This document shows positions 1 through 64,000 of a stretch of 64,000 nt of DNA, piece by piece; the first letter of the stretch is position 1, and each line of letters opens with the position of its first letter. The stretch is from an uncultured bacterium (lineage in GTDB: Bacteria; Patescibacteriota; Minisyncoccia; Phycocordibacterales; Phycocordibacteraceae): the NCBI GenBank assembly GCA_937879955.1, contig CALFMK010000001.1:201578-265577 (forward strand), in the 5' to 3' direction. Below the pieces are notes generated by a model. It worked only from the letters and a program-made list of their open reading frames with translations. It was not told where the DNA came from and searched no databases. Position numbers and translations under genes: made by a program.

Positions 1-794
1 ATCTTCTTCGCGACGACGCGCATCTTTCCTCCCTTCTGGGCGAAGAAGTTCGCCTTGTCCTTGTTGTCCTGGATCTTCTTCGCGAGCTGCGCGTTCTTGC
101 GGTTCTCGCGCTCGATGCGGGCGGAGATCTCCTTGAGGAGGTCGTAGTAGTTACCGACGTACTGCTCGATCTTCTTCGTGTGCACGTCGAGATAGAGGAC
201 GCCCGTCGAGAACGTGTTGAGGAACTCCGCGTCGTGCGAGATAACCATCACCGTCTTCTCGTAGTTGAGGAGGAACTTCGTAAGATGCTCGATGCCTGCG
301 GTGTCGAGGTTGTTCGTCGGCTCGTCGAGGAGGAGGAGGTCCGGGTCCTGGATGAGCGCGGACGCGAGCAGGAGGCGCGCCTGCTGGCCGCCGGAGAAGC
401 TCTTCACGATGCGATCCTTCGGCGCATGCAGGTTCACCACCGCCAGCACGGCGTCTATCTTCGGGTCGATGTCGTACACCTTCTCCGGAAAGCGCTTCTC
501 GAAGAACGCGCGGACCGTGAGCTCGCGGTCCTCCGGCGCGATGGTCTGGCTCGCGAGCGCGACCGACGTGCCGCGCGGGATGAGGATGCGGCCGCTCTCC
601 GGCTTGTACGCGCCCGTGATGAGCTTGAAGAGGGTCGACTTGCCGGCGCCGTTCTGGCCCATGAGCGTCACCTTCATGCCCTTGCGCAGCGAGAAATCGA
701 CCTCCGTGACGATCGGATAGTTGTGGCCGTAGTTGAACGACACCTCCTCGAAGCGAAGGACCGCCTCCTGCGGTCCGTTGGTATTCCCTGCCAT
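1..794 (-). CDS. ABC-F family ATP-binding cassette protein (N-terminal part; gene continues beyond window start)
   Basis: Minus-strand translation from ATG at 792-794: MAGNTNGPQEAVLRFEEVSFNYG..GQNGAGKSTLFKLI (Walker A), LSGGQQARLLLASAL (ABC signature), LLLLDEPTNNLD (Walker B). The + strand ORF 180..860 is its antisense. Confidence 0.85.
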   Translation of the reverse strand, partial: MAGNTNGPQEAVLRFEEVSFNYGHNYPIVTEVDFSLRKGMKVTLMGQNGAGKSTLFKLITGAYKPESGRILIPRGTSVALASQTIAPEDRELTVRAFFEKRFPEKVYDIDPKIDAVLAVVNLHAPKDRIVKSFSGGQQARLLLASALIQDPDLLLLDEPTNNLDTAGIEHLTKFLLNYEKTVMVISHDAEFLNTFSTGVLYLDVHTKKIEQYVGNYYDLLKEISARIERENRKNAQLAKKIQDNKDKANFFAQKGGKMRVVAKK

Positions 795-837
795 AGTCTT
801 CCTATTCTACACTATTTGTGTCGTATTGATAAGCGCT

Positions 838-1356
838 TTACGGGATGTCTCCAACGATAACCGTCATGACGCCGGGGAATGTGGTAGGGCAATCCTGGTG
901 CTGGACCTGCGCGTCCGTGTTGTACGAGATCAGCACCATCTTGCCTGCGCACGCGGTGCCGGTCTGCGGACTGTTGAGCCAGGCGCAGGACGAGCCCGTC
1001 GCGCCGCAGTTCGAGAACTGGAAGTACCGCCAGACCGAAGGTCCGGCCTGATTGCTCACGGGATCGAGCGGCAGGTTCGGCATGTACGGCGCAAGCGCCG
1101 ACTTGAACCCGGCCGGCCAGTCTCCCGTGCTCGTGTTCCCCGTCGGAGGATACGTGCCGTTATTGTCGAGCATGTAGAGCGAGATCGCGTTCCGAATCTG
1201 GGTAAGCGACTGGATGCGCTGGGTATCGCGCGCGCGAGCCCGCGCCGTATTCAAGGAGGCGAGGATGACGCTCGAGAGGATGCCGATGATGGCGATGACC
1301 ACGAGGAGCTCGATGAGCGTGAAGCCTCTCTGCGAGGACATGTCGCGACGGGTCAT
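838..1356 (-). CDS. type IV pilin / pseudopilin-like protein (prepilin N-terminal cleavage-methylation motif)
   Basis: N-terminus MTRRDMSSQRGFTLIELLVVIAIIGIL matches the class III signal peptide G-F-T-L-I-E plus hydrophobic helix. True start may be the internal MSSQ. Confidence 0.8.
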   Translation of the reverse strand: MTRRDMSSQRGFTLIELLVVIAIIGILSSVILASLNTARARARDTQRIQSLTQIRNAISLYMLDNNGTYPPTGNTSTGDWPAGFKSALAPYMPNLPLDPVSNQAGPSVWRYFQFSNCGATGSSCAWLNSPQTGTACAGKMVLISYNTDAQVQHQDCPTTFPGVMTVIVGDIP

Positions 1357-1379
1357 GGGAAAAGTATACCCTATGCGAA

Positions 1380-1941
1380 TCAGCGGCTCTCTCCTTCGAA
1401 ATCCTGCACGACCTCGCCCAGCTCGAGCGTGACTGGATCGAGGAGAAGACGGATACTCTTGCCGGCACTCGGGTCTCCCGCAATCGCATAGTTCACGACG
1501 ACGCTCCTTCCTTCGCCTTTCTCTGTGGTCTGTGGCGCAATGTCTTTCCCAAGAAGGACTGCGTGCGATCCCGTGTATCCGCCGTCACTCTTGAGCGCGG
1601 CGACCGCGTAGAAGAACACGCTCCCGTCAGCCGTCTCCTGCGTAACCAGGAACACCGCGTCTTCCGTTCCGTTCCCGTCGACGTCCTGCGTCACCTCATT
1701 GCCGAAATACCGCACCGTGCTCATACCACCTCCGCCGAGGGTCGTGGTCACCTGACCGACACCACCCGCTAAGGAGACCGGCTCTCCGCTCATCGTGAAG
1801 AGAATCTCCTTGAAATCGGCAGGGAGGTCGTCTCCCTGCTTCTCGCTGTAGATATAGGAATTGAGCGCGAAGAAGAGTGCGACCAAGACAGCAATCGCGA
1901 TTGTTACAGTGCCGAGGATCTTCTGCTTAGGAGAGAGCATG
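1380..1941 (-). CDS. hypothetical membrane-anchored protein (N-terminal TM helix, Gly/Thr-rich beta-rich C-terminus)
   Basis: ORF with hydrophobic segment ILGTVTIAIAVLVALFFAL. Same strand, directly upstream of the pilin gene and downstream of the flavoprotein. Confidence 0.45.
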
Positions 1942-1944
1942 GCC

Positions 1945-3189
1945 CTATGCATTCATGCCTGCGACATATCCCGTCGTCCAGCACAGCTGCAGCGAGTACC
2001 CGCCGGTGGGACGCTTGATGTTGAGGAGGTCGCCGATGATAAACAGGTTCGGACAGACCTTGGAGCGCATGGTCTTCATGTCGACCTCCGTGAGCGAGAC
2101 GCCGCCATCCGCCACGACCGCGCGAGAGAGTCCCATGAGACCGGAGATGGTAACCGGAAGCGCCTTCAAGAGCTCGGCGATGCGCCTGCGTTCTTCCTTC
2201 GTCACGCTATGCACGCGCTTGTCGCGATCGATGTTCGGCAGGAGCGCAAGGAGCGCGTCAGCAGTCCCTGCAGGCGCGATGTGGCGGAACACGTTCCGGA
2301 GCTCCTTGTTCTTGTTCTCGTCGAAGACGCCGGCGATCTGCTTGTCGAGGATGCCGAGATCGACCGCCGGATACGCGTCGATGGATGCCGTCACCTCGCC
2401 CTCCTGCATGAGATCGCTGATCTTCCCCGCGTTGTTCAGGATGAGCGGGCCCGAGAGGCCGAAGTGCGTCATGAGCACGTTGCCCTTGATGGCGAACCTC
2501 TTCGCGCCGTTCACGTACACCGTCATCTTCATGTCAGGGATCGTGATGCCGGCGAGCGACTTCACCCACGCATCCTTCACCTTTATAGGGACGATGGTCG
2601 GCGTCGGATCGGTCACAGTGTGCCCCGCGTCCGCGAGCCAGCGGAAGCCGTCCCCGGTCGAGCCGGTCTCAGGATGCGAGACGCCGCCGGTCGCGAATAC
2701 ATAGGAATCTGCGGAATACTCCTTCCCACCCATGAGCACGCTCTTTATAGACCCGCCGCTCACGGAGACGCGCGCGACCGGAAGCCCGGTCCTGATGTCC
2801 GCGCCCTGCGCCTTCACATATTTGTAGAGGGCTGCCGTGACGTCCTCGGCGCTCTGCGACACCGGGAACGCGCGCTTGCGGCCTTCGACCACGATCGGCA
2901 CGCCGATGGACTCGAAGAACGCCATCGAGTCCTGCATGCCGAACTGCGAGAATGGCGAATGGAGGAAATCGGCAGCATCGCCGAAATGGGAGAGGAGCAC
3001 GCGCTCGTCCTCCTCCGCGTTCAGGATGTTGCAGCGCCCGCCGCCGGTTATGGAGAGCTTCTCGCCGAGCTTCTTGTTCTTTTCGATGAGGAGCACGCGC
3101 TTGCCGTTGCCCGCAGCGATGCCCGCCGCCATCATGCCGGCAGCGCCTCCTCCGACCACGATCACGTCGTACCTGTCGCCTGAATTCAT
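1945..3189 (-). CDS. HI0933/YhiN-like FAD-dependent flavoprotein (NAD(FAD)-utilizing dehydrogenase family)
   Basis: MNSGDRYDVIVVGGGAAGMMAAGIAAGNGKRVLLIEKNKKLGEKLSITGGGRCN (Rossmann GxGxxG plus the HI0933 hallmark GGGRCN). ATG at 3187-3189. The upstream in-frame extension in the ORF track is Arg-rich junk. Confidence 0.8.
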   Translation of the reverse strand: MNSGDRYDVIVVGGGAAGMMAAGIAAGNGKRVLLIEKNKKLGEKLSITGGGRCNILNAEEDERVLLSHFGDAADFLHSPFSQFGMQDSMAFFESIGVPIVVEGRKRAFPVSQSAEDVTAALYKYVKAQGADIRTGLPVARVSVSGGSIKSVLMGGKEYSADSYVFATGGVSHPETGSTGDGFRWLADAGHTVTDPTPTIVPIKVKDAWVKSLAGITIPDMKMTVYVNGAKRFAIKGNVLMTHFGLSGPLILNNAGKISDLMQEGEVTASIDAYPAVDLGILDKQIAGVFDENKNKELRNVFRHIAPAGTADALLALLPNIDRDKRVHSVTKEERRRIAELLKALPVTISGLMGLSRAVVADGGVSLTEVDMKTMRSKVCPNLFIIGDLLNIKRPTGGYSLQLCWTTGYVAGMNA

Positions 3190-3221
3190 AACGACACGAT
3201 ACCTCGGAAACGGCAAATCTC

Positions 3222-4487
3222 CTACAGTTCCTCCGCGAGGATCGCGAGGAGGCCCGCCGCGCTCCATGCCTGCGTCCGGCAGGCGCGCTGCCCGGACGGA
3301 CTCTCGTAGTCGCCGAGCTTCTTGTCGTACGTGAAGAGCTCTACCGGCGTACCGAAGTGGCCGTACGCTTTGAGAAGCGCATCCCGTACCTGCCCTGCCT
3401 CGAGCTCGAACCCGGCATAGCGAAGACCCAGGGCGATCATGGCCGTGTCGTGCGGCCAGATGGATCCGTTGTGATAGCTGTTCGCCGAGAAGTGAGACGA
3501 GTCGCTCGAGAGCGTGCGTATGCCGGCGTTCGGCACGAAGAGGTCGTGCTCCATGAGCCGATGCGCCACGCGCCCCACGTCCTCGGGCGCGAGCAAGGAG
3601 AAGTACGATCCGTCGTCGCGGGCTCCTGCCCACAGCACGTGCCCCATCGACGAGCGCGCCGAGGTCAGCATGCGGCCCTGGCCGTCGAGCGCGAACGCGG
3701 GCGTTCCGTTCGGCAGCATGAAGTGCTCGTAGAACCGCTCGCGAAGAGCCCGCGCACGCTCGAGGAGGAGCGCCGCGAGGTCCGGCTCGCTCTCCGCGAG
3801 GAGGAGGTGCCAGACGCTCAAGGCGCGGTACGCGTACGCCTGCACCTCCACCGGCGCGATCGTATACGCCGGCTCGTCGTCACGGTCCTCGAAGAAGACC
3901 GATTCGCCGCTGTCCATCCAGCTCTGTACGCGAAGCCCTCCGCCCGTGCGCTCCGGATGGAACTGATATGCCACCAGGCCGTGCTGATGATCATCCATAG
4001 TCGTGAGGAGCCATGCGAGCGCGTCGCTCACGTTCCCTTGAAGGAGGTCGAGGAGCTCCTCGTCCCCGGTGAGCCGATAGTACTTCTCTACCGCCATGAG
4101 GAAGAGCGGCGTCGCGTCCACGGTGTCATAGTTGCGCATGATGCCGTCCGGATAGAGGAACCACGGATGCTCCTGCTGCGTGAGGTGCTCGTGACCATCC
4201 GTTCGGAACTCATGGATGATCTTCCCCGGCTCCTCGCCGCTCTCGATGTTATGTTCGCGCCCCTGGAGCTTCGCGAGGTTCACGAGGATCTTGCGTACGA
4301 GCCCGACGAGGTAGGGATCCCTCGTCTTCTCGTACACGCGAATGAGAAGCAGGCTCGTTATGAGCGAGTCGCGCCCGAAGATGCAGCCATAGAGCTCCTC
4401 GCGCCCGGACGCGAGGATGCCCTGCTCGGTCTCGAGTTCGCGGACGGCCTTCATGCCGATATCCCAGAGTCCTTCGCGCGTCTTCAT
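3222..4487 (-). CDS. glycogen-debranching-enzyme-like / six-hairpin glycosidase family protein (amylo-alpha-1,6-glucosidase-like)
   Basis: 421-aa ORF with GDE_C-like architecture (WFLYPDG..., acidic catalytic-type residues, (alpha/alpha)6-type composition). Assigned by recollection of family features, not a search. Confidence 0.5.
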   Translation of the reverse strand: MKTREGLWDIGMKAVRELETEQGILASGREELYGCIFGRDSLITSLLLIRVYEKTRDPYLVGLVRKILVNLAKLQGREHNIESGEEPGKIIHEFRTDGHEHLTQQEHPWFLYPDGIMRNYDTVDATPLFLMAVEKYYRLTGDEELLDLLQGNVSDALAWLLTTMDDHQHGLVAYQFHPERTGGGLRVQSWMDSGESVFFEDRDDEPAYTIAPVEVQAYAYRALSVWHLLLAESEPDLAALLLERARALRERFYEHFMLPNGTPAFALDGQGRMLTSARSSMGHVLWAGARDDGSYFSLLAPEDVGRVAHRLMEHDLFVPNAGIRTLSSDSSHFSANSYHNGSIWPHDTAMIALGLRYAGFELEAGQVRDALLKAYGHFGTPVELFTYDKKLGDYESPSGQRACRTQAWSAAGLLAILAEEL

Positions 4488-4530
4488 GCCTTCAGCATAC
4501 GGGAAGGACCTATCGGAATGATGAAGGGTC

Positions 4531-4688
4531 CTAGCGCGTCATCTTGAATGCGGCATAGATGCCGAGCATGGCGCCGAGCGCGCCGAAGATAAGCGAGGAG
4601 AACGAGAAGACGCCCGCGCCCCACAGGCTCGGTATGAAGCTCCCGATGCTCGAACCCACCGTCATGCCGATCCAGATCGCAGGTTTCA
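4531..4688 (-). CDS. small hydrophobic membrane peptide (about 52 aa)
   Basis: Minus-strand ATG at 4686-4688: MKPAIWIGMTVGSSIGSFIPSLWGAGVFSFSSLIFGALGAMLGIYAAFKMTR. Co-directional and tightly spaced between neighbouring genes. Below the ORF-track size cut-off. Confidence 0.35.
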
Positions 4689-4690
4689 TA

Positions 4691-5089
4691 TTATGTCCTC
4701 GGTGCCGGATTCCCTGCCGCCAGCAGGACGCATGCCTTCGCGATGCGTTCTCCCTTCTCGTCAGCGTCCTTCGCTTTCTCTATCCAGCCCACGAAGTCCC
4801 TGCGCGCGTCAGGCGACAGTCCTTTCCATGCGGTCTTTGCTTTCGGCGTGCCTGCGAGCGCCTTGTACAGATTCATCGGCACGATGGCATAGCAGCACGG
4901 ACGGCGCTTTCCGGATGCGAGCTTGTCTATGGCAACCGCGACGCGACGCGTACGGGTCTCGGCCTGTTTCGCGCTCTCTATCCAGCTGATGAAATCCCTC
5001 CGGGAGATCGGCGTGAGGGCCTGCCACTGCGTCTTCGCCTTCGGGTCAGACGCGAGCGCTTTCTTGAGGTCAGCTGGCAGCGTTTCCAT
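4691..5089 (-). CDS. YdeI/OmpD-associated (OmdA-like) family protein with internal tandem duplication
   Basis: Two similar halves (LKKALASDPKAKTQWQALTPISRRDFISWIESAKQAETRTRR / LYKALAGTPKAKTAWKGLSPDARRDFVGWIEKAKDADEKGER) typical of the PF13376-type duplicated motif. Confidence 0.5.
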   Translation of the reverse strand: METLPADLKKALASDPKAKTQWQALTPISRRDFISWIESAKQAETRTRRVAVAIDKLASGKRRPCCYAIVPMNLYKALAGTPKAKTAWKGLSPDARRDFVGWIEKAKDADEKGERIAKACVLLAAGNPAPRT

Positions 5090-5185
5090 GACGCAATGAT
5101 ACCGCAGAGGACGCGGTTAGTTAGCTGGCCGTCTGAACGATGTTAGAAACCTTATGCAATCTATGCTAGTTTCTGTCCAGATGGA

Positions 5186-5542
5186 TTGATGGAGGCTGAT
5201 ATGGGAAATATGGGGTGGGAAGACCTGCTCACGAGAGTTGATTTTGTGGGCGGAGACGTGACCCTTTTTCTGTTTGAGAGAGAAGAGCGAAGTACGCTTG
5301 TTTCTATCACGGCAAAGAACAAGAACCTTTACCTCAACTGCACGAGAACGCATGTAAGGAACAAGCTCAACAACTCCTGGGACTACAAGTCAGATGAAAC
5401 ATCGATAGAGTTCCCCAAGAAAGGTACGGTGATCGAGTTTCTTCAAGACGGCTCGATGCAACTCTCTATTCCTGACCTGCCTATTAAATGCACCCTGCAA
5501 AAGAAAGGTGGTTCTTCGATGGACACAACGCAACTGCAATAA
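5186..5542 (+). CDS. hypothetical protein (lower-GC islet)
   Basis: 118-aa ORF in a locally AT-richer stretch, followed by an intrinsic terminator. Confidence 0.4.
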   Translation: MMEADMGNMGWEDLLTRVDFVGGDVTLFLFEREERSTLVSITAKNKNLYLNCTRTHVRNKLNNSWDYKSDETSIEFPKKGTVIEFLQDGSMQLSIPDLPIKCTLQKKGGSSMDTTQLQ

Positions 5543-5550
5543 GATTGTTT

Positions 5551-5582
5551 AGGCCACCGCATGTCGGTGGCCTGTTCTTTTA
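5551..5582 (+). terminator. Rho-independent terminator
   Basis: aggccaccg-catgt-cggtggcct followed by gttctttt, immediately after the stop at 5540-5542. Confidence 0.6.
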
Positions 5583-5667
5583 AAAGCTTGCTGGCAGTCT
5601 GGGACGATGTTGGAACTTTTAAGAAGCCAGTGGTAAGTTCCGTTCAGAGCAACTGAGGAGAACGCCG

Positions 5668-5910
5668 ATGCCAGGAGGTATCTTGCTTCCACAAGAAAGT
5701 CATATCCTTGGGGAGCGCATAGCTACTCGCAGAAAGGAGAAGGGATTAACGCAGCTACGGCTTGCTGAGAGCCTGGACGTTGAGCGGTGCATGATTAGCT
5801 ACTACGAGACCGCCAAGGTACCCATAACCGTTGAGAAGCTCCTTCTCGTCTGCAGGGTACTTGATACTCCCATATCCTACTTTCTCGAAGGACTCGACCA
5901 CACGCATTAG
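5668..5910 (+). CDS. XRE-family (Cro/C1-type) helix-turn-helix transcriptional regulator
   Basis: LGERIATRRKEKGLTQLRLAESLDVERCMISYYETAK is a canonical HTH_3 motif; 80 aa. Confidence 0.7.
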   Translation: MPGGILLPQESHILGERIATRRKEKGLTQLRLAESLDVERCMISYYETAKVPITVEKLLLVCRVLDTPISYFLEGLDHTH

Positions 5911-5932
5911 TACGCGTGTGGTCTTTCGTTTC
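5898..5932. terminator. bidirectional hairpin terminator (HTH-gene stop codon lies in the loop)
   Basis: ccacacgc-attagtac-gcgtgtgg followed by tctttcgtttct. Sits between the convergent HTH gene (+) and tRNA-Gln (-). Confidence 0.5.
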
Positions 5933-6006
5933 TGGCTGGGAGACTAGGGATCGAACCTAGATTGAGGGCTTCAAAGGCCCCTGTCCTACCATTAGACGAT
6001 CTCCCA
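5933..6006 (-). tRNA. tRNA-Gln (anticodon UUG), CCA encoded
   Basis: Minus-strand cloverleaf folded by hand: acceptor TGGGAGA/TCTCCCA, D-arm GTCT..GGAC, anticodon stem GGGGC/GCCCT with loop CTTTGAA, T-arm CTAGG-TTCGATC-CCTAG, then GCCA. Confidence 0.8.
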
Positions 6007-6136
6007 ATGCGCACCCCGTAATCCTGCCCGCAAACCCCCTCCGTCGCAAGCCTATGCACAATGAGAGGCCAGGACTTTATCAAAATTTTATCTCCAGCGG
6101 ATATAGTTATCAGGTATAAGCCCTATCAGAACTCCC

Positions 6137-6454
6137 ATGCGCGTAACGAAAAGCATCAGCTCCTATATCATCCGCTCGAACAAGTGGATGTTCAAGGATA
6201 CGCCTGAGCGCATCGACTACCACATCGAGAGCGGCGACTACCTCCCGCTTCTCGCTACCATGATGGGGTTCATGGAGGAGGCGCTCCAGTCAAACGACAG
6301 CACCGCGGCGAACGAGAGGAAGACAGAGATCGCCCTCAAGCTCGCGCGTGAGCTCCGCAAGGACCTCCGCTACGTAGGCGCGAACTATCACCTCCTCCCG
6401 CGCGACGCGAAGGACAAGCAGGTTATCCGTTCCGGAAACGTCCTCGCGAGCTAG
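6137..6454 (+). CDS. hypothetical protein
   Basis: 105-aa ORF, no recognisable motif. Convergent with the metalloprotease gene. Confidence 0.35.
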   Translation: MRVTKSISSYIIRSNKWMFKDTPERIDYHIESGDYLPLLATMMGFMEEALQSNDSTAANERKTEIALKLARELRKDLRYVGANYHLLPRDAKDKQVIRSGNVLAS

Positions 6455-7365
6455 AGCTTGCAGGCTTCCTTGAGCGCCGTCACATCGGCGTCCGCGAGCT
6501 CGAACGTGTTGCCGATATTGTAGGAGTACATCACGGAGTCCGGATCGTCCGTATGGTCGAGCCCGAGCGCGTGCCCGAACTCGTGCGCGAGCACCCGCTT
6601 CAGCTCCATGGTGTCATCGAACTCGAATATGGTGATGCGCTTCCCTTTCTCGTCAGCGACATAGTTCCCCTGGTCGAAGTCATGGCCGACCGCCTCGTTA
6701 TAGACGTCGACCTTCGCGTTGAGGCGGCTCGCGAGCGCGTTCAGCTCCCTGACGTCGGACTGTATCGAGTCCGCGAGCGCGTTTATGCGGTCTACCGACT
6801 CGCTGAGGCGGGTACGCATGCTCGCGAGCCGCGCCTTCTCTGACTCGAGCGCCTGATACTCCGCCGGCGGCGCTCCGCCCCGCTCGTTCCAGTACGAGAC
6901 CTTCTCCTCGTATGCGTCCACGGCCGCGTCATACGCGCGCTGCTGCCGCTCATAGCTCGCCGTGGCAGAGGTATAGCGCTCACGGGTCGCGTCTATCTCC
7001 TCTTTCATGTCGTCATACGCGCGCTGGTCCGCGCTGATGTCGTCGCCAATCTTCACGGCCTCCTGACGCTCGTCATAGGCGAGATTCACGGACACCTCGG
7101 GACTCGACGAGACCTCGATGAGAGTCTTTCCAGCGGCCGCGTTCCAGAGCCCTGCGGCGTCCTTCGCGGCCTGCTCGAATGTAGCGCGCGAGATGCCGAA
7201 CCGCGCGTCATACGTGCCTATGGCATAGCGGACCGGTTCCGAGCACGGCTTCTTGAGCGCATCGAGGGAGAATGACGGGTTATGCCCGAGCACCGCGTAC
7301 GCGAGAAGCCCGGCGACCGCGACCGGAAGGAGGTACCTCACGACCGGCTTGAGGGATTCCTGCAT
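6451..7365 (-). CDS. secreted zinc metalloprotease, metzincin/matrixin-like (HExxHxxGxxH) with long coiled-coil insert
   Basis: Signal peptide MQESLKPVVRYLLPVAVAGLLAYAVLG. C-terminal VLAHEFGHALGLDHTDDPDSVMY is the metzincin zinc-binding motif plus Met-turn. Central region is coiled-coil-like (EE..YDA..AYEEKV...). Confidence 0.75.
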   Translation of the reverse strand: MQESLKPVVRYLLPVAVAGLLAYAVLGHNPSFSLDALKKPCSEPVRYAIGTYDARFGISRATFEQAAKDAAGLWNAAAGKTLIEVSSSPEVSVNLAYDERQEAVKIGDDISADQRAYDDMKEEIDATRERYTSATASYERQQRAYDAAVDAYEEKVSYWNERGGAPPAEYQALESEKARLASMRTRLSESVDRINALADSIQSDVRELNALASRLNAKVDVYNEAVGHDFDQGNYVADEKGKRITIFEFDDTMELKRVLAHEFGHALGLDHTDDPDSVMYSYNIGNTFELADADVTALKEACKL

Positions 7366-8393
7366 CAGCGAGAGAGCTCGAGGACCGCGAGCTCGAGCGG
7401 GAGCGACGGGACCGGCGCGAAGCGCATGCGGGCGCTCGCGTCGAGGAAGGCCTTCAGCGTCTCGTGCGTGAGCTTCGAGTCCTTCGCCGTCACGAGCTCC
7501 AGGGCATCCTTCGCCGTATCCTCGCCGAGCTCTTCCTCGATCTTCGCCTTCAGCTCTGGCGCATGACGCATGAGGAGCACCTGGCGCAGGTACTCGAGCA
7601 CGAGCGCGAGATAGAGCGGCATGTCGATGCCCTGCTCGGACACCGTACGGATGGTTGCAAGAGCCTTCTCTGCATTGCCTTCCGAGAGCGCTGCCGCGAG
7701 GCCGTAGACGAGCGCATGGCGCGGAGCGCCGGTTGCCTTCTCGGCGTCCTCGCGCGTGAGCGTCTTGTCCGAGGAGGATGCGAGCGCCTTCTCGAGCACG
7801 GAGAGCGCATCGCGGTACGAGCCGTCCCCGAGCATGCCGATGAGGTCGGCTGCCGCAGGCTCGATATCGTAGCCCTCCTTCTTCCCGACCTCGAGGACCA
7901 GCGATGCGAGGCCGCTTCGCGTCGGCTTCTTGAACGAGAACACCTGGCAGCGCGAGCGCACCGTGTCAGGCACCTTGTCGAGCTCGGTAGTGGCGAGGAT
8001 GAGCACCACGTGCGCCGGCGGCTCCTCGAGCGTCTTCAGGAGCGCGTTCCAGGCTCCCTTCGAGAGCATGTGCGCCTCGTCGAGGATGTAGACCTTCCGC
8101 TCCGAGTTGAACGGCAGCGTATGCACGCTCTCGTTGAGCGCCCGCACCTCGTCCACGCCGTTGTTCGACGCGGCGTCGAGCTCGTAGATGTCGCGCTCGT
8201 CGGTCTTGAGCTCGCGCGCGAAGATGCGGGCGATGGAGGTCTTGCCGAGGCCGCGCGATCCCGCGAAGAGGTACGCGTGCGCCACCTTCCCTTCCTTGAT
8301 CTGGCTCTCGAGCGGCCTCACGACCTGGTCCTGGCCGATGACGTCCTTGAAGGACTGGGGTCGGTATGCGCGGTACAGCGACTGATGTGCCAT
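7365..8393 (-). CDS. dnaX: DNA polymerase III subunit gamma/tau (short form, 342 aa)
   Basis: AHAYLFAGSRGLGKTSIARIFARELK (Walker A), YILDEAHMLS (Walker B), SRC motif TVRSRCQVFSFKKP. Confidence 0.9.
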   Translation of the reverse strand: MAHQSLYRAYRPQSFKDVIGQDQVVRPLESQIKEGKVAHAYLFAGSRGLGKTSIARIFARELKTDERDIYELDAASNNGVDEVRALNESVHTLPFNSERKVYILDEAHMLSKGAWNALLKTLEEPPAHVVLILATTELDKVPDTVRSRCQVFSFKKPTRSGLASLVLEVGKKEGYDIEPAAADLIGMLGDGSYRDALSVLEKALASSSDKTLTREDAEKATGAPRHALVYGLAAALSEGNAEKALATIRTVSEQGIDMPLYLALVLEYLRQVLLMRHAPELKAKIEEELGEDTAKDALELVTAKDSKLTHETLKAFLDASARMRFAPVPSLPLELAVLELSR

Positions 8394-8426
8394 ATGGTGC
8401 CAGTATACCAGGCGGCCCGAAGAGGC

Positions 8427-9431
8427 CTACAACGGATGCTGGGCGAGCACCTGCTCCATCTCCGCAGCCGACGCGGTCTCCATGAGCGCTGCGCGGAGCT
8501 CCGCCGCGTTGTCGAAGCCGGTGGCGAACGCCTTCACGTGCTTGCGGACGAGATGGAAGGACTTCGCCGGGCGCATCGCCTCGAAATCGTGCGCGAACGC
8601 GACGAGCGCCTCGAGCCGTTCCTTCGGCGTCGTATCCGCGAAGGTCCTTCCGGCGAATACCCACGGATTCCCGAAGATGCCGCGGCCGATCATGGCGCCG
8701 TCGCAGCCGCTCTCCTCGATCTTCCGCACGGCGTCCGCGCGGTCAGTCACGTCGCCGTTCCCGATGATGCGGGTATTCGGCGCGATGCGGTCCCGGAGCG
8801 CGACGATGCGCGGCATGAGCTCCCAGTGCGCCGGCACCTTCGACATCTCCTTGCGGGTGCGCAGGTGGACCGTGAGCGCAGGCAGGTTCTCCTCAAGAAG
8901 CGCGGGGAGCCATTCGTCGATCGCCTCCTGGTTGTAGCCGATGCGCGTTTTAACTGAGACCGGGAGCCCGGACTCGCGTGCCGCCTTGATGATCTCCTTC
9001 GCCTTCGCCGGGTTCTTGATCATCGCCGCGCCGCACCCCTGCTTCTCGATGGACTTGTCCGGGCAGCCCATGTTTATGTCGATGCCGTCGAATCCGAGCT
9101 CGGCGCAGAGCTTCGCGGTATAGGCCATCGCTACGGGATCGCTCGAGAAGAGCTGCGCCACGATGGGACGCTCGCCTTCCGTGAACGCGAGGTCGCGCAT
9201 GAGCGGGTTCTCGTCATCCGGAACACCCTTCTTCTCGCGCATGTGATAGATGCCATCCGCGGACACGAACTCGGTCCAGGTGACGTCGGGCTTCCCATGC
9301 TCGGCTATGAGCTTCCGGTACGCAGGGTCGGTCACGTCCGCCATAGGCGCGAGTACGAAAAAAGGCTTCGAGAGCCTTGCCCAGAACGTATCCATTGAGG
9401 CTATCCTACCTGCCGCGGATTCATTCGACAA
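8427..9431 (-). CDS. dus: tRNA-dihydrouridine synthase
   Basis: FVLAPMADVTDPAYR...GFDGIDINMGCP...VSVKTRIGY match the Dus TIM-barrel FMN motifs. Real start possibly MDTFW at about 9395. Confidence 0.85.
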   Translation of the reverse strand: MSNESAAGRIASMDTFWARLSKPFFVLAPMADVTDPAYRKLIAEHGKPDVTWTEFVSADGIYHMREKKGVPDDENPLMRDLAFTEGERPIVAQLFSSDPVAMAYTAKLCAELGFDGIDINMGCPDKSIEKQGCGAAMIKNPAKAKEIIKAARESGLPVSVKTRIGYNQEAIDEWLPALLEENLPALTVHLRTRKEMSKVPAHWELMPRIVALRDRIAPNTRIIGNGDVTDRADAVRKIEESGCDGAMIGRGIFGNPWVFAGRTFADTTPKERLEALVAFAHDFEAMRPAKSFHLVRKHVKAFATGFDNAAELRAALMETASAAEMEQVLAQHPL

Positions 9432-9504
9432 TATCGAAACCCTCGCGTAAAGTGCGGCCAGATGTTCCGCCGTGGCGCATCGATGCTCGCAGGGAGGCTA
9501 GGTC

Positions 9505-9918
9505 ATGAAAAGGACCGTATTCGCCTTCGCGAGAACGCGCGAGGGTATTATTGCCGTACGAAGGGCGGGAGAGACGCAGTGGCATTTTCTTGAGATCGAG
9601 GTTCCCGCGAACGAACCTGACTGGAGGAAGTCCGCGAGTCAGGGATTCGAGAACGCGACAGGCGTGCCTTCAAATCCTCAGGAATGGGACCTCATCGTCT
9701 CAAACGTGAACCAGAACGGTAGCAAAGGAAAGAAGCGCGAGACCATATATTGCGAGATGCGGATATCGAATCCGAAGATCCTCGAGTGTAAGCGGTCTCG
9801 CGGAAAAGACGGTCACCAGGTGGAGATAGTCTCATATTGGAAGGCTGAGAACAGTTTCAATCTCTGCAAGAAGGACCGTGACTTCCTTCACGTACACGAT
9901 CTGCTTGGCCCTTTCTAA
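9505..9918 (+). CDS. hypothetical protein
   Basis: 137-aa ORF between two minus-strand genes, lower GC. A weak Nudix-like impression was not trusted. Confidence 0.35.
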   Translation: MKRTVFAFARTREGIIAVRRAGETQWHFLEIEVPANEPDWRKSASQGFENATGVPSNPQEWDLIVSNVNQNGSKGKKRETIYCEMRISNPKILECKRSRGKDGHQVEIVSYWKAENSFNLCKKDRDFLHVHDLLGPF

Positions 9919-9961
9919 GGAGCATGCCGGCGCGCAGGATATTCCTGAGCGCCGGCTTTTC

Positions 9962-10969
9962 TTATTCCCCTGCCCGCTTGAAGTACGCCTTGCCCGAGAA
10001 GCGCAGGTCGACATACTGGACCGAGCCGTCATTGAGCGCGAGCTGCGGGAACACGCTCGCCGCGATGCCGGCCGCCTCCTGCTCGCGACCGAGCACGTAG
10101 GTTATGCGGGTGCCGGCCTTCGTGTAGAGGTCGGCCTCGTCCTCGCGGAACGCGATCGACACGACATCAGCGCCGAGCGTCTGCACCGCCTTCACGAACC
10201 GGAGCGCCTCGGGGATGCGCGAGGAATGCCCGATATGCGCCTTCACCGGAGATGCGCCCTCCTGCCCTTCGATGGCGCTGTATACCCTGAGCGCCTCGGT
10301 CGTCGAGGCGAGCTCCGGAGGCACCGGCGCGAAGATGAGCCCTTCCGCGTTCGCGCTGTAGCAGGCGCCGTCGCCGAGCCCAGGGGCTTCTCCGCACCAC
10401 ACGAACGCCTCGGCGCGCGGAAGTGCACGGACGCGTATCGCGTTCAGGCCGTCAGCCGTTATGGAGACGGCTTCGATGTCGGGATAGGTCCCGAGGATGC
10501 GCGCGCGCATGTCCTCTTCAGGGATGAAGAAGAGCGAATTGCGCGGCAGCACGAACGCGTGCGTTCCCTGGAGCGACTGCTCAGCGATTTGCTTCGTGTC
10601 CTCCGCATGCGGACCCTCCACGGACACCGCGCTCACGCGGAACGCCGGGAGCCATGCGAGATAGACAAGGCCTGCCAGGAGCACGGAGAACGCGATGCCA
10701 AGTACGATGAGGAGCGCCTTCCGGTTCTTCTTGCGGCGCTTCTTCAAGGGCTCCTTCGGCTCAGGGCGCGCCTTCTTCCCGCGCGTGATAGTCACGTTCT
10801 TCGTCGAAGCAGGCACCGCCGGCTTCGCCACCGCCTTCGGGCGCGGCTTCGCGTGCATGTCATGCATGGTGCGTGGCGCAGGCGAGACGCGCGAAGCGGC
10901 CGGCTTCGCGACGGGTGCGCCCTGCGTGCGCGCCCTAGGCGCGATGTCCCAGGATTTCCTTTCCGACAT
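9962..10969 (-). CDS. ftsQ: cell-division protein FtsQ/DivIB-like (TM helix plus POTRA domain)
   Basis: Basic N-terminus, TM ALLIVLGIAFSVLLAGLVYLAWL, then POTRA-like FRVSAVSVEG...AIRVRALPRAEAFVW and C-terminal YVDLRFSGKAYFK. Confidence 0.55.
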   Translation of the reverse strand: MSERKSWDIAPRARTQGAPVAKPAASRVSPAPRTMHDMHAKPRPKAVAKPAVPASTKNVTITRGKKARPEPKEPLKKRRKKNRKALLIVLGIAFSVLLAGLVYLAWLPAFRVSAVSVEGPHAEDTKQIAEQSLQGTHAFVLPRNSLFFIPEEDMRARILGTYPDIEAVSITADGLNAIRVRALPRAEAFVWCGEAPGLGDGACYSANAEGLIFAPVPPELASTTEALRVYSAIEGQEGASPVKAHIGHSSRIPEALRFVKAVQTLGADVVSIAFREDEADLYTKAGTRITYVLGREQEAAGIAASVFPQLALNDGSVQYVDLRFSGKAYFKRAGE

Positions 10970-12218
10970 ACGGGACGAGCGCTTCAGGGACGCGTATCGT
11001 GCCGTCCTCCTGCTGGTAGTTCTCGACGAGCACCGCGAGGAAGCGCGGGAACGCGAGCGCGGTGTTGTTCAGCGAGTGCGCGAACTTGAGCGTGCCGTCC
11101 TCGTCGCGGTAGCGGATGTTGAGGCGGCGCGCCTGGAAGTCATGGAAATAGGAGGACGAGTGGGTCTCGCGGTACTTGTTCTCCCCAGGCATCCACGCCT
11201 CGATGTCGTATTTCTTCACCTGGCCGAGACCGAGGTCTCCGCCGCAGTTCACCACGACGCGGTACGGGATGCCGAGGGCCTGGAGGACCTCCTCCGCGTT
11301 CTGCGTGAGCTCCTCATGCAGGCGCACCGATTCGGCATGCGACGCCTCGGAGAGGACGACCTGCTCGAACTTGTAGAACTCGTGCACGCGCACGAGGCCC
11401 TTCGTGTCCTTCCCGTGCGCGCCGATCTCGCGGCGGAAGCACGGCGAGAAGGAGAAGTACTTCAGCGGGAACTGGGACTTGTCGAGGGTCTCGTCGAGGT
11501 GATACGCCATCGTGGCGACCTCGGCGGTTCCAGCGAGGTACTCGGCGTCCTGCGTCTTATAGAGGTCGTCCTCGCTCTGCGGCAGGTAGCCGGTACCCAT
11601 GAATCCCTCGCGGCGCACCAGGGACGGCACCACCATCGGCGTCCAGGTGTCGCCCTTCGCGTTCTTCTGCATGAAATGGTTCGTGAGGAACTGCCAGAGG
11701 CCGTACATGAGGAGCGCGCCGTCTCCCTTCAGGAAGTAGCCGCGGAATCCGGCCACCTTGGTGCCGCGCTCGAAGTCGGCCATGTCCGCCTTGCCCATGA
11801 GCTCGACGTGGTCCTTCGCCGGGAAGGAGAACGCTCTCGGCTCTCCCCACTTCTTCACCTCCTGGTTCTCCGCGTCGCTCTCGCCTTCCGGCACCGTCAT
11901 GTCGGGGATGTTCGGGACGGCGAGCATGAGCTTCTGCCACTCCTCCATGACGGCCTTGAGCTTCTCCTCGAGCTCGGCCATGCCTTCCTTCACGAAACGC
12001 ATCGCCTCGAGGAGCTTCTCGCGCTCCTCGCCCGAGGCGAGCGCGATGGTCTTGCTCGCATGATTCTGCTCCGCGCGCTTCGCGTCGAGCGTCTGGCGGA
12101 GCTGCTTGCGCTCGTCGTCGACGGCGATGAGGCGGTCGATATCGATCTCTATGTGCTTCTTCGCGGCACCCATCTTTACGAGGTCCGCGTTCTCCCGGAT
12201 GAAGTGGATATCGAGCAT
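10935..12218 (-). CDS. serS: seryl-tRNA synthetase
   Basis: N-terminal coiled coil MLDIHFIRENADLV..., class II core with FRRE and GGDLGLGQVKKYDIEAW motifs. Confidence 0.9.
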   Translation of the reverse strand: MLDIHFIRENADLVKMGAAKKHIEIDIDRLIAVDDERKQLRQTLDAKRAEQNHASKTIALASGEEREKLLEAMRFVKEGMAELEEKLKAVMEEWQKLMLAVPNIPDMTVPEGESDAENQEVKKWGEPRAFSFPAKDHVELMGKADMADFERGTKVAGFRGYFLKGDGALLMYGLWQFLTNHFMQKNAKGDTWTPMVVPSLVRREGFMGTGYLPQSEDDLYKTQDAEYLAGTAEVATMAYHLDETLDKSQFPLKYFSFSPCFRREIGAHGKDTKGLVRVHEFYKFEQVVLSEASHAESVRLHEELTQNAEEVLQALGIPYRVVVNCGGDLGLGQVKKYDIEAWMPGENKYRETHSSSYFHDFQARRLNIRYRDEDGTLKFAHSLNNTALAFPRFLAVLVENYQQEDGTIRVPEALVPYVGKEILGHRA

Positions 12219-12310
12219 GATTTCCGTACTATACGGCAGGATGGCTTCATGGAAAAGACGCGGTATACCGAATATGCTAGGGTAACGCGAGAACAGCAGA
12301 GGAGGTCGTC

Positions 12311-12610
12311 ATGGCCGACATAGTGACTGAGCTGGATATCAAGGAGGGTATCCGAAAGTACAATGACGAGATCTTCCCTGCCTTTTCGGAAGAGGAGCAG
12401 ATCCTCGCCCTGGCCGGGAATCGACTCAGCGCATACTACGAGGTCTACGACAGCATCAAGACCCGGGAAGAATCCGCACGAGACTTCTTGGTCAAGGAAT
12501 ACGGCCCGAAGTTTGCCGAGCGCGTCCTCGCGGACCCGAATCTCAGGAAGAGGATGAGGCTGGACGAGCCGCCGGTGACGACCGGCACCGAGACTGCCGG
12601 GACCATATGA
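12311..12610 (+). CDS. hypothetical protein
   Basis: 99-aa ORF divergent from serS. Confidence 0.4.
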   Translation: MADIVTELDIKEGIRKYNDEIFPAFSEEEQILALAGNRLSAYYEVYDSIKTREESARDFLVKEYGPKFAERVLADPNLRKRMRLDEPPVTTGTETAGTI

Positions 12611-12701
12611 CCTGAAGAGCGCGCCGGCATACCCGGCGCGCTTATCTTTCTCTTATCTCTTCCCAATCCCCCCACTATCGCGCATTACGTACTCTCGCGA
12701 G

Positions 12702-13370
12702 ATGGACATACGCACCATCGAACAGGATTCATACACCGAGGAAGGGCTCGGGTCGCTCAGCGAGATCCCGCAGCCACCAGAACGCCTCTGGCTGCGCGGC
12801 ACGCCCCCGCCGAAAGGAACGAGGAAGCTCGTAGTTGTCGGATCGAGATCGCTCACCGACTACGGCCGACATGCCTGCGAGTCTCTTATAAAAGGTCTCG
12901 CAGGGTATCCGGTATCCATCGTCTCAGGACTCGCGCTCGGGGCGGATGCCTGCGCGCATCGGGCCGCGCTCGCAGCCGGCCTCCATACCATCGCCATACC
13001 AGGCTCCGGGCTCGACGAACGCTTCATCGCGCCGCAGACGAACCTTGCCCTGGCGAAGGAGATCCTCGCGTCCGGAGGCGCGCTCCTTTCCGAGCATCCG
13101 CCGAAGACGCAGGCGCTTCCGCGCTACTTCCCTTCGAGGAACCGGATCATGGTAGGGATCGCCGACGCGGTGCTCGTCATCGAGGCGGGAGCACGGTCGG
13201 GAACGCTCATCACGGCGCGCCTTTCGGCCGAGTACGACCGCGCGCTCATGTGCGTCCCGCACCGCATCCACGAGGCCAATAGCTACGGTCCGCACCAGTT
13301 CATCAGGCTCGGCGCGGAGCTCGTCTCGGAGAGCGCGCATATACTCGAGACGCTCGGCATTCCTGCGTGA
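12702..13370 (+). CDS. dprA: DNA processing protein DprA/Smf (Rossmann-fold domain)
   Basis: LVVVGSRSLTDYGRHACESLIKGLAGYPVSIVSGLALGADACAHRAALAAG...GSGLD...LSEHPP matches the DprA/Smf family. Confidence 0.85.
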   Translation: MDIRTIEQDSYTEEGLGSLSEIPQPPERLWLRGTPPPKGTRKLVVVGSRSLTDYGRHACESLIKGLAGYPVSIVSGLALGADACAHRAALAAGLHTIAIPGSGLDERFIAPQTNLALAKEILASGGALLSEHPPKTQALPRYFPSRNRIMVGIADAVLVIEAGARSGTLITARLSAEYDRALMCVPHRIHEANSYGPHQFIRLGAELVSESAHILETLGIPA

Positions 13371-13437
13371 ACATAAAGGCGCGTCCACCGGCTATGCTTG
13401 ACCATATATAGGTATGCGCGGTATCTCTTGATACTAC

Positions 13438-15837
13438 ATGGCAAAGAGACTCCTCATCGTAGAGTCGCCTGCGAAGGCGCGCACCATCCAGCAGTACCTC
13501 GGTTCCGACTACGAGGTACTTGCCTCCGTGGGCCACGTCCGCGACCTCCCGAAGTCCAACAAGGATGCGGTTGATATCGAGGACGGCTTCAAGCCGCGCT
13601 ACGTCATATCGGCCGACAAGCGTGACGTGATAGAGAAGATCAGGAAGGCGGCGGCGAAGGCCGACGAGATCTTCCTCGCGACGGACCCCGACCGCGAAGG
13701 AGAGGCGATCGCCTGGCACGTGAAAGAGGCCGTGGGCCTGAAGAAGCCCCAGCGCGTGGTCTTCCACGAGATCACCAAAGCCGCTGTCGAGGAGGCCCTC
13801 GCGCATCCGCGCGCGATCGACGAGGACCTGCGCCGCGCGCAGGAGGCGCGCCGTGTGCTCGACCGTCTCGTAGGCTACGACCTCTCGGGTCTCATCTGGA
13901 AGAAGGTGCGCTACGGCCTCTCGGCCGGACGCGTGCAGTCCCCGGCGCTCCGCATCCTCGCCGAGCGCGAGCGCGAGATCAACGCGTTCGTCCCCGAGAC
14001 GTACTACACGCTCGACGCCATCTTCAAGGCGGAGACCAAGCAGGCGAAGGCCGAGTTCCCCGCCTCCTGCGTCGAGGAGCCGACGTCAGCGAGCGAGGCC
14101 GAACGTATCGTGACCGTCGGACGCGCGTCCTCATGGGTAGTCGCCGAGGTGAAGGAGCGCGCCGAGGAGCGCCAGCCGCGCCCGCCGTTCACCACATCCA
14201 CTCTCCAGCAGGCAGGCTCCACCCGCCTCGGCTTCTCGCCGAGCCGCACCATGCGCGCGGCCCAGAAGCTCTACGAGGCCGGTCACATTACCTACATGCG
14301 TACGGACTCCGTGAACCTCTCGAAGGACGCGGTCGCCGTGATGGCGAAGACCGTGGAGGCAGAGTTCGGGAAGGAGTACGTCGAGGTGCGTGCCTATAAG
14401 ACGAAGAGCAAGAACGCGCAGGAAGCGCACGAGGCCGTCCGTCCCACCGATCCCGCCCGCAAGACGGCGGGCAGTACCGCGGACGAGCAGAGCCTCTATG
14501 CCCTCATCCGCACCCGCACGCTCGCGTCCCAGATGGCTGCCGCGAAGATGCTCCGCACGAGCGTGAAGGCGCAGGCCATGAAGGACGGCGCTGACGCAGG
14601 CATCCCGCTCTTCAGCGGCAACGGCTCGCGCGTCGTGTTCCCGGGCTGGCTCGTCTGCGACACGAAGGCGCGCGGCGAGGACGTCGAGCTCCCGAAGCTC
14701 ACCGAGGGCGAATCCCTCGGCCTCGTCTCGCTCGGCTCGCTCGAGAAGCAGACCGAACCGCCCAACCGCTACACGGAGGCAGGCCTCGTGAAGGAGCTCG
14801 AAAAGCGCGGCATCGGCCGCCCGTCGACGTACGCGTCCATCATGAAGACCATCCAGGACCGCGGCTACGTGGAGAAGACCGGCCGCACCCTCACCCCGAC
14901 CGCGACCGGCATGGTGGTATCCGGCTGGCTCGAGGAACATTTCGCGGACTACATCAGCGACTCGTTCACGGCCGAGATGGAGGACGAGCTCGACGAGATC
15001 TCGCGCGGCGAGCGCGGATACGAGTCGACGATGAAGGAGTTCTACGGCCCGTTCAAGAAGGCCGTGGACTCGAAGGAGGACCTCCCGAAGGCGACAAGTC
15101 TCGGGAAGGTGCCTGACGAGATCCGCTGCCCGGTCTGCGGTGCGCCGATGGAATTCAAGCTCGGCCGAGGCGGCGTCTTCATGAGCTGCACCCGGTATCC
15201 GGAGTGCGAAGGCGCGCGCCAGGAAGATGGCACGGAGTTGAAGAGCGACGAGCCGCTCGGCAACGATCCTGAGACCGGCACGCCGATCTTCGTGAAGACC
15301 GGACGCTTCGGCCCGTACGTCGAGATGGAGATCCCTGCAGAGCTCCCTGTCCAGGAGTTCACGAAGACTGGAAAGCCGAAGAAGATGAAGGAGCCGAAGA
15401 AGGCGTTCAAGCGCGCGAGCGTGCCTGCGGGCGTCGACCTCGCTTCCCTCACCCTCAAGGACGCCCTCCACTATCTCTCGCTCCCGCGCACGCTCGGGAA
15501 CCATCCGATAAGCGGCAAGCCCGTCATCGCGAACATCGGACGCTTCGGCCCGTACGTCGGCCATGACGGCGAGTTCCGCTCGCTCAAGGGCGCGGACGAC
15601 CCGTACACCGTGACGCTCGACCGCGCGGTATCCGTGCTCGCGGAACCGAAGCGTCCGCCCAAGGGCGTCGACATCGTGCGCGAGGTCGGCAAGCATCCGA
15701 AGACCGGCAAGGCCATCACGCTCTACAAGTCGAAGGCAGGCCTGTTCCTCAAGAAAGGGCTCCGCCGCATCTATCTGCCGGAGAGCCAGAAGGCCGACGA
15801 GCTCACCCCGCTCGAGGCCGCCGAATACCTGAAATGA
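13438..15837 (+). CDS. topA: DNA topoisomerase I
   Basis: MAKRLLIVESPAKARTIQQYLG...VGHVRDLP (TOPRIM), active-site Tyr region ITYMRTDS, C-terminal Zn-ribbon CPVCGAPM...CTRYPECEG. Confidence 0.95.
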   Translation: MAKRLLIVESPAKARTIQQYLGSDYEVLASVGHVRDLPKSNKDAVDIEDGFKPRYVISADKRDVIEKIRKAAAKADEIFLATDPDREGEAIAWHVKEAVGLKKPQRVVFHEITKAAVEEALAHPRAIDEDLRRAQEARRVLDRLVGYDLSGLIWKKVRYGLSAGRVQSPALRILAEREREINAFVPETYYTLDAIFKAETKQAKAEFPASCVEEPTSASEAERIVTVGRASSWVVAEVKERAEERQPRPPFTTSTLQQAGSTRLGFSPSRTMRAAQKLYEAGHITYMRTDSVNLSKDAVAVMAKTVEAEFGKEYVEVRAYKTKSKNAQEAHEAVRPTDPARKTAGSTADEQSLYALIRTRTLASQMAAAKMLRTSVKAQAMKDGADAGIPLFSGNGSRVVFPGWLVCDTKARGEDVELPKLTEGESLGLVSLGSLEKQTEPPNRYTEAGLVKELEKRGIGRPSTYASIMKTIQDRGYVEKTGRTLTPTATGMVVSGWLEEHFADYISDSFTAEMEDELDEISRGERGYESTMKEFYGPFKKAVDSKEDLPKATSLGKVPDEIRCPVCGAPMEFKLGRGGVFMSCTRYPECEGARQEDGTELKSDEPLGNDPETGTPIFVKTGRFGPYVEMEIPAELPVQEFTKTGKPKKMKEPKKAFKRASVPAGVDLASLTLKDALHYLSLPRTLGNHPISGKPVIANIGRFGPYVGHDGEFRSLKGADDPYTVTLDRAVSVLAEPKRPPKGVDIVREVGKHPKTGKAITLYKSKAGLFLKKGLRRIYLPESQKADELTPLEAAEYLK

Positions 15838-16129
15838 GAAAGACGGAGCGTTCTGCTCCGTCTTTTCGTATCTCTCTTACGCACCTCCGCCCGGCGCGTC
15901 ATCGACGTGGCCGAGCGGTAGGTCCTCCGCGAGCGGCGCTCGATGGATGCCAGCGGCGCTAGTGAGCGATTCCATGACATCTTCGAAGTTGCAGTCCTCC
16001 GGTGTACGAGCGTCTCCCATCGGATGCACCCTTCCGCAGAACGCGCAGCGACCGGTCGTTGCGATGACCATTAGTACCTCCCGTGATAATGACCGTACCT
16101 GAGAGCGATGATACACTTCACGGTACGCT

Positions 16130-17728
16130 ATGACCACCGTCAAGGAGATACTCGCCCAGATGAGCGGCCTCACGCCAGAGGAGACCGCGCTGATCGAGAA
16201 GGCCTACGAGTTCGGTAGGAACGCGCACAAGGACCACACCCGGTACTCCGGCGAGCCCTATTTCATACACCCTGCGGCGGTCGCGAAGCATCTCGCCGAG
16301 CTCGGCATGGACGCGCCGACGGTAGCGGCCGCGCTCGTCCATGACACCATCGAGGACGTCGGCACCACCCCCGAGGAGATCGGCGCAGCGCTCGGTCCTG
16401 AGGTGCTCTTCCTCGTGGAAGGCGTGACCAAGCTCGGCAAGCACAAGTACCAGGGCGGCGAGCGCCATGCAGAGTCCTTGAGGCGGCTCCTCGTCGCGAC
16501 CGCGTCCGACGTGCGCGTGCTCATCGTGAAGCTCGCGGACCGCTACCACAACATGACGACCCTCGCGCACGTGCCGGAGGCGAAGCAGAAGCGCATCGCG
16601 CTCGAGACGCTCGAGATCTACGCGCCTATCGCGGACCGCCTCGGTATGGGTTCCATGAAGAAGGAGCTCGAGGACCTCGCGTTCCCTGCCATAGACCCTG
16701 ACGCGTACCAGCACGCGGTAGAGGTGCGGAAGTTGAAGAACAAGGAGACCGAGGCCGGCCTCGCGCGCGTCCAGAAGGAACTCCGCCACGCGCTCGCGCG
16801 CAAGGAGCTCAAGGACTTCTCGACCTCCGTGCGCACCAAGGGTCTCTGGAGCCTCCACCAGAAGCTGAAGCGCAAGGGCGACGACATCACGCGTATCCAC
16901 GATATCGCGGCCCTGCGCGTCGTGGTGCCCACCATCGACGACTGCTACACCGCGCTCGGCGTGATCCATTCCCTCTGGAAGCCGCTGCCGGGAGAGTTCA
17001 AGGACTACATCTCCTTCCCGAAGCCAAACGGCTACCAGTCCCTCCATACGACGGTCGTGACCGGGGACGCCGGCATCGTCGAGATGCAGGTGCGCACCAA
17101 GGACATGCACCAGCGTGCGCAGTTCGGTATCGCCTCGCACATGTCGTACAAGGCCCTCGCGAAGGATTCCGGCAAGACCGCCTTCCAGCGGCTCTCCTTC
17201 CCGTGGATCCGCGACCTCGTGCCTGCGCTCCTCAACATGAAGCGACCTGCCCCTGCCGCGAAGGACGTGCAGGCTTCTACCGAGATCCCGCGCTGGCTCA
17301 CCGATCTCAAGGAGGCGCATGCAGAGGTGGTGGGAAGCGACGAGTTCGTCGAAGGGCTCAAAAGCGACTTCTTCTCGCATCGCATATTCATCTTCACGCC
17401 GAAAGGCGACGTAATCGACCTTCCCACCGAGTCCACGCCCGTGGATTTCGCCTACGCCATCCACAGCGACCTCGGCGACCACATGCAGGGCGCGAAGGTG
17501 AACGGCAAGCTCGTGTCGTTCGACACGCAGCTCCGGAACGGCGACATCATCGAGATCCTCAAGTCGAAGTCCGCGCGACCGACGGCGAAGTGGATAGACT
17601 ACGCGCGCACGAGCATGGCGCGCCGCCACATCCGCGCGACGCTCGACGACACTGACCGCGCGCGCCCCTCGGGCGACAACCTGAAGCCGCGGAAGGACTA
17701 TCCGCGGAAGCAGAAGAAGGCGAAATAA
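16130..17728 (+). CDS. rel: bifunctional (p)ppGpp synthetase/hydrolase, RelA/SpoT family (short Rel, HD + synthetase + TGS)
   Basis: HD domain HDTIEDV, RelA_SpoT synthetase block (IHDIAALRVVV...GYQSLHTTV), TGS-like IFIFTPKGDVIDLP. Confidence 0.9.
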   Translation: MTTVKEILAQMSGLTPEETALIEKAYEFGRNAHKDHTRYSGEPYFIHPAAVAKHLAELGMDAPTVAAALVHDTIEDVGTTPEEIGAALGPEVLFLVEGVTKLGKHKYQGGERHAESLRRLLVATASDVRVLIVKLADRYHNMTTLAHVPEAKQKRIALETLEIYAPIADRLGMGSMKKELEDLAFPAIDPDAYQHAVEVRKLKNKETEAGLARVQKELRHALARKELKDFSTSVRTKGLWSLHQKLKRKGDDITRIHDIAALRVVVPTIDDCYTALGVIHSLWKPLPGEFKDYISFPKPNGYQSLHTTVVTGDAGIVEMQVRTKDMHQRAQFGIASHMSYKALAKDSGKTAFQRLSFPWIRDLVPALLNMKRPAPAAKDVQASTEIPRWLTDLKEAHAEVVGSDEFVEGLKSDFFSHRIFIFTPKGDVIDLPTESTPVDFAYAIHSDLGDHMQGAKVNGKLVSFDTQLRNGDIIEILKSKSARPTAKWIDYARTSMARRHIRATLDDTDRARPSGDNLKPRKDYPRKQKKAK

Positions 17729-17772
17729 GAAGAGCCGCTCGATATCGAGCGGCTCTTCTTATTTCGATTCGG

Positions 17773-18834
17773 TTAGACCGTGAAGCTGCTCACCGAGTAG
17801 AGGTCTTCCTCGGGCTCCTGCCGGACCGCAGGGAGCGGCGCGGGCGGGATCTCCGCGAGCTGCGTCGTGTTCGGATGGATAGGCATCGGCGAGAGCGGCG
17901 ATGGCACAGGATCGGGCTCTGAGGGGTCCGCTGCTGGCTGTGCCTCTTCCGCGAGGAGCGCCGCTTCGCGGGTAGCGAGCATCGTAGCGATATGCGAGAG
18001 GTCCTCCGGCGAGAAGAACTCGATGAGGAGGCGGCCGCCCTGCGGACGGTTCTCGATGAGGACGCGGGTGCCGAGCGTCTCCGTGAGGGACTTCTCGAGC
18101 GCCATCATCTCGGGCGTCTTGTCGTGCTTGCGGATCTTGTCCTGCGCGAGGCGGCGCGCCATCTGCTCAACCATGCGTACCGAGGTCTTCTTGAGCACGA
18201 TCTCCTTGAAGAGCGTGTCGCGCTCCTCGGGCTTGTCGTTCAGCATCAGGAGCGCGCGGGCATGTCCCTCGGAGAGCTCCTTGCCCACCACCGCCTGCTG
18301 GATGGCCTCAGGGAGCATGAGGAGGCGGATCGAGTTCGAGACGTACTCGCGCGAGCGGCCGATCTTCGCACCGATCTCCGCGTGCGAGATGGCGAAGGTC
18401 TCGGCGAGCTGCGCCAGCGCCTTCGCACGGTCTATGGCATTGAGGTCCTCGCGCTGGAGGTTCTCGATGATGGCGAGCTCGAGCTTCATCTTGTCCGTCT
18501 GCTCGCCTGCGCGGATCACGACCGGCACCTCCTTGAGGCCGATGAGCTTGGAGGCCCTCAGGCGGCGCTCTCCGGCGATGAGCTGGTAGAGGGCCTGGAT
18601 GCCGCCCTCGGCCTTCTCGACCTCCTTGCGGGTCACGACGAGCGGCTGGAGCACCCCGTACTGCCGTATGGACTCCGCGAGCGCCTTGAGGCGCTCTTCG
18701 TCGAACTCGACGCGCGGCTGGTACGGGTTCGGCTCGATACGGCTCACTTCAACCCAGTACACCGAGTCGTACTTCGTCGGCTGTACGAACGATTCCCCCT
18801 GCTGATTCCCGGACATAGTCATGATGAGAGTCAT
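17773..18834 (-). CDS. parB: chromosome partitioning protein ParB/Spo0J with extended Pro-rich C-terminus
   Basis: VSRIEPNPYQPR, GERRLRASKLIGL (ParB box), HTH region ISHAEIGAKIGRSREYVSNSIRLL. Confidence 0.9.
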   Translation of the reverse strand: MTLIMTMSGNQQGESFVQPTKYDSVYWVEVSRIEPNPYQPRVEFDEERLKALAESIRQYGVLQPLVVTRKEVEKAEGGIQALYQLIAGERRLRASKLIGLKEVPVVIRAGEQTDKMKLELAIIENLQREDLNAIDRAKALAQLAETFAISHAEIGAKIGRSREYVSNSIRLLMLPEAIQQAVVGKELSEGHARALLMLNDKPEERDTLFKEIVLKKTSVRMVEQMARRLAQDKIRKHDKTPEMMALEKSLTETLGTRVLIENRPQGGRLLIEFFSPEDLSHIATMLATREAALLAEEAQPAADPSEPDPVPSPLSPMPIHPNTTQLAEIPPAPLPAVRQEPEEDLYSVSSFTV

Positions 18835-18914
18835 TGTATCATCGCGCCTCCGCTTTGCAGGAGCGAGACCTGTGAAGTACGATTACCTGCGTGCCGATAC
18901 GTCGGTGCGCATCG

Positions 18915-18942
18915 GTGCACGGCGCGTACGCGCGCCGTGCAC
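18915..18942. repeat. GC-rich inverted repeat (12-bp arms, 4-nt spacer) in parB upstream / tRNA-Leu upstream region
   Basis: GTGCACGGCGCG-TACG-CGCGCCGTGCAC, perfect arms. Confidence 0.6.
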
Positions 18943-18983
18943 AACCGTTCGGGGAGCCGAGGGTACGCCCTCGCCCCGAATAT

Positions 18984-19065
18984 GCCGGGGTGGCGGAGTT
19001 GGTATACGCGGCGGATTCAAAACCCGCTCCCGCAAGGGTCGAGGGTTCGAGCCCCTCCCCCGGCA
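18984..19065 (+). tRNA. tRNA-Leu (anticodon CAA), class II long variable arm, no encoded CCA
   Basis: GCCGGGG acceptor pairs with CCCCGGC. Anticodon loop TTCAAAA as in E. coli Leu-CAA. T-arm GAGGG-TTCGAGC-CCCTC. Frame anchored to ORF track 18891..19262. Confidence 0.85.
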
Positions 19066-19094
19066 CAACCGATTTAAATATTCTAAAGCTGTGT

Positions 19095-19100
19095 TATAAT
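19095..19100 (+). promoter_or_regulatory. -10 TATAAT box upstream of small basic ORF
   Basis: gtgttataat about 24 nt upstream of ATG 19125; AGGAGG SD at 19114-19119. Confidence 0.4.
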
Positions 19101-19124
19101 AGGCTCGATCAAGCAGGAGGGCCA

Positions 19125-19262
19125 ATGATCAAGTTCTTTGTGCGCACCATGAGGGCATGGCGCAAGTACCGCTCCCAGAGGAAGCGGATGACACGGAAAT
19201 TCTGTCCGGACAGGTTCAACAGGAATCTCACCCGAACAACGCAAGACCGCACCGTGGCCTGA
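19125..19262 (+). CDS. small highly basic protein (45 aa)
   Basis: MIKFFVRTMRAWRKYRSQRKRMTRKFCPDRFNRNLTRTTQDRTVA. Perfect SD AGGAGG 6 nt upstream, TATAAT upstream, intrinsic terminator downstream. Confidence 0.5.
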   Translation: MIKFFVRTMRAWRKYRSQRKRMTRKFCPDRFNRNLTRTTQDRTVA

Positions 19263-19285
19263 ACGGCCGCTACGCGATGCGCTCA

Positions 19286-19322
19286 CGCCCGGCTGATTCT
19301 TCAGCCGGGCGTTCACTTTTTA
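19286..19322 (+). terminator. Rho-independent terminator
   Basis: cgcccggctga-ttct-tcagccgggcg then ttcactttttactg. Confidence 0.6.
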
Positions 19323-19349
19323 CTGCATCATTGCCGCTTCGTATTCCGT

Positions 19350-19547
19350 TTGATACGCTACCTCTTCCCGCTATCACAGGAGCTTCCAGTAATGCTGTTT
19401 GGTGCGTTCTCTACCGTTCTGCTCCCTCTGACCTTCGGAGCGATCCTTGGTCCCCTTCCCGCTGACTCGGACGACCCGTCCGAGTGCGAGCACGGCTCAG
19501 GGATCGAATGGGCGGCTGTAAACCTCACATCCAAGAAGGAGCCCTGA
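19350..19547 (+). CDS. small protein with N-terminal hydrophobic helix and acidic tail (65 aa)
   Basis: MIRYLFPLSQELPVMLFGAFSTVLLPLTFGAILGPLP...; AGGAG SD 8 nt upstream of ATG. Confidence 0.4.
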   Translation: MIRYLFPLSQELPVMLFGAFSTVLLPLTFGAILGPLPADSDDPSECEHGSGIEWAAVNLTSKKEP

Positions 19548-19554
19548 TACGGGC

Positions 19555-19590
19555 AAGGGCCGTCGCGATGCGACGGCCCTTTTTGCTTTC
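19555..19590. terminator. bidirectional Rho-independent terminator (small ORF / peroxiredoxin)
   Basis: aagggccgtcgc-gatg-cgacggccctt followed by tttgctttc. Confidence 0.6.
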
Positions 19591-19597
19591 TTCGCCC

Positions 19598-20260
19598 TTA
19601 GATCTTGCCGACGAGGTCCATGCCCGGCTCGAGCGTGTCGTCTCCCGGCTCCCACGATGCCGGACATACCTGCCCTGCATGGCTCTCGACGAACTGCGCC
19701 GCCTGGAGCTTGCGGAGGGTCTCCTTCGCCGCGCGGCCGATGCTGTTATCGTTCACCTCCATGGCGCGGAGCGTGCCGGACGGGTCGACGATGAAGGTGC
19801 CGCGGAGCGCGAGGCCCTCGTCCGGGACGAACGGGAGGTCGCCGCCCTCGATGAGCACGCCGAACGCGTCCGCGATCTTGCCGGTCGGGTCAGCGCCCAT
19901 CGGGAAGGCGATCTTCTTGATCGCCTCCGAGGTATCGTGCCACGCCTTGTGCACGAAGACGGTGTCGGTCGAGAAGGACACGACCTCGGTATTGATCGCC
20001 TGCATCTTCGGGTAGAGCAGGGCCATCTCCTCGAGCTCCGTCGGGCAGACGAACGTGAAGTCCGCCGGATAGAACATCACGACGAGCCACTTGCCGCGGA
20101 AGTCCGAGAACTTCATCATCCGCACGTCGTCCTTGTGATAGGCCTCGAACTCGTAGTCAGGCACGGTCTCGCCGACCCGCACGCTCGACCGGTACTCGCG
20201 GAACGGATCATGGAAATCCCCGCACTCGCCGCAATAGTTGCTTTTCTGTTCCTTGTTCAT
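19598..20260 (-). CDS. 2-Cys peroxiredoxin (AhpC/TSA family) with N-terminal Cys-containing extension
   Basis: FTFVCPTE peroxidatic Cys motif and resolving Cys in QVCPASW. Extra N-terminal NYCGECGDFHD segment. Confidence 0.85.
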   Translation of the reverse strand: MNKEQKSNYCGECGDFHDPFREYRSSVRVGETVPDYEFEAYHKDDVRMMKFSDFRGKWLVVMFYPADFTFVCPTELEEMALLYPKMQAINTEVVSFSTDTVFVHKAWHDTSEAIKKIAFPMGADPTGKIADAFGVLIEGGDLPFVPDEGLALRGTFIVDPSGTLRAMEVNDNSIGRAAKETLRKLQAAQFVESHAGQVCPASWEPGDDTLEPGMDLVGKI

Positions 20261-20280
20261 GGTGCTGTTTCGTTACGTAG

Positions 20281-21144
20281 ATGCATGATACCATTTCGGC
20301 CATCGTGAACCGAACGGACGACCCTTCCCCCATACTGTGCGTCGTAGGCCCCACGGCCTCCGGCAAGTCCGCGCGCGCGGTCGCGCTCGCGAAGGAGCTC
20401 GACGGCGAGGTTATCTCCGTCGACTCCCGTCAAGTGTATCGCATGCTCGATATCGGGACCGAGAAGACGACCCTCGAAGAGATGGACGGCATCCCGCATC
20501 ATCTCATCGACATACGCGACCCGAGGGAGACCTATAGCGCGGGCGACTTCGTGAAGGACGCCGAGCGGTTGATCGAGGAGATTCGCGCCCGCGGGAAGCG
20601 CCCGATCCTCGCCGGCGGCACCCACTTCTACTTCGACGCGCTCCTCTACGGCCTTCCGGAGACCACGGAACCGGACCTCGCACTGCGCGCGGCGCTCGAG
20701 AAGCGCTCCGAGGAATCCCTCATGCAGGAGATACGCGAACGGGACCCGCGCCGAGCCGAGCGCATCGATCCGATGAACAAGCGACGCCTGGTCCGCGCGC
20801 TCGAGATAATCGCCACGCATGGCCACGTGCCCGAGCGCGACACGGCAGAAGCCCGCCATGCCGTTGAGTGGGTGGTGCTCAATCCTGAGCGCGACGAGCT
20901 CCGCGAGCGCATCGAGAAGCGCCTCGAGCGGGCGCTCGATAACGGTCTCATCGAGGAGGTGCGGAAGGTGCGCGAGTATGTCGGCGACGCACGGCTCGAC
21001 GAGCTCGGCCTCGAGTACCGCATCATCGGCGAGTACCTGCGGGACGAGCGCAGCCTCGAATCATTGCTGCCATCCCTCTCATCGAAGGTCTGGCATTACG
21101 CGCGGCATCAGAAGTCCTGGCTGCGCAGGCTCGAGGCCGCGTAG
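20281..21144 (+). CDS. miaA: tRNA dimethylallyltransferase
   Basis: P-loop VVGPTASGKSARAVALA, ISVDSRQVYR, DIGTEK are MiaA family hallmarks. Confidence 0.9.
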   Translation: MHDTISAIVNRTDDPSPILCVVGPTASGKSARAVALAKELDGEVISVDSRQVYRMLDIGTEKTTLEEMDGIPHHLIDIRDPRETYSAGDFVKDAERLIEEIRARGKRPILAGGTHFYFDALLYGLPETTEPDLALRAALEKRSEESLMQEIRERDPRRAERIDPMNKRRLVRALEIIATHGHVPERDTAEARHAVEWVVLNPERDELRERIEKRLERALDNGLIEEVRKVREYVGDARLDELGLEYRIIGEYLRDERSLESLLPSLSSKVWHYARHQKSWLRRLEAA

Positions 21145-22068
21145 CTATCGGCCCGTCGGCGACCAGTGCACCGGATCGTCCGGGATGGCGTTGCGGAAGT
21201 TCCACTTTCCCCCGTTCGCCTTCAGCCACTGGTACGCCTTCGTGTTGCAGCTGCTGTTCCCGTTCGAGCAGCCGACGTTCAGGTCGAGCGCCTGTCCGGA
21301 GTTATGGTTCGATCCTGCGCCGCCGAGCGAGCATGGCATCGCGGTGGCGACGCGGCAGGTGCCGGTGGAGACGGAGCAGCCGTTCTGGTTCCAGAGCGCG
21401 ACCTGCGCCGCGTCCGAGCGGTACGCGCTCGTCACCTTCAGGTCCACGCCGTCCTTGAGCGCTGCGGCGCGCATGTCCATGAAATTCTTGACCGTCGTAG
21501 GCGTGGCCTTGCCTGAACCGCCTATGACCACCGAAGCGTCGAACGATACCATGGTCGACTCGGCAGGGACCGGGCAGTTCGTGCCAGTGCCGCCTCCGGT
21601 GCTGCCGGACGGCGCGCCCGGGACCGCGGTGATGGAGCCGTCGAAGAGGGGCGTGGTCGGCTTCGCCTCGATGCAATTCTCTCCGGTCGCGTCGAGAAGT
21701 ATCGAGTTCCAAGGACCGAACTGCCCGCCGTAGAGCGTCTTCATCACGAAGTCCACGATGAGCCATGCCGAGAGCACGATGCAGAGCCCAACGAACGCGT
21801 TCAGGAGCATGCTGCTCGCCGTGCCGCGCATCTCGGGGTTCGTCGGGGAGAGTATGTAGAGCCCGCCTGCCCACGCGACGATGATGGTCGCCACGATGAT
21901 AGAGATGCCGATGAGGAGGTTCGAGACGTTCTGGATGATGGCGAGCACGCCGCCGAACCCGCACGGGCACACCTGGCAGACGTCCGGCACGATCGGGCCG
22001 AACTGCGCATGCGCGTAGACCGGCACGAGCATGAGGAACGCGATGATCAAGGGAAGAAATCGTCTCAT
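21145..22068 (-). CDS. fusion protein: N-terminal TrbC/VirB2-like pilin-type membrane domain plus C-terminal peptidase M15 (VanY / D-Ala-D-Ala carboxypeptidase-like) domain
   Basis: Signal peptide MRRFLPLIIAFLMLVPVYAHA. Two-helix domain GFGGVLAIIQNV...LSAWLIVDFVMKTL is paralogous to the VirB2-like array at 38589-40511. C-terminal SAYRSDAAQVALW...HNSGQALDL resembles the M15 zinc-peptidase signature (SxxRxxxxQ...HxxGxAxD). Confidence 0.6.
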   Translation of the reverse strand: MRRFLPLIIAFLMLVPVYAHAQFGPIVPDVCQVCPCGFGGVLAIIQNVSNLLIGISIIVATIIVAWAGGLYILSPTNPEMRGTASSMLLNAFVGLCIVLSAWLIVDFVMKTLYGGQFGPWNSILLDATGENCIEAKPTTPLFDGSITAVPGAPSGSTGGGTGTNCPVPAESTMVSFDASVVIGGSGKATPTTVKNFMDMRAAALKDGVDLKVTSAYRSDAAQVALWNQNGCSVSTGTCRVATAMPCSLGGAGSNHNSGQALDLNVGCSNGNSSCNTKAYQWLKANGGKWNFRNAIPDDPVHWSPTGR

Positions 22069-22070
22069 GC

Positions 22071-22640
22071 TTATGGAAGACGGAACGACCCCTGACAAAA
22101 GCTGAGGCCCAGGTTCTGATAGGCCGAGAAGGCCTCGTTCACGCTGTACGGGACCCCGACGAGGATATCGAGCGTGCAGAGCTGTGCGTCCGTGAGCTCG
22201 AGCGTGTCGCGCAGGAACGCTTCCGCGGCGAGGCGCGAGGCGCCGAGCGGCTCCTCGTTCAGCGTCACGACGAACTGCGACCCCTCCTGATTGAACTGCA
22301 CGTCGAACGCGTGCGTCGGGTACGGCTTCCCTGGCTCGTAGTCAGGATAGGGCGTGAGGTCGTACTGCAGGTTCGTGGCACCCTCGCCGATCTGGACCGA
22401 GCTCTTTCCGGTCGTGAAGTCCGGCACGTCCACGGACTCCTGGTCCGCCGTCTCGATCGTGCGCGTCGTCACCGTCGCGCCAGACGTGCCGTCGGTGAGC
22501 GATCCGAACGGATTCGTTCCGGTCGGGCTTGTAGGGACGGTGCCCGTCGACTGCCCCTGAGAGAGGAGCACGTACGCGAGCACGGCGATGCCGAGGAGTA
22601 CGAGGACGACCGCGCTGCCGATGATCACCGATGTCTTCAT
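22071..22640 (-). CDS. membrane-anchored hypothetical protein (TM, Thr/Gly-rich linker, globular C-terminal domain)
   Basis: MKTSVIIGSAVVLVLLGIAVLAYVLL... ATG at 22638-22640 overlaps the upstream gene stop (ATGA). 2-nt gap to the downstream gene start. Confidence 0.5.
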   Translation of the reverse strand: MKTSVIIGSAVVLVLLGIAVLAYVLLSQGQSTGTVPTSPTGTNPFGSLTDGTSGATVTTRTIETADQESVDVPDFTTGKSSVQIGEGATNLQYDLTPYPDYEPGKPYPTHAFDVQFNQEGSQFVVTLNEEPLGASRLAAEAFLRDTLELTDAQLCTLDILVGVPYSVNEAFSAYQNLGLSFCQGSFRLP

Positions 22641-23647
22641 AGGCCCATGATACCAAACGCGAGCGGCCGGCTTTGCATGCTGTCCGCGAGCCCGCACTTC
22701 TTCGCGGCGCCCCACGGCGACCATGTCGCATGCGCGTCGAGATAGATCTTGTGCGCGGTAGCGATGTTGTTCGCCGGATTGATGGCGGCGGCCCTGCACT
22801 TGTTATAGAGCGTAGCGTCAACGACGCGGACGCCTGACCCTGCGCCGCACGAGCTCACGGTGCAGCTCTGCTTGCTGAAAGCGGCCGGACAGTTCAGTCC
22901 GCCTATCTTGTGCGCCGTTATGTTTATCTGGAACAGGCCGAACGAGTACGGCGTGCCGTCCCCGAGCCTGTCCACGCCGCTCGGGAGGCTCGCGTTGCCG
23001 TGGCTCTCGCCATAGCAGACCCGGGAGGCATTCTCCGCCGCCGTGCCGAACACGCCAAGCGCGCTCACCGCGCAGGAGCCGCTCGTCTGCGCGAGACAGG
23101 TGCCTCCTCCCGTGCTCTTGGTGGAAGTGCCTGTTCCACTATCCTGTCCAGGAATCCAGGTGATCTTGCCGTCGAAGAGCGGCTTCGTGTCCGTAGCCGT
23201 GACGCACACGTTCCCGCCCGAGAGGATCGTATTCCACGGCCCCCAGCCCTCGAGGTTCTGGTTGTAGAGGAGCTTCATCACGAAATCCACGATGAGCCAG
23301 GCCGAGAGGATGATGAGCAGCCCTATGGCGGCGTTCGTGAGCACCTTCTTCGCCTGCGAATGGTTCTCGGGGTTCGTAGGCGTCAGGATCCAGAGGATGC
23401 CGGCGAACGCGATCACGATGACGCAGATGATGATGCCGAAGGAAACCGACGCGTTCATCAGGTTCTGGATGAGCTGCAGCACGCCGCCGAATCCGAGCGG
23501 CGCCCCTACCGGGCAGTTGCTGTCGAGATCGTGCGCTTCCGGGACGAGCTGCCAGTTCGGATCGAGGAGCGGAAGGGACTGCGCGGACGCCGCAAATGGC
23601 AGGCACAGGAGAAGCGCGAGGAGGAGCGGGGCCCAGAGCCGGTTCAT
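22637..23647 (-). CDS. fusion protein: N-terminal TrbC/VirB2-like pilin-type domain plus C-terminal lytic transglycosylase (SLT/VirB1-like lysozyme-fold) domain
   Basis: Signal peptide MNRLWAPLLLALLLCLPFAASA. N-domain GFGGVLQLIQNL...LSAWLIVDFVMKLL is paralogous to gene 21145-22068. C-terminal CYGESHGNASL...YSFGLFQINITAHK fits the SLT catalytic E-S ... GLxQI motif. Confidence 0.6.
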   Translation of the reverse strand: MNRLWAPLLLALLLCLPFAASAQSLPLLDPNWQLVPEAHDLDSNCPVGAPLGFGGVLQLIQNLMNASVSFGIIICVIVIAFAGILWILTPTNPENHSQAKKVLTNAAIGLLIILSAWLIVDFVMKLLYNQNLEGWGPWNTILSGGNVCVTATDTKPLFDGKITWIPGQDSGTGTSTKSTGGGTCLAQTSGSCAVSALGVFGTAAENASRVCYGESHGNASLPSGVDRLGDGTPYSFGLFQINITAHKIGGLNCPAAFSKQSCTVSSCGAGSGVRVVDATLYNKCRAAAINPANNIATAHKIYLDAHATWSPWGAAKKCGLADSMQSRPLAFGIMGL

Positions 23648-23749
23648 GGAATGATTGTAGCCCGGAGGACCGCAGAGGACGCGTTCTTTTCCCCTTCCCG
23701 CCTATCTGGTATCGTACGGATACGCGCCGTCCTGAGACGCTAACTGACA

Positions 23750-23820
23750 GGGTCCATAGTTTAGTGGTAGAACATCGGTCTCCAAAACCGATAGTGTAGG
23801 TTCGATTCCTACTGGGCCCG
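23750..23820 (+). tRNA. tRNA-Trp (anticodon CCA), no encoded CCA
   Basis: GGGTCCA acceptor, D-arm GTTT-AGTGGTA-GAAC, anticodon stem TCGGT/ACCGA with loop CTCCAAA, T-arm GTAGG-TTCGATT-CCTAC. Frame anchored via antisense ORF 23702..24043. Confidence 0.85.
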
Positions 23821-23995
23821 CATATAAATTAAGAAACCACGCGTAGATGCGTGGTTGAAAGTGAAGCCGTGCTCCGCTCAGTGACATTTCGACACCATTG
23901 CCTGACGACATAGTCAGAAGTGGGCATTGAGTGGCCAAGGAGTGCAAGGAACACGACTTCAGATATATCGTAGCACTAAAGACTCTTGATTTCCG

Positions 23996-24016
23996 TTCGA
24001 ATCCCGCCCCACAGGA
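23996..24016 (+). other. tRNA 3'-half-like fragment (T-loop/acceptor-like GTTCGAATCCCGCCCC)
   Basis: 16-nt identity with the T-arm/acceptor of tRNA-Leu(TAA) at 35141-35226. No complete cloverleaf could be folded around it. Confidence 0.3.
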
Positions 24017-24100
24017 CCCGCATAGCAGGAGAAAGATCCGCAAAAAGAAGCCGCCCCGGTCATGAAGACCGAGGCGGATATGTCAGGCTGGCGTACGGAT

Positions 24101-24496
24101 TCAGTCCTGTTGCTTCACGACCCCTTGTTCCAGCTGAGTGAATATGTCAGCCAGCGGGAGATGGCCAGCTCTAGGCTCTGCCTCCCTCTTCGGCTTCGAG
24201 CGTTCCATCCGAGCGAATATGTCGGCCAGAGGCAGATTGTCGGCTTCAGGTCCTACCTCCTCCGGCTTCAATTGTTCCAGCTGAGTGAATATGTCATTGA
24301 GCGGAAGAGGGCCGGCTTGAACCGCTGCCTCCTCCCTCGGTATCGATTGTTCCGGCTGATCCACTATCTCAGCCTGCGGCAAAGGGTGGCCCATCGATTC
24401 AATGCAGAGCATATCCACCCTAGACGGAAAGGTCTTGTAGTCAAAATCAGACGGTAGACCGATGCGCTTACAGAGAGTGTCAATGTCACTAACCAT
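24101..24496 (-). CDS. acidic repeat protein (3-4 tandem LPLADIFTQLEQ-type repeats), unknown function
   Basis: Four degenerate ~75-nt tandem DNA repeats. Protein repeats GPLPLNDIFTQLEQ / DNLPLADIFARMER / GHLPLADIFTQLEQ. Strong promoter and SD upstream. Confidence 0.55.
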   Translation of the reverse strand: MVSDIDTLCKRIGLPSDFDYKTFPSRVDMLCIESMGHPLPQAEIVDQPEQSIPREEAAVQAGPLPLNDIFTQLEQLKPEEVGPEADNLPLADIFARMERSKPKREAEPRAGHLPLADIFTQLEQGVVKQQD

Positions 24497-24516
24497 AGAG
24501 TAAGGTCCTCTTTTCT

Positions 24517-24551
24517 AGTATACATTATAGACTATAATGTATATATGTCAA
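24517..24551 (-). promoter_or_regulatory. consensus sigma70-type promoter (-35 TTGACA, 16-nt spacer, -10 TATAAT) overlapped by a 12-bp perfect palindrome
   Basis: Minus strand reads TTGACA-tatatacattatagtc-TATAAT ... AAAGAGGA ... ATG(24496). Palindrome TATACATTATAG-A-CTATAATGTATA at 24519-24543 spans spacer and -10. Confidence 0.6.
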
Positions 24552-24579
24552 TACTCTCGGCCTTGCCGTCCTCTCGCGG

Positions 24580-27231
24580 CTAGCGCTTCACCACCTGGTA
24601 GATCTTCTGGGTCCGGTACACGTCGCCTGCCGGCACAGGGACGCCGCTCAGCGTGCCGGCGTACGGGCGGAGGTAGTACTTGATGTACCCGTCGGAGCGT
24701 TCCTGGAGGGACGATGTCTCGCGCGCGTTCGATTGGTACACGGGATCCGCGTAGTGGCGGTCCACCTCGTCCATGTTGAGCATGCGCGCGAGTATGCCGT
24801 AGCTGTCGTTATAGAAGGCTGCGGTGAGGAGGCGCGGGGCGACAGGATGCGTCGAGTCGGTATGCGCGGTGTACGCGGTCGCGTCCGGGTCAGGGATGCT
24901 CGTCCCGAACAGCTCGAAGCCTCCATCAGCGCCTGCGTTGCCGACGCTCGTATCCGGCCCCACGAGCATCAGCGCGTAATCTTCCTTGACCACCGAGTCC
25001 ACCGCCAGGGTGCGGGTGACGTCAGGGATGTAGCCCTTCGAGGTCACGAGCAGGTCATAGTCTACGTCCGCCGCCTTCGAGCTGTCTTCAGCGAACGTGA
25101 GCATGGTCGAGAATTGCGCCCGCATGCGGTCACCTATCCATGTCGTGCCGTTCGCGGCGCTCGCATAGTCTATCGGCGCGCCGTCCATGGATATGACGAG
25201 ATCGGCAGGACCCGTCTCGTGGCCGTGCGTGCCTCCGATGAACGCGGAGGCCGAAGGATCCGATCCTTGCTTATAGAGGTTTACGGCGAGCTCTATGTTA
25301 CCGACTCCGATCACGGTCGTGTTGCCGATCGTCTCCGGGGTCGTCCGCTCGTCCTGACCCATGTCATCGAACTCATCGACGCCAAGCGTTCCAACCTGCG
25401 TCTCATCGCTTATCATCAGGCCGCCGTCGTAGACGCGGTATCCGGTGGACGAGGCATTCTTCGTAGGCAACCCCTCGAGCGTGAGCACGTAGCTTGCCTT
25501 GTCGAGCCCGCTTGCCAGAGGAGTGCTCTTGACGGAGGTCCCGGCGCTGTACGTGTCCACGTCCTTCGTGGTGACGAGCGTACCTGCCTGATCATAGACC
25601 GACGCGCGGACGATGCCTCCCGTAGAGAGATAGCCGGCCCTCCAGTCTATCTTGGTGCCTGTGAACGGATAGACGATCGCTCCGCCCGGGAACAGCGTCC
25701 GGTTGACCGTCTGGGACGCGAGCGTGGTGCTCTGCCATGAGCTCAGCAGTCCCTTCGTCGTGATGCGATCGAGGGACGGGTAGGTCTGCATGCCGCCGTC
25801 ATACACTCGCCCATTTACAGGATTCGATGACGAGACGGCGATATCAACGGTATACGTTCCGGCAGGAAGCCCTGTCGCGAGCGCGACAAACTGGATGCCT
25901 GACGAATTACCCGTCAGATTGACCTGGCGCTCGCCGCCTGTAAGCGGTATGGCGTAATGCTCAGAGCTTATCTCGACTCCGCTCGTCTTGATGGTTATGG
26001 CAGCGATGCCTGCGCCACTCGCCTGTCCAAGGGTCCGCCACACGATTCGATCATTGGTGTCTATCGTTACGGTATACGTGGTCCGGTCACCTGGCGTCTG
26101 AGAGTAGATGATATCCGTGACGCCGCTGTTGGTCGCAGGCCCGACGAACGTCCCGGTACGGGAGCCCGCGCTCGTTCCCTGCGAGGTCTTTGACGAGGTC
26201 GCCTGCGTGCCGGAGACGGAGTTCGCGGCAGGCAGAGACTCGACGAAGCTTGCGTAGAGCTTGGCTATGGAGGCCCGGCGCATGCGCGCAGGCCCGGCGA
26301 GTCCCGGGTTCAGCCGTTCGCTGAAGAACCAGCGCACGTAATCCGTCCCGCCGAGCGGCGCGTAGACGACAAACTCGTCATAATCGCTTCGCAGCTTCTT
26401 GAGGAGAAGGGGCTCGAGATCATCCTCGCCCGTAGTGAACGTGAGGTCAGAAGAAGGAGTGGCGTTTCCTTCCGCATCGGCAGACCGCACGCGGAAGTGG
26501 TAGGTAGCGAACGCGGTAAGGCCGGTAAGCGTTATGGAATGGGACGTAACGAGCGTCGCCGAGGTGGATGCCGTGCCGTACGACGTCGTGGTTCCGAAAT
26601 CAACGCGCGAATCGCTCGGCTCGTCCGTGGTCCAGGTGATGGTCGCGGTGGTCTGGGTCACGGAAGAATCGATATCCGAGATGCTCGGCGCCGCCGGCAC
26701 TGCGGCGGGAGAGCTGCTCTTGTGCCCTCCGCTCCTCTTGGGTGCATCGATAGATGGTGCGCCGGTCGTTATGGACTCTGACGCGGCGATGGTCGCCTGA
26801 TCGAGCATTCCCGTGAGCGAGACGGCGTAGTACCCCGCGTTCCGCAGGAGCTGCTGAAGCTGGGTGATGAGCGAGGAGAGGAAAGATGGGGATGGGGATG
26901 GGGATGCAATGATGCTATCTGAAGATGTAGGGGATGCAATAACCTCCCCGTTTAGGATCGCGCGTGTCGCAGGCCCTACGTAGCCGAGAGATTCGAGTCC
27001 TTGGGACTTCTGGAAGTCCGCAACGGCCTGGAGCGTTACCTGGCCGTAGTAGCCGGTGACGTCCGCATTGAAGAAGCCCTTCTCCTTGAGAAGGGTCTGG
27101 AGCGCGGAGACGTCGGACCCGCTCATGCCCTTCTCGAGTGGGCGCTCGAACGTCGCTGCGGAGGCGAAGGGAGGCACGAGCAAGAACGCCACGAAGAAAG
27201 CGAAAGACGCCTTGCGGAAGCCAGAGAGCAT
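24580..27231 (-). CDS. large secreted cell-wall-associated protein (signal peptide, peptidoglycan-binding domain, fibronectin type III domain, beta-rich C-terminal region)
   Basis: Signal peptide MLSGFRKASFAFFVAFLLVPPFASA (ORF track extends to 27324). PG_binding_1-like block LEKGMSGSDVSALQTLLKEKGFFNADVTGYYGQVTLQAVADFQKSQGL. FN3-like ITWTTDEPSDSRVDFGTT...YHFRVRSAD. Confidence 0.65.
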   Translation of the reverse strand: MLSGFRKASFAFFVAFLLVPPFASAATFERPLEKGMSGSDVSALQTLLKEKGFFNADVTGYYGQVTLQAVADFQKSQGLESLGYVGPATRAILNGEVIASPTSSDSIIASPSPSPSFLSSLITQLQQLLRNAGYYAVSLTGMLDQATIAASESITTGAPSIDAPKRSGGHKSSSPAAVPAAPSISDIDSSVTQTTATITWTTDEPSDSRVDFGTTTSYGTASTSATLVTSHSITLTGLTAFATYHFRVRSADAEGNATPSSDLTFTTGEDDLEPLLLKKLRSDYDEFVVYAPLGGTDYVRWFFSERLNPGLAGPARMRRASIAKLYASFVESLPAANSVSGTQATSSKTSQGTSAGSRTGTFVGPATNSGVTDIIYSQTPGDRTTYTVTIDTNDRIVWRTLGQASGAGIAAITIKTSGVEISSEHYAIPLTGGERQVNLTGNSSGIQFVALATGLPAGTYTVDIAVSSSNPVNGRVYDGGMQTYPSLDRITTKGLLSSWQSTTLASQTVNRTLFPGGAIVYPFTGTKIDWRAGYLSTGGIVRASVYDQAGTLVTTKDVDTYSAGTSVKSTPLASGLDKASYVLTLEGLPTKNASSTGYRVYDGGLMISDETQVGTLGVDEFDDMGQDERTTPETIGNTTVIGVGNIELAVNLYKQGSDPSASAFIGGTHGHETGPADLVISMDGAPIDYASAANGTTWIGDRMRAQFSTMLTFAEDSSKAADVDYDLLVTSKGYIPDVTRTLAVDSVVKEDYALMLVGPDTSVGNAGADGGFELFGTSIPDPDATAYTAHTDSTHPVAPRLLTAAFYNDSYGILARMLNMDEVDRHYADPVYQSNARETSSLQERSDGYIKYYLRPYAGTLSGVPVPAGDVYRTQKIYQVVKR

Positions 27232-27320
27232 TAGAAAGAGTATATCACTTGCGTCTGCACCGTTGAGCAGAAAGCCAACATAGAAAAAGAGGCGGCACGA
27301 ATGCCGCCTCATGTAGTGAC

Positions 27321-27791
27321 TCACGCTGCGAGCTCTCCCGTCCTGGACGCGTCACGCGCGAACGACAGGACGGCGAACGGATCATTGAGCGAGAACGCCA
27401 CATGCGCGCTCGTCGCCTCATACCTCAGTTCCTGGATCTCCAGATTCCAAGACCCGTCCTTGTAATTGGCCATGAGGATCCGGACGGTTCCTTCGGCGTC
27501 GAGCACATGGAACGAGTAGCTCCCAGGCGGAGCTTCCCGGAGGAAATGGAACGCATGCGCCCACGCGACCGACAGCTTCTCGGCCGGCAGGCGCGGCATG
27601 AGCTGCGCCATCGCGACCGCCTGCACGTCGCGCTCGACGATCGCGCCCTCCTTCAGGAGCTCCTTGAGCCTCTGGCCGATCAGGCTGATCTTCAGCGCGC
27701 CGTCCGACCCGACCTTGAAATGGTCCTGGACGTCGAAGTAGTCGACCGCGAGCACGGTAGCGACCGGAATACGATTCTCTTGGAACGGCAT
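27321..27791 (-). CDS. hypothetical protein
   Basis: ATG at 27789-27791 (MPFQENRIP...). Upstream in-frame extension looks non-coding. Confidence 0.4.
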   Translation of the reverse strand: MPFQENRIPVATVLAVDYFDVQDHFKVGSDGALKISLIGQRLKELLKEGAIVERDVQAVAMAQLMPRLPAEKLSVAWAHAFHFLREAPPGSYSFHVLDAEGTVRILMANYKDGSWNLEIQELRYEATSAHVAFSLNDPFAVLSFARDASRTGELAA

Positions 27792-28042
27792 GGTCCCTCT
27801 CCTTATGAAAGAACGTGCTGACAATAGAACAAAGACACGGATACATGTCAAAGCCCGGAAACGTATTGACAGGAAAAACGGCCTCGTGTACATTACTTGA
27901 ACGTTCGCGAGTCAGCAGGTTTCGGCCAGCGGAATCGCGATCGTACTGGAAAAACCCTCCTCGGAGGGTTTTTCCATTTCTCCTCCGACCTATTTTCAAT
28001 ACGTACAGAAAAACCGCCCTTCTGGGCGGTTTTTCTTTCTTC

Positions 28043-28195
28043 TTACTTCTTGACCTCCTTGTAGGTCTCGCGCTTCCTGGTGTTCGGATCGAACTTGAGG
28101 AGCTCGATCTTGCGCTCTACCTTCTTCTTGTTCTTGCGAGAAAAGCGCACGTGGCCGGAAGCCGACTTGAGCTTGATGAGACGATCCTGTGACAT
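28043..28195 (-). CDS. rpmG: 50S ribosomal protein L33
   Basis: MSQDRLIKLKSASGHVRFSRKNKKKVERKIELLKFDPNTRKRETYKEVKK aligns with E. coli L33 (...[29 protein letters not shown]). Confidence 0.85.
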   Translation of the reverse strand: MSQDRLIKLKSASGHVRFSRKNKKKVERKIELLKFDPNTRKRETYKEVKK

Positions 28196-28217
28196 AGATA
28201 GGATGACTATACCAGCC

Positions 28218-30899
<2,682 letters not shown>

Positions 30900-30945
30900 A
30901 GAGAGGGGTTCTTACACTAGTAATGACGTGCGAACAGGACGCCTG

Positions 30946-31698
30946 TTACGGCGCCTCCGAGAGGAGCGTGATGATGCGGTCGGCAGGCGCGAAGACGCCA
31001 GGGACGGCGGTCGCGATGCCGATGATGTCGCCTGAGATGTTCACGGCAGCGGCTCCGGCAGGGACGCCGGTCACGTTCGCCCGGATACCCTCGGCAGAGA
31101 CGAGCGAGATGATGCCGGAGACGGCCGCGCCTTCGCGCGTGAGCGAGACGAGCGTCTGGCCCTGGCTGAGCGCCGAAGGGACGATGAGGTCAGGGGTGGT
31201 CGCGGCCGGAAGCTTCGCGGTATCCGAGAAGCCGTAGACCGTGAGGGTCGCGCCAGGCTTCGAGAGCGATGCCTCGGCGCTCGAGCCGTCAGCGAAGACG
31301 ATGGTCGCCTCCTTCGGGAGCCCGGTGGCGGTCGCGGTCACCACCGCGCGCTTGTCCGGGAGGAACGTTCCTACCGCGATTGCCGGCGTCGTGGTCGCGC
31401 CCTTGTGGATGGTCACCCGGCGTCCCACGTCCGCGCGGATGGCGGCCGAGAGCAGGTCCTCGTCGCGGATGACGATCGTCTCCTTCGCAGGCGCAGCGAT
31501 CCCTGGAATCGTCGGAAGCGGCGTCTGAGCCGCCGTCTCGACCGTGCGCTCGACGATGCGGTTCACGGTCTGGGTCACGGTCGGCGGCGCCTGGTCGAGC
31601 AAGGACACGGTCATCACGGCGGTCGCGATGGCCGTGACGAAGTTCACCAGGATGGTGAGAAGCAGCAGCTGGGTCTTGTTGAGGTCCTCGATGTTCAT
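30946..31698 (-). CDS. membrane-anchored protein with trypsin-like (S1/HtrA-like) domain, possibly catalytically inactive
   Basis: TM LLLLTILVNFVTAIATAVMTV. C-terminal AVNISGDIIGIATA resembles the HtrA LVNxxGEVIGINTA block but the GNSGG serine motif is replaced (VPAGAAAV). Confidence 0.4.
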   Translation of the reverse strand: MNIEDLNKTQLLLLTILVNFVTAIATAVMTVSLLDQAPPTVTQTVNRIVERTVETAAQTPLPTIPGIAAPAKETIVIRDEDLLSAAIRADVGRRVTIHKGATTTPAIAVGTFLPDKRAVVTATATGLPKEATIVFADGSSAEASLSKPGATLTVYGFSDTAKLPAATTPDLIVPSALSQGQTLVSLTREGAAVSGIISLVSAEGIRANVTGVPAGAAAVNISGDIIGIATAVPGVFAPADRIITLLSEAP

Positions 31699-31708
31699 AT
31701 AGGGATAA

Positions 31709-32872
31709 TTATAGGCTATTCGCATCGAGGAATCGAACGGCAAGCACGAGGACGTCCGCGAAGCGGTCGAGGTCCCGCTCCCTGGTCGCAGGGCCCCACG
31801 AGATGCGAAGCGTCGAGGAGGCGCGCTTCGCATCTCCCGTGAACGCGAGGACCGCGTTCGATCCCTCCTCGTCGGTCGCGCACGCGCTGCGGGTGGAGAC
31901 CGCGAACCCCGCCTCGTCGAGGAGCGCCGCGAGGTAGTCGGTATCGCGCCCGAGCAAGGACACGTTCAGGATGTGCGGCACGGCCTCCTTCCCGCCATTC
32001 CGGACAGCGTCTTTCACGTCTTTCTCGATGCGCGCGAGCAGCCGTTCGCGCATGCCGCGCGCACGGAGCGCGAACGAGGCATGCGTCACCGCTGACTCTT
32101 CGAGCGCCTCGGCGAACGCACTCGCGAGCGCCGGAGACGGCGTCCCGGGGCGCAGGCCCCGCTCCTGACCGCCGCCCAGCATGAGCGGGCTGAGCGTGAC
32201 CTGCCGCGGCGCCAAGAGGACGCCGATACCGCGCACGCCTCCCACTTTCTGCGCGTCGAGCGTGAGCGTGTCGGACGCGATGCGCGTGAGCTCGAAGGAT
32301 TCCGCGAGCGGGAGCTGACTCGCGTCCGCATGCACTCGGACGCGTACGCCCGACCGGTCGAGCGCCTGGCGTACCCCGCGCGTATCGAAGCGTGTGCCGG
32401 TCTCGCCGCAGACTACCTCGAGCGTGACGAGCGCGGTCTCGGGCCTGATCTGGCGCGCGAGCGCGGAGAGGTCGATGCCTCCGTCCGTGAGCGTGAGCGC
32501 CTCGACCGCGACGCCCATGGAGCGGAGCTGGTCCATGCAGCCTCTCGTAGACGCGTGCGCGCTCGGGAGATAGAGGACGTGGATGTCCTTGGCATCGCGC
32601 CCGCCATCGACGAGCGCGCGTACCTGCCCGAGGATCGCGAGCGCGTTCGCTTCGGTGGCCCCTGCCGTAAATATCACGCTATCGGCCTTCACGCCGGCGA
32701 GGCGCGCGATGCGCACGCGCGCGTCCTCGAGCGCATCCTTCGCGCGCCTGCCTTCGGCGTGCGGCGAGGACGGGTTGCCGAAGAGCGGCGCGACGCGGCG
32801 GTACGCACGTTCGCTTCCCCTGCTCACCGGAGCCGCTGCCGCCCAGTCCAGATACGTCCGACGCGATCTCAT
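31709..32872 (-). CDS. cysteine desulfurase (class V aminotransferase, NifS/IscS-like)
   Basis: VIFTAGATEANALAI, PLP-lysine region TLDAQKVGGVRGIGVL, C-terminal catalytic Cys loop STRSACATDE. Confidence 0.8.
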   Translation of the reverse strand: MRSRRTYLDWAAAAPVSRGSERAYRRVAPLFGNPSSPHAEGRRAKDALEDARVRIARLAGVKADSVIFTAGATEANALAILGQVRALVDGGRDAKDIHVLYLPSAHASTRGCMDQLRSMGVAVEALTLTDGGIDLSALARQIRPETALVTLEVVCGETGTRFDTRGVRQALDRSGVRVRVHADASQLPLAESFELTRIASDTLTLDAQKVGGVRGIGVLLAPRQVTLSPLMLGGGQERGLRPGTPSPALASAFAEALEESAVTHASFALRARGMRERLLARIEKDVKDAVRNGGKEAVPHILNVSLLGRDTDYLAALLDEAGFAVSTRSACATDEEGSNAVLAFTGDAKRASSTLRISWGPATRERDLDRFADVLVLAVRFLDANSL

Positions 32873-33098
32873 GCATCCATTGTACGCGCAGGCATGCGCT
32901 TGATACAGTGCGTACGGATGGCGAAAGACAGCGTGCGGCCGGATCCGGGTGGCGTCGGGTCTTACTGGAGGGAGTCCTCCCACAGCTCCTTGCAGGATCT
33001 ATCAGGAGGGCGCGTCTTTCCGCCCTTCTTCGCACTTCATGGCGCGCCTTCGGGCGCGCCGTTCCATTTCCACCATATAATTAGCGAAAATACAGGTT

Positions 33099-34604
33099 TT
33101 GTGCGATAATCAAGGGAATATGGCACTGAGCACCCGACCACCGATCGTGGCCGTCATGGGACACATCGATCACGGCAAGTCTTCCTTGCTGGACTACATC
33201 CGCAAGGCGAACGTGACCGCGGGCGAGGCCGGCGGCATCACCCAGCACGTATCCGCCTACGAGGCGGAGCACGAGCATGAGGGCGTCCTGCGCAAGATCA
33301 CGTTCCTCGACACGCCGGGGCACGAGGCATTCCGCGCGCTGCGCGCCCGCGGCGCGGCTGCCGCTGACATCGCGATCCTCGTGATCGCGAGCGAGGAAGG
33401 CGTGAAGCCGCAGACCCTCGAGGCGTTCAATGCCATCGAGGAGGCCGGCACCCCGTTCGTCGTCGCGTTCACTAAGATCGACAAGCCCGGCGCGGACGTC
33501 GAGAAGGCCCGCATCTCGGCGCTCGAGAACGGCATCTACCTCGAGGGTCTCGGCGGCTCCATCCCGTACGTCGGCGTCTCCTCGAAGTCCGGCGAGGGCG
33601 TGCCCGAGCTCCTCGACCTCGTCCTCCTCACGGCCGACATGGCCGAGCTTTCCGCGGACGCGGACCTGCCGGGAGAAGGCTATGTGCTCGAGTCCTCCCA
33701 AGACCCCAAGCGCGGCCTCTCCGCCACCCTCATCGTGAAGAACGGCTCCCTGCCGGTCGGCTCCTTCGCTGTGGCAGGGCCGGCATTCGCGCCGGTCCGC
33801 TTCATCGAGGATTTCAAGGGCAGCCGCATCGACACGGCGCTCCCGTCCCAGCCGATCCGCATCTCCGGGTGGAACGTGCTCCCGCCTGCTGGCACCCCGT
33901 TCTCGTCCACGAAGGCGAAGAAGGACGCCGAGAAGCTCGCGCTCGAAGGCACCGCGCCTAACCCTGCCCACACGCAGGAGCGGGCAAGCGATGATGGCAA
34001 GGTCCTCCTACCGCTCATCCTGAAGGCGGATGTCACCGGCAGCATCCTCGCCATCAAGCACGAGCTCGCGAAGATCGAGCATGAGCGCGTGACCATCAGA
34101 ATCGTCCAGGAAGGCATCGGCGCGGTTTCCGAGAGCGACGTGAAGGCCGCAGCCGCAGGCAACGGCTTCGTGATTGGCTTCAACGTCGGCGTCGACTCCG
34201 CCGCACGCGATTCCGCGGAGCGCATGCACGTCTCGATCGACACGTTCACCATCATCTACGACCTCAAGGAGCGCATCGAGGAGCTCGTCCTCGAGCGCGC
34301 GCCGCGCATCACGGTCGAGGAGATCCTCGGCGAGGCGAAGATCCTCAAGGTGTTCAGCACGACCGGCGCAAAGCAGGTCATGGGCGCCCGCTGGAACTCG
34401 GGCGTCCTCACCGTAGGCGACATGGTGAAGATCGACCGCCGCGGCCTCCATATCGGAAACGGAAAGCTCACCAACCTGCAGGTGGCGCGCGCGGACGTGA
34501 AGGAGATCAAGATGGAGGGCGAGTTCGGCCTCCAGATCGAGAGCAAGCACGAGGCAGCAGCCGGCGACACCCTCATCGCGTTCCGCATGACCGACACTAA
34601 ATAA
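33099..34604 (+). CDS. infB: translation initiation factor IF-2 (short form: G domain plus C-terminal domains)
   Basis: [18 protein letters not shown] (G1), DTPGHEAF (G3), TKIDK (G4). Followed by rbfA as in the conserved infB-rbfA arrangement. Confidence 0.9.
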
Positions 34605-34611
34605 TCTACCT

Positions 34612-34968
34612 ATGAGCGCACGAGACGAACGGGCGGTTTCCATACTCCTTGAGAACGCAGGGCGCTACATCGCGCGCGAAGCGGGCCGCGGCACCCTCAT
34701 CACGCCGACCCGCGCCACCTTCTCGAAGGACCGACAGAACGCCACGATCTACGTGAGCGTGTATCCGGAGGCGCAGGAGGGCCATGCCATCGAGTTCCTC
34801 ATGCGTCACAAGGACCTCTTCCGCAACGAGCTGAAGAAGACCACGCGCTTCGTCCGCCTTCCCTACATCTGGTTCGAGATCGACAAGGGCGAGCGCGCCC
34901 GCATCGCCTTCGAGGACGCAACCCGCGGCCTCGTTATCCCTCCTAAGGAGGAAGACGCGGACGCATAG
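34612..34968 (+). CDS. rbfA: ribosome-binding factor A
   Basis: 118 aa, KH-like RbfA pattern (...TLITPTRATFSKDRQNATIYVSV...RFVRLPYIWFEID). Position immediately after infB. Confidence 0.75.
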   Translation: MSARDERAVSILLENAGRYIAREAGRGTLITPTRATFSKDRQNATIYVSVYPEAQEGHAIEFLMRHKDLFRNELKKTTRFVRLPYIWFEIDKGERARIAFEDATRGLVIPPKEEDADA

Positions 34969-35081
34969 CGCTCGAGGCACTGGCACGCTAATATGGCGGT
35001 ACGGCCCAGTGGCGAAGGAGAAACGCGGCGGATTGCAAACCCGCTATGCACGGATGCGATTTCCGTCTGGGCCTCAAATAG

Positions 35082-35120
35082 CAATGGCGGCACTTAGTGC
35101 CGCCATTGCCGTTCTTCGTG
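35082..35120 (+). terminator. Rho-independent terminator after rbfA
   Basis: caatggcggcac-ttag-gtgccgccattg (12-bp stem) followed by ccgttcttcgtgg. Confidence 0.55.
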
Positions 35121-35140
35121 GTATCGTTTTCCGTACCCTT

Positions 35141-35226
35141 GCCGGGGTGATGGAATGGTAGACATAGCGGGCTTAAACCCCGCAGGCAGCGATGCCATGC
35201 GGGTTCGAATCCCGCCCCCGGTACCA
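35141..35226 (+). tRNA. tRNA-Leu (anticodon UAA), class II, CCA encoded
   Basis: GCCGGGG...anticodon stem GCGGG/CCCGC with loop CTTAAAC...GCGGG-TTCGAAT-CCCGC-CCCCGGT-A-CCA. Coordinates anchored to antisense ORF 34988..35515 and the alr start. Confidence 0.85.
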
Positions 35227-36368
35227 TGACCATCCGCTCATTCGCCCGCAGGATACGCCGCGCGCTCGCCCGTCGCGAGCCGCTCATAACCGTATCCATC
35301 TCGAAGGAGAACCTGCTCCATAACCTCCACGCGTACCGGGAGGCGTACCCGTCCATGAAAGTGGCGCCCGTACTGAAGAGCAACGCGTACGGACACGGCC
35401 TCGCCGTCATCGCCGAGATTCTAGATAAGGAGGACATCGCCTTCCTCATGGTCGATTCCCTGTACGAGGCCCGCGTGCTCCGCAGGAGCGGCATTCGCGC
35501 GCGCCTGTGCGTCATGGGCTACGTGCGTCCGGAAGAGATCGCCGAGAGCAGGCTCCGTGGCGTCGACTTCGCAGTGACCGACATCGAGCAGCTCCGCACG
35601 CTCGCGCAGGAAGCGCACCGGCACGTACGCATCCACCTGAAGCTCGATACGGGCATGCACCGCCAGGGCATCGTTCCGAAGGACCTCTCGGACGCTATCG
35701 CGCTCATCCGCTCGAATCCGCACCTCGCGCTCGTCGGCGTCACGACCCACCTCGCGGACGCCGACAATGCCGAGTCCTCCTTGACGAAAGCGCAGCTCGA
35801 GCTCTGGAGCGAGGAGCTGGCAAGGCTCGAGGAGGCGTTCCCAGGAATCGAATACCGGCATGCGGCAGCGACCAAGGGCGCGCCGTGGAGCGCCACAGAG
35901 CCGATGAACGTGATACGCGCGGGCATGGGCCTCTACGGGTACGACACGTCCCCTGCGGCGAAGCTGCAGCTCAGGCCCGTGCTCGAGATGCGCTCGATCA
36001 TCGCCTCGATACGGGACCTCGTACCCGGCGACCAGGTCGGCTACAACGCGACCTTCACCGCGCAGCGGCCTTCGCGCATCGCCACGGTCCCTGCCGGCTA
36101 CTACGAAGGCATCGATCGCGGACTCTCGAACGCGGGCGCGTTCCTCGTGCGCGGGACGAAGGCGCCTATCGCAGGACGCGTCTCGATGAACATGACCTCC
36201 ATCGATGTCACGGATGTGCCGGATGTTGAGCGCGGCGACGCCGTCACGCTCGTGAGCCGGAAGCCATCGGACCCGAACTCTGTCCTGTCCATGGCACGTC
36301 TCTCCGGCACCACGCCCTACGTCATCCTGGCCCATATCCCGAGCCACCTGTACCGGGTCGTGGAATAG
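35226..36368 (+). CDS. alr: alanine racemase
   Basis: PLP-lysine motif VAPVLKSNAYGHGL, C-terminal beta domain. ATG overlaps the last A of the tRNA CCA. Confidence 0.9.
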   Translation: MTIRSFARRIRRALARREPLITVSISKENLLHNLHAYREAYPSMKVAPVLKSNAYGHGLAVIAEILDKEDIAFLMVDSLYEARVLRRSGIRARLCVMGYVRPEEIAESRLRGVDFAVTDIEQLRTLAQEAHRHVRIHLKLDTGMHRQGIVPKDLSDAIALIRSNPHLALVGVTTHLADADNAESSLTKAQLELWSEELARLEEAFPGIEYRHAAATKGAPWSATEPMNVIRAGMGLYGYDTSPAAKLQLRPVLEMRSIIASIRDLVPGDQVGYNATFTAQRPSRIATVPAGYYEGIDRGLSNAGAFLVRGTKAPIAGRVSMNMTSIDVTDVPDVERGDAVTLVSRKPSDPNSVLSMARLSGTTPYVILAHIPSHLYRVVE

Positions 36369-36407
36369 TTGAAATGCGGAGGCATATCTATTAGTATCTA
36401 GGGGTGC

Positions 36408-36480
36408 GCACCCGTAGCTCAGTTGGTAGAGCAACTCCCTCTTAAGGAGATGGTCCCTGGTTCGAGCCCAGGCGGGTGCA
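36408..36480 (+). tRNA. tRNA-Lys (anticodon CUU)
   Basis: GCACCCG acceptor, D-arm GCTC-AGTTGGTA-GAGC, anticodon loop CTCTTAA (stem with one A-A mismatch), T-arm CCTGG-TTCGAGC-CCAGG. Anchored by ORF start 36434. Confidence 0.8.
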
Positions 36481-36486
36481 CAGCAA

Positions 36487-36527
36487 GAAGAGGCGGGACC
36501 CCTGGGTCCCGCCTCTTCCCGTTTCCT
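36487..36527 (+). terminator. hairpin terminator between tRNAs
   Basis: gaagaggcgggaccc-ctg-gggtcccgcctcttc followed by ccgtttcc. Confidence 0.5.
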
Positions 36528-36543
36528 GGTAGGATAGACGCAC

Positions 36544-36624
36544 GCTGGAGTGGTGAAATGGTAGACACGCTTGCCTTAGGAGCAGGTCCCTTCGGGGGTG
36601 GAGGTTCGAGTCCTCTCTCCAGCA
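36544..36624 (+). tRNA. tRNA-Leu (anticodon UAG), class II
   Basis: GCTGGAG acceptor/CTCCAGC, anticodon stem CTTGC/GCAGG with loop CTTAGGA, long variable arm, T-arm GGAGG-TTCGAGT-CCTCT. Anchored via ORF 36423..36650. Confidence 0.8.
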
Positions 36625-36727
36625 CATACGACGTATCTATTGACTTTTAGTCAATTTAGGTGTTAAAATATATCCAGACAACGGTACCTTGAGAGCAAGG
36701 TGCATTAGCTATCGAAGGAGATTCGCG

Positions 36728-37861
36728 ATGAGCCCACAACACGAAGCGGATCCCTCGGATCCGCGCATTAAGGCCGTCGAGGTCCACCCTGGACTCTACA
36801 AGGCCCTTATTTACGCCACACTGGGCGCCTATGGCGTACTGCTGCTGGTCGCAATCGCGACCTGGAACATCACGCCGATTCCCCATCTGAACATCGGCTT
36901 CCCGATCATCGCGATCGTGGTAGCGCATTTCTGCTCCTCATGGGGCGCGGTACAGACGGATGAATGGGCGGCACTCTACTTCTACGGTCGCGCGTTGCGA
37001 CAACTGAAGTCCGGTCCGTATTTCATGCCGAGAGGCCTGATGCAGATCGTGAAAGTGCCCAAAGGTCTCAAGCAGGCCCAGGCACCCGGGGAGCCAGAAG
37101 AAATATTCCACGGCGACGATAAGGAGCCTCTCCCTATCATGCCGAACGGCAAGCAGATGGTACGACCCATCCGCGTGACGACGAGAGCCCCAAAGGAAGG
37201 CGAGACTGGTCATCTGGACGTACAGATGACCTATGAGTGGTCATTCTACTACCAGTATCAAGTCCTCGACCTCTTTCAGTTCATCGCCACCGTCGGAAGC
37301 TTCGAAGAGGCTTCGCGCCTCATCAGAGACACCGGCGAGGCGACACTGAACGAGTTCGCATCAGACATGACCGTGAACGGCATGATCGTGAACCTGAAAC
37401 AAATCAATCAGGCGCTCGATAACCGGATACGCGAACTGGTCAACGCATGGAGCATGCAGGTCTATGAGGTGAAGGCACTTGCGCCCAATCTCTCGCACGG
37501 CCTCGCCACCGCCCTGCGTAACCTCCCGATCGCCAGACTCGAGGCCGAACAGGCCGAGACGGCTGGCAAGGGGGCGCGCCGCAGGATGGAAGAAGAGGGT
37601 GCAGGCGCGGCAGCGGCCAGGGCAGCGATGCTCCAAGCCGAAGCCACGGGCCGCGAGCAGTTTCTCAAGGCCGAAGCGAACGGACTTAAGGCGAAGAAAG
37701 ATGCTCTCGATATAAGCGGCGAGGACATCCTCGTTGGCGAAGTCGCGAGCGACGCCTTGAAGCACGCTGACAGTCTAATGGTCGGCGCCGGAGACGGTGT
37801 CCGAGACCTACTCGGCATGGTCAAGGCTGGCGCGTCGGTCTTGAACGGAAAGAAGGAGTAG
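36728..37861 (+). CDS. SPFH/band-7 domain protein (stomatin/prohibitin-like)
   Basis: N-terminal TM segment, SPFH core (LDVQMTYEW...VNGMIVNLKQINQALDNRIRELVNAWSMQVYEVKA), Ala/Glu-rich coiled-coil tail. SD GAAGGAGA 7 nt upstream of ATG 36728. Confidence 0.7.
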   Translation: MSPQHEADPSDPRIKAVEVHPGLYKALIYATLGAYGVLLLVAIATWNITPIPHLNIGFPIIAIVVAHFCSSWGAVQTDEWAALYFYGRALRQLKSGPYFMPRGLMQIVKVPKGLKQAQAPGEPEEIFHGDDKEPLPIMPNGKQMVRPIRVTTRAPKEGETGHLDVQMTYEWSFYYQYQVLDLFQFIATVGSFEEASRLIRDTGEATLNEFASDMTVNGMIVNLKQINQALDNRIRELVNAWSMQVYEVKALAPNLSHGLATALRNLPIARLEAEQAETAGKGARRRMEEEGAGAAAARAAMLQAEATGREQFLKAEANGLKAKKDALDISGEDILVGEVASDALKHADSLMVGAGDGVRDLLGMVKAGASVLNGKKE

Positions 37862-37864
37862 GGC

Positions 37865-38515
37865 ATGGATTATATCTTTGGCCCCATACTCCTCTGGATC
37901 CCGATTGTCATCGTAGTCCTCGCGATCTGGTGGTTTAGCACCCACCGATCGGTCACCGTGAAGGCTCTCCATGTCAATGGACACGCTCCAGCGAAACCGA
38001 GCGAACCTGCACATCACAAAGATCACAAAGAAGATGATCATGGGCATGGTGGACACGGCCATGGGCATAACGAGACGCCGGCTTGGATTCATCTGCTAGG
38101 CTGGTGCGTGGCCATCGCCGTCGCGGCACTCATCGCGCTCTTCTTGCGGTGGTGTTACGTGACGTACGGCCTCGGCCAGATACCCGGCCCGTCGCGAGAA
38201 GTCCGAGAGGAGATCTCGCGACGGAACGGTTCCCACGGGATATCGGAGGTACCACCCTCCGATGCCCGGACCTGTTCCAGCGACCCAGCGTACAAGGTCG
38301 TGATCCAACCGGGAACGCGCATTACCGTGCACATCCCCCGGGATACCACGATCGACTTCAAGCCTGACACGAGCGAGGGGAATATCACGGCGTGCAGCTT
38401 CAGGAAGCCTGAGATCTGCTCGTCGAGCCTCCGCCGCATCAAGGGACACATCGACTACCTCACGATCACGAACGTCAGCGAGAATCCGGTGGACTTCACC
38501 TGCCGTTACCTGTGA
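37865..38515 (+). CDS. membrane protein with His-rich loop (HKDHKEDDHGHGGHGHGH) and C-terminal beta domain; possible NfeD-like SPFH partner
   Basis: Two TM helices flank a His-rich segment. 4 nt downstream of the SPFH gene (operon). Confidence 0.5.
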   Translation: MDYIFGPILLWIPIVIVVLAIWWFSTHRSVTVKALHVNGHAPAKPSEPAHHKDHKEDDHGHGGHGHGHNETPAWIHLLGWCVAIAVAALIALFLRWCYVTYGLGQIPGPSREVREEISRRNGSHGISEVPPSDARTCSSDPAYKVVIQPGTRITVHIPRDTTIDFKPDTSEGNITACSFRKPEICSSSLRRIKGHIDYLTITNVSENPVDFTCRYL

Positions 38516-38588
38516 GAAAGCACCTTGCGTCTTAGAACGCACAAAGCCGTCCTTCGGGACGGCTTTTTCCTTTACGCAGAGTCTCTGC

Positions 38589-38837
38589 CTATGGCGCCCC
38601 TACCGTAGCGCTCAGGAGCGAGACGATCGCGTTCGCGCCGAAGATGATCACGAGGCCGATGATGCCCCAGATCATGTGCTGCTGGCCCGTGGAGCGCTTC
38701 TCCTCGTTGTCCGCGCTCGCGATGAACTCGACGATACCCCAGATGAATATGAGGAACGCGCCGAGCGCGAGCAGCGTGATGATCGGCGTCAGGATCGCAT
38801 CCTGGACCTTGGTGATGAATGTGTCGAATGCGTTCAT
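38589..38837 (-). CDS. TrbC/VirB2-like small membrane protein (pilin-like), paralog 1
   Basis: Two hydrophobic helices separated by an ADNEEKRSTGQQ loop. WGIIGLVIIFGANAIV pattern shared with the four neighbouring paralogs. Confidence 0.55.
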   Translation of the reverse strand: MNAFDTFITKVQDAILTPIITLLALGAFLIFIWGIVEFIASADNEEKRSTGQQHMIWGIIGLVIIFGANAIVSLLSATVGAP

Positions 38838-38903
38838 AGGCGTCAGTATAGCAGAACGCCCGCAGTCTCCTGCGGGCGTTCTGCTATAGCTGTGGGTTCA
38901 GGA

Positions 38904-39269
38904 CTAGTTGACCTGAACCGAAGGAGTCACGTCTCCGACCGACGGCGCTCCGTTATTGAGCACGAAGGTTCCGCGGAGGATGTTCACGAGGCCCCACACG
39001 GATGCCATCACGAAGAAGCCGATGATGCCCCAGAGCATGAGGCTCTTGCCGGCCTCGCGCTTCTCCTCGTCTGCGCCTCCAGCGATGAAGTACTGGAACA
39101 CGCCCCAGATGAACACGACGAACGCGACGGCGAATACGAGCGGAACGAGGATGTTGTTGATGAGGGCGATGATCCCCTGTCCGATCGATCCTGCGCTGTC
39201 GGCCGTGACCTGCGCAGAGACGAGCGCTGGGAATACGAGAGCAGCGACGATGTAACCAAATTTCTTCAT
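38904..39269 (-). CDS. TrbC/VirB2-like small secreted membrane protein, paralog 2
   Basis: Signal peptide MKKFGYIVAALVFPALVSA, then LVPLVFAVAFVVFIWGVFQYFIAGGADEEKREAGKSLMLWGIIGFFVMASVWGLVNIL. Confidence 0.6.
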   Translation of the reverse strand: MKKFGYIVAALVFPALVSAQVTADSAGSIGQGIIALINNILVPLVFAVAFVVFIWGVFQYFIAGGADEEKREAGKSLMLWGIIGFFVMASVWGLVNILRGTFVLNNGAPSVGDVTPSVQVN

Positions 39270-39365
39270 AATGGATGTTTACGGATAACGCTTTGCGTAT
39301 TCATCTAGCATAGACCGGAATGAAGGCGCGTCAATAGAGCCTTTCAGGCCGTGTGGAAAACACTA

Positions 39366-39767
39366 TTACGGCGTCGGGCCGATCGAGCCGCCGCTGCCAG
39401 GATTGAACGTCGGAAGGTCCGGTGCGTTCACATTCCCGAACCCGAAGGTACCCACGAGCACGTTCACGAGGCCCCACACCGACACCATCACGAAGAAGCC
39501 GACGATGCCCCATATCGCGAGCTGCTTGCCCTGGTCACGCTTCTCCTCGTTCGCGCCGCCCGCGATGAAATAGAGGAAGATGCCCCAGATGAACGTGACG
39601 AACGCCACCGCGAACACCACCGGCACGAGCACGGCGTTGATGAAGCCGATGATGCTGAGGAGATACTGGGAGACCGTATTGCCGCCGATCTCGCCGCTCT
39701 GTGCATGGACGGCTCCGGCGGATACGAGGAACAACGCGAGCGAAAGGGCGAGTGTGCGGAATGTCAT
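39366..39767 (-). CDS. TrbC/VirB2-like small secreted membrane protein, paralog 3
   Basis: Signal peptide MTFRTLALSLALFLVSAGAVHA, then LVPVVFAVAFVTFIWGIFLYFIAGGANEEKRDQGKQLAIWGIVGFFVMVSVWGLVNVL. Confidence 0.6.
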   Translation of the reverse strand: MTFRTLALSLALFLVSAGAVHAQSGEIGGNTVSQYLLSIIGFINAVLVPVVFAVAFVTFIWGIFLYFIAGGANEEKRDQGKQLAIWGIVGFFVMVSVWGLVNVLVGTFGFGNVNAPDLPTFNPGSGGSIGPTP

Positions 39768-39816
39768 AGTACGTTTCAGAGTAGCAAGTAATGAAGGTCG
39801 GTCCAGAGCTTATGCA

Positions 39817-40119
39817 CTAGCCAGGAAGCGCCGTGAGCAGCAGGCGGACGATACCCCACACGGAGAACATCACCACGAACCCGATGATGCCCCAGAGCAT
39901 GAATGTCTTCCCTTTCTCCCGGCCTTCCTCGCCGCCGAGGAAGAAGAAGCGCACCATGCCGATAAGGAAGAGGATAAACGCGATCGAATAGATGAGCGGG
40001 ACCACAGCGGTGTTCACGAGCTCAACGATATCGGCCGTGAACTCCTTGAAGCTCGCGGCATGCGCGAAAGAAGGGATGACGAGCGCGAGAGAAGCGGACG
40101 CGAGGAGAAGCTTGCGCAT
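39817..40119 (-). CDS. TrbC/VirB2-like small secreted membrane protein, paralog 4
   Basis: Start MRKLLLASASLALVIPSFAHA (ATG 40117-40119). Core VVPLIYSIAFILFLIGMVRFFFLGGEEGREKGKTFMLWGIIGFVVMFSVWGIVRLL. Confidence 0.55.
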   Translation of the reverse strand: MRKLLLASASLALVIPSFAHAASFKEFTADIVELVNTAVVPLIYSIAFILFLIGMVRFFFLGGEEGREKGKTFMLWGIIGFVVMFSVWGIVRLLLTALPG

Positions 40120-40121
40120 GG

Positions 40122-40511
40122 TTACTGTACGATCGAATCCACCGTGCCCGTTATGATTGCCTGAATGCCGGTCGCGCCGAGCAGCACGAGGCCGCCGATG
40201 ATGGTCCACACGAGCGCGCTCTTCGCGCCCTGGAGCTTCTCCGCGTTCCCTCTCGCCGCGACGAAGAGGAAGCCCACGTAGACGAGCATCATGATGAGGA
40301 CGATCGTGCCGAGCCGTATCACGCCGTTGAGGATCGCGGTAAGAAACTCGTCGAGCGTGCTCACGCCGTTGAGCGGGTTCGTGAGTCCTGTGCTTACCGT
40401 CGTATTCCCGCCCGTGTTCGTGACTTGATCCGCGCGCGCCGCCGACGGAATCAGGAGTGCGAGCGCCAACGTCGCGGAGAAGCTCCTGATAGCACTGCTC
40501 ATGGTTCGCAT
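40122..40511 (-). CDS. TrbC/VirB2-like small secreted membrane protein, paralog 5 (more divergent)
   Basis: Signal peptide, then LGTIVLIMMLVYVGFLFVAARGNAEKLQGAKSALVWTIIGGLVLLGATGI. 2-nt spacing to paralog 4. Confidence 0.5.
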   Translation of the reverse strand: MRTMSSAIRSFSATLALALLIPSAARADQVTNTGGNTTVSTGLTNPLNGVSTLDEFLTAILNGVIRLGTIVLIMMLVYVGFLFVAARGNAEKLQGAKSALVWTIIGGLVLLGATGIQAIITGTVDSIVQ

Positions 40512-40521
40512 AGGATGGTGA

Positions 40522-41826
40522 TTATTTTAGTGCCGCGTCGAGCGACTGGCTCGCGGTCGACAGCGCGGTCGAGACCGTCGCCTTCCCCGTCGCGATGCTG
40601 CTAACCATCGTACCAAAGATACGGTCGGTCTCGGACGGCATCGGGGATAGCCAGCCCTTCGCGATGAGCGCCTCCGGGTAGTACACCGGCTCGTAGAGGT
40701 CGCCGCTCGAAGGCGAGAGCGCGTCGCGCCTCGCGGGCGCCATACCGAGCGCATGCGCGAAGAGGGGCACGGTCTCCTTCGACGACAATACCTGCGCAAC
40801 GCGCACGGCCCCTGATCCGTTCTTCGCGGCGCGCGGAACGGCGAACGCATAGGCCTTGCCGTACGTGATGCGGGTCGCGCTCTGCGCCGGGGCGGGCACG
40901 GGCGCCATGTCGAAGTCGAGATTCGGGTTCGCCTCGGAGAGGTCAGCGCGCTCGGACGCATAGCCGAGATAGAGCGCGAGGTCGCCCGAGAGGAACGCGA
41001 GGCGGTTCTCCGGGAGCGAGCGGTTCCAGGAGTACGCCGTCTTCGCCGGGTTCGCGAACTCGGTGTAGAAGTTGAGCGCACTCTCTGCGGGCTTGGTCCC
41101 GAAGGACGAGCCCTTCACGTCCGTGAGGTCCGACTCGATGCCGCTCGCCGTGCGGCCGGCGATGCCGTAGCCTGCCTGCATGAAGAGGAGCGAGATGATC
41201 GCGCGCGCGTTGTCGATGTTCTCGTAGGTACCGAGCGCGATGAGGCTCTTCACGACCTGCTGCGCTTCCGTCTGACGGTTCACCACCGACGTGAGGCCCG
41301 TCACCGCCTCCCAGGTGGACGGAGGACGCGCCGCGCCCGCCGACGCGAGGACCGGGCGGTTGTAGTAGAGCATCAAGGGGTCGACGAGGAACGGGATGCC
41401 GAACGTACCGCCCGTCGTGAGGAAGAGCTCGCTGATCGGCAGGTAGGAATCGCGGAAGTCGCGCTCGGATATGACCGAGGACGGCACCATGGAGAGCTTC
41501 CCCTCCGCCGCAGCGAGGTCCTCCTGCGAGATGAGGATGAGGTCCGGACCGCGCCCCGAAGCGATTGCTTCCGCAAGATCCGCATCGAAGGTGTCCGCGG
41601 AGCGCTCGAGGTAGGTGACGCTCGCGTACTCCGGCTTCCCCTGCTTCACGGCGCCGAGCGCCTCGTTCATGGCGCCTGCAGGCAAGGTGCCCCAGATAGA
41701 GACCGTGCCAACCTGCGGCGCGCCGGTCGAGAAGCCCTGGAAGGTCGCGAACAGGACGAGGCCGGCGAGCGCGACGAGGCCGAACACGGCCATGATGATG
41801 ATCTGGAACGGCTTCATGGTTGCCAT
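40522..41826 (-). CDS. extracellular solute-binding protein (ABC transporter substrate-binding, family 1-like), membrane-anchored
   Basis: N-terminal TM anchor MATMKPFQIIIMAVFGLVALAGLVLFA. About 400-aa periplasmic-binding-protein-like body. Family assignment by composition, moderate. Confidence 0.55.
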   Translation of the reverse strand: MATMKPFQIIIMAVFGLVALAGLVLFATFQGFSTGAPQVGTVSIWGTLPAGAMNEALGAVKQGKPEYASVTYLERSADTFDADLAEAIASGRGPDLILISQEDLAAAEGKLSMVPSSVISERDFRDSYLPISELFLTTGGTFGIPFLVDPLMLYYNRPVLASAGAARPPSTWEAVTGLTSVVNRQTEAQQVVKSLIALGTYENIDNARAIISLLFMQAGYGIAGRTASGIESDLTDVKGSSFGTKPAESALNFYTEFANPAKTAYSWNRSLPENRLAFLSGDLALYLGYASERADLSEANPNLDFDMAPVPAPAQSATRITYGKAYAFAVPRAAKNGSGAVRVAQVLSSKETVPLFAHALGMAPARRDALSPSSGDLYEPVYYPEALIAKGWLSPMPSETDRIFGTMVSSIATGKATVSTALSTASQSLDAALK

Positions 41827-41827
41827 A

Positions 41828-42358
41828 CTACGGTGCAGTGAATACGAGGGAATAATGATGCGGCCCGCCGCGGAACGCCTTAACCTTATGGAAGCCCGCT
41901 CCGATGAACAGGTCTTCCGCGACGTGCTCGGGCACTACGCGATGCGGATGCGGCCCGATGCCGCCGTACGCGCCCGCCCAGTCCACGACGAGCAGCTTCC
42001 CTCCGGGCTTCAGGATGCGCTTTATCTCGGCCACGGCGCCTTCGCGATGGTCGAGCTGGAAGAGCGTGTTCGAGAGGATCACGGCGTCGAGCGACGCGTC
42101 CCGCAGGCGCGTGCCGCCGAGCTTCTCGAAGTTCCCCCAGACCGTCTCGACGTTCCGGTGGCCGAGACCCTCGACGAAGTCCTTCACGTGCTTAAGGATG
42201 TCTTCCTGAATATCGACGGCGTACACTTTCCCTTCGGTGCCTACGATGGCGGCCGCGCTCGCGGCATAATGCCCTGAGCCCGCGCCGAGATCCCCGACCT
42301 TCATGCCGTCGCGAAGCCCCAGCTGCAGGACGTTGCTCTTCGGATCGCTGAAATTCAT
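41828..42358 (-). CDS. class I SAM-dependent methyltransferase
   Basis: Motif I VGDLGAGSGHYA, VYAVDIQ, post-I/II LKPGGKLLVVDW. Confidence 0.75.
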   Translation of the reverse strand: MNFSDPKSNVLQLGLRDGMKVGDLGAGSGHYAASAAAIVGTEGKVYAVDIQEDILKHVKDFVEGLGHRNVETVWGNFEKLGGTRLRDASLDAVILSNTLFQLDHREGAVAEIKRILKPGGKLLVVDWAGAYGGIGPHPHRVVPEHVAEDLFIGAGFHKVKAFRGGPHHYSLVFTAP

Positions 42359-42461
42359 ACACGGAGTATAGCAAGCGCGGCGCAGAGGCGCCGCGCAATC
42401 AACAAAAGGAAAAGACGCACCCTAGTACGGATGCGTCTCATTCATAGGACGTGTGGCCGGC

Positions 42462-42737
42462 TCATTCGAGCCGATTGAAGAACATGCTGTTCGGATTGCC
42501 CTTCGTGTAGGCCTGACCAGCGGGACTTTCCCGCCACGCTGCCACTTCCTTCGGGTCGTAGCCGCTCGGGCCGTACTTCGTCGGCGTCCCGATCTCAAGA
42601 CGGGCGGCCCGACCGATTGCAGCTGCGTCGGCATGATCCACTTGATCGGCCATGGAAAGATCTCCCTGTTTTGAAATTGATACGCAGGCATGGCACCTGC
42701 GACGGGTATAGAGTACCCCGCCCACAGGCTTTGTCAA
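42462..42737 (-). CDS. hypothetical small protein
   Basis: 91-aa ORF upstream of gyrA; start uncertain. Confidence 0.3.
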   Translation of the reverse strand: MTKPVGGVLYTRRRCHACVSISKQGDLSMADQVDHADAAAIGRAARLEIGTPTKYGPSGYDPKEVAAWRESPAGQAYTKGNPNSMFFNRLE

Positions 42738-42753
42738 ATCCTACGGAACGCTA

Positions 42754-45234
42754 CTAAAGCGCCACCATCGAGGCGATGGAATCCCCTTCGCGCATCTTCA
42801 TGATGCGGACGCCCTGGGTCGCGCGAGAGAGCGACGGGATCTCGCCCGCCGAACAGCGGATGACCTGTCCCTTCTTCGATATGACCACGAGCTCCTCGGT
42901 CTTCGCCTCGTCGCCGATGAGGACCTTAGCGCCGATGATCTTGCCCGTCTTCGCTGTCACGTCGGCGGTCTTGATGCCGGATCCGCCGCGGCCCTGGATC
43001 TTGTACTCGGAGAGCGGCGTCTTCTTGCCGTAGCCCTTGTCCATGATGATGAGGAGCGAGGCGCCCTTGGCATCCGCTGGCACGACCTCCGCCGAGACGA
43101 TCACGTCGCCCTTCTTCACCGTCATGCCGCGCACGCCCGCAGCCGTGCGGCCCATGGCGCGCGTCTCGCTCTCGTCGAAGCGGATGGACTGGCCCTCGGC
43201 CGTCACGATCGACACCGAGTCGCCAGGAGCAGCTAAGTGCGCGGACACGAGGCGGTCGCCGCCCTTGAGCGCGATCGCGATGATGCCGGAACGGCGCACG
43301 TCCGAGAAGGACTTCGCCTCCACCTTCTTGATGGTGCCGGCCTCGGTCACGAGGAAGACGGAGAGCGCGTCGCGGGCGCCGCTACCCTTCTCTACCTTCG
43401 GCATCGCGAGCACGCTCGTCACCTTCTCCTCTCCCGAGAGCTGGAGGAAGTTCATGATGCTCTTGCCCTTGGTCGCGCGCTTTCCTTCCGGAAGCTCGTA
43501 CATCTTGAGCTGGTACGCCTTGCCGAGGTCCGTAAAGAAGAGGAGATCGGAGTGAGCCGAGGCCGCGAGGAAGTGCGTCACGACGTCCTCCTCCTTGGTG
43601 GACATGTCGATGACGCCTACGCCGCCGCGCTTCTGGAGCTTGAACTCCTCAGGGTTCGTACGCTTCACGTAGCCGCCCTGCGTGAGGACGAGCACGGACT
43701 CCTCGTCCGGCACGAGGTCCTCCACCGAGATGTTCTTCACGCCGCCCTTCACGATCTTCGTGCGGCGGTCGTCGCCGTACTTCTCGGCGATGGCCTCGAG
43801 CTCCTCGCGCACCACGGCGAGGATGTTCTTCGCGGAAGAGAGGATCTTCTGGAGGCGCTTGATGAGCGCCTGGATCTCGGCGAGCTCCTCCTCGATCTTC
43901 TTGCGTTCGAGCGCCGCGAGCTTCTGGAGGCGCATGTCGAGGATGGCCGCCGCCTGGATGACGGAGAAGCCGAACTTCTTCTGGAGCTTGGCCGACGCGT
44001 CCGGCACGTCCTTCGCGGCGCGGATGGTCTTGATGACCTCGTCGATGTGGTCGAGCGCCTTCGAGAGGCCGAGCAGGATGTGCTCGCGCTCCTGGGCCTT
44101 CCGAAGCTCGTACTCGGTGCGGCGCTTCACCACCTCCTTGCGGTGGTTGATGAACGCCTCGAGCATGCCCTTCAAGGAGAGCGTCTCCGGCACGCCGTCC
44201 ACGAGCGCGAGCATGTTGTAGTGGAACGTGCTCTCGAGCTCCGTATGCTTGTAGAGATTATTCAAAACGGCCTGCGGATGCGCGGTGCCCTTGAGCTCTA
44301 CCACGACGCGGATGTCCGCGGCCGACTCGTCGCGCAGGTCCTTCACACCCTCGAGCTTCTTGTCGCGCACGAGCTCCGCGATGCGCGTGATGAGGTCCGC
44401 CTTGTTCACGCGGTACGGGATGGAGGTGATGACGATGCTCGTCCCCTTCTTGTCCTCGACGATGTCCGCCTCGCCGCGCACCACGACGCCGCCGCGGCCG
44501 GTGGTGTACGCATGCTTGATGTCGGCCTGGTTGAACGCGATCGCGCCGAGCGGGAAGTCGGGCCCCTTCACGTGCTGGAGGAGGTCCTCGACGGTCGCGT
44601 CGGGTTCGTCGATGAGATGCGTAGTGGCCGCGACCACCTCGCGCAGGTTATGCGGCGGGATGTTGGTCGCCATACCGACCGCGATGCCGAGCGTTCCGTT
44701 GAGGAGCAGGTTCGGGACCGCTGCCGGGAGCACCGTCGGCTCCTGCTTCGAGCCGTCGAAGTTCGGCGTCCATTCCACGGTCTCCTTCTCGAGGTCGCGG
44801 AGCATCTCGTCGGCGAGGCGGGACATCTTGGCCTCCGTATAGCGGTACGCGGCAGGCGGATCGCCGTCGACCGAACCGAAGTTACCCTGGCCCTGCACGA
44901 GCAGGTAGCGGGTCGCGAAGTCCTGCGCGAGCTTCACCATCGCGTCGTACACGGACGCGTCGCCGTGCGGGTGGTACGAACCCAGCACCTCTCCCACCAC
45001 GGTCGCGGACTTCCTGAACTTCGCGGACGGCGTGAGGCCCGTCATGCGCATCGCGTAGAGGATTCTTCGGTGCACCGGCTTCAGGCCGTCGCGCACGTCA
45101 GGCAGCGCGCGGCTCGTGATGACGGACATCGCGTAGTCGAGGTAGCTCGTGCGCATCTCGCTCGTGATCGACTGGTCGACCACGTTCACGCGCGGCACGA
45201 TCGGCTCTGGGGTCGGAACGGGTTTCTTTGCCAT
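42754..45234 (-). CDS. gyrA: DNA gyrase subunit A
   Basis: N-terminus [32 protein letters not shown], active-site Tyr region, C-terminal beta-pinwheel repeats; 826 aa. Confidence 0.95.
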
Positions 45235-45237
45235 GTA

Positions 45238-45597
45238 TTAGAAAGGTATGACGGTCTTGCCGGACGCGTTCGCGGACGGCGTCTCGGCGTCGAGCGTCGA
45301 GGACGTCCTCGAATCGACGATGTTCAGCGTCGCGTCGGTGCTGGTAGCGCCGAACGCGGCACCCGCTGCGCCGAGCAGGCTCGAGATCGGCGTCGACGGC
45401 TTCTCGATCTGCCCCAGTTCCGCAACGATCGGCTCCTGCTCGAGCGCGAACGAGCCCGAGGTAGCCATGGCGGCGACCCAGCCGGCCGTGACGATGCCGG
45501 TCACGCCGAACGCTACCGCCATCGCGATCTGATGACGGACATGCTCGGGCTTCGCCCGGAGCGTATCGATATGGTCCATGATGCGCTGCGTCGCCAT
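45238..45597 (-). CDS. hypothetical membrane protein
   Basis: 119-aa ORF, TM AMAVAFGVTGIVTAGWVAAMA. Stop overlaps the gyrA start region. Confidence 0.4.
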   Translation of the reverse strand: MATQRIMDHIDTLRAKPEHVRHQIAMAVAFGVTGIVTAGWVAAMATSGSFALEQEPIVAELGQIEKPSTPISSLLGAAGAAFGATSTDATLNIVDSRTSSTLDAETPSANASGKTVIPF

Positions 45598-45603
45598 ACG
45601 TCC

Positions 45604-46254
45604 TTAGGAGGTTATCACGATGATGCTGCCCGCCTTCTCCGCGGCGTCCTTCTTCTTGAGCGTGAGCTTGTCCACAGTCTCGGAGTCCTTGCCCGCTTCC
45701 TTCAGGAAGGCGTCGAGCGCCTTTGGCTCGCCCATACCCTCGTAGTGCATCGGGATGACGATCTTCGGCTCGAGCGTGACCGCGAGCTTCGCGGCCTCGG
45801 CCGCATTCAGCACGCCGTCCCCGCCCACCGGCACGAAGAGGATGTCGATCTCGTCTATCGCTTCGCGCGCGTCATGCGAGAGCATCGGGTCCGACAGCGC
45901 GCCCAGATGCACGAGGGTCATGCCGTCGAGCGTCACGGCATAGACCGTATTGATAGCGTCCATGCGCCCCTTCGGGAGGCCGTACTGGCTCTTGGTGAGG
46001 AATCCCTGCACGCGGACGCCCGAGTGCTCGTACTCGCCGGGGCCGTCGATGACGAACGGCTCCTTGCCGCCGAACGAGACCTCGTCGGTGCCGTCCATGT
46101 CGGGATGCCTGCGCGTCACGAGCGCGATGTCCGCGCCGAAGCGTACCGCCGGGAGCGTACCGCTCTTTGAGATGGGGTCGAAGACGATAGTGAGGTCGCC
46201 CTGCGTTATCTTGAAGCACTGCCCTCCGTGATGCGTGATGACCATTACCCGCAT
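45604..46254 (-). CDS. MBL-fold metallo-hydrolase
   Basis: MRVMVITHHGGQCFKI...DIALVTRRHPDMDG...VPVGGDG fits the beta-lactamase fold with UlaG/YtnP-like His/Asp placement. Confidence 0.6.
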   Translation of the reverse strand: MRVMVITHHGGQCFKITQGDLTIVFDPISKSGTLPAVRFGADIALVTRRHPDMDGTDEVSFGGKEPFVIDGPGEYEHSGVRVQGFLTKSQYGLPKGRMDAINTVYAVTLDGMTLVHLGALSDPMLSHDAREAIDEIDILFVPVGGDGVLNAAEAAKLAVTLEPKIVIPMHYEGMGEPKALDAFLKEAGKDSETVDKLTLKKKDAAEKAGSIIVITS

Positions 46255-46425
46255 TTTACCATGGGCGTTTCTTCATGTCCTACGGGTTCTGGGTATCTTC
46301 ATGATTACGCCATATCCACAGAGGTCTTGACAATATATGAAGAAGGTCGTATTTTTTCCTGGTTCGTACCTGGCAGGAATCCCCTGACAGGATCGGCGGA
46401 CAGCACCAAGCAAAGGAACACGGAA

Positions 46426-46740
46426 ATGAGGAACCGAACGAGCCTCGTCGCCCTCGCGGCGGCCGGCGCCTTCTCGTCGATGATGATCTCGGACATGGCC
46501 ATGGCCGGCGCGGCCAGGGACGCCAAGCACGTGAAGCGGACCGGCCACCTCGACAGCGGCGCCAGCGCCCTGACCTTCGCCAGCGACGGCCTCGACACCA
46601 CGGGCAGCGGCAGCGGCGCCATCGACCGGCATCACGCGGCGACGGACCTCGACAAGATGGCCATGACCTCGATCGCCGGCGTCGGCGACGACCTGGGCGG
46701 CGACACGGCGGACGGCCACGGGCACATCACCCCGAGCTAG
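46426..46740 (+). CDS. small secreted Gly/Asp/Ala-rich protein
   Basis: Start MRNRTSLVALAAAGAFSSMMISDMAMA (signal peptide) with AAGGAA SD. The ORF-track start at 46228 is upstream junk overlapping the MBL gene. Confidence 0.45.
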   Translation: MRNRTSLVALAAAGAFSSMMISDMAMAGAARDAKHVKRTGHLDSGASALTFASDGLDTTGSGSGAIDRHHAATDLDKMAMTSIAGVGDDLGGDTADGHGHITPS

Positions 46741-46982
46741 ATCGCCGGCGTGAAGTGGCCGGGGAACGCATCTGCGCTCCCCGGCCATGACCTTCCTTCT
46801 TCCCGTACCTTTAATTACTAATCCCTATCCATCCGGATGAGGGATTTTTCTTTATCCCCCGCCGCGCGCACGACCCCCTTTCCAGGGAGGCGAACCATGG
46901 TAGCTTCATCTATGACCGTATCGCTTGGTTCTTCCAGTCGAACGACGGTCTTGTTCCGCCAACCTGCAAGGAGATTGCAGCC

Positions 46983-47096
46983 ATGAACGTGCATCAGGCT
47001 CAGGCCCCGCCCGGCGTCGCGAACGCCGCCGCTCTGGCCGTCAACAGCGCCGACACGGACCGCACCGCCGACACCGGGCATGCCGCGCCCGGATGA
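46983..47096 (+). CDS. small Ala/Pro/Thr-rich peptide (37 aa), speculative
   Basis: AAGGAG SD 9 nt upstream. MNVHQAQAPPGVANAAALAVNSADTDRTADTGHAAPG. Followed by two hairpins. Confidence 0.3.
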   Translation: MNVHQAQAPPGVANAAALAVNSADTDRTADTGHAAPG

Positions 47097-47103
47097 CGAA
47101 GAA

Positions 47104-47132
47104 CCCCGGGATGGCAGAGGTGCCATCCCGGG
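47104..47132 (+). terminator. stable hairpin (13-bp stem)
   Basis: ccccgggatggca-gag-tgccatcccggg. Confidence 0.4.
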
Positions 47133-47160
47133 ACCTCGCCTCTCGGCCGTCCATTCACAA

Positions 47161-47189
47161 ACCCGTCCTGTACGGGTTTTACTATTTAT
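47161..47189 (+). terminator. Rho-independent terminator
   Basis: acccgt-cctgt-acgggt followed by tttactatttat. Confidence 0.55.
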
Positions 47190-47624
47190 GAAGCGTTCAT
47201 TTTCATATGTTGTAAAGAAACGTGTTGTGCTATAGTTCCCGCACTCGCTTCCGAGCCATCACGTAGCAGAAAGGGTTCCTGGACATGACCAGGGGATTCC
47301 AGAATCAAGGCGATCTCGGGCTGCCCCTTAGGCAGACCAACACGGCACCTCCTCAGCAGCACGGGGCCAGCGGCGACAAGATCAAGTTCGTCGACCGGCC
47401 GAACAGGAGGGTTCCGAAGGGCGGAGCCTAGGCTCCGCCCTTCGGGGCTCCCCGCTCAGCGAGCAGCTCTTTCCGAGACCCTATCCAGGGTCTCTTTCCA
47501 TATATATAGGTTCCGTGCTATACATTCCCTATCGCGAGCGCGTATATACGCCGTGCGCGGGCTATCCCTGAGCTGCCGGAAGGCACTCAGTACCCGTCAC
47601 ATAGGAACGCCTCGTACACTAATC

Positions 47625-48773
47625 ATGCCTGAAGAGAACCAGGCAGCTGAGGAGCGCAAGGCTCCCCCAGTTGTCTCGACCGTCGCCGTAGAGGCCGGTC
47701 ACCCGATGGAGACCCTTATCGACTCGATCGCGACGCCTCCGCGCGTCGGCGACCTCGTCGAGGGAACCATCATCGAGCTCGTGCGCGGACGCCTCTACGT
47801 AGACCTCCCGCCGTTCGGAACCGGTATCATCTACGGCCGCGAGTACCTCAACGCCGCTGACGTTCTCCGCAAGGCGAACCCGGGCGACACTATCTCAGCT
47901 AAGGTCGTCGACGCCGCAGGCCTCGACGGCTACATCGAGCTCTCCCTCAAGGAGGCTCGCCAGGCCGCTATCTGGAGCGAGGCCGAGCAGGCTATCGCGG
48001 CCCAGAGTGTCTACACCCTCACCGTCGACGAGGCGAACAAGGGCGGACTCATCCTTACCTGGCAGGGCATCCAGGGCTTCCTCCCTGCCTCCCAGCTCAC
48101 GAAGGAGCACTACCCGCGCGTTCCTGAGGGCGACAAGGACAAGATCTTCTCCGAGCTCCAGAAGCTCACGGGCACCCAGCTGTCGGTCCGCATCATCACG
48201 GCGGACGCGAAGGAGGGCAAGCTCATCTTCTCCGAGCGCGCAGGCGACGAGGAGAACGAGAAGGCATCCCTCATCGACAAGTACCAGGTGGGCGACGTCG
48301 TGGAGGGCGAGGTCACGGGCGCCGTCGACTTCGGCGTCTTCGTGAAGCTCGAGCAGGGTCTCGAGGGCCTCGTGCACATCTCGGAGCTCGACTGGGGCCT
48401 CGTGGAGGATCCTCGCGCGCTCTTCAAGGTCGGCGACAAGGTCTCCGTGAAGGTCATCGAGGTGAAGGACGGCAAGGTGTCCCTCTCCGTGAAGGCGCTC
48501 AGGGAGAACCCGTGGAAGACCGCCCAGGACCGCTACAAGAAGGGCATGGAGGTCTCCGGCGTCATCATCAAGTACAACAAGCATGGCGCGCTCGCGTCCA
48601 TCGAGGAAGGCGTCGCAGGCCTCGTGCACATCTCGGAGTTCGCTTCCCCGGTGGAGCTCCGCGAGTCGCTCGAGCTCGGCAAGACCTACCCGTTCACCAT
48701 CACCCTCTTCGAACCGAAGGACCAGCGCATGACGCTCTCCTACACCGGCCCGAAGAAAGGAGCCAAGAAGTAA
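47625..48773 (+). CDS. rpsA: 30S ribosomal protein S1 (four S1 domains)
   Basis: MPEENQAAEE... Repeated S1 OB-fold blocks (GDLVEGTIIELV, VGDVVEGEVTGAVDFGVFVKL, GMEVSGVIIKYNKHGALASI). Confidence 0.9.
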   Translation: MPEENQAAEERKAPPVVSTVAVEAGHPMETLIDSIATPPRVGDLVEGTIIELVRGRLYVDLPPFGTGIIYGREYLNAADVLRKANPGDTISAKVVDAAGLDGYIELSLKEARQAAIWSEAEQAIAAQSVYTLTVDEANKGGLILTWQGIQGFLPASQLTKEHYPRVPEGDKDKIFSELQKLTGTQLSVRIITADAKEGKLIFSERAGDEENEKASLIDKYQVGDVVEGEVTGAVDFGVFVKLEQGLEGLVHISELDWGLVEDPRALFKVGDKVSVKVIEVKDGKVSLSVKALRENPWKTAQDRYKKGMEVSGVIIKYNKHGALASIEEGVAGLVHISEFASPVELRESLELGKTYPFTITLFEPKDQRMTLSYTGPKKGAKK

Positions 48774-48795
48774 TCCGCAAGGATAATAGAAGCGA

Positions 48796-48832
48796 AAAAC
48801 GCGCCGGAGATATCCGGCGCGTTTTTCTATTT
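48796..48832. terminator. bidirectional Rho-independent terminator (rpsA / pth convergent)
   Basis: aaaaacgcgccgga-gata-tccggcgcgttttt then ctatttc. Confidence 0.7.
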
Positions 48833-48878
48833 CTTCTCCAGTGACCAGTCGATCGTGGCCCCATCAACCGAGGAGCGC

Positions 48879-49478
48879 CTAGCGCGTGTTCGCCACGAGC
48901 ATCGCCTTCTCGATGCCGTCGGTCACGAAGTAGCGCGCGGCTTCCGCTGCCTTCGCGAGCGTCTCCTTGAGGAGCGCCTCTTCTGTCGGCTTGAACTTCC
49001 CGATCACATGCTTGATCACCTTCTCTTCGCCGGAGACCTTCTTCAGCTTCCCCTTCGGGGTCTGTCCCGCGATGCCGATCTTCATCTGCGCGAAGTCCTT
49101 GGTCTTGAGCGCGCGCATGATACTCTCGGCGCCCTTGTGTCCGCCCGCGCCGCGGCCGTATCCCGTCATCTTGATCACGCCGAGCGGCAGGTCGAGGTCG
49201 TCGCGTATCACGAGGAGCTTCTTCGCGGCAGGCTTCGACTTCACGAGCGCGAGCGCCGTCTTGCCCGACACGTTCATGTACACCTCCGGAAGCGCGACGA
49301 TCACCTTCTCGTCGTCTATAGAACCCTGCGCGACCGATGCCTGCGCCGCCTTATTCAGCTTGAAGTCCGCGATCCCCTCTTCCTTCGCGAAGAGCTCGGC
49401 CGCCATGCGTCCGGCGTTGTGCCGGGTCTTCTCATATTCGCCGCCCGGGTTCCCGAGGCCGATTATCACGTGTGCCAT
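48879..49478 (-). CDS. pth: peptidyl-tRNA hydrolase
   Basis: MAHVIIGLGNPGGEYEKTRHNAGRMA is the canonical Pth N-terminus; catalytic His in HNAG. Confidence 0.9.
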   Translation of the reverse strand: MAHVIIGLGNPGGEYEKTRHNAGRMAAELFAKEEGIADFKLNKAAQASVAQGSIDDEKVIVALPEVYMNVSGKTALALVKSKPAAKKLLVIRDDLDLPLGVIKMTGYGRGAGGHKGAESIMRALKTKDFAQMKIGIAGQTPKGKLKKVSGEEKVIKHVIGKFKPTEEALLKETLAKAAEAARYFVTDGIEKAMLVANTR

Positions 49479-49570
49479 TGAGCACCATCCTACCATCCAC
49501 AATCCAATTCTCAGTCGCAAGGAAAACAGAAGACCCACCGGAGCGGGTACTTCCGCCGGCGGGTCGTATA

Positions 49571-50074
49571 TCAGGCTGCCCGACTCGCGGACTCCTTCGT
49601 CACGGCCTCGATCGCCGCGGCAAGCGCGTCGACCTCGACCGTGAACTTCTCACCTTTATGCGCGAGGAAGCTGCACTCGGGTCCGAAGTGGTACGCGTAG
49701 TCCTGGATGAAGATCGCGGGGCCGGTCGCAACGCCGAGCGGCCACGGGTCGATGATCACCGAAGCATCCGAGTCCCGAAGCGTGAGCCACGAGTGCTCGA
49801 GCCGGCGTCCCTTCCCGTTCGGTCCCGTGACCAGGACGAATCCGTCATGCGCGTCGACCGGCAGGAACCGGGCGAGCGCATGCGCGATCACGTGACAGTT
49901 CGGGATGCCGGTAGAAACCGCGACGTCCGAGTCCAAACGGACACCGAACATGAACGCCGGGAACTCAATCTTCTCAGGAAGCGCTTCGAGTATCTGTTCA
50001 ATACGTACGAATACCTCCCACGCCTTCTCAGGCACCTGCCTAGCTGCATGCGGCCTCATTGCAGAGTCCTCCAA
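49571..50074 (-). CDS. hypothetical protein
   Basis: 167-aa ORF upstream of pth, no motif recognised. Confidence 0.4.
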   Translation of the reverse strand: MEDSAMRPHAARQVPEKAWEVFVRIEQILEALPEKIEFPAFMFGVRLDSDVAVSTGIPNCHVIAHALARFLPVDAHDGFVLVTGPNGKGRRLEHSWLTLRDSDASVIIDPWPLGVATGPAIFIQDYAYHFGPECSFLAHKGEKFTVEVDALAAAIEAVTKESASRAA

Positions 50075-50168
50075 ATTGCCTCTTGCCAGAACCTAGCACG
50101 GATCACCTGCGGGCTCCAGCACGCATGCGTCATGGTGTTCGGATGCAAACGAATGCGGAATATTTGAC

Positions 50169-50750
50169 GTGCGACTTGAGAGGAATACAATGACGCTCAT
50201 GAAAGTTCTCGTGACGGCGCTTCGTGAGATCCTCACCTTCGTCGTTCTCGCTGTGATCATCGTCGTCCCCATCCGCCTCTTCGTCGCGCAGCCGTTCGTC
50301 GTCGAGGGCGAGAGCATGTATCCAACCTTCAACAGCGGCGACTACCTCATCGTTGACCAGCTCACCTACCGCCTCCAGGACCCGAAGCGCGGCGACGTCG
50401 TCGTGTTCCGCTACCCGAACGACGAGAAGGTCTTCTACATAAAGCGCATCATCGGCCTCCCGGGCGAGACCGTGCACATAAAGGAGGGCGCGACGAGCGT
50501 CACCAAGGTAGACGGCACCACCATCGACCTCGACGAGTCCTATGTCGTCTCCGAGGATGCCACCTACGACCTCGACCGCACGCTCGGCGAGGACCAGTAC
50601 TTCGTTATGGGCGACAACCGCCCGAGGAGCTCGGACTCCCGCGTATGGGGCCCGCTCCCGAAGCGTGACCTCATGGGCCGCGCCTATCTCCGCCTGCTCC
50701 CTGCCGGCGAGATCGGCGTGCTCCCGGGCTCCGTTACCGAACCTCAGTAG
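50169..50750 (+). CDS. lepB: signal peptidase I
   Basis: GESMYPTF (Ser box), RGDVVVF, YIKRIIGLPGETV (Lys box), GDNRPRSSDSRVWG. Confidence 0.9.
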   Translation: MRLERNTMTLMKVLVTALREILTFVVLAVIIVVPIRLFVAQPFVVEGESMYPTFNSGDYLIVDQLTYRLQDPKRGDVVVFRYPNDEKVFYIKRIIGLPGETVHIKEGATSVTKVDGTTIDLDESYVVSEDATYDLDRTLGEDQYFVMGDNRPRSSDSRVWGPLPKRDLMGRAYLRLLPAGEIGVLPGSVTEPQ

Positions 50751-50760
50751 ACCTTTTCCT

Positions 50761-51918
50761 ATGCCTACCACGCTTCAGCCTTCAGACATCCTCAAGCGTG
50801 CACACGCCATCGGGAACTATTACGGCTTCGCGCCGCTTTCCTCTCTCACGCATGCCAAGCGCGGCCAGGGCGCGAAGGCGCCGTATCCTGACGGCTATGC
50901 GCTCGATACGCTCGACCCGCAGGCGAAGGAGGTCGTGGCGCTCTTGAAGCAGGTCCGCGATAGCGGCATGGCGCCCTCCGCCGCGCAGCCGCTCTTCTTC
51001 TGGCACAGCAACGCCGCGCAGGGACGCCCGGCGCCGAAGCAGATCGTGATCCAGTTCCATGTGCTCGGCGTCGAGCACGCGATCGGCGACGCCGTGCTCA
51101 TCCGCGCCGTGCGCGCGTTCATGCAGGACCTCGTGAAGGCCGACCCGAAGCTCCGCCTCAACAGCATGGGCGACAAGGAGACGCGCAGCCGCTACGCGCG
51201 CGAGTTCGCGCAGTTCACCAGGAAGCACGGAAACGCGCTTCCGGTCGAATGCATCGAGAAGGCGAAGAGCGGGAACGTGATCGAGGCGGCATCCATGCTC
51301 ACCTGCATGAAGGATTACGTCGACCTGCTCCCGTCCCCGACCGACCACCTCTCCGAGGCGAGCCGCAAGCACTTCGAGTCCGTGCTCGAGTACCTCGAGA
51401 CGACCGACACCCCGTACGAGCTCGCGCCGGACCTTCTCTCGCACGGGAACTCGTGGGCCGAGACCTGCTTCGACCTCTCCATCCCGAACGGCAACGATAC
51501 GCTCCATGCCTGGGGCTCCCGCTACAACGAGCTCGCGCGCCCGTTCTTCAAGTCCGCGGTGCATTCGGTAGGCGCCATCGTCCGCATCAACACGGCGAAC
51601 CGCGAGACCATCGCGCCCGTGAAGGAGCGCGGCGCGCCCCGCTTCGTGTTCGTGCACATCGGCGACGAGGCGAAGCGCGAGAGCATGAAGATGGCCGACG
51701 AGCTGCGCCGCGCACGCATCCCGATGACGCAGGCCATGGGCGTCGCGTCGCTGTCCGAGCAGATGCGCCTCGCCGAGACCCATAACCCGCAGTACCTCCT
51801 CATCATGGGCCGCAAGGAGGCGCTCGAGCGCAACGTCATCCTCCGCGAGCGCTCCACGCATACCGAGACCTTCATTCCGCTCTCGTCCCTCATAGATAGA
51901 TTGAAGTCGGTGGCGTAA
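50761..51918 (+). CDS. histidyl-tRNA synthetase-like protein (class II HisS/HisZ family, divergent N-terminus)
   Basis: LRLNSMGD..RSRY, C-terminal class II anticodon-binding-like RFVFVHIGDEAKRESMKMADELRRARIP. HisRS-like order of blocks, but N-terminal motif-1 region short/divergent. ORF-track start at 50542 is upstream out-of-context extension. Confidence 0.45.
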   Translation: MPTTLQPSDILKRAHAIGNYYGFAPLSSLTHAKRGQGAKAPYPDGYALDTLDPQAKEVVALLKQVRDSGMAPSAAQPLFFWHSNAAQGRPAPKQIVIQFHVLGVEHAIGDAVLIRAVRAFMQDLVKADPKLRLNSMGDKETRSRYAREFAQFTRKHGNALPVECIEKAKSGNVIEAASMLTCMKDYVDLLPSPTDHLSEASRKHFESVLEYLETTDTPYELAPDLLSHGNSWAETCFDLSIPNGNDTLHAWGSRYNELARPFFKSAVHSVGAIVRINTANRETIAPVKERGAPRFVFVHIGDEAKRESMKMADELRRARIPMTQAMGVASLSEQMRLAETHNPQYLLIMGRKEALERNVILRERSTHTETFIPLSSLIDRLKSVA

Positions 51919-52025
51919 CCCGACTGCACAGGGGCCCTGGCACTCCTGCCAAGGCCTTTTGTATATTGACATTTACCTAATTGTATGTTTATAATGGATA
52001 CAGAAACCTCACGGGAGTCCTCCTA

Positions 52026-52319
52026 ATGACCGACACGAAGACCGACCTTCCACTCATCGCCCTTTCCGTCATGATGATCATCGGCGGCCTGCTCATGGCC
52101 TTCGCGGTCGCGAACCTGCCGGCCTCCAACAAGGTCGTCCTCGGCGGCTTCGCTGCCCTGGGCGTCGGCTTCGGCACGGCGCTCTTCCGCACCGGGCTGC
52201 AGGACCGCATCGACCGCTGGAGCATCGCTTGCCTCCTGTTCGGGGCCGCCGGCTTCGTAATCGGCGGTATCGCGGCCATCATCAACCACCCTGCCTCGCA
52301 CGTCGTCTTCGGCCTGTAG
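52026..52319 (+). CDS. small membrane protein (3 TM helices)
   Basis: MTDTKTDLPLIALSVMMIIGGLLMAFAVANL... Confidence 0.4.
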   Translation: MTDTKTDLPLIALSVMMIIGGLLMAFAVANLPASNKVVLGGFAALGVGFGTALFRTGLQDRIDRWSIACLLFGAAGFVIGGIAAIINHPASHVVFGL

Positions 52320-52403
52320 GCGCCGCGCCCGTTGTCTTTCCAGACAGCGGGCGTTTTCATGCCTTCCTAGACAGGAAACCCCCATTTATGCTATTCTCCG
52401 GCT

Positions 52404-52664
52404 ATGCAAAACGCCGTCCGTATTGAGGTTGTCCGCAGCAAGAACGAGAGTTCTGCTTCGCTCATCCGCCGTTTCTCCCGCCGTGGCCAGGGTCTCGGCC
52501 TCGTCCGTGCCCTCCGCAAGCGCCGCTACTTCGTCCGCGAGAAGTCGAAGAACGTCGATCACGCTCGCGCCATGATCCGCGGAGAGCGCATCGCCGAGTA
52601 CAACGAGCAGGTGAAGCTCGGCAAGATCGATCCAGCAGCCCGCAAGGGACGCGGAAAGAAGTAG
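52404..52664 (+). CDS. rpsU: 30S ribosomal protein S21
   Basis: Basic 86-aa protein, SASLIRRFSRRGQGLGLVRALRKRRYFVREKSK fits the S21 pattern (F..ALRRFKR...G...E.RRR.FYEKPS). Confidence 0.6.
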   Translation: MQNAVRIEVVRSKNESSASLIRRFSRRGQGLGLVRALRKRRYFVREKSKNVDHARAMIRGERIAEYNEQVKLGKIDPAARKGRGKK

Positions 52665-52687
52665 CATCGAGCGCCTCCGGGCGCTTT

Positions 52688-53137
52688 TTGCTTTACACTC
52701 TCCCTATGACATCCACTCTCGACATCCGCAACTTCACGAAGTCCCCTGTTCCCCGCTTCCCGTACGAGGAGGCGCTGAACGCTATCCTTCCCGGGTGGGA
52801 CATGTCGCTCGCCTTCGCAGGAAAAGCGCGCGCCAAGGCTATGAACGTGGCGCTCCGGAACAAGGACTACGTCCCGAACGTGCTCTCGTACGAATCCGGC
52901 ACGAAGTCCGGCGAGATCGTGATCTGCCTCGAGGTCGCGAAGAAGCAGGCACCCGACTACGACATGACGTACACGGAGTTCGTCGGGTTCCTTTTTATCC
53001 ACGGCTGCTTCCATTTGAAGGGAGAGCAGCACGGGGCTACAATGGAGCGCAAGGAACGCTTGATGCTCAAGCGGCTTACTAGCCCGTCACAGAAATCCTC
53101 CACCGCTAATGTCCCGACGAATCGCAACCGGCATTGA
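52688..53137 (+). CDS. ybeY: endoribonuclease YbeY (rRNA maturation factor)
   Basis: Zinc motif FLFIHGCFHLKGEQH (HGxLHLxGYDH-type). About 145 aa. Start may be MTSTL at 52706. Confidence 0.8.
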   Translation: MLYTLPMTSTLDIRNFTKSPVPRFPYEEALNAILPGWDMSLAFAGKARAKAMNVALRNKDYVPNVLSYESGTKSGEIVICLEVAKKQAPDYDMTYTEFVGFLFIHGCFHLKGEQHGATMERKERLMLKRLTSPSQKSSTANVPTNRNRH

Positions 53138-54281
53138 TATCGGCACGCACCAGACGAAAGTCGTGGTGGTCGAGGAGGTGCAGACGGAGCAGGGTTCGGA
53201 GCTTCATATCATCGGGACAGGCATCGCTGAGAGCCGTGGCATGCGCCACGGCTACGTCGTAGACGCCGAGGACGCGGCCGAGAGCGTGCGTGCCGCCCGC
53301 GCGCAGGCGGAACAGGCCGCCCGCGTGCCCATCCGCCGCGGCTTCCTCGCGATCGGCGGCGTCTCGCTCGACGAGGTCCGCGCCACCGGCGAGACCATCA
53401 TCTCCCGCGCCGACCAGGAGATAACCGACCTCGACCTCGAGAAGGTGCTCGACAACGCGCGCGAGGCCGCGCGCCCGAGCTTCCTTAACCGGACCGTCCT
53501 CCATGAGATCCCGATAGAGTTCAGGGTCGACGGCGCGAAGTCGCTCGGCGAGCCAGTAGGCCTCAAGGGCACGCGCCTCACCGCCGACTACCTCTTCATC
53601 ACTTGTCTCACACAGCATGCGGACGTACTCACCATGACGACGGAAGCCGCAAACATCGAGGTCATCGACCGCATGGCCTCCCCGCTCGCCGGCTCCTACG
53701 TCACCCTCACGAAGGACCAGAAGATGAAGGGCTGCGTGCTCGCCAACATCGGCGCGGAGACCGTCTCCATCGTCGTCTATGACGAGGGCCTCCCTATCTC
53801 CGTGAAGGTGTTCCCGATCGGCTCGACCAACATCACCGACGACCTCGCGCTCGGCTTCAAGGTGTCCCTCGAGGACGCGGAGCGCCTGAAGCTCGGCAGG
53901 CTCGGCGGCAACATGTATCCCCGGAAGCGCGTGGACGAGATCGTCACGGCCCGCTTCCGCGCCATGTTCGAGCTCATCGACAAGCACCTGAAGATGCTCG
54001 GCCGTCGTGGCTCCCTCCCTGCCGGCATCATCATCTCCGGCGGCGCCTCCGGCCAGGGTGCGATCTCAGACATCGCGAAGGGTACGCTCAACCTCCCGTC
54101 CCGCATCGCGGACCTCAAGGTATCGAGCGACACGAAGGTGAAGGACGCGACCTGGGCCGTCGCGTACGGCCTCGCGCTCTGGGGACTCACCGGGGACACC
54201 GAGACGCCGAAGAAGCAGGCGAATCCCGTAGGCGACATCGTCGCTACCGCGCAGAAGTTTTTGAAGCAGTTCCTGCCGTAA
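53109..54281 (+). CDS. ftsA: cell division protein FtsA
   Basis: Actin-fold N-terminus IATGIDIGTHQTKVVVVEE, IISGGASGQGAISDIAK; directly upstream of ftsZ. Confidence 0.9.
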   Translation: MSRRIATGIDIGTHQTKVVVVEEVQTEQGSELHIIGTGIAESRGMRHGYVVDAEDAAESVRAARAQAEQAARVPIRRGFLAIGGVSLDEVRATGETIISRADQEITDLDLEKVLDNAREAARPSFLNRTVLHEIPIEFRVDGAKSLGEPVGLKGTRLTADYLFITCLTQHADVLTMTTEAANIEVIDRMASPLAGSYVTLTKDQKMKGCVLANIGAETVSIVVYDEGLPISVKVFPIGSTNITDDLALGFKVSLEDAERLKLGRLGGNMYPRKRVDEIVTARFRAMFELIDKHLKMLGRRGSLPAGIIISGGASGQGAISDIAKGTLNLPSRIADLKVSSDTKVKDATWAVAYGLALWGLTGDTETPKKQANPVGDIVATAQKFLKQFLP

Positions 54282-54590
54282 CGCTGCATCACACACCGCA
54301 TTGACTGGCACCGGCACGCGGTGCCATTCTTTTATACAGAAGCGAAAGGAGGGCACCATGTCGAAGTTCGGCCACTAACGCAAGGCGAGAAGAGAGCGTA
54401 GCGCTCTCTATTCCCTGCTCCGGGGTATGCGGAAACGGAGCGCGGTCCCGGCATCTGCTGATCAGATGCCGGGACCTTTCCATGAGACACTGAAATAACA
54501 GCACGATTCCTCTATTTGTCAGGATTTGCGGCCTCGTTCCATCCTTGTATGATAAGGCCACGTTATTAGGGGACCCGTTAACAGCTCCAT

Positions 54591-55892
54591 ATGTCAAAGC
54601 GTGTAGAACCAGAAGTCGAGACGTTCGCCAGGATCCGTGTCGTAGGTGTCGGCGGCTCCGGCTGCAACGCCGTGAACCACATGGTTAATTCGAAGGTGAA
54701 GGGCGTTGAGTTCATCGCCGTCAACTCCGACGCGCAGGACCTCCACCGCTCCCTCGCGAAGCGGAAGATCCATATCGGCAAGAATCTCACCCGCGGCCTC
54801 GGCACCGGCATGAACCCGGAGCTTGGCAAGCGCGCGGCTGAGGAGACCCGCCAGGAGATCCAGGAGGCGCTCCAGGGCTCCGACATGGTCTTCATCACCT
54901 GCGGCATGGGAGGCGGCACCGGCACCGGCGCAGCTCCGGTCGTAGCGCGCATCGCGAAGGAGATCGGCGCGCTCACCGTCGCGGTGGTCACCCGCCCGTT
55001 CATGTTCGAGGGCATGCACCGCAAGGACCTCGCGGAGCGCGGCCTCTTCGAGCTCAAGAAGGAGGTGGATGCGTTCATCGTGATCCCGAACGACAAGCTC
55101 CTCGCGGTAGTCGAGGCGCAGACCTCAGCGAAGTCCGCGTTCGCGATGGCCGATGAGATCCTCCGTCAGGCCGTCGAGGGCGTCTCCGACATCATCACCA
55201 CCCCGGGCGAGATCAACACCGACTTCAACGACATCAAGGCCATCATGGAGGGCGCAGGCCCTGCCCTCATGGGCATCGGCATCGCCGAAGGCGACCGCCG
55301 TGCACAGGACGCCGCGGCCCAGGCCGTGAACTCCCCGCTCCTCGACGTCTCCATCACGGGCGCGAAGGGCGTGCTCTTCGTAGTCGCCGGCGCTGACGAC
55401 CTCGGCATCCTCGAGGTCCAGGAGGCGGCCAAGGTGGTCTCCGACTCGGTGGACCCATCCGCGAAGGTCATCTTCGGTATCATGCGCGACGAGAAGCTCA
55501 AGAAGGGCCAGATCCGCATCATCGTCATCGCGACCGGATTCCCGGAGGGCGAGAGCGGCAGCGAGCAGGGCATCGAGCGCTCCCTCTTCGCGATGCAGCC
55601 TGCCGAGCAGGGAGAGGCCCGCGGCAAGATCTATAACGACATCGGCCGCCGCGAGGAGCCAGCTCCAGCCCCGGCACCAGCGCCCGCGCCGGTCCCTGAG
55701 CCAGTGCTCGCGCCAGAGCCGCCGAAGGTGGAAAAGCGCCGCGAGGAGCCTCTCGTGACCGCGCAGCCGCGCCGCGAGGAGCAGGCTCCGGTCCAGAAGA
55801 CCGTTACCCCGCCGTCGGCACAGAACGCAGCCGAGGACGAGGACGAGGCCTGGGGCGCGATCCCATCCTTCCTCCGCCGCCATAAGAAGTAA
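54591..55892 (+). CDS. ftsZ: cell division protein FtsZ
   Basis: Tubulin signature GGGTGTG (ITCGMGGGTGTGAAPVVARIAKE), T7 loop NxDFxD (NTDFNDIKA), Pro/Ala-rich linker and conserved C-terminal peptide. Confidence 0.95.
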   Translation: MSKRVEPEVETFARIRVVGVGGSGCNAVNHMVNSKVKGVEFIAVNSDAQDLHRSLAKRKIHIGKNLTRGLGTGMNPELGKRAAEETRQEIQEALQGSDMVFITCGMGGGTGTGAAPVVARIAKEIGALTVAVVTRPFMFEGMHRKDLAERGLFELKKEVDAFIVIPNDKLLAVVEAQTSAKSAFAMADEILRQAVEGVSDIITTPGEINTDFNDIKAIMEGAGPALMGIGIAEGDRRAQDAAAQAVNSPLLDVSITGAKGVLFVVAGADDLGILEVQEAAKVVSDSVDPSAKVIFGIMRDEKLKKGQIRIIVIATGFPEGESGSEQGIERSLFAMQPAEQGEARGKIYNDIGRREEPAPAPAPAPAPVPEPVLAPEPPKVEKRREEPLVTAQPRREEQAPVQKTVTPPSAQNAAEDEDEAWGAIPSFLRRHKK

Positions 55893-55953
55893 TCTGATAC
55901 GGCGTATGAAATCCCCCGAAGCTCGCTCCAGGGGATTTTGCTATACTGACCTC

Positions 55954-56880
55954 ATGAACGACCTCATCATCATTGGCGGCGGACCGGCAGGCGTCGCCGC
56001 GGGCGTATATGCCGCCCGAAAGCGCCTCAAGACCGTGCTCATAGCCGAGGAGATCGGCGGACAGAGCACCGTGTCCGACGGCATCGAGAACTGGATCGGG
56101 ACCGTGAACATCAAGGGCGAGGACCTGAAGAAGTCCTTCAAGGCGCATCTCGAGGCCTATAAGGAGAACGTAGTCGAAATCATCGAAGGAGACCGCGTCG
56201 AGAAGCTCGAGAAGGCCGGGAACGGCTTCACGGCTACCACCCGCGACTGCAAGGAGTATTCGGCGCGCGCCGTGCTCCTCGCCTCGGGCGCGTCCCGCAA
56301 GAAGCTCCTCGTCCCGGGCGCGGACCTCTTCGAGAACAAGGGCGTGACGTACTGCGCTTCCTGCGACGGCCCGGTCTTCGCCGGACAGGACGTAGCGGTC
56401 GTGGGCGGCGGCAACGCCGGCCTCGAGACCGCCGCGCAGCTCCTCGCCTACGCGAAGTCCGTCACCATCATCCATCGCCACGCGTCCTTCAAGGGCGAGG
56501 CCATCACCGTGGAGAAGATTCTCTCGCACCCGAACCTCCGGACCGTGATGAACGCGGAGCCGACCGAGGTCATCGGCGAGAAGTTCGTCGCGGGACTCAA
56601 GGTGAAGGACCGTACGACCGGCGAGATAGAGACGCTCCCGGTCTCCGGCGTCTTCGTCGAGGTCGGCGTCATCCCGAACACGAGCTTCGCGAAGGACCTC
56701 GTCGAGCTCGATCCGGTCGGGCACGTCGTGACCAACGCGCGCGACCAGCACACCTCCTGCGAGGGCATCTGGGCGGCCGGCGACTGCACCGACGAGCTCT
56801 ATCACCAGAACAACATCGCCGCGGGCGACGCCGTGAAGGCGCTCGAGGACATATATCAGTGGCTGATGAAGCACTCGTAA
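55954..56880 (+). CDS. trxB: thioredoxin-disulfide reductase
   Basis: MNDLIIIGGGPAGVAAGVYAARK (FAD GxGxxG), redox-active CASCDG, NADPH site VVGGGNAGLETA. Confidence 0.9.
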   Translation: MNDLIIIGGGPAGVAAGVYAARKRLKTVLIAEEIGGQSTVSDGIENWIGTVNIKGEDLKKSFKAHLEAYKENVVEIIEGDRVEKLEKAGNGFTATTRDCKEYSARAVLLASGASRKKLLVPGADLFENKGVTYCASCDGPVFAGQDVAVVGGGNAGLETAAQLLAYAKSVTIIHRHASFKGEAITVEKILSHPNLRTVMNAEPTEVIGEKFVAGLKVKDRTTGEIETLPVSGVFVEVGVIPNTSFAKDLVELDPVGHVVTNARDQHTSCEGIWAAGDCTDELYHQNNIAAGDAVKALEDIYQWLMKHS

Positions 56881-56900
56881 TTCCCTACTTGGATACAGAA

Positions 56901-56936
56901 AGAGCCGCATCCTCGGATGCGGCTCTTTCTGTTCTG
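56901..56936. terminator. Rho-independent terminator after trxB
   Basis: agagccgcatcc-tcg-gatgcggctct followed by ttctgttctg. Confidence 0.65.
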
Positions 56937-57184
56937 TAAGGAGAGGCTTACGCAGCCTCCTCCTCGCCAGCCTCCTCAGGAGCTGCTTCCTCGGCCGGAG
57001 CCTCGGCAACCTCCTCCTCGACGCCCTCTACTGGGGCGACAACCTCGTTCTCATCCATGATGATTTGGGAGAATGGCCTTGCTCTGCCGTGAGGCGAAAG
57101 ACAAAGCCATCCAATGCTTAATTGGCTGGCAATTCGACCGACAGGATAAGTGTAGCAGCCGACGGTGAATGCACAATGAACCCG

Positions 57185-58435
57185 CTACACCTTCGCTTTC
57201 GGCTCGTTCATGTCCCAGATGAGGGCCGCCACGTTGCGAGGCTTCCCTTCGAACGGGAGATGATGGTTGTCGAAGAACGGCATGCTGTTGCACTCGAGTA
57301 TGCCGCAGCGGTCCTGCTCCTTCCATGAGCGGCTCATGTCGCCGACGATGAAGTCGAGGCCCACGATCGCCGCCTTGAGCACGCGTGCCACCTCCTCGAA
57401 GAGCGCGATGTTGTCAGGGTGGGTCTCATCCGTGACGTCCGCGGTGGTGCCGCCCACGCTCCAGTTGATCTTCTGGTGCAGCGTCGCGCGTACGCCTTCC
57501 GGCAGCACGCTGTCGACGGTGAGCCCCTGCCACGCGAGCTCGGCTTCGGCCAGGGCGTCGAGCTTCATCTGGTGGAAGTAGGGGCCCGAGCGGGCCGGAT
57601 GCTGGTTCGCCTTCTCGACGAGCTCCGCTATGGTGCTCACCCCGTCCCCTATGACATGCGGCTGGTCCCTGCGGAGCGCCGCCGCGAACTTCCCGTCGAC
57701 GACCGTCGCGCGGTACACCGAGCCGACGAGCTCCTCCTCGATCACGACCTTCGGCGCGATCTGCTTCGCGATCCTGAAGCCGCGCGCGAGCTCCTCTTCG
57801 TTCGTTATGTGAAGGACGGTATGACGGGAGGCGGAGCCCGAGAACGGCTTCGCGATGACCGGCGGCGTGAGCGTCTTGAAGAGCTTCTTCGCCTCCTTGA
57901 GCGTCTCTACCGCCCCGCCCTTCGCTACCGGCAGTCCGAGCTTCCGGAACTTCTCCTTGAGCACCGCCTTGTTGTCCATCCACGGTACGCGCTCAATCTC
58001 TGCCTTCCCAGGGATCGGGATGCCCTCGTACGCGATCTGCCTGCCGTCCGGATACCTCGCCACGAAGATGTTGCGCGGAAGGTTGAAGAGGCGGAACTCC
58101 GCGACCTCGATCCCCCGCTCCTTCGCCTCGTTCCAAAGCATGAGCGCGAGCAGCTGCGTGTCGTCGTCCGCTTCCGTGACGCGCGTCGCCCATCCTTGAT
58201 CCATCATCATGTTGAGTATCTTCGGGGTGAGCCTGCGCTCGATGCCGTAGACGATCCGGGCTATCGCGCGGAAGAGCGCGTTCGGGGTCGTGAGGGGCGC
58301 CATGATCTCGTCCACGACGATGCTTATATAGGTGGTCTTATGGAAGATGGCCCCGTCGCCGCACTCGGCGCATTCCTGGGGCTTCGGGAGTGTGAATGCC
58401 ATGGTCCGTACAGTATAGCTCATATGCTTGGCCAT
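57185..58435 (-). CDS. stand-alone ATP-grasp protein homologous to the N-terminal (aspartate-adding) module of cyanophycin synthetase CphA; N-terminal Cys-rich segment
   Basis: Long collinear similarity, from memory, to CphA residues about 1-470: HVIGDGVSTIAELVEKAN.., LDSVLPEGV..ATANLSTGGTA-like INWSVGGTTADVTDETHPDN, GLDIAGIDVV-like GLDFIVGDM, and the terminal NSMPFFDNHHLPFEGKPRNVAALIWDM vs CphA NAAPGFRMHVAPSQGIPRNVAAPVIDM. No Mur-ligase-like C-terminal domain follows. Confidence 0.6.
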   Translation of the reverse strand: MAKHMSYTVRTMAFTLPKPQECAECGDGAIFHKTTYISIVVDEIMAPLTTPNALFRAIARIVYGIERRLTPKILNMMMDQGWATRVTEADDDTQLLALMLWNEAKERGIEVAEFRLFNLPRNIFVARYPDGRQIAYEGIPIPGKAEIERVPWMDNKAVLKEKFRKLGLPVAKGGAVETLKEAKKLFKTLTPPVIAKPFSGSASRHTVLHITNEEELARGFRIAKQIAPKVVIEEELVGSVYRATVVDGKFAAALRRDQPHVIGDGVSTIAELVEKANQHPARSGPYFHQMKLDALAEAELAWQGLTVDSVLPEGVRATLHQKINWSVGGTTADVTDETHPDNIALFEEVARVLKAAIVGLDFIVGDMSRSWKEQDRCGILECNSMPFFDNHHLPFEGKPRNVAALIWDMNEPKAKV

Positions 58436-58517
58436 GCTGCCCGTTCATGAACGCTTCAGGGCACTTGCGGTAGGCTCGAGACCAGGCTGATCATTCACAT
58501 CCAGGGGGATATTCAGG

Positions 58518-59636
58518 ATGGAAATACTTCCGAATCCGTATAGCAATAGCTTGCTCGTGCGACGCCTTGGCATGAGCCCCGAGATCGGGGTCTTCGACCT
58601 CGATCATACGCTCACAGGACCAAAGAGCGCACAGGTGAAGGCTCACGCCCTCATCAACGCCCGCGGACCCATGATCATCAATACCGCTCGCGAGACCGGC
58701 ATGGTCATGTCGAGCGGCGCGCTCGAAGCGTCACGCAAGTACGGCTACGAACGCGCCGCGCCGCATCTTGGCGTGGACGAGGAGACCGGGAAGCGCACCT
58801 ACGCGAGACCCGAGCGACTCGATCAGTATGCTGGGCATCTCGATCCGGCCGCCATCATCGGCTTCGGGGGCGGCGTGCTGCTCCGGCAGCACGATCGCGG
58901 CTACGCCATGGACGATTCCTTCTCGAGCCTGCTCGGGAAGGACTTCCGGAAGCGCATGCGCGCGCACCTCGAGGCCATCGACTTCGAGGGCGACCTTATC
59001 GCGTACCTCTCGCCGCTTGAGGACGAGACCGCCTTCGTAGACGGGCGGACGGACGTGGAGCCGCTCTACTGGCGGATCCAGGTCAATCCGAAGGACGAGG
59101 TGCATAAGACGGACCTCAAGTTCCGCATTGCGTCGTATCTGCTCGCCATCGGCGAGTATGCGGCCGTGCGGATCGTGGACGAGAGCCGCCCAGGCCGCCC
59201 GTGCTTCTATATCGTCCCCGTCATGGGTACGAAGGAAGCGTCGGCCGACCATCTGCTCCGGCATTCGCTCGAAGAAGCGAGAGTCGACATCAAGAGCGTG
59301 AATCTCACGCTCGCGGATGACGCGTTCACCGGCCTGCACATGGCGACCGACGTGCTCCCCGGAGCGAACGGGACGTTCATACTTCCCGGCAAGGCTCCGG
59401 TTGCGCGGCACCTCATGCCTTCGAGCGACGTCTACGGGAAGCCGTTCGTCGGCGAGGACGTGTCCTGGCTTCTCGAGCGGCTCGAGCCAACCACCCAGGA
59501 AGGCGTCTACCGCTGCCGCATGCCCGGCGACATGCCCGACCGGCGATTCGTCATCGCCGACCAGGCCGTCCCCGGCCTCGTAGCCGCGGAGTCCATCCTC
59601 GCGCTCGACGAGCGCGGACTCATCTATCCCGCGTAG
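58518..59636 (+). CDS. HAD-superfamily hydrolase-like protein
   Basis: Motif I VFDLDHTLTG (DxDxT). About 370 aa, larger than a minimal HAD phosphatase. True start may be MSPEIG at 58572. Confidence 0.5.
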   Translation: MEILPNPYSNSLLVRRLGMSPEIGVFDLDHTLTGPKSAQVKAHALINARGPMIINTARETGMVMSSGALEASRKYGYERAAPHLGVDEETGKRTYARPERLDQYAGHLDPAAIIGFGGGVLLRQHDRGYAMDDSFSSLLGKDFRKRMRAHLEAIDFEGDLIAYLSPLEDETAFVDGRTDVEPLYWRIQVNPKDEVHKTDLKFRIASYLLAIGEYAAVRIVDESRPGRPCFYIVPVMGTKEASADHLLRHSLEEARVDIKSVNLTLADDAFTGLHMATDVLPGANGTFILPGKAPVARHLMPSSDVYGKPFVGEDVSWLLERLEPTTQEGVYRCRMPGDMPDRRFVIADQAVPGLVAAESILALDERGLIYPA

Positions 59637-59643
59637 AACCTTC

Positions 59644-59677
59644 AAGGGCGCCCGCTTTCGCGGACGCCCTTTTTCTT
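59644..59677. terminator. Rho-independent terminator (HAD gene) abutting tRNA-Ser 3' end
   Basis: aagggcg-cccgctttcgcgga-cgccctt followed by tttctttgg. Confidence 0.6.
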
Positions 59678-59765
59678 TGGCGGAGAGGGGGAGATTCGAA
59701 CTCCCGATACCTTTCGGCATGCCGGTTTTCGAAACCGGTCGTTTCAACCACTCACGCACCTCTCC
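59678..59765 (-). tRNA. tRNA-Ser (anticodon CGA), class II, CCA encoded
   Basis: Minus-strand GGAGAGG...anticodon stem CCGGT/ACCGG with loop TTCGAAA...long variable arm...GGGAG-TTCGAAT-CTCCC-CCTCTCC-G-CCA. Coordinates anchored to ORF 58731..59759 (GTG at tRNA positions 7-9). Confidence 0.85.
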
Positions 59766-59837
59766 GTGGATTGGAACCCATGCATCCTAGCATTTCCGGT
59801 GCCAAAAATGTAGGATGGCTAGGTGCCGCACAGGAAA

Positions 59838-59912
59838 GGTCCCATCGTCTAACGGTTAGGACGCCCGCCTTTCACGCAGGAAATCGGGGTTCGATTCCCC
59901 GTGGGATCACCA
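59838..59912 (+). tRNA. tRNA-Glu (anticodon UUC), CCA encoded
   Basis: GGTCCCA acceptor, D-arm GTCT-AACGGTTA-GGAC, anticodon loop CTTTCAC (stem with one mismatch as read), T-arm GGGG-TTCGATT-CCCC, GGGATC-A-CCA. Confidence 0.8.
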
Positions 59913-60050
59913 TCTGAAAAGTTGACAATATAATACGATTGTAGTAATCTTTCAGCATCAACGTAGCGCTGAGTAAGTAGTACGGAAATCGTAGTTTCGA
60001 TATCCAGCCTCATTGATGCTTACTTAGGTGCGCAGAAAAACACTATCGTC

Positions 60051-60251
60051 ATGCAGACAGGAACTATCGTCGGACTTACTGACAAGGGCTTCGGATTTAT
60101 CCGCATCGAGGGAGTAGCGAAGGACCTCTTCTTCCACTCCAACGAGCTCGTGAACGTACACTTCGACGACCTCCGCCAGGGAGACAAGCTCGAGTTCGAG
60201 ATCGCAGAGGGTCCTAAGGGACAGAACGCGGTCAAGGTCAGCAAGATCTAA
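60051..60251 (+). CDS. cold-shock protein (CspA family)
   Basis: GTIVGLTDKGFGFIRIEGVAKDLFFHSNEL contains the RNP1 (KGFGFI) and RNP2 (LFFHS) motifs. Confidence 0.9.
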   Translation: MQTGTIVGLTDKGFGFIRIEGVAKDLFFHSNELVNVHFDDLRQGDKLEFEIAEGPKGQNAVKVSKI

Positions 60252-60288
60252 CCCGAACGCAAAAGCGCCCCATCTCGGGGCGCTTTTG

Positions 60289-60957
60289 CTATGCCTTGGA
60301 GAGTATCTGCTCTGGAGATATCGCTCCTTCGCGCAGGATGCGCGGCACCCCGTCCACGATCGTCACGACGGTCGAGGCCTTCTTCCCGCCATGCGGTCCA
60401 GCATCTATGACGAGGCCGATGTCATGCGCATGGTCCCCGAACTGCAGGATCGCCTCCTGCACGGTCGCGGCCGTCTCCCGTCCGCTCCGGTTCGCGGAAG
60501 TGGCGGTGTACGGCCTGCCGAACGCCTTAGCGAGCGCGAGGCAGAACGGATCGTCGGGGATCCGGATGCCCACCTTCCCGGCGAGCGTGAGCTCCTTCGG
60601 GATGCGGGGCGTCGCCGCGAGCACGAGGGTGAGCGCGCCGGGGAGGAACCGGTCCGCGAGAGCGCGAGCCGCGTCGTCCATAACCGCGTACGTCGGGATC
60701 GACGCTACGCTAGGGACGATCACGGATATCGGCTTCTTCTTCTCGCGTCCCTTGATCTCGCGCAGCGTCGCGAGCGCCTTCGGGTTCGTGGCATCCGCCG
60801 CGAGGCCGTAGACGGTGTCCGTCGGGAACAGCACTACCCCGCCCTTGGCGAGTATCCGGGCGGCCTTCTCGGCAGCCTTCCCTATCCCGGCCTCCGTGAG
60901 CGCGAGCATCTCCATGGGTTGAATGGTAGCCCCAAATACGGTATCGTGCGAACACAT
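60289..60957 (-). CDS. tsaC: L-threonylcarbamoyladenylate synthase (TsaC/YrdC/Sua5 family)
   Basis: GGVVLFPTDTVYGLAADATNPKALATLREIKGR is the YrdC-fold signature. Real start may be the internal MEMLALT (about 60915), since ATG 60955-60957 abuts tRNA-Val. Confidence 0.8.
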   Translation of the reverse strand: MCSHDTVFGATIQPMEMLALTEAGIGKAAEKAARILAKGGVVLFPTDTVYGLAADATNPKALATLREIKGREKKKPISVIVPSVASIPTYAVMDDAARALADRFLPGALTLVLAATPRIPKELTLAGKVGIRIPDDPFCLALAKAFGRPYTATSANRSGRETAATVQEAILQFGDHAHDIGLVIDAGPHGGKKASTVVTIVDGVPRILREGAISPEQILSKA

Positions 60958-61034
60958 GCGCGCTTAGCTCAGTTGGTTAGAGCGTCTCATTGACGTTGAG
61001 AAGGTCGGGGATTCGAATTCCTCAGCGCGCACCA
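60958..61034 (+). tRNA. tRNA-Val (anticodon GAC), CCA encoded
   Basis: GCGCGCT acceptor, D-arm GCTC-AGTTGGTTA-GAGC, anticodon stem TCTCA/TGAGA with loop TTGACGT, T-arm GGGGA-TTCGAAT-TCCTC, AGCGCGC-A-CCA. Confidence 0.85.
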
Positions 61035-61102
61035 GAACGAAGGCCCCGGAAGGGGCTTTCGTCGTTCGCCTCGAGCCTTCAAATACGCTATAACGGACCT
61101 AT

Positions 61103-61966
61103 ATGGATACCCGCACTATCGTCTTCTATCACGGCAGCTGCCCGGACGGCTTCGGGGGCGCGTATGCGGCCTGGAAGAGGTTCGGCGACGCCGCCGAGTA
61201 CGTCCCGCTCTCCCGCGGGGACGACGAGCTCCCGGACGTGACCGGTGCGGACGTCTTCTTTATCGACTTCGTGTATGAGAAGGAGCGCATGGACGAGATC
61301 GCCGCGAAAGCCAAGAGCCTCGTCGCGCTCGACCACCACGCGGGCGTGCAGAGCGTGACGGAATCCTTCCCGGGGTCCGTCTTCGACAACGACCGTTCCG
61401 GCGCGACCCTCGCCTGGCACTACTTCCATCCGGACGAGCTCACGCCGCGCCTCCTCTCGCTCGTGGAAGACGACGATCTCTTCCGCTTCGCCCTTCCTGA
61501 TACCCGCCCGGTTATCGCCTACCTCTCCGTGAAGCCGTACACGTTCGAGCTCTGGGACGAGGTCCGTGCGCTTCTCGACGATCCGGAGAAGAGCGCATCG
61601 TTCCTCGAGAAGGTCCGAACCTACGCGGAGTACTTCGAGCTCCTCGCGCAGCTCGCCGTGGACCACGCGAAGCTGGTGGAGTTCGAGGGGCATCAGGTGT
61701 ACTTCGCCACGGCGCACCCGTTCAAGCCGATGAAGTCGCTCGTCGGGAACCTGCTCGCGAGGAAGCAGGGCCCGTTCGCGCTCGTGGTGGCCGCGCATCC
61801 GAAGGGATTCGGCGTATCCATCCGCGGGGACGGCTCGGTCGACGTCTCTGCCATCGCGCAGAAGTACGGCGGGAACGGACACAAGAGCTCGTCCGGATTC
61901 CTGATTCCTGCAGGAGGGCCTATGCCGTGGACCATAGTCGAGACCGATGAGGATACTCGCGATTGA
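61103..61966 (+). CDS. DHH-family phosphoesterase (NrnA-like nanoRNase / pAp phosphatase)
   Basis: DHH motif block LVALDHHAGV, N-terminal MDTRTIVFYHGSCPDGFGGAY, DHHA1-like C-terminal region with GGNGHKSSSGF (GGGH-type). Confidence 0.75.
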   Translation: MDTRTIVFYHGSCPDGFGGAYAAWKRFGDAAEYVPLSRGDDELPDVTGADVFFIDFVYEKERMDEIAAKAKSLVALDHHAGVQSVTESFPGSVFDNDRSGATLAWHYFHPDELTPRLLSLVEDDDLFRFALPDTRPVIAYLSVKPYTFELWDEVRALLDDPEKSASFLEKVRTYAEYFELLAQLAVDHAKLVEFEGHQVYFATAHPFKPMKSLVGNLLARKQGPFALVVAAHPKGFGVSIRGDGSVDVSAIAQKYGGNGHKSSSGFLIPAGGPMPWTIVETDEDTRD

Positions 61967-63116
61967 GACCAGCTGCGACGAGACCGCCGTCACCGTCCTC
62001 GAAGCCGAGGGTGACGAGTCCTCCGCGCAGTTCCGCATCCTCGGGAACGCGCTCCTCTCGCAGATAGACATACATCGCGAGTTCGGCGGCGTGTTCCCCG
62101 CGGTCGCCAAGCGCGAGCACGCGAAGAACCTCGTGCCGATGCTCCACAACGCGCTCGAAGGCGCCGGGCTTCTCGTGCCTGCCTCGTCTCCCGTGCCCGA
62201 GGGTCTCGGCGAGCTCCTTGCGCGCGAGGCTGGCCTCGCCGACGCGCTCACGGCATTTTTCAGTACCTACGGCATCCCTGACATCGACGCGATCGCCGTG
62301 ACGAACGGCCCCGGCCTCGAGCCTGCGCTCTGGGTTGGCGTGAACTTCGCGAAGGCGCTCGCGATGACCTGGGAGAAGCCGCTCATCGGCATCAACCACA
62401 TGGAGGGCCATCTCCTCTCCGCGATGACGACCGCGTCGACCGACGACCCGTCCGCGTTCTCCATCGAAGGCATCGAGCGTCCCATGCTCGGCCTCCTCAT
62501 CTCCGGCGGCCATACCGAGCTCGTCTCCATGAGGGACTGGCTCTCGTACGAGCTCGTGGGCCGCACCCGCGATGACGCCGTGGGCGAGGCGTACGACAAG
62601 GTGGCGCGCATGATCGGACTCCCGTATCCGGGCGGTCCTGAGGTCTCCTTGCTCGCGGAGAAGGCGCGCGAGACGCCGAAAACGGACGCGTTCGCCCTTC
62701 CCCGCCCGATGCTGAAGGACGCGCACATGGACTTCTCGTTCTCCGGCCTCAAGACCGCAGTCCTGTACCTCGTGAAGGACCGCGAGCTGAGCGATACGGA
62801 GAAGGAAGCGCTCGCCCGCGAGTTCGAGGACGCGGTCGCGGACGTGCTGTTCGCGAAGGCCTCTCGCGCGCTCCTCCATACCGGCGCGAAGACCATCGTG
62901 CTCGGCGGCGGCGTCTCGGCCAACACGAACATCCGCCGCGTCTTCGCAGAGCGCCTCGCGATCGAGCACCCCGAGGTACGGCTCTGCATCCCGGCCGCGC
63001 GCTTCACCACCGACAACGCGATCATGATCGCTATCAGCGGCTTCTACCGCGCGCTCCGGAAGGAGTTCGTCGCGCCTGGGGACCTCGTGGCGGACGGCAA
63101 CCGCTCCATCGCGTAG
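61947..63116 (+). CDS. tsaD: tRNA N6-adenosine threonylcarbamoyltransferase TsaD (Kae1/YgjD family)
   Basis: MRILAIETSCDETAVTVLE, metal-binding HMEGHLL, GGVSANTNIRRVF. Confidence 0.9.
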   Translation: MRILAIETSCDETAVTVLEAEGDESSAQFRILGNALLSQIDIHREFGGVFPAVAKREHAKNLVPMLHNALEGAGLLVPASSPVPEGLGELLAREAGLADALTAFFSTYGIPDIDAIAVTNGPGLEPALWVGVNFAKALAMTWEKPLIGINHMEGHLLSAMTTASTDDPSAFSIEGIERPMLGLLISGGHTELVSMRDWLSYELVGRTRDDAVGEAYDKVARMIGLPYPGGPEVSLLAEKARETPKTDAFALPRPMLKDAHMDFSFSGLKTAVLYLVKDRELSDTEKEALAREFEDAVADVLFAKASRALLHTGAKTIVLGGGVSANTNIRRVFAERLAIEHPEVRLCIPAARFTTDNAIMIAISGFYRALRKEFVAPGDLVADGNRSIA

Positions 63117-63125
63117 ACGGAAAAC

Positions 63126-63158
63126 GGCCCGCGACATTCGTCGCGGGCCTCGTGTTCA
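63126..63158 (+). terminator. Rho-independent-like terminator after tsaD
   Basis: ggcccgcgac-attcg-tcgcgggcc followed by tcgtgttc. Confidence 0.5.
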
Positions 63159-63399
63159 TAGCAGGTGCGGTTAGTCAGTCGGAGGATGCCTGCCCATGAG
63201 GGGCAGGTCGTCCTCGGTCCTGGGCTTCATCGTGGCCGCAGCCAGGTCTTCGCGCAGATCGTGAGGGACCTCCTCCATCCGAAGCGCCCGTGCGGGCGTC
63301 GGCTCGTCGGTACGAGCGGTTGCCATAAGAACTCCTTTACTGATTGGTTCTCGGCCCATACTACGATAAAAGCGGCGTATCTGCTATATTTCTGAGTAC

Positions 63400-64000
63400 A
63401 TGGACGAGAAATTCCTGAAGCCCTACGACCCGGCCGCGACCGAATCCCGCATCTACGCGGAGTGGGAGGAGAGCGGCTATTTCAATCCGGACGCTATGAT
63501 CGAGGCAGGCCTCACGAAGCCTGACGCCGAGACCTACTCCATCGTCCTCCCGCCCCCGAACGTCACCGGGCGCCTTCACATGGGCCACGCGCTCATGCTC
63601 GCCGTCGAGGACGTCTTCGTCCGTGCCAAGCGCATGCAGGGCTTCCGCACCCTCTGGGTGCCGGGCACCGACCACGCCGCCATCGCCACGCAGTCCGTGG
63701 TCGAGAAGGACATCATGAAGAAGGAGGGCAAGAGCCGTCATGACCTCGGCCGCGAGGAGCTCCTCGCGCGCATCGGGAAGTTCGCCGAAGAGAGTCACGA
63801 CACTATCATCAGCCAGCTCAAGACCATGGGCGCCTCGCTCGACTGGTCCCGCGAGGCGTTCACGCTCGACGAGAAGCGCACGCGCGCGGTGCACACCGTC
63901 TTCAAGCGCATGTACGACGCGGGCCTTATCTACCGCGGCAACCGCATCGTGAACTGGGACCCGAAGGGCCAGACCACCATCTCCGACGACGAGATCGTGC
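63400..64000 (+). CDS. valS: valyl-tRNA synthetase (N-terminal part; continues beyond window end)
   Basis: ATG at 63400: MDEKFLKPYDPAATESRIYAEWEESGYFNPD...PPPNVTGRLHMGHAL (class I HIGH motif). Reading frame open to the window end, so absent from the ORF track. Confidence 0.85.
   Translation, partial: MDEKFLKPYDPAATESRIYAEWEESGYFNPDAMIEAGLTKPDAETYSIVLPPPNVTGRLHMGHALMLAVEDVFVRAKRMQGFRTLWVPGTDHAAIATQSVVEKDIMKKEGKSRHDLGREELLARIGKFAEESHDTIISQLKTMGASLDWSREAFTLDEKRTRAVHTVFKRMYDAGLIYRGNRIVNWDPKGQTTISDDEIV

Follow-up and report, generated by a model that had tools for sequence, protein, structure and literature searches.

A conserved Patescibacteria operon in which pilin-family modules carry exchangeable, putative peptidoglycan-hydrolase heads

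Three genes packed on the minus strand between positions 23647 and 21145 of a window of 64 kb (64,000 nucleotides) from an uncultured bacterium, here designated g1, g2 and g3, were found to encode two proteins in which a pilin-family N-terminal module is fused to a predicted wall-cutting head, and a membrane-anchored protein located between them. The same arrangement, i.e., N-module and SLT_3 head, g2, then N-module and peptidase or other head, was observed between the tRNA-Trp and miaA genes in about 30 Patescibacteria species. Comparison of these loci showed that the pilin modules follow the flanking housekeeping genes and that, as judged from sequence identity, two cassettes are swapped among close relatives independently of each other, one made up of the SLT_3 head with g2 and the other of the g3 head. 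The explanation we tentatively prefer, with somewhat less than even confidence, is a modular wall-cutting device, in which constant pilin carriers would present variable heads outside the membrane and g2 would be the partner of the SLT_3 head. The conserved synteny, the cassette swapping of heads and the finding that g2 co-varies with the head of g1 go beyond the first-pass annotation of this DNA.

The ORF coordinates confirmed the tight coupling of the three genes proposed in that annotation: g1 and g2 share an ATGA start/stop overlap (22640-22637), and the TAA stop codon of g2 (22073-22071) is separated from the ATG of g3 (22068-22066) by a gap of 2 nt (22070-22069). In g1 and g3, GC content was 0.85-0.88 at the third codon position versus 0.50-0.51 at the second (for g3, values were taken on ORF 21145-22098, which is 10 codons longer at its 5' end than the gene counted from the ATG at 22068), as expected in a genome of 63% GC, and we therefore consider both to be real genes. 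The g2 gene, which lies outside this codon-position table, is supported by its homologues and by genes called at the same position in related contigs. A TACAAT box had also been noted upstream of g1 and taken as the sign of a leaderless promoter. This reading held, as TA[C/G]AAT was present in 20 out of 20 orthologous loci, always 6 nt ahead of the g1 ATG, and a -10 box kept at a fixed distance supports a leaderless g1 transcript; a simple sigma-70 scan, which requires a -35 box, gave no match. The operon transcript is thus probably leaderless, judging from this conserved spacing. Two further motifs in the interval between g1 and the divergent tRNA-Trp gene, ACGATACCAGA (23715-23705) and GGGGAAAAG (23694-23686), were kept in most of the 20 loci and may correspond to the tRNA-Trp promoter.

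Table 1. Features of the operon and of the free pilin array, with positions counted from the first nucleotide of the window
Feature	Position	Strand	Description
Intergenic motifs	23686..23715		g1/divergent tRNA-Trp interval
TACAAT -10 box	23654..23659	-	Read from sequence, upstream of g1 ATG
g1	22637..23647	-	336 aa, start ATG; signal peptide, T4SS_pilin N-module, linker and SLT_3-like head with putative lysozyme fold
g1 signal peptide	23582..23647	-	aa 1-22, predicted cleavage between A-S-A and Q, read from sequence; AF2 helix 5-24
g1 mature N-module	23147..23581	-	aa 23-167; Cys45 segment, helix 53-88, NPE loop, helix 93-128, post-hairpin motif
g1 head	22640..23098	-	aa 184-336; putative SLT_3/lysozyme-like; ES motif, GLFQI motif
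g2	22071..22640	-	189 aa; predicted type-II membrane protein
g3	21145..22068	-	307 aa; signal peptide, T4SS_pilin N-module, linker and putative VanY/M15 zinc peptidase head
g3 mature N-module	21616..22005	-	aa 22-151; CxxCxC pre-helix segment, hairpin, post-hairpin motif with Cys132; from PF18895 and alignment
g3 head	21148..21543	-	aa 176-307; SAYRS (Arg217), SNHNSGQALD (His255, Asp262), DDPVHW (Asp298, His301)
Five small unfused T4SS_pilin genes	38589..40511	-	15 kb from the operon

Both N-modules matched the T4SS_pilin profile PF18895 above its cut-off of 26.6 bits, with 41.8 bits for g1 (aa 58-123) and 39.1 bits for g3 (aa 43-108), as did 40 out of 40 g1 orthologues, and the two modules share 47% identity over 167 aa (E = 7e-41). 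The word "pilin" is here the name of a profile family, and pilus formation by its members is putative. The layout is that of a pilin: after a signal peptide (in g3, its predicted site, between A-H-A and Q, was read from the sequence) come two hydrophobic helices that form a hairpin around a short polar loop, in agreement with the three helices of the AF2 model of g1. With their lengths and their enzyme heads, g1 and g3 differ from the small stand-alone subunits encoded in or near virB4 clusters. The TrbC profile PF04956 scored below its cut-off of 27.9 bits in g1 and g3 (13.5 and 23.8 bits, respectively), a cut-off that some orthologues did pass (P0203 with 29.4 bits and P0210 with 28.3 bits), which links the N-modules to classical VirB2 at the superfamily level. 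A Foldseek comparison of the g1 model with the VirB2 chain of the T-pilus (8exh_A) was not significant (E = 4.2) and did not confirm the VirB2 fold. The first-pass annotation had called the N-domains clearly paralogous to the five small proteins encoded at 38589-40511; all five exceed the PF18895 cut-off and belong to the same family, but in pairwise comparison they resemble the g1 and g3 modules weakly (14-20 bits), so that this wording was generous.

The flanks of the hairpin also appeared to be constrained. Among g1 orthologues, 38 out of 40 have one or three cysteines before the hairpin and exactly one after it, the other two having two and one, and the g1 post-hairpin motif reads GPWNxIL..C148..PLFDG.IT.PG. 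An extracytoplasmic location was indicated by the signal peptides and by conserved cysteines, which occur in pairs in g2, in the heads and in the flanks of the N-modules. Mean pairwise identity was 63% for the hairpin, 41% for the SLT_3 head and 28% for the g2 transmembrane (TM) anchor; since the hairpin is the best-conserved part, whereas a plain TM segment drifts as far as that of g2, the hairpin is likely to be more than a mere membrane anchor.

The C-terminal domain of g1 had been described as an SLT-type lytic transglycosylase. No match to the canonical SLT profile PF01464 was obtained for g1, and only one of the 70 wider relatives of the g1 head matched it (E = 9e-4). The SLT_3 profile (PF18896) scored 16.1 bits in g1 itself (E = 0.015), below its cut-off of 27, and the assignment therefore rests on relatives: SLT_3 was matched at E ≤ 0.01 in 26 of the 40 g1 orthologues (best 1.1e-6) and at E ≤ 1e-3 in 38 of the 70 wider relatives (best 1.9e-12). 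In the alignments of g1 orthologues, the putative catalytic Glu214 (23008-23006), located inside the ES motif, never varies, and S215, G237, Q240 and I241 vary little or not at all. In the AF2 model of the head (pLDDT of about 90), helix 194-215 ends at E214-S215; sequence and model together thus predict the catalytic Glu at a helix end and the GLxQ beta region that characterize lysozyme-like glycosidases. Sequence and profile searches of the PDB with the g1 family returned no match, and structure searches with the g1 model, whose results were dominated by the helical hairpin, gave no independent confirmation of a lysozyme fold. The g1 head would thus be a divergent member of the SLT_3/lysozyme-like family PF18896, either a lytic transglycosylase or a muramidase, and the earlier assignment is retained in this form, via the orthologues, but not as canonical SLT.

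The g3 head matched the VanY profile PF02557 with 48.8 bits (cut-off 25; aa 190-293), in agreement with the M15/VanY type first proposed. Weak matches were found in the PDB to a VanY-type carboxypeptidase (5zhf, E = 0.005) and to the L-Ala-D-Glu peptidase Ply500 (2vo9, E = 0.009), as well as to phage endolysin families. R217, H255, D262 and H301 were invariant in 60 g3 orthologues, and position 298 was D in 53 and E in 7, a pattern that is consistent with a LAS zinc peptidase (zinc ligands H-x6-D...H, a catalytic acid at three residues from the final His, on its N-terminal side, and the substrate Arg of SxYRS). The domain matches of g1 and g3 thus bear out the fusion of two pilin-family N-modules to what are predicted to be two different peptidoglycan-hydrolase chemistries. 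Across loci, the g3 heads fell into five types (VanY and T1-T4), which showed no detectable mutual relation and were scattered irrespective of phylogeny. The possibility that the other four are diverged VanY domains was rejected (hhalign probabilities ≤ 3.2%, non-significant PDB profile searches). Type T4 may be an NlpC/P60 domain, given a CxW...HVG motif and E = 0.065 to CwlO, and LAS-like H..D..H motifs could be read by eye in types T1-T3.

The middle protein, g2, is predicted to comprise a TM segment (aa 2-28), a low-complexity linker and, at aa 58-189, a domain that faces outward and in which Cys155 and Cys182 are invariant. No family of Pfam, NCBIfam or PHROGs matched g2, which fits its earlier description as a membrane-anchored protein of unknown function. 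Its identity between loci co-varied with that of the SLT_3 head of g1 (r = 0.82; partial Mantel r = 0.73 when controlled for the g1 N-module, p = 0.0005). Homologous g2 proteins accompany all five g3 head types, with which they were weakly associated (r = 0.19), and a role as type-specific partner of the g3 head was ruled out on this basis. Co-transfer alone, without physical interaction, is a possible source of the co-variation with the g1 head; the correlations also suggest that g2 is the partner of the SLT_3 head, possibly its inhibitor.

The N-modules and heads differed in how closely they tracked the flanking genes. MiaA and Prx identities were correlated with those of the g1 N-module (r = 0.73 and 0.82, respectively) and the g3 N-module (r = 0.60 and 0.85), versus 0.35 and 0.34 for the g1 head and 0.47 and 0.34 for g2, and the g3 head type was uncorrelated with MiaA, Prx or the N-modules. 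Between two loci compared at the DNA level (L014 and L015), identity was about 70-97% (mostly 80-90%) over the tRNA, the promoter and the g1 N-module, 32-60% over the g1 head and g2, 71-83% over the g3 N-module, 22-41% over the g3 head, and 72-92% from miaA onward, with sharp breakpoints between N-modules and heads. Shared phylogeny as the cause of the correlation between the g1 head and g2 was addressed by these breakpoints and by the MiaA and Prx markers. Heads were replaced by unrelated domains even between genomes with 90% identical MiaA. A constant N-terminal carrier whose C-terminal domains are exchanged among close relatives, a trait of polymorphic toxins, was therefore observed here, and a co-varying gene directly downstream, another such trait, was seen for the g1 head with g2 but not for the g3 head. 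A point against the explanation preferred here is that the modules of peptidoglycan hydrolases recombine easily, also in enzymes with a housekeeping role.

The location of the operon is itself conserved. It adjoins miaA, which is convergent and directly follows g3, in 42 out of 44 loci, and a divergent tRNA-Trp gene precedes g1 in 10 out of 10 loci checked. It is found amid the housekeeping genes miaA, prx, parB and clpB, and appears to be vertically inherited at a single-copy core location. With the synteny from tRNA-Trp to miaA so fixed and phage genes absent, a prophage lysis cassette or mobile element was rejected. The g1 head family comprised 654 clusters at 50% identity, and the N-module was present in 108 of its 144 best-scoring representatives. 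The pilin-hydrolase fusion, which the first-pass annotation regarded as unusual, is so by comparison with classical T4SS, but it is common in Patescibacteria. Pfam already annotates the pair T4SS_pilin and SLT_3, and the NCBI name of these proteins is "pilin"; a literature search for pilin-hydrolase fusions found no paper describing them.

According to the explanation we prefer, this core chromosomal and probably leaderless operon of a Paceibacteria (CPR) lineage would function as follows. Both g1 and g3 would be exported, and their N-module of about 150 residues would form a VirB2-type hairpin of two membrane helices joined by a cytoplasmic NPE loop, the flanks on the outer face carrying cysteines that could pair in a disulfide. 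A flexible linker would hold the peptidoglycan-cleaving head outside the membrane, the SLT_3 head of g1 being predicted to cut glycan strands and the VanY/M15 head of g3 stem peptides. The pilin module may insert like an ordinary pilin and be handled by, or dock to, the T4SS/pilus machinery shared with the five free pilins, so that the heads would be placed at or on this structure and would jointly open the peptidoglycan wall. The g2 protein, membrane-anchored, outward-facing and specifically matched to the g1 head, could be its cognate inhibitor, or a regulator of the immunity type, and protect the wall of the producer. That heads turn over as cassettes and that one of them has a co-varying partner suggests conflict over the target, which would be the wall of a host or competitor, and with it a tool for breaching walls in an arms race. 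Against this explanation, no partner gene lies downstream of the g3 head, whereas classic toxin-immunity pairs have one. We infer the coupling to a T4SS by association, the T4SS cluster of S. epibionticum described below having the same two chemistries in unfused form. No virB4, virB6, prgI or other T4SS ATPase or channel gene, nor any gene of VirB4 size, was found in the 64 kb window, and the term VirB1-like, previously applied to g1, is kept as an analogy only.

The hydrolases could also serve the producer itself, by opening its own wall for assembly of a T4SS channel or pilus, as PrgK and TraG do, with the pilin module for targeting and g2 as an assembly or regulatory factor. We consider this possible but rather doubtful. 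A glycosidase is paired with a peptidase in Gram-positive VirB1-like enzymes (PMC12102498), the same enzyme pair is found beside virB4 in S. epibionticum, the operon is core, single-copy and syntenic, and the pilin module is highly conserved. Yet if the substrate were the cell's own invariant wall, neither the replacement of heads by unrelated domains at 90% identical MiaA nor a co-varying partner would be expected, and no T4SS gene adjoins the operon here. That the proteins are general autolysins for growth or cell separation, with a hairpin of pilin descent retained as an anchor and a function unrelated to T4SS, seems quite unlikely. The housekeeping neighbourhood, the vertical inheritance, the absence of T4SS genes nearby and the frequent role of VanY-type enzymes as wall-maturation carboxypeptidases are consistent with it; on the other side, a fixed housekeeping substrate is hard to square with the swapping of heads, no part of the protein is better conserved than the hairpin when g2 illustrates how a true simple anchor drifts, and the conserved flanks and cysteine pattern argue for specific interactions.

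Two other readings concern the fate of the pilin module. If it were cleaved off at the post-hairpin motif, a soluble hydrolase and a mature pilin would be released, and the fusion would be a device for co-translation or co-export and not a tether. TrbC/VirB2 precursors undergo C-terminal processing, a precedent for such trimming; moreover, the motif marks the boundary of the module, a disordered linker comes next, and the recombination breakpoints coincide with it. The operon encodes no protease, and the invariant post-hairpin Cys, paired with a pre-helix Cys, looks more like a structural staple than like a site of cleavage. We regard cleavage as very unlikely. Conversely, the g1 and g3 modules could co-assemble with, or cap, a T4SS-type filament of free pilins, giving an enzyme-studded pilus that would drill host or rival peptidoglycan; heads would be swapped to match or out-run the target, g2 would be the immunity protein of the lysozyme-like head, and, where classical pilins are cyclised head to tail, the two ends of the hairpin would instead be stapled by a disulfide. 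This is an unlikely reading, but, if true, it would define a new class of polymorphic effectors, in which the pilin itself is the delivery domain.

In the only patescibacterium open to genetic manipulation, the T4SS and its arrays of VirB2-like pilins are essential for growth as an epibiont (Wang et al. 2023, PMC10633639). The present operon physically joins pilin modules to predicted wall-cutting enzymes whose heads turn over like conflict genes, one of them with a matched partner. Heads, head/g2 pairs and epitopes thus provide concrete, testable candidates for wall breaching by ultra-small cells; natural head-swap variants could be related to host range, and the conserved leaderless promoter could be useful for expression studies.

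Among known systems, one of the closest by annotation is the essential T4SS cluster of S. epibionticum, which encodes lysozyme-like and Hedgehog/DD-peptidase-fold proteins beside virB4, plus PF18895 pilins (PMC10633639, Tables S1 and S2). In strain ML1, SEML1_0006 (two lysozyme-like domains and a Cys peptidase) and SEML1_0007 (C-terminal Hedgehog/DD-peptidase fold) are both essential and adjoin virB4. As here, lysozyme-like and LAS/M15-fold chemistries are tied to PF18895 pilins in a member of the Patescibacteria; unlike g1 and g3, these proteins are large, unfused, without PF18895 annotation in Table S2, and encoded inside the T4SS cluster. The g1 and g3 N-modules resemble VirB2/TrbC and the PF18895 array pilins of Patescibacteria (Wang et al. 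2023, PMC10633639; Quinonero-Coronel et al. 2025, PMC12102498) in their signal peptide, two hydrophobic helices and short charged loop. They differ in their enzyme extension of about 180 residues, their remoteness from virB4, their conserved Cys-bearing flanks, which are absent from free pilins, and their far better conservation, array pilins being reported to share about 25% identity within arrays.

The VirB1-like proteins of Gram-positive T4SS, PrgK (pCF10) and TraG (pIP501), are membrane-anchored and open the wall with a lysozyme/SLT-type glycosidase and a peptidase (PMC12102498); g1 and g3 are likewise predicted to be membrane-anchored and extracytoplasmic, with glycosidase and peptidase chemistries. 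In PrgK and TraG, both domains are on one protein with a single TM helix, the peptidase is a CHAP domain, the genes lie inside the T4SS cluster, and no co-varying partner gene has been described, whereas here two proteins are involved, each head standing behind a pilin hairpin, and the second is M15 or one of four other types. Finally, the constant N-terminal carrier, variable C-terminal head, small downstream co-varying gene and cassette replacement in close relatives recall CDI, Rhs and T6SS/T7SS effectors. The same likeness of carrier, head and partner extends to the X-Tfe/X-Tfi pairs of Xanthomonas, which are T4SS peptidoglycan-hydrolase effectors with cognate immunity proteins. This likeness to toxin-immunity systems lies in gene arrangement, toxicity and immunity being putative here. 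Unlike in polymorphic toxins, where a secretion signal or a filament/Rhs shell is the carrier, this role falls here to a pilin-family membrane hairpin, the partner is linked to one of two heads, and the locus is a fixed core operon and not an island.

Three minus-strand ORFs (g1, g2 and g3) were found as the first-pass annotation had described them, together with the ATGA overlap of g1 and g2 (22640-22637), the two bases between the g2 stop codon (TAA, 22073-22071) and the g3 start, and the position of the TACAAT box. In g1 and g3, GC content was 0.85-0.88 at third codon positions versus about 0.5 at second positions, as real genes should show in this 63% GC genome; g2, which lies outside that codon-position table, is backed by homologues and by genes called at the equivalent position in related contigs. 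The g3 and miaA stops meet on adjacent bases (21144/21145), so that zero spacer is left for an intrinsic terminator, and no terminator-like site was found at this junction.

Coordinates of the operon and of other features of the window
Feature	Position	Strand	Remark
miaA	20281-21144		convergent to g3
g3	22068..21145	-	307 aa
g2	22640..22071	-	189 aa
g1	23647..22637	-	336 aa
TACAAT box	23659-23654	-	6 nt ahead of g1 ATG
tRNA-Trp	23750-23821	+	divergent, upstream of g1
Repeat-containing ORF	24101-24496	-	131 aa
PG_binding_1 + fn3 protein	24580-27324		914 aa
Peptidase_M10 protein	6451-7365	-	matrixin-type
Band_7/SPFH gene	36689-37861		neighbour of free-pilin array
Array of five free pilins	38589-40511	-	PF18895
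SBP_bac_8 solute-binding protein	40522-41826		neighbour of free-pilin array

A TA[C/G]AAT box ended exactly 6 nt before the ATG in all 20 aligned orthologous upstream regions, none of which contained a Shine-Dalgarno-like sequence between box and ATG; the earlier suggestion of a leaderless g1 transcript is therefore strongly supported. The divergent tRNA-Trp was present in the window and in 10/10 related loci checked. In the shared intergenic region, on the tRNA side of the TACAAT box, the blocks ACGATACCAGA and GGGGAAAAG were conserved and, on the opposite strand, would resemble the extended -10 and -35 of tRNA-Trp. On the far side of the tRNA (24062-27324, compared with L001, L014, L015 and L017), the DNA was not conserved among close relatives, identity dropping to about 40%, and the PG_binding_1 + fn3 protein stands where L001 carries L33 and a DUF1295 gene; this segment appears to be a variable site next to the operon. 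The 131-aa ORF, with three repeats of about 14 residues, LPL(A/N)DIF(T/A)(Q/R)(L/M)E(Q/R), was also gene-called in L005, a near-identical Logan contig.

Pfam searches assigned residues 58-123 of g1 to T4SS_pilin (PF18895; 41.8 bits, cut-off 26.6), and g3 matched the same family with 39.1 bits, falling slightly under the cut-off of the TrbC profile. The M15/VanY-type peptidase proposed for g3 was recovered (PF02557; 48.8 bits, cut-off 25): Arg217, His255, Asp262 and His301 were invariant in 60 orthologues, with Asp or Glu at position 298. The closest solved structures to this head, the C-terminal enzyme domain, were VanY-type carboxypeptidases and the Ply500 L-Ala-D-Glu endolysin peptidase, with weak E-values, and phage endolysin families were also weakly matched. 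The SLT assignment of g1 held only in another form: there was no Pfam match to canonical SLT (PF01464), and SLT_3 (PF18896) scored 16.1 bits, under its cut-off of 27, but 26 of the 40 full-length orthologues (E<=0.01) and 38 of 70 remoter relatives (E<=1e-3, best 1.9e-12) matched SLT_3, which is why we call the head SLT_3-like. Glu214-Ser215 and the GLFQI block were invariant or nearly so. In the AlphaFold model (head pLDDT about 90), a long helix ends at Glu214 and is followed by a small beta region, as might be expected of a lysozyme-type fold; hairpin matches dominated both fold searches, which gave no independent confirmation of the head fold.

The pilin parts of g1 and g3 (N-modules) aligned with 47% identity along 167 residues (E=7e-41), and both have a post-hairpin motif, GPWNxIL..C..PLFDG.IT.PG, absent from the five free pilins. 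Their proposed kinship with these small proteins stands at family level, all five passing the PF18895 cut-off, but direct likeness was weak (14-20 bits). One or three cysteines preceded the g1 hairpin and exactly one followed it in 38 of 40 orthologues (2+1 in the other two), and free pilins had none; presumably a disulfide joins both outer-face ends of the hairpin as a staple. In the free-pilin array, the first pilin (38589-38837) lacks a signal peptide, the fourth probably starts at ATG 40119 rather than at the upstream GTG 40209, and no T4SS ATPase adjoins.

The middle gene, g2, was described as membrane-anchored and of no known family, in agreement with our results: no match was found in Pfam, NCBIfam or PHROGs, and in the confident model (pLDDT 87.8) a TM helix at the N-terminus is joined through a low-complexity linker to a domain of mixed alpha/beta structure, which has two invariant cysteines. 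Only 23 homologues were detectable, and the gene evolves fast. Tandem g2 copies occurred between an SLT_3 g1 and a g3 with a non-VanY (T3) head in L038 (10-765) and L043 (6990-8074). Signal peptides, paired head cysteines and the g2 cysteines are consistent with an extracytoplasmic place.

The g3 heads formed five clusters, including VanY. Three types carry H..D..H-like motifs, and profile comparisons detected no kinship of these with VanY or among the three; the remaining type has a Cys/His motif and matches the NlpC/P60 enzyme CwlO marginally. Head type was uncorrelated with MiaA, Prx (products of flanking housekeeping genes) or N-modules (|r|<=0.04), and was shared by 15 of 63 pairs with >=65% identical g1 N-modules, which is about chance. 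Over 27 loci, pairwise identities of N-modules followed MiaA and Prx (0.73 and 0.82 for g1; 0.60 and 0.85 for g3), those of the SLT_3 head (0.35 and 0.34) and g2 (0.47 and 0.34) poorly so. Head and g2 were correlated with each other (0.82; partial Mantel r given the N-module 0.73, p=0.0005); between the head and the N-module to which it is fused, no residual correlation was left (-0.05). DNA identity between L014 and L015, whose MiaA are 90% identical, was about 70-97% (for the most part 80-90%) over the tRNA, the promoter and the g1 N-module. It was 32-60% in g1 head and g2, rose to 71-83% within the g3 N-module, fell to 22-41% within the g3 head and returned to 72-92% starting at miaA. L017 departs from L014 solely in the g3 head. 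Correlations and breakpoints together define two independent cassettes, the SLT_3 head with g2 and the g3 head, exchanged at the N-module ends within a constant, vertically inherited scaffold. The window's N-module (compared as L005) was 73-77% identical to those of L001, L009 and L012, the SLT_3 heads being 34-36% identical or undetectable; its head was closer to that of L007 (59%) despite an N-module only 53% identical, which suggests movement of head cassettes between lineages.

More than 260 full-length g1 homologues (90% clustering) were found, nearly all with PF18895 and some also with PF18896, labelled 'pilin' by NCBI (Paceibacterota or Patescibacteria), as well as more than 200 g3 homologues. 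With the g1 head by itself as query, an exhaustive search gave 654 clusters at 50% identity, and our own HMM detected the N-module in 108 of the 144 best-scoring representatives tested. The fusion, called unusual in the first-pass annotation, is thus ordinary among Patescibacteria and already present in database annotations. Proteins of 850-1170 aa had two TM segments just ahead of the head instead of the N-module; eight of these (P0314, P0318, P0329, P0344, P0351, P0357, P0358 and P0366) start with 'MAD...', lack a signal peptide and have the TM segments about 100-200 residues ahead of a C-terminal SLT_3-like head, a topology that would seem to leave it intracellular, barring another export route for the large N-terminal part.

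In the proposed synteny search, about 30 species shared the order N-module+SLT_3, g2, N-module+head, with occasional g2 duplication; the species-representative scan gave 38 loci, all labelled Patescibacteria or apparent mis-binned MAGs. miaA adjoins the operon in 42 of 44 loci, and two large contigs share the neighbourhood (clpB ... g1 g2 g3, miaA, prx, parB, relA, topA, dprA, serS). The genes of the window are housekeeping genes (clpB, topA, relA, parB, prx, miaA, serS, infB, gyrA and others), and the 64 kb contain no VirB4-size or T4SS channel gene. The Peptidase_M10 protein encoded among them is possibly a further secreted hydrolase of this small genome. We found no paper describing a pilin-hydrolase fusion: a Patescibacteria T4SS survey (PMC12102498), S. 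epibionticum genetics (PMC10633639) and a 2025 T4SS review treat pilins solely as free arrays and VirB1-like enzymes solely as separate proteins. The operon is therefore a case of a widespread patescibacterial architecture without description in the literature.

These results point to constant pilin-type carriers that display variable peptidoglycan-cutting heads outside the membrane, with g2 as the matched partner of the SLT_3 head. We tentatively favour a model, about as probable as not at best, in which the heads would act on the wall of a host or competitor and g2 would be a self-protecting inhibitor. The operon resembles polymorphic effector-immunity loci in cassette turnover and in its co-varying downstream gene, which favours such a target. 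A purely self-directed, VirB1-like role would account for the domain pair and leave head turnover unexplained; we regard it as unlikely. The genomic context agrees with an autolysin working independently of a T4SS, a role that is more doubtful still, being at odds with hairpin conservation: the hairpin was the best-conserved g1 segment (mean pairwise identity 63%, versus 41% for the catalytic head and 28% for the g2 TM anchor), which argues against a passive anchor. Cleavage at the module boundary that would set the heads free seems quite improbable. The earlier annotation thus stands in its observation and only partly in its interpretation.

From carrier family membership, this unusual carrier conservation and a parallel in S. 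epibionticum, where essential lysozyme-like and Hedgehog/DD-peptidase-fold proteins lie beside virB4 and PF18895 pilins (PMC10633639), we infer that the operon is tied to a T4SS. It offers a practical way into the function of patescibacterial T4SS; through the way its genes are organised, its leaderless promoter and its mosaic of two cassettes, it is a variant on the themes of T4SS pilins, VirB1-like hydrolases and polymorphic effectors.

Follow-up and report, generated by a model that had tools for sequence, protein, structure and literature searches.

The building of genomic islands on tRNA genes is already known, and the array considered here, which lies 3' of a tRNA-Trp gene of a Paceibacterota (CPR) bacterium within an analysed stretch of 64 kb (the window), is a variant of such building. 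Islander-type tRNA/tmRNA genomic islands (PMC4383910) resemble it in having an intact tRNA at one end, displaced or duplicated tRNA 3' fragments as direct repeats at module ends, atypical composition, strain-to-strain presence or absence exactly at the repeats, and a tandem arrangement arising from repeated use of the site. Those islands differ in carrying an integrase, usually next to the tRNA, whereas none was found in or near this region, and in spanning kilobases to tens of kilobases, compared with units of 0.2–1.5 kb and one or two genes here (PMC4383910). Also unlike Islander-type islands, the partial-tRNA sites of the array have about 5 extra nt that separate a T-loop-like portion from the T-stem 3' strand, and one gene of the locus, encoding 131 amino acids, is not bracketed by repeats.

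Islands seeded by tycheposons in Prochlorococcus (bioRxiv 10.1101/2020.12.28.424599) share with the array a streamlined host, a tRNA-adjacent position, the apparent pushing inward of earlier elements by successive integrations at the same tRNA, and degenerate remnants with scattered partial tRNAs. Tycheposons are kilobases long and carry tyrosine or serine recombinases together with replication modules (bioRxiv 10.1101/2020.12.28.424599). In the tRNA-Trp array, by comparison, partial tRNAs are present but the hallmark genes are absent, the modules are minimal, and the host is a CPR bacterium rather than a cyanobacterium; the array was not classed as a tycheposon, since neither a hallmark recombinase nor a replication/packaging module was found. 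Integron cassette arrays (PMC1382264) are alike in their mostly single-gene, co-oriented units (as seen in relatives of this genome), related short end sites, growth at one end by a fixed anchor, and many orphan genes. The array has neither intI nor attI, its sites are tRNA-like rather than attC hairpins, its anchor is a tRNA gene, and its modules mostly bring their own promoter whereas integron cassettes rely on Pc (PMC1382264). It was not classed as an integron either: no tyrosine recombinase was found among the window ORFs scanned, the sites are tRNA-like and the modules have their own promoters.

The initial annotation had remarked that no integrase remains, and indeed no recombinase domain was detected in 43 ORFs of the window that were scanned with Pfam. 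None occurred among the called genes of the related loci L015 to L020, and no attP-bearing free element was found in viral contigs. IMEX elements at dif and the dif modules of Acinetobacter plasmids are integrase-less and use host recombinases. They share with the array small modules without a recombinase of their own, copies of a host-type site, and a tandem arrangement; the sites here are like a tRNA 3' end, whereas dif modules use the 28-bp XerC/XerD dif site. Involvement of Xer at the tRNA-Trp sites is pure conjecture.

The anchor of the array is an intact tRNA-Trp(CCA) gene at 23750–23821 on the plus strand (ARAGORN; Rfam RF00005, 73.8 bits). The sequence features listed in the initial annotation were all recovered at their given coordinates and go beyond chance expectation. 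Among them is the drop in GC 3' of this tRNA: the GC content of 23822–24579 is 0.518 against a window mean of 0.629 (sd 0.034, 758-bp windows), and 23 of 1265 windows of this size fall below 0.54. In 200-bp windows, GC is 0.455–0.585 across 23700–24699 and about 0.60–0.69 to the left and right. The flanks of other tRNA genes are also low in GC, and intergenic DNA here is generally lower in GC. A hairpin at 23835–23856 (AACCACGC-GTAGAT-GCGTGGTT, p = 0.0045 against shuffles) is probably the terminator or a processing hairpin of tRNA-Trp; one closely like it stands 3' of tRNA-Gln at 5896–5923.

From the tRNA end to a partial tRNA copy runs a gene-less 200-bp module (23824–24024, GC 0.49), delimited by the direct repeat and by composition, which is read as a decayed module or a displaced tRNA trailer. 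It showed no similarity to other loci beyond its terminal tRNA-like fragment. This fragment, the plus-strand site GTTCGAATCCCGCCCCACAGGACCCGCATA at 23995–24024, is one of the module-end sites grouped as "type B"; its first part, 23995–24010, is GTTCGAATCCCGCCCC. The start is T-loop-like, the last 16 nt agree with the tRNA-Trp 3' end at 13 of 16 positions, and it is the sole match with ≤ 3 mismatches on either strand of the whole 64 kb, which bears out the tRNA 3'-half-like fragment previously noted at about 24000. A direct-repeat search with the tRNA-Trp 3' end thus returned a site that bounds the 200-bp module but not the 131-aa gene. No att-like site was found on either strand of 24025–27865, which includes the far end of that gene.

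The genome of a strain, L001, with 98% identity to the window has, precisely at the 3' end of tRNA-Trp, an additional module of 654 bp with a single gene (47% GC), between the direct repeats CCTACTGGGCCCGCAT and CCCACAGGGCCCGCAT, so that the window represents the empty junction. In the window, CCTACTGGGCCCGCAT is an identity block at 23808–23823 (+) comprising the T-stem 3' strand, the acceptor 3' strand and the discriminator plus 3 nt, and 23807–23823 is the overlap of the two L001 BLAST segments. This block presumably acts as attB, and an excised circle of the 654-bp module would carry the junction CCCACAGGGCCCGCAT|TTGACTTTTT. The module encodes 165 amino acids, and homologues of its gene at 61–77% identity are always found just 3' of tRNA-Trp, in Paceibacterota loci with conserved synteny. 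The gene has diverged in step with miaA, and the module was therefore lost from the window genome. The precise 654-bp deletion could have arisen by slippage or short-homology recombination between 10–16-bp repeats, with no site-specific enzyme involved. Site-specific rather than short-homology recombination, with a recombinase acting in trans, nevertheless appears to be the better account.

Besides L001, ten further distinct tRNA-Trp loci were compared. Their left flank is conserved and is followed by differing small modules, mostly with a TTGAC promoter; where readable, the right ends of the modules are usually partial tRNA-Trp-like sites, and in most modules a TTGAC-type promoter comes directly after the site. 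L015 has an additional 113-aa module at the tRNA end, L018 an NYN-domain gene flanked by two sites, and L019 BtpA plus an 89-aa gene, while the first module differs between L037 (119 aa) and L038 (90 aa) and the second is common to both. In L041, CCTACTGGGCCCGCA is present in three perfect copies, at 0, +187 and +396. Breakpoints of presence and absence fall at the repeats both between L001 and the window and between L015 and L018 or L020, where the extra module sits at the same junction.

Equivalent sites flank modules of L001, L015, L018, L019, L020, L037, L038 and L041. The site at 23995–24024 is 89% identical over 27 nt to the one closing the 166-aa module of L020/L021, and its alignment with eleven other module-end sites yielded GTTCGAAT, about 5 nt and a tRNA-like 3' end in common, the cargo being different. 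Several of the proposed sites have 4–5 mismatches to the tRNA end over 15–19 positions, which by sequence alone is about the chance level, and these weak sites gain their weight from position and from conservation between loci. The comparison with related genomes proposed in the initial annotation thus revealed differing content with partial-tRNA boundaries, rather than the same content at typical GC, and did not refute the integration reading.

Beyond the last partial tRNA, a lineage-specific segment of 3.8 kb (24025–27865, minus strand) extends to a conserved small-RNA promoter. Its genes, all on the minus strand, encode the 131-aa protein, a 914-aa surface protein (PG_binding_1, fn3) and a 156-aa protein, and the segment is missing from the tRNA-Trp locus of L015, L018 and L020. 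The 131-aa gene (24101–24496, minus strand, ATG at 24496) stands outside the repeat-bounded 23824–24024, beyond the last repeat, is inverted relative to the modules of relatives, and has no distal repeat. Its product is acidic (pI 4.5, net charge −11), is rich in Pro, Leu, Glu, Asp and Gln, and carries a unit of about 24 aa, with LPLxDIF(T/A)xxE at its centre, four to five times in tandem, a feature not mentioned in the initial annotation. The gene is a strict orphan: no homologues were found among 5.8 billion clusters or, by full HMMER, among 1.84 billion cluster representatives, and searches with Pfam, PHROG and PADLOC gave nothing above noise. AlphaFold2 placed short helices on the repeats at a pLDDT of 56. 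No sign of coding selection came from the differences among the repeats, which lack a third-position bias, or from the two changes between the strains. GC3 is 0.60, against 0.83–0.89 in host core genes, and a foreign origin seems likely.

The unit is complete, with promoter, Shine-Dalgarno, ORF and terminator in the right order. The expected Shine-Dalgarno is present ahead of ATG 24496 as AAAGAGGA (24506–24513, minus strand), the spacing being read as 9 nt. An intrinsic terminator, absent from the earlier description, lies at 24077–24041 on the minus strand (a stem of 11 bp, 9 of them G-C, and then CTTCTTTTTG). The ORF is predicted to be translated. It is quite improbable that it is not, with the promoter driving a non-coding or antisense RNA or with the plus-strand ORF at 24062–24457 as the real gene, even though each strand holds a 131-aa ORF in register, GC3 is slightly higher in the plus frame (0.68 vs 0.60), selection cannot be gauged for an ORF with no homologues, and the AlphaFold2 model is of low confidence. 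The correctly ordered promoter, Shine-Dalgarno at 9 nt and terminator serve the minus-strand ORF only, whereas the plus-strand ATG is inside the terminator stem and has no Shine-Dalgarno. In the minus frame GC1 is far above GC2 (0.66 and 0.38), a host-like pattern as in ClpB; of the two differences between L001 and the window in this gene, one is silent and one changes an amino acid when read in the minus frame, but each changes an amino acid in the plus frame; and the motif LPL(A/N)DIFTQLEQ is kept at the protein level.

The minus-strand promoter (24524–24551) was confirmed as a 12/12 match of sigma-70 type, with TTGACA at 24551–24546, a 16-nt spacer and TATAAT at 24529–24524; about 0.002 such matches are expected by chance per window, and the spacing predicts a transcription start at about 24516–24519. 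The accompanying remark on the rarity of consensus promoters in this genome did not hold, as the window contains a second 12/12 site at 51966 (+) and five 10/12 sites elsewhere. The reported 25-bp perfect palindrome is also real: TATACATTATAG-A-CTATAATGTATA at 24519–24543 (12 + 1 + 12, arms 17% GC) covers spacer positions 3–16, the −10 hexamer and 5 nt past it. The window has 22 perfect inverted repeats whose arms reach 10 bp or more, and the other 21 have arms of 48–90% GC; for arms of at least 12 bp about 0.07 are expected per window, and 24519–24543 is the sole AT-rich one. In the relatives, a 26-bp perfect palindrome adjoins one module promoter of L041, and only a few of the module promoters are overlapped by an inverted repeat that reaches significance. 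The islet differs between L001 and the window at 2 of 986 bp, and the identity of the palindrome in the two strains is uninformative on its conservation because almost the whole islet is identical.

In control of the lambda, LexA and LacI type, operators overlap the −10 or −35, and a dyad-symmetric site over the −10 and spacer is a textbook arrangement. The candidate operator described here resembles such repressor-occluded promoters in that its dyad sits over the spacer and −10 in a nearly perfect promoter, and differs in that no second copy with ≤ 3 mismatches was found within the window. An operator function is geometrically sound and plausible: most probably, a dimeric repressor on the palindrome would exclude RNA polymerase and keep a promoter otherwise of maximal strength silent until induced. 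That the palindrome is instead a pair of face-to-face −10 elements, a target for recombination or a nuclease, or a hairpin in read-through RNA is rather unlikely. Each arm holds a TATAAT or ATTATA element, TATAAT also occurs on the plus strand at 24533–24538 and might permit competing or bidirectional polymerase binding, but there is no usable −35 on that strand at 16–18 nt (CTTTTC or TCTTTT). No terminator separates the 914-aa gene from the promoter, so that read-through RNA would hold an 11-bp hairpin for processing or stability; against this, the hairpin has no U-tract and the folding z-score of the region is only −1.8. The palindrome occurs as a single copy in the window, and no regulator is linked to it: the sole small HTH protein seen in the window, of XRE type (5668–5910), is tied to it by nothing, and an unrelated repeated element lies upstream of its gene. 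A 19–21-nt core of the palindrome is also present in unrelated phages, within AT-rich clusters of repeats that look regulatory, but matches in public collections are at chance level, and those in phages and genomes have the frequency expected for an AT-rich pattern with 18 specified bases. The perfect dyad of 12 bp, with its centre at the −10 and spacer, fits the textbook repressor geometry, which favours the operator.

The directly observed anatomy, strain polymorphism at the repeats, varying content in relatives, orphan status and composition are best explained, with a probability of about 0.6, if the islet forms the end nearest the tRNA of a hypervariable, tRNA-Trp-anchored module region of Paceibacterota. 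At the 3' end of the tRNA, small self-contained modules would be repeatedly gained, reshuffled and lost, a typical one having one gene, its own TTGAC-type promoter and, where it was read, a hairpin terminator, and short sites copying the tRNA 3' end would serve as recombination sites. Newcomers would push older modules distally and leave partial-tRNA repeats between modules, while the recombinase is presumably supplied in trans, by the host or by a transient element. The window genome would have precisely lost the tRNA-proximal 165-aa module kept in L001 and retained as a remnant the 200-bp gene-less stretch and one partial-tRNA site (23824–24024), beyond which lies a unit of seemingly foreign composition on the opposite strand, the orphan acidic repeat protein. 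The integration signature seen in the initial annotation accordingly stands for the locus, through the 654-bp polymorphism and the partial-tRNA boundaries of relatives, and reaches the 131-aa gene only indirectly: its position and composition suggest arrival by site-specific integration.

An alternative, which we consider unlikely, is that the partial-tRNA repeats are an old inert scar to which the 131-aa unit is unrelated, the unit having arisen in place (e.g. by ~72-nt tandem amplification downstream of the 914-aa gene) or come by illegitimate recombination, and the variability reflecting relaxed selection in a gene-poor gap together with short-repeat deletions. The inverted gene lies outside the repeats with no distal repeat, is made of four to five internal repeats whose differences lack codon-position bias (6, 13 and 9 at positions 1, 2 and 3), and has no homologues, as a young gene would; the failure of the Pfam search to find a recombinase in the 43 window ORFs and the low GC shared with intergenic DNA and other tRNA flanks also fit. 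Such a young in-place gene would not, however, be expected to combine a 12/12 promoter, a good Shine-Dalgarno, a strong terminator and a 25-bp palindrome, its GC3 suggests foreign or very recent DNA, and passive decay fits poorly with the finding that different species have unrelated genes at this one position, each closing in a similar ~27-nt site.

Beyond the hypervariable module region itself, a bolder proposal can be put forward tentatively and is, in our view, more doubtful than credible: the 3' ends of tRNA genes in Paceibacterota may serve as a platform for integrase-less gene capture, with minimal circularisable one-gene modules that bring their own promoter and terminator, a module-borne site of ~27 nt (GTTCGAAT, T-loop-like, then ~5 nt and a copy of the tRNA 3' end) and a recombinase supplied in trans, of which the 131-aa orphan, its consensus promoter under operator control, would be captured, tightly repressed cargo. 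The 3' side of tRNA-Gln in the window may be organised in a comparable way. If this is true, the platform would be a functional parallel to integrons and dif modules, built on a tRNA gene.

The tRNA-Trp(CCA) gene was located at 23750-23821 on the plus strand (Rfam tRNA score 73.8 bits). The drop in GC content that the initial annotation had reported immediately 3' of this gene was real: GC ranged over 0.455-0.585 in 200-bp windows across 23700-24699 versus about 0.60-0.69 outside, and was 0.518 for 23822-24579 against a window mean of 0.629 (sd 0.034, 758-bp windows), with just 23 of 1265 758-bp windows below 0.54. A block of identity with the tRNA end (23808-23823) is followed by a 200-bp module without a gene (23824-24024, GC 0.49), then by a 3.8-kb segment (24025-27865) that is missing from relatives at the tRNA-Trp locus, encodes proteins of 131, 914, and 156 aa, all on the minus strand, and stops at the promoter of a conserved small-RNA-like unit. 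Because of this anatomy, the low-GC islet was read as the 131-aa unit together with a remnant module. The tRNA 3'-like fragment previously noted near 24000 corresponds to a partial tRNA site at 23995-24024 that begins GTTCGAATCCCGCCCC, and 13 of its last 16 nt match the tRNA-Trp 3' end. When the whole window was searched on both strands for direct repeats of that end, this partial copy was the sole match at ≤3 mismatches. An origin from tRNA-Leu(taa), whose T-arm matches the first 16 nt of the fragment, was ruled out by orthologous sites in relatives and by the tRNA-Trp-like tail, which place the fragment in the tRNA-Trp site family.

Within the gene-less module, the hairpin at 23835-23856, probably the tRNA terminator, closely resembles the one that follows tRNA-Gln (5896-5923). 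The two post-tRNA hairpins are strikingly alike (GACCACACGC...GCGTGTGGTC after tRNA-Gln and AACCACGC...GCGTGGTT after tRNA-Trp), both are without a T-run, and they may represent a common tRNA 3' processing or termination element.

The 131-aa protein is catalogued from a 591-kb contig. Its 90% cluster had one other member, differing at one residue, and the 13.2-kb contig of that member (L001, from run SRR14271336) represents a sister strain with 98-98.5% identity to window 17734-30299. The alignment was broken only once, by 654 extra bases (47% GC) in L001 directly after the tRNA-Trp 3' end. The left junction in L001 reads ...CCTACTGGGCCCGCAT joined to TTGACTTTTT..., the right junction ...GTCCCACAGGGCCCGCAT joined to ATAAATTAAG..., and the empty junction in the window ...CCTACTGGGCCCGCAT joined to ATAAATTAAG...; a circle excised from L001 would be predicted to read ...GTCCCACAGGGCCCGCAT joined to TTGACTTTTTAAATT... 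across its junction. The extra segment is a complete one-gene unit in which a TTGACT promoter adjoining the repeat is followed by a 165-aa ORF, a hairpin terminator, and a terminal partial tRNA-like site. Across 23738-24723 (tRNA, islet, and promoter), the window and L001 differed at 2 positions in 986 bp, compared with about 1.5-2% in the flanking genes; other 500-bp stretches of the alignment were likewise free of differences, and the low divergence could reflect recent exchange or a sweep between strains, or plain local heterogeneity.

Five homologues of the L001 165-aa protein were recovered at 61-77% identity, annotated as Candidatus Paceibacterota, and those on the examined contigs (P0004-P0007) were all, four of four, encoded just downstream of tRNA-Trp. 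Gene order across the locus was ParB, peroxiredoxin, miaA, pilin-VanY, an unannotated gene, pilin, tRNA-Trp, the variable part, the small-RNA-like unit, L33, and ClpB. Window neighbors typical of CPR/Patescibacteria included two T4SS_pilin (PF18895) fusion proteins, ParB, RelA/SpoT, topoisomerase I, ClpB, and L33. Identities of the 165-aa protein to the window lineage (77, 69, 72, and 64%) tracked those of miaA (78, 83, and 66%, three of the four loci containing miaA) and fell between ClpB (87-92%) and the pilins (48-55%). The divergence of the 165-aa protein thus indicates that its module is an old resident that was lost by the window genome precisely at the repeats.

Comparison of the tRNA-Trp locus in relatives revealed that the variable part after the tRNA was different in every species. 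The tRNA is followed in contig L020 by a 166-aa module, a site, and the small RNA; in L018 by a 166-aa module, a site, an NYN-domain gene, a degenerate site, and the small RNA; in L015 by a 113-aa module, a site, a 166-aa module, a site, and the small RNA; and in L019 by BtpA plus an 89-aa gene, a site, and a 167-aa module. Eight further loci were obtained from a metagenome scan using the window tRNA-Trp 3' 29-mer as query. Two of these, L037 and L038, have a second module in common and unlike first modules (119 and 90 aa), each of which terminates in GTTCGAAT...CCAGTGGGCCCG(C/T)AT, while L041 carries CCTACTGGGCCCGCA in three perfect copies (at 0, +187, and +396). Aligned module-end sites were found to have a common architecture, consisting of a GTTCGAAT-like sequence, approximately 5 extra nt, and copied 3' strands of the T-stem and acceptor. 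One site type closes unrelated cargo (the 166-aa gene, the NYN gene, BtpA plus the 89-aa gene, and the 200-bp remnant in the window), which speaks for a functional site and against a random relic. Compared with the tRNA end, several sites have changes at 4-5 of 15-19 positions and would be near chance by sequence alone; these were given weight because they lie at boundaries and are conserved between loci.

Of the genes that closely follow tRNA-Trp in the scanned loci, only those in L042, L018, and L019 had products with a Pfam match (DUF1153, NYN, and BtpA, respectively). The DUF1153 match (E = 2.6e-12) is to a 126-aa protein of the first module after the tRNA (L042 783-1163). A structure model of the 166-aa family (pTM 0.77) had no fold match in the PDB. 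Separately, L015 encodes a 111-aa LAGLIDADG_3 ORF (homing-endonuclease-like, 471-806) beside tRNA-Leu(caa), and this ORF is missing from the corresponding gap in the window.

The initial annotation had proposed an integration scar from which the integrase has gone. Consistent with the latter point, no recombinase domain was detected in 43 window ORFs scanned against Pfam, nor among the called genes of related loci L015-L020. The proposed scar is partly supported: support covers the locus, where the L001 module sits at repeats and content varies among relatives, and for the 131-aa gene comes from position and composition only. One precise deletion could equally be produced by short-homology recombination. 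Trans-acting site-specific recombination is the most economical reading of how unrelated modules with a common end site come and go position-exactly and repeatedly; in this model, an enzyme supplied in trans would recombine at the tRNA-Trp 3' end. Searches of viral contigs for an attP-bearing element found none (CCCACAGGRCCCGCAT gave 13 matches, 0 of them tRNA-like; a longer site pattern gave 0 matches), and the sole match to the tRNA-Trp 3' pattern was a jumbo-phage tRNA cluster. GGCCCGCATA was considered as the XerC arm of a dif site from a comparison by eye, and was dropped given that no right arm was present.

The locus fits the building of a tRNA-anchored island, and differs from such islands in that no integrase was found, the units are minimal and mostly equipped with a promoter of their own, the site architecture is extended, and the host is a CPR bacterium. 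Its working would be somewhat similar to that of an integron or a dif-module array; identity with an integron was rejected because the defining features were lacking. No description of such arrays in CPR was found in the literature searched.

The minus-strand promoter previously proposed for the 131-aa gene (24101-24496) matched the consensus at 12 of 12 positions (TTGACA, 24551-24546; 16-nt spacer; TATAAT, 24529-24524), with approximately 0.002 such matches expected per window from base composition. A Shine-Dalgarno sequence (AAAGAGGA, 24513-24506, minus) lies 9 nt ahead of ATG 24496. The accompanying statement that consensus promoters are rare in this genome was overstated, given a second 12/12 site at 51966 (+) and five 10/12 sites. 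Two features had been overlooked: an intrinsic terminator at 24077-24041 (minus), and an internal repeat structure in the protein, comprising 4-5 repeats of approximately 24 aa with the motif LPL(A/N)DIF(T/A)(Q/R)(L/M)E(Q/R). The product is acidic (pI 4.5, net charge -11), AlphaFold2 on the single sequence returned a pLDDT of 56 (low confidence) with short helices on the repeats only, and the protein is probably a disordered, multivalent short-motif protein. Its repeats were considered as a mimic of the FtsZ C-terminus and this was rejected, as LPLADIF is unlike the tail of FtsZ in this genome (...WGAIPSFLRRHKK).

Neither 5.8 billion clusters nor 1.84 billion representatives, the latter scanned in full with HMMER, contained any match to the 131-aa protein other than itself; nothing was found in Pfam or PADLOC or by tblastn against phages, the islet had no blastn match to plasmids, and PHROG returned one weak match (E = 0.005). 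GC3 was 0.60, whereas core genes have 0.83-0.89 and the 914-aa gene has 0.77; GC1 and GC2 (0.66 and 0.38) were coding-frame-like. Evidence for coding was weak: the signals are in the correct order, the window and L001 genes differ by one synonymous and one non-synonymous change, and differences among the internal repeats have no third-position bias. The gene does not lie between repeats and is oriented towards the tRNA, opposite to the modules in relatives, and no further att-like sites were found on either strand of 24025-27865. No synteny was recovered from the 914-aa neighbor, whose homologues have only domains in common. All that ties the 131-aa gene to the recombination system is its position and composition.

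The 25-bp palindrome reported over this promoter (TATACATTATAG-A-CTATAATGTATA, 24519-24543, half-site TATACATTATAG) is perfect. The window contained 22 perfect inverted repeats with arms ≥10 bp, of which the other 21 had arms of 48-90% GC and were terminator-hairpin-like, compared with 17% GC arms and a 1-nt center here; approximately 0.07 repeats with arms ≥12 bp were expected by chance. The palindrome takes in positions 3-16 of the spacer, all of the -10 hexamer, and the next 5 nt, and its end falls near -2 counted from the predicted start, so that a bound dimer would exclude RNA polymerase. From this placement, the best reading is a candidate operator. A role as intrinsic terminator of the 914-aa gene was rejected (no U-tract; folding z-score -1.8). 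The palindrome is identical in L001, which is uninformative because the whole stretch 23738-24723 differs at just 2 positions. No second copy was present in the window, and its core ACATTATAGNCTATAATGT occurred at chance frequency in public collections (unrelated Firmicutes genomes gave 5 matches, AT-rich phage contigs 8). A comparable perfect palindrome was found at one other module promoter (AACCACTATGATATATCATAGTGGTT in L041, abutting TTGACT); at the remaining module promoters, a few inverted repeats had 7-bp arms and most promoters had nothing significant, so palindromes were rejected as a general trait of module promoters. A candidate regulator is the XRE-type HTH protein encoded at 5668-5910, and the repeated element that precedes its gene bears no relation to the palindrome.

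The second perfect promoter (TTGACA-18-TATAAT, 51966-51995, plus) lies in the gap after a 458-aa ORF and before a start near 52027, and the half-site of the 25-bp palindrome has its one further near-match (2 mismatches) in the -10 region of this promoter, TTATAATGGATA. A 46-bp perfect palindrome with 23-bp arms and no loop was observed at 17721-17766 between convergent relA/spoT-like and parB genes; none of the other terminator hairpins of the window comes near it in length.

Two other tRNA flanks were also observed. Directly 3' of tRNA-Gln (5933-6006, minus), a second low-GC flank (5100-5932, 0.49-0.52) encodes the 80-aa XRE-type HTH_3 protein (5668-5910) and a 118-aa orphan (5186-5542), each preceded by a repeated element of approximately 70 nt (about 5575-5640 and 5105-5175). 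On the tRNA-Gln strand, the copy at about 5575-5640 is similar to the 3' end of tRNA-Gln when a gap of approximately 6 nt is allowed (its local score reached the 99.9th background percentile), and this flank may be a further array of the kind seen at tRNA-Trp. At 36626-38515, a TTGACT-18-TAAAAT promoter begins 14 nt after tRNA-Leu(tag), its -35 lying in the palindrome TTGACT-TTT-AGTCAA; the two genes downstream (390-aa Band_7 and 216 aa) have a GC3 of only 0.72-0.73 and may be another tRNA-flank acquisition.

The small transcription unit between the variable region and L33 (27866-28040, plus) was conserved in L015 (~6590-6720), L018 (~7300-7420), and L020 (~2870-2990). It consists of a TTGACA-17-TACATT promoter, a stem-loop region of approximately 55 nt (ACGTTCGCGA...TCGCGATCGT enclosing a GGTTTCGGCC loop), and a strong terminator, and the stem in L020 carries compensatory changes (GCGA:TCGC to GTGA:TCAC). 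No Rfam family matched at threshold, and the unit may be an undescribed small RNA of the clade.

CPR/Patescibacteria have tiny genomes with few recognizable mobile elements, and their gene gain and loss are poorly understood. If the sites described here are inert scars, the locus would be an ordinary tRNA-flank island remnant; if a trans-acting recombinase does move the modules, it would be a tRNA-based capture system and possibly a new route of gene capture. The consensus promoter with its perfect palindrome could yield a switchable promoter for CPR genetics. Most examined genes at the locus, including that for the 131-aa protein, have no recognizable family, which makes tRNA-Trp modules a source of lineage-specific orphans. 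With single-gene steps between strains and species, each bearing a tRNA-like site, the region downstream of tRNA-Trp provides a sequence-defined model locus for gene flux.

Follow-up and report, generated by a model that had tools for sequence, protein, structure and literature searches.

A five-gene tandem array of divergent VirB2-like pilin paralogues in a Paceibacteria genome

Our analyses have identified a chromosomal array of five VirB2-like pilin genes of the kind published for the Patescibacteria; because tandem VirB2-like arrays have already been described for this phylum, the observation holds up but is no novelty, and it adds no new kind of object. The five genes stem from old duplications, are fixed and non-redundant, and evolve under purifying selection; their products are probably specialised subunits of a Patescibacteria monoderm-type T4SS encoded elsewhere. 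The Patescibacteria, which live attached to other microbes, make up a large share of the bacteria that have not been cultured, and their T4SS proved essential in the only species in which this was examined. The pilin arrays are the oddest feature of this T4SS, because Gram-positive-type systems normally lack a pilin. The present work adds the case of one Paceibacteria lineage, in which purifying selection maintains the array as a stable set of five members with mixed architectures, with no virB4 found in the 64-kb window (the whole stretch of DNA analysed).

Organization of the array

The array lies at positions 38589-40511 of the window and consists of five co-directional genes on the minus strand, referred to here in the order of their transcription as P1 to P5:

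40122-40511, minus strand: P1, the first pilin paralogue, 129 aa
39817-40119, minus strand: P2, 100 aa counted from the ATG
39366-39767, minus strand: P3, 133 aa
38904-39269, minus strand: P4, 121 aa
38589-38837, minus strand: P5, 82 aa, hairpin only

The five small co-directional genes of 82-133 aa that a first-pass annotation of this DNA had described, as well as their tight spacing with a single 2-nt gap, were found in the sequence: adjacent genes are separated by 2-96 nt, and at the P1/P2 junction the stop codon of P1 (TAA, 40124-40122) is followed by CC and then by the ATG of P2 at 40119. The longest ORF of P2 reaches upstream to a GTG at 40209. The GC3 of the array genes (0.80-0.90) resembles that of the genuine genes of the window (GC 63%), which indicates that the array ORFs are true coding frames.

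Assignment to the T4SS pilin family

All five proteins match the Pfam family PF18895 (T4SS_pilin) above its gathering score of 26.6 bits (P1 27.5, P2 37.9, P3 42.0, P4 47.1, and P5 44.7 bits; E 3e-6 to 3e-12). P1 clears this threshold only marginally. The Pfam search against PF04956 (TrbC/VirB2) that had been proposed in the first-pass annotation returned P1 (20.4 bits), P5 (20.1 bits), and P2 (11.5 bits), all below the cut-off of 27.9, and no match from P3 or P4. The TrbC/VirB2-like identity suggested there is thus upheld by PF18895 in all five copies, with sub-threshold PF04956 matches in three. Against the NCBIfam model NF045849 the proteins score 24.3-38.4 bits (curated cut-off 40; E 1.9e-5 to 7.5e-10), the highest score being that of P5, whose alignment covers 69 of the model's 80 positions (38.4 bits, E 7.5e-10); judged by these profile scores, the array proteins are relatives of the NF045849 family but not members of it. 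PF18895 is a large family (13,874 representatives at 50% identity), and the 462 homologues of P4 all belong to it, those with NCBI names being called 'pilin'. Among the ORFs of the window, a family HMM has exactly seven matches, viz. P1-P5 and two fusion proteins at 21145-23647.

More remote comparisons gave no relevant match: hhalign of two family profiles against Agrobacterium tumefaciens VirB2 returned a probability of <1%, profile searches of PDB sequences with two family alignments found nothing relevant, and a Foldseek search of the PDB with a P4 model yielded nothing beyond generic helical proteins (best E 0.79), a bare helical hairpin being uninformative in such a search. A type IV pilin identity for P1-P5 was dropped since no such family scored, and PF07963 (T4P N-methylation, class III signal peptide motif G|F(T/S)LxE) had no match in them at E<=1.

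The proteins are short and very hydrophobic, and several unrelated membrane families match them at E 0.01-0.2, as would be the case if they were unrelated holin-like proteins, bacteriocin-immunity proteins, or spurious ORFs that resemble one another only through low-complexity helices. This explanation, which the first-pass annotation had named as one that would overturn its assignment, is effectively refuted: PF18895 is the top match above cut-off in every copy, no holin or immunity family passes in Pfam or NCBIfam, and the GC3 values, the hundreds of homologues, and the conserved synteny all speak against it.

Architecture of the five proteins

The core of each array protein, as seen in hydropathy profiles and in the alignment, comprises a pair of long hydrophobic helices with a short charged loop between them. 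The N-terminus of P1-P4 is hydrophobic, resembles a signal peptide, and closes with A-x-A, a segment that P5 lacks; the putative signal peptides and cut sites given below were read by eye from the sequence.

P1: signal peptide (inferred cut ARA|DQ), variable Thr/Gly/Asn-rich linker, conserved GL(V/T)NPLNG box, hairpin
P2: signal peptide (inferred cut AHA|AS), hairpin
P3: signal peptide (VHA|QS), hairpin, variable Pro/Gly-rich C-terminal tail
P4: signal peptide (VSA|QV), hairpin, C-terminal tail

The AlphaFold2 model of P4 (pLDDT 76.6) places helices at residues 3-17, 26-63, and 68-101, corresponding to a signal helix and a two-helix hairpin. P5 has hydrophobic stretches at residues 11-43 and 53-82 only, and no in-frame upstream extension that could supply a signal peptide is present here or in any of its seven orthologues. 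The single common architecture described previously therefore stands for the two helices and the charged loop, which occur in all five proteins, but not for the signal peptide, which is missing from P5. Similarly, the loop GGA[DN]EEKR and the second-helix motif WGIIGFxVMxSVWG, reported as shared, are strict in P2-P4 only; at the corresponding place P5 reads MIWGIIGLVIIFGANAIV and P1 reads LVWTIIGGLVLLGATGIQ. In the alignment of all seven PF18895 domains, no more than two columns are invariant. The unequal N-terminal extensions noted earlier were borne out, and the first array gene of wider relatives also carries N-terminal extensions, which in one instance bring the whole protein to 573 aa. 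The extension of the P1 equivalent grows in relatives to a domain of several hundred residues.

Orthology, age, and selection

The nearest genomes in the locus search, which was made with an alignment of the three closest paralogues since the seven-domain alignment was too divergent, are Paceibacterota/Parcubacteria MAGs. The same five genes are found as 1:1 orthologues, their order and flanks unchanged, in seven other genomes (eight with the window), and more distant genomes carry five or six array genes within the same gyrA...clpB synteny. The array is chromosomal and vertically inherited, and a mobile-element origin is ruled out by its location in the conserved gyrA...IF-2...clpB synteny. 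Orthologues are 54-77% identical, and paralogues 21-47%; for the array described here, pairwise identity is 25-51% (P3 and P4 being 56% identical in a three-sequence alignment). In a tree over the eight genomes each array position forms its own clade, from which it follows that the duplications are old, as had been proposed.

Gene-wide dN/dS across the orthologues, a comparison the first-pass annotation had recommended, is 0.03-0.34, these values being rough because dS is near saturation (0.4 to >2). P5 is the most conserved copy overall (45/82 invariant columns, dN/dS 0.03-0.19), P4 is the most conserved of those with a signal peptide (60/123 invariant columns, dN/dS 0.07-0.23), and P3 has the least conserved orthologue set (31/156 invariant columns). 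Free variation is confined to the indel-rich linker at the mature N-terminus of P1 and to the C-terminal tails of P3 and P4.

These results bear on the possibility that the array is a variation cassette, in which five interchangeable major pilins vary the exposed surface or match different host strains. Variation by array pilins has been raised as a possibility by Quinonero-Coronel et al. (PMC12102498), and the VirB2 paralogues of Bartonella and Anaplasma have been interpreted along the same lines; it would agree with the high divergence of the paralogues, with the differences in length and sequence between species in the exposed P1 linker and the P3 and P4 tails, and with the finding that arrays of wider relatives have between 4 and 6 members. 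However, copy number, order, and orthology are fixed over eight species, orthologues are far more alike than paralogues, the dN/dS values are low gene-wide, no repeats or recombination signals were seen in the array, each of its intergenic regions has its own conserved signals, and the unequal architectures (with or without a signal peptide, with or without an extension) are ill-suited to interchangeable variants. We consider this explanation improbable, and the diversifying pressure, as in antigenically variable subunits, suggested in the first-pass annotation fails at the gene-wide level. A stable five-part set with mixed architectures argues instead for a multi-subunit structure.

Conserved signals and flanking genes

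The signals identified in and beside the array, and the two genes upstream of it, are as follows:

39307-39334, minus strand: sigma-70-like promoter upstream of P4 (TTGACG, 16 nt, TATGCT)
38852-38883, minus strand: conserved GC-rich terminator-like hairpin between P4 and P5 (RNAalifold)
38845-38853, minus strand: TGCTATACT, an extended -10-like element after the P4-P5 hairpin, 7 nt before the ATG of P5
38543-38566: terminator-like hairpin past P5, a 10-bp stem followed by a T-run
40522-41826, minus strand: orphan solute-binding protein with a hydrophobic N-terminus (Pfam SBP_bac_8), ending 10 nt before P1
41828-42358, minus strand: SAM-dependent methyltransferase (Pfam Methyltransf_11), co-directional and upstream of the array

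The promoter of P4 is the sole promoter-like site in a scan of 38400-42500, and its TCTATTGAC and CTAT(C/G)CT boxes are kept in all eight genomes. The P4-P5 hairpin has 14 pairs (-27.6 kcal/mol), with compensatory changes at five of them across seven genomes (RNAalifold), and the hairpin past P5, which is common to P5 and the convergent gene at 37865-38515, is also present at that position in relatives. The order of methyltransferase and solute-binding protein recurs in four relative loci (L001, L002, L045, and L046).

Pilin-hydrolase fusions and the search for T4SS genes

The other surface and uptake genes with which the first-pass annotation had associated the array are real: the type IV pilin at 838-1356 matches N_methyl (PF07963), DprA at 12702-13370 matches TIGR00732 (188.7 bits), and the two pilin-hydrolase fusions each carry a PF18895 N-terminal module:

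22637-23647, minus strand: pilin and SLT_3-like lysozyme fusion
21145-22068, minus strand: pilin and VanY peptidase fusion

A gene for a 189-aa single-helix membrane protein lies between the two. In the alignment of P1-P5 with the fusion N-domains that had been recommended, the two fusion domains share 51% identity with one another and ~20% with P1-P5. The VanY fusion, taken as 21145-22098, scores 25.1 bits against PF04956 (threshold 27.9), and the PF18895+VanY architecture is found in ~85 of the 120 protein clusters (90% identity) listed.

The neighbouring VirB4, VirB6, and VirD4 homologues for which the annotation had advised a search were not found: among the ~35 proteins of the 64-kb window scanned with Pfam and NCBIfam, none matches VirB4, VirB6, VirD4, VirB3, or TrsD-type proteins, which puts the array at least 38 kb and at least 23 kb, on its two sides, from any such gene. 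In two wider relatives (L045 and L046), no T4SS ATPase or channel gene was found within 10 kb of the array. The Parcubacteria genome C7867-004, which carries an orthologous array (locus L007), is marked as VirB4-positive by its entry in Table S1 of PMC12102498.

A rival reading takes PF18895 for a two-helix membrane anchor, or for a small subunit of a channel or platform; the array would then yield an integral-membrane complex, which might have nothing to do with VirB4, rather than a fibre. The array proteins would in that case be comparable to the small membrane proteins found in Gram-positive conjugation systems, and Gram-positive T4SSs are generally without pili (PMC12102498; PMC10633639); PF18895 anchors VanY and lysozyme-like hydrolases, both in the window and widely elsewhere, two or three hairpins in one chain make a 4-6-helix membrane protein in relatives, no T4SS ATPase was found in the window, and the closest NCBIfam model describes a ~80-aa protein of Mycoplasma ICEs. 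The presence of PF18895 in wall hydrolases and in multi-hairpin chains means that a membrane-anchor or channel role fits these data as well as a pilus role. On the other side, such genes adjoin virB4 in 1,135 assemblies (PMC12102498), the pilins of S. epibionticum lie inside an essential T4SS cluster (PMC10633639), and a signal peptide followed by a hairpin with variable external termini is the layout of the pilus-forming VirB2 and TraA. The fused hydrolase domains would lie outside the cell in the pilin topology, which makes the fusions compatible with incorporation into a fibre. Taken with these points, the non-fibre explanation is unlikely, if by no means negligible.

Comparison with known pilin arrays and related systems

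A recent survey with PF18895 and PF04956 detected 441 VirB2 arrays of 2-11 genes each in 383 assemblies, with a mean identity among array members of 25% and a maximum of 54%, and VirB2-like pilins near virB4 in 1,135 of 1,948 assemblies (Quinonero-Coronel 2025, PMC12102498). Such an array is defined by at least two PF18895/PF04956 genes of a Patescibacteria genome that stand in tandem or have one gene between them; here five such genes are adjacent, and the P1-P5 identities agree with the published divergence; adjacency to virB4, which is not obligatory for a published array, was not found within the 64-kb window. In Southlakia epibionticum the pilin series is essential and lies inside its T4SS cluster (Wang 2023, PMC10633639; PMC12857230). 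The array described here is like the six-pilin array of Southlakia ML1 and the 441 surveyed arrays in its phylum, its Pfam models, its small tandem co-directional genes, its strongly divergent paralogues, and its chromosomal, non-mobile location. Unlike the Southlakia array, it has no T4SS gene in the 64-kb window, and its constant neighbours are the methyltransferase, the orphan solute-binding protein, and a Band_7 protein. The published arrays are most abundant in Microgenomatia and Saccharimonadia, whereas the present one is from Paceibacteria.

With A. tumefaciens VirB2, RP4 TrbC, and F TraA (PF04956; T-pilus structures 8cue and 8exh) the array proteins share their small size, hydrophobic hairpin, and short charged loop, a predicted topology with both termini outside, and four of the five copies have a signal-peptide-like N-terminus where those pilins have a cleavable signal peptide. 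Canonical pilins of this kind polymerise into extracellular pili that hold phospholipid. They differ in their sub-threshold PF04956 scores (11.5-20.4 vs 27.9 bits) and hhalign probability of <1%, and in being encoded by a monoderm host without an outer membrane, as five paralogues rather than one gene and with no adjacent virB operon. The VirB2 clusters of Bartonella and Anaplasma phagocytophilum are similar in their tandem amplification and divergence in a host-dependent bacterium, but they are read as antigenic or host-range variation, whereas the present array consists of fixed 1:1 orthologues of mixed architectures under purifying selection. The pilin-like protein Mbov_0395/MMCAP2_0565 of Mycoplasma ICEs (NF045849) is likewise a ~80-residue two-helix protein of a monoderm MPF-FATA-type system; it is encoded by single genes on mobile elements, in contrast to the chromosomal array, whose proteins score below the cut-off of this model.

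Proposed roles of the five subunits

Under the reading that we favour, of specialised T4SS subunits, the hairpins would be held as a pool in the cytoplasmic membrane, the loop facing inwards and the two termini outwards, as is established for VirB2/TraA-type pilins. By the same analogy, a VirB4-dependent monoderm (MPF-FATA-like) T4SS, encoded elsewhere in the genome, would extract them, and the subunits would then build a pilus or conduit that spans the envelope where the cell touches its host. According to the studies cited here, no member of the Patescibacteria has been observed with a T4SS pilus. The five proteins would be specialised, non-interchangeable subunits of one structure and not alternative antigenic variants. 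P4, with its own conserved promoter and the conserved hairpin downstream, is the likely major subunit; P1 may display its variable N-terminal segment; and P5, which is the most conserved and is without a signal peptide, may be a membrane-retained or nucleating component. Concrete candidates are thus available for three functions, with P4 as the major subunit, P1 for display, and P5 at the base.

A more speculative extension, which we put forward tentatively, is that the five paralogues are obligate partners of one heteromeric Gram-positive-type filament or conduit, in which P1 would serve as a lineage-specific display subunit or adhesin, P4 would form the bulk, and P5 would be the membrane-retained base, while the hydrolase fusions would be incorporated via the same hairpin and present wall-degrading enzymes to the host surface. 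Two or three PF18895 hairpins occur fused in single polypeptides elsewhere, and, were the heteromeric arrangement correct, such fusion proteins would be Rosetta-stone evidence that the paralogues touch one another directly.

Identification of a Five-Gene Array of PF18895 Proteins

Our analyses have identified a run of five co-directional minus-strand genes in the region 38589-40511, here numbered P1-P5 in order of transcription, which encode small hairpin proteins:

40122-40511, minus strand: P1, 129 aa
39817-40119, minus strand: P2, 100 aa, counted from its ATG
39366-39767, minus strand: P3, 133 aa
38904-39269, minus strand: P4, 121 aa
38589-38837, minus strand: P5, 82 aa

The mechanical ORF of P2 extends to a GTG at 40209, overlapping P1, and the ATG start was adopted. 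The intergenic gaps from P1 to P5 are, in order, 2, 49, 96, and 66 nt, the first being the 2-nt gap already noticed in the first-pass annotation (TAA-CC-ATG, from the P1 stop to the P2 start), and the GC3 of the five genes (0.80-0.90) matches that of other real genes in the window.

Every one of the five proteins passes the curated threshold of the Pfam family PF18895 (T4SS_pilin; 27.5-47.1 bits vs. 26.6), P1 by a small margin only, and the Pfam scan gave no competing holin, immunity, or type IV pilin (N_methyl) family. A search of the 64 kb with the family HMM recovers exactly seven ORFs, viz. P1-P5 and two fusion proteins located at 21145-23647, and an alignment of the five proteins with the two fusion N-domains shows that all seven domains share the arrangement proposed for the array, two helices joined by a charged loop. 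The TrbC/VirB2-like identity proposed initially holds in respect of PF18895, of which P1-P5 are firm members by profile score, but the matches of P1, P5, and P2 to PF04956 (TrbC/VirB2) are sub-threshold only. The sole consistent NCBIfam match, to NF045849 (Mbov_0395 family pilin-like conjugal transfer protein, of Mycoplasma ICEs), is significant (E down to 7.5e-10) yet under the family cut-off, and those P4 homologs that NCBI has named, among the matches listed, are called "pilin." No tie to solved conjugative pilins independent of Pfam was obtained: Foldseek against the PDB returned only generic helical proteins, profile searches of PDB sequences found nothing relevant, and hhalign against Agrobacterium tumefaciens VirB2 (VirB2 sequence checked against PDB entry 8cue) gave probabilities of <1%. 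Hence, the term "VirB2-like" reflects the names assigned by curators, a weak resemblance to the profiles, and the architecture rather than demonstrable T-pilin homology.

The individual members differ in ways that the initial description, which gave all five a signal peptide and common motifs, did not capture. The N-termini of P1-P4 are signal-peptide-like and end in A-x-A, but P5 has no signal peptide; no upstream extension of its ORF is possible, its 7 orthologs start at the same place, and its hydropathy profile has two hydrophobic stretches only, against three in P2-P4. Both the loop GGA(D/N)EEKRxxGK and the helix motif (M/A)(L/I)WGI(I/V)GFxVMxSVWG(L/I)V are strict in P2-P4 only and degenerate in P1 and P5. 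An AlphaFold2 model of P4 (29 sequences; mean pLDDT 76.6) consists of a signal helix (3-17), hairpin helices (26-63 and 68-101), and a disordered tail.

Conservation of the Array in Related Genomes

The region was aligned from eight genomes, viz. the present one and L002, L003, L005, L006, L007, L008, and L010, and in all eight the array consists of exactly five pilin genes, with gene order and flanks unchanged. Each array position forms a separate clade, with mean identities of 54-77% within ortholog sets and 21-47% between paralogs, in agreement with the old duplications inferred at first. The diversifying pressure that had been suggested, as for antigenically variable subunits, is not supported at the level of whole genes in view of the fixed array and of dN/dS values of 0.03-0.34 per gene and genome pair (Nei-Gojobori), which are rough because dS ranges from 0.4 to >2 and is partly saturated. 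Fixed membership, distinct architectures, and purifying selection argue for non-redundant subunits and against an antigenic-variation cassette. P4 (60/123 invariant columns) and P5 (45/82) are the most conserved, and variation and indels cluster in the N-terminal linker of mature P1 and in the C-terminal tails of both P3 and P4, segments that would lie outside the cell in a VirB2 topology.

In more distant Paceibacteria, the synteny gyrA-methyltransferase-SBP-[array]-unknown-Band_7...IF-2...clpB is kept with five or six members. The regions taken from three wider relatives (L031, L034, and L037) contain four to six pilin genes, of which the last two are constant (a P4 type with and a P5 type without a signal peptide) and the middle members often lack one. 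The first gene in these three and in L042 and L045 encodes an N-terminal extension between signal peptide and hairpin, Cys-rich (as is often the case) or Gly/Ser/Pro-rich, that varies from ~30 residues to several hundred; the L042 protein is 573 aa long.

Genomic Surroundings and Expression Signals

The nearest genomes are Candidatus Paceibacterota/Parcubacteria MAGs (P4 is 83% identical in DASWXP010000002.1), and a Logan contig from SRR14271332 carries the same sequence. The window represents ordinary chromosomal DNA, with gyrA, topA, dprA, parB, clpB, IF-2, ftsA/ftsZ-like genes, ten tRNAs, and a type IV pilin. The array is flanked by:

40522-42358, minus strand: SAM-dependent methyltransferase and SBP_bac_8 solute-binding protein, directly upstream, co-directional
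36689-38515, plus strand: Band_7/SPFH protein and His-rich membrane protein, downstream, convergent

The SBP_bac_8 protein has a hydrophobic N-terminus and is an orphan, with no ABC permease near its gene, which ends 10 nt before P1; the other gap in this unit is 1 nt, and the order methyltransferase-SBP-array is kept in L001, L002, L045, and L046. The His-rich (HGHGGHGHGH) two-helix protein, which has no family match, is encoded 3 nt after the Band_7/SPFH gene, and this pair adjoins the array in all relatives examined. The VirB4, VirB6, and VirD4 homologs envisaged as possible neighbors are absent from the ~35 window proteins scanned, as are VirB3 and TrsD-type components.

Expression signals were inferred from sequence. 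P1 and P2 appear to share a transcript with the SBP and methyltransferase genes that precede them. In the promoter scan, the sole sigma-70-like site (TTGACG-16-TATGCT, 39334-39307) lies upstream of P4, and its boxes and a ~45-nt leader are conserved in all eight genomes. The P3-P4 intergenic region (39270-39360, minus strand) is unusually conserved across these genomes, and contains a GTTTTCCACAC box that may be a regulator site, the promoter-like TCTATTGAC...CTATCCT, and the CGTTACCCGTAATCA-containing leader, possibly an RNA element. The only Rfam matches in the window are tRNAs. Between P4 and P5 lies:

38845-38883, minus strand: GC-rich hairpin of 14 pairs and the element after it

Five of the 14 pairs show compensatory changes across seven genomes. 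The hairpin and the TGCTATACT (TGCTATnnT) element that follows it, 7-9 nt before the P5 ATG (7 nt in this window), suggest that transcription ends after P4 and that the P5 transcript is leaderless. A similar element, CTGCTACnCT, lies no more than ~10 nt from the start of P3 (about 39777-39786), and a terminator-like hairpin is found 3' of P5.

Proposed Assembly and Hairpin-Hydrolase Fusions

By analogy with VirB2/TraA, P1-P5 would be inserted by the Sec pathway so that both termini are outside and the charged loop is inside, forming a membrane pool of subunits from which VirB4 would extract them into the pilus or conduit of a monoderm-type T4SS encoded elsewhere. More tentatively, the major subunit could be P4, with P1 serving for display and P5 being retained in the membrane or acting in nucleation. 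The main rival explanation, that PF18895 hairpins never leave the membrane and serve as an anchor or channel, draws on the multi-domain relatives of the array. Both pilin-hydrolase fusions named in the first-pass annotation are indeed N-terminal PF18895 hairpins joined to wall hydrolase domains:

22637-23647, minus strand: PF18895 + lysozyme-like C-domain (PF18896 SLT_3, 22.3 bits, below threshold; GESHG...GLFQIN motif)
inside ORF 22071-22799, minus strand: 189-aa single-helix membrane protein, between the two fusion genes
21145-22068, minus strand: PF18895 + VanY fusion (VanY PF02557, 48.7 bits)

The PF18895 + VanY architecture occurs in ~85 of 120 protein clusters (90% identity) among those listed, many of whose N-domains also reach PF04956, and the proteins inspected among 13,874 family representatives have two or three hairpins per chain. 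These arrangements fit a membrane anchor or channel, and also contact between paralogs in a fiber, because the pilin topology places linkers and fused domains outside. The VanY and lysozyme-like fusions could supply a VirB1-like activity held in place by a VirB2-like module. The representatives P0241-P0246 are single chains of two or three complete pilin hairpins with 20-40-residue linkers, and could represent either Rosetta-stone fusions or membrane proteins of polytopic type.

Relation to Published Arrays

A search of 3,035 Patescibacteria genomes with PF18895 and PF04956 found VirB2-like pilins in 1,948 VirB4-positive assemblies, 1,135 of which have them close to virB4, and its authors drew on Bartonella and Anaplasma to speculate about host-range versatility (Quinonero-Coronel et al., 2025; PMC12102498). 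In Southlakia epibionticum, Tn-seq showed the predicted pilin series within the T4SS cluster to be essential (Wang et al., 2023; PMC10633639), and a 2025 review describes pilin arrays as a hallmark of the T4SS in Patescibacteria (PMC12857230). Parcubacteria C7867-004 (L007), which has the orthologous array, is listed as VirB4-positive in the 2025 dataset (PMC12102498). Because such arrays are published, NCBI-named P4 homologs bear the name "pilin," and C7867-004 was in that dataset, the array belongs to a class already described and annotated, as very probably is this orthologous group. The array is real and was correctly named, its evolutionary interpretation requiring correction; what it adds are evidence for fixed specialized paralogs, a member lacking a signal peptide, the absence of virB4 linkage, and the pilin-hydrolase fusions.

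Other Observations

A 914-aa protein (24580-27324, minus strand) that has PG_binding_1 and fibronectin-III-like domains but otherwise no family is probably a large cell-wall-associated surface protein. The match of a 416-aa ATP-grasp protein (57185-58435, minus strand) to cyanophycin synthetase is confined to the ligase part (E 1.5e-63, far under the family cut-off), and such an enzyme is unusual in a reduced genome.
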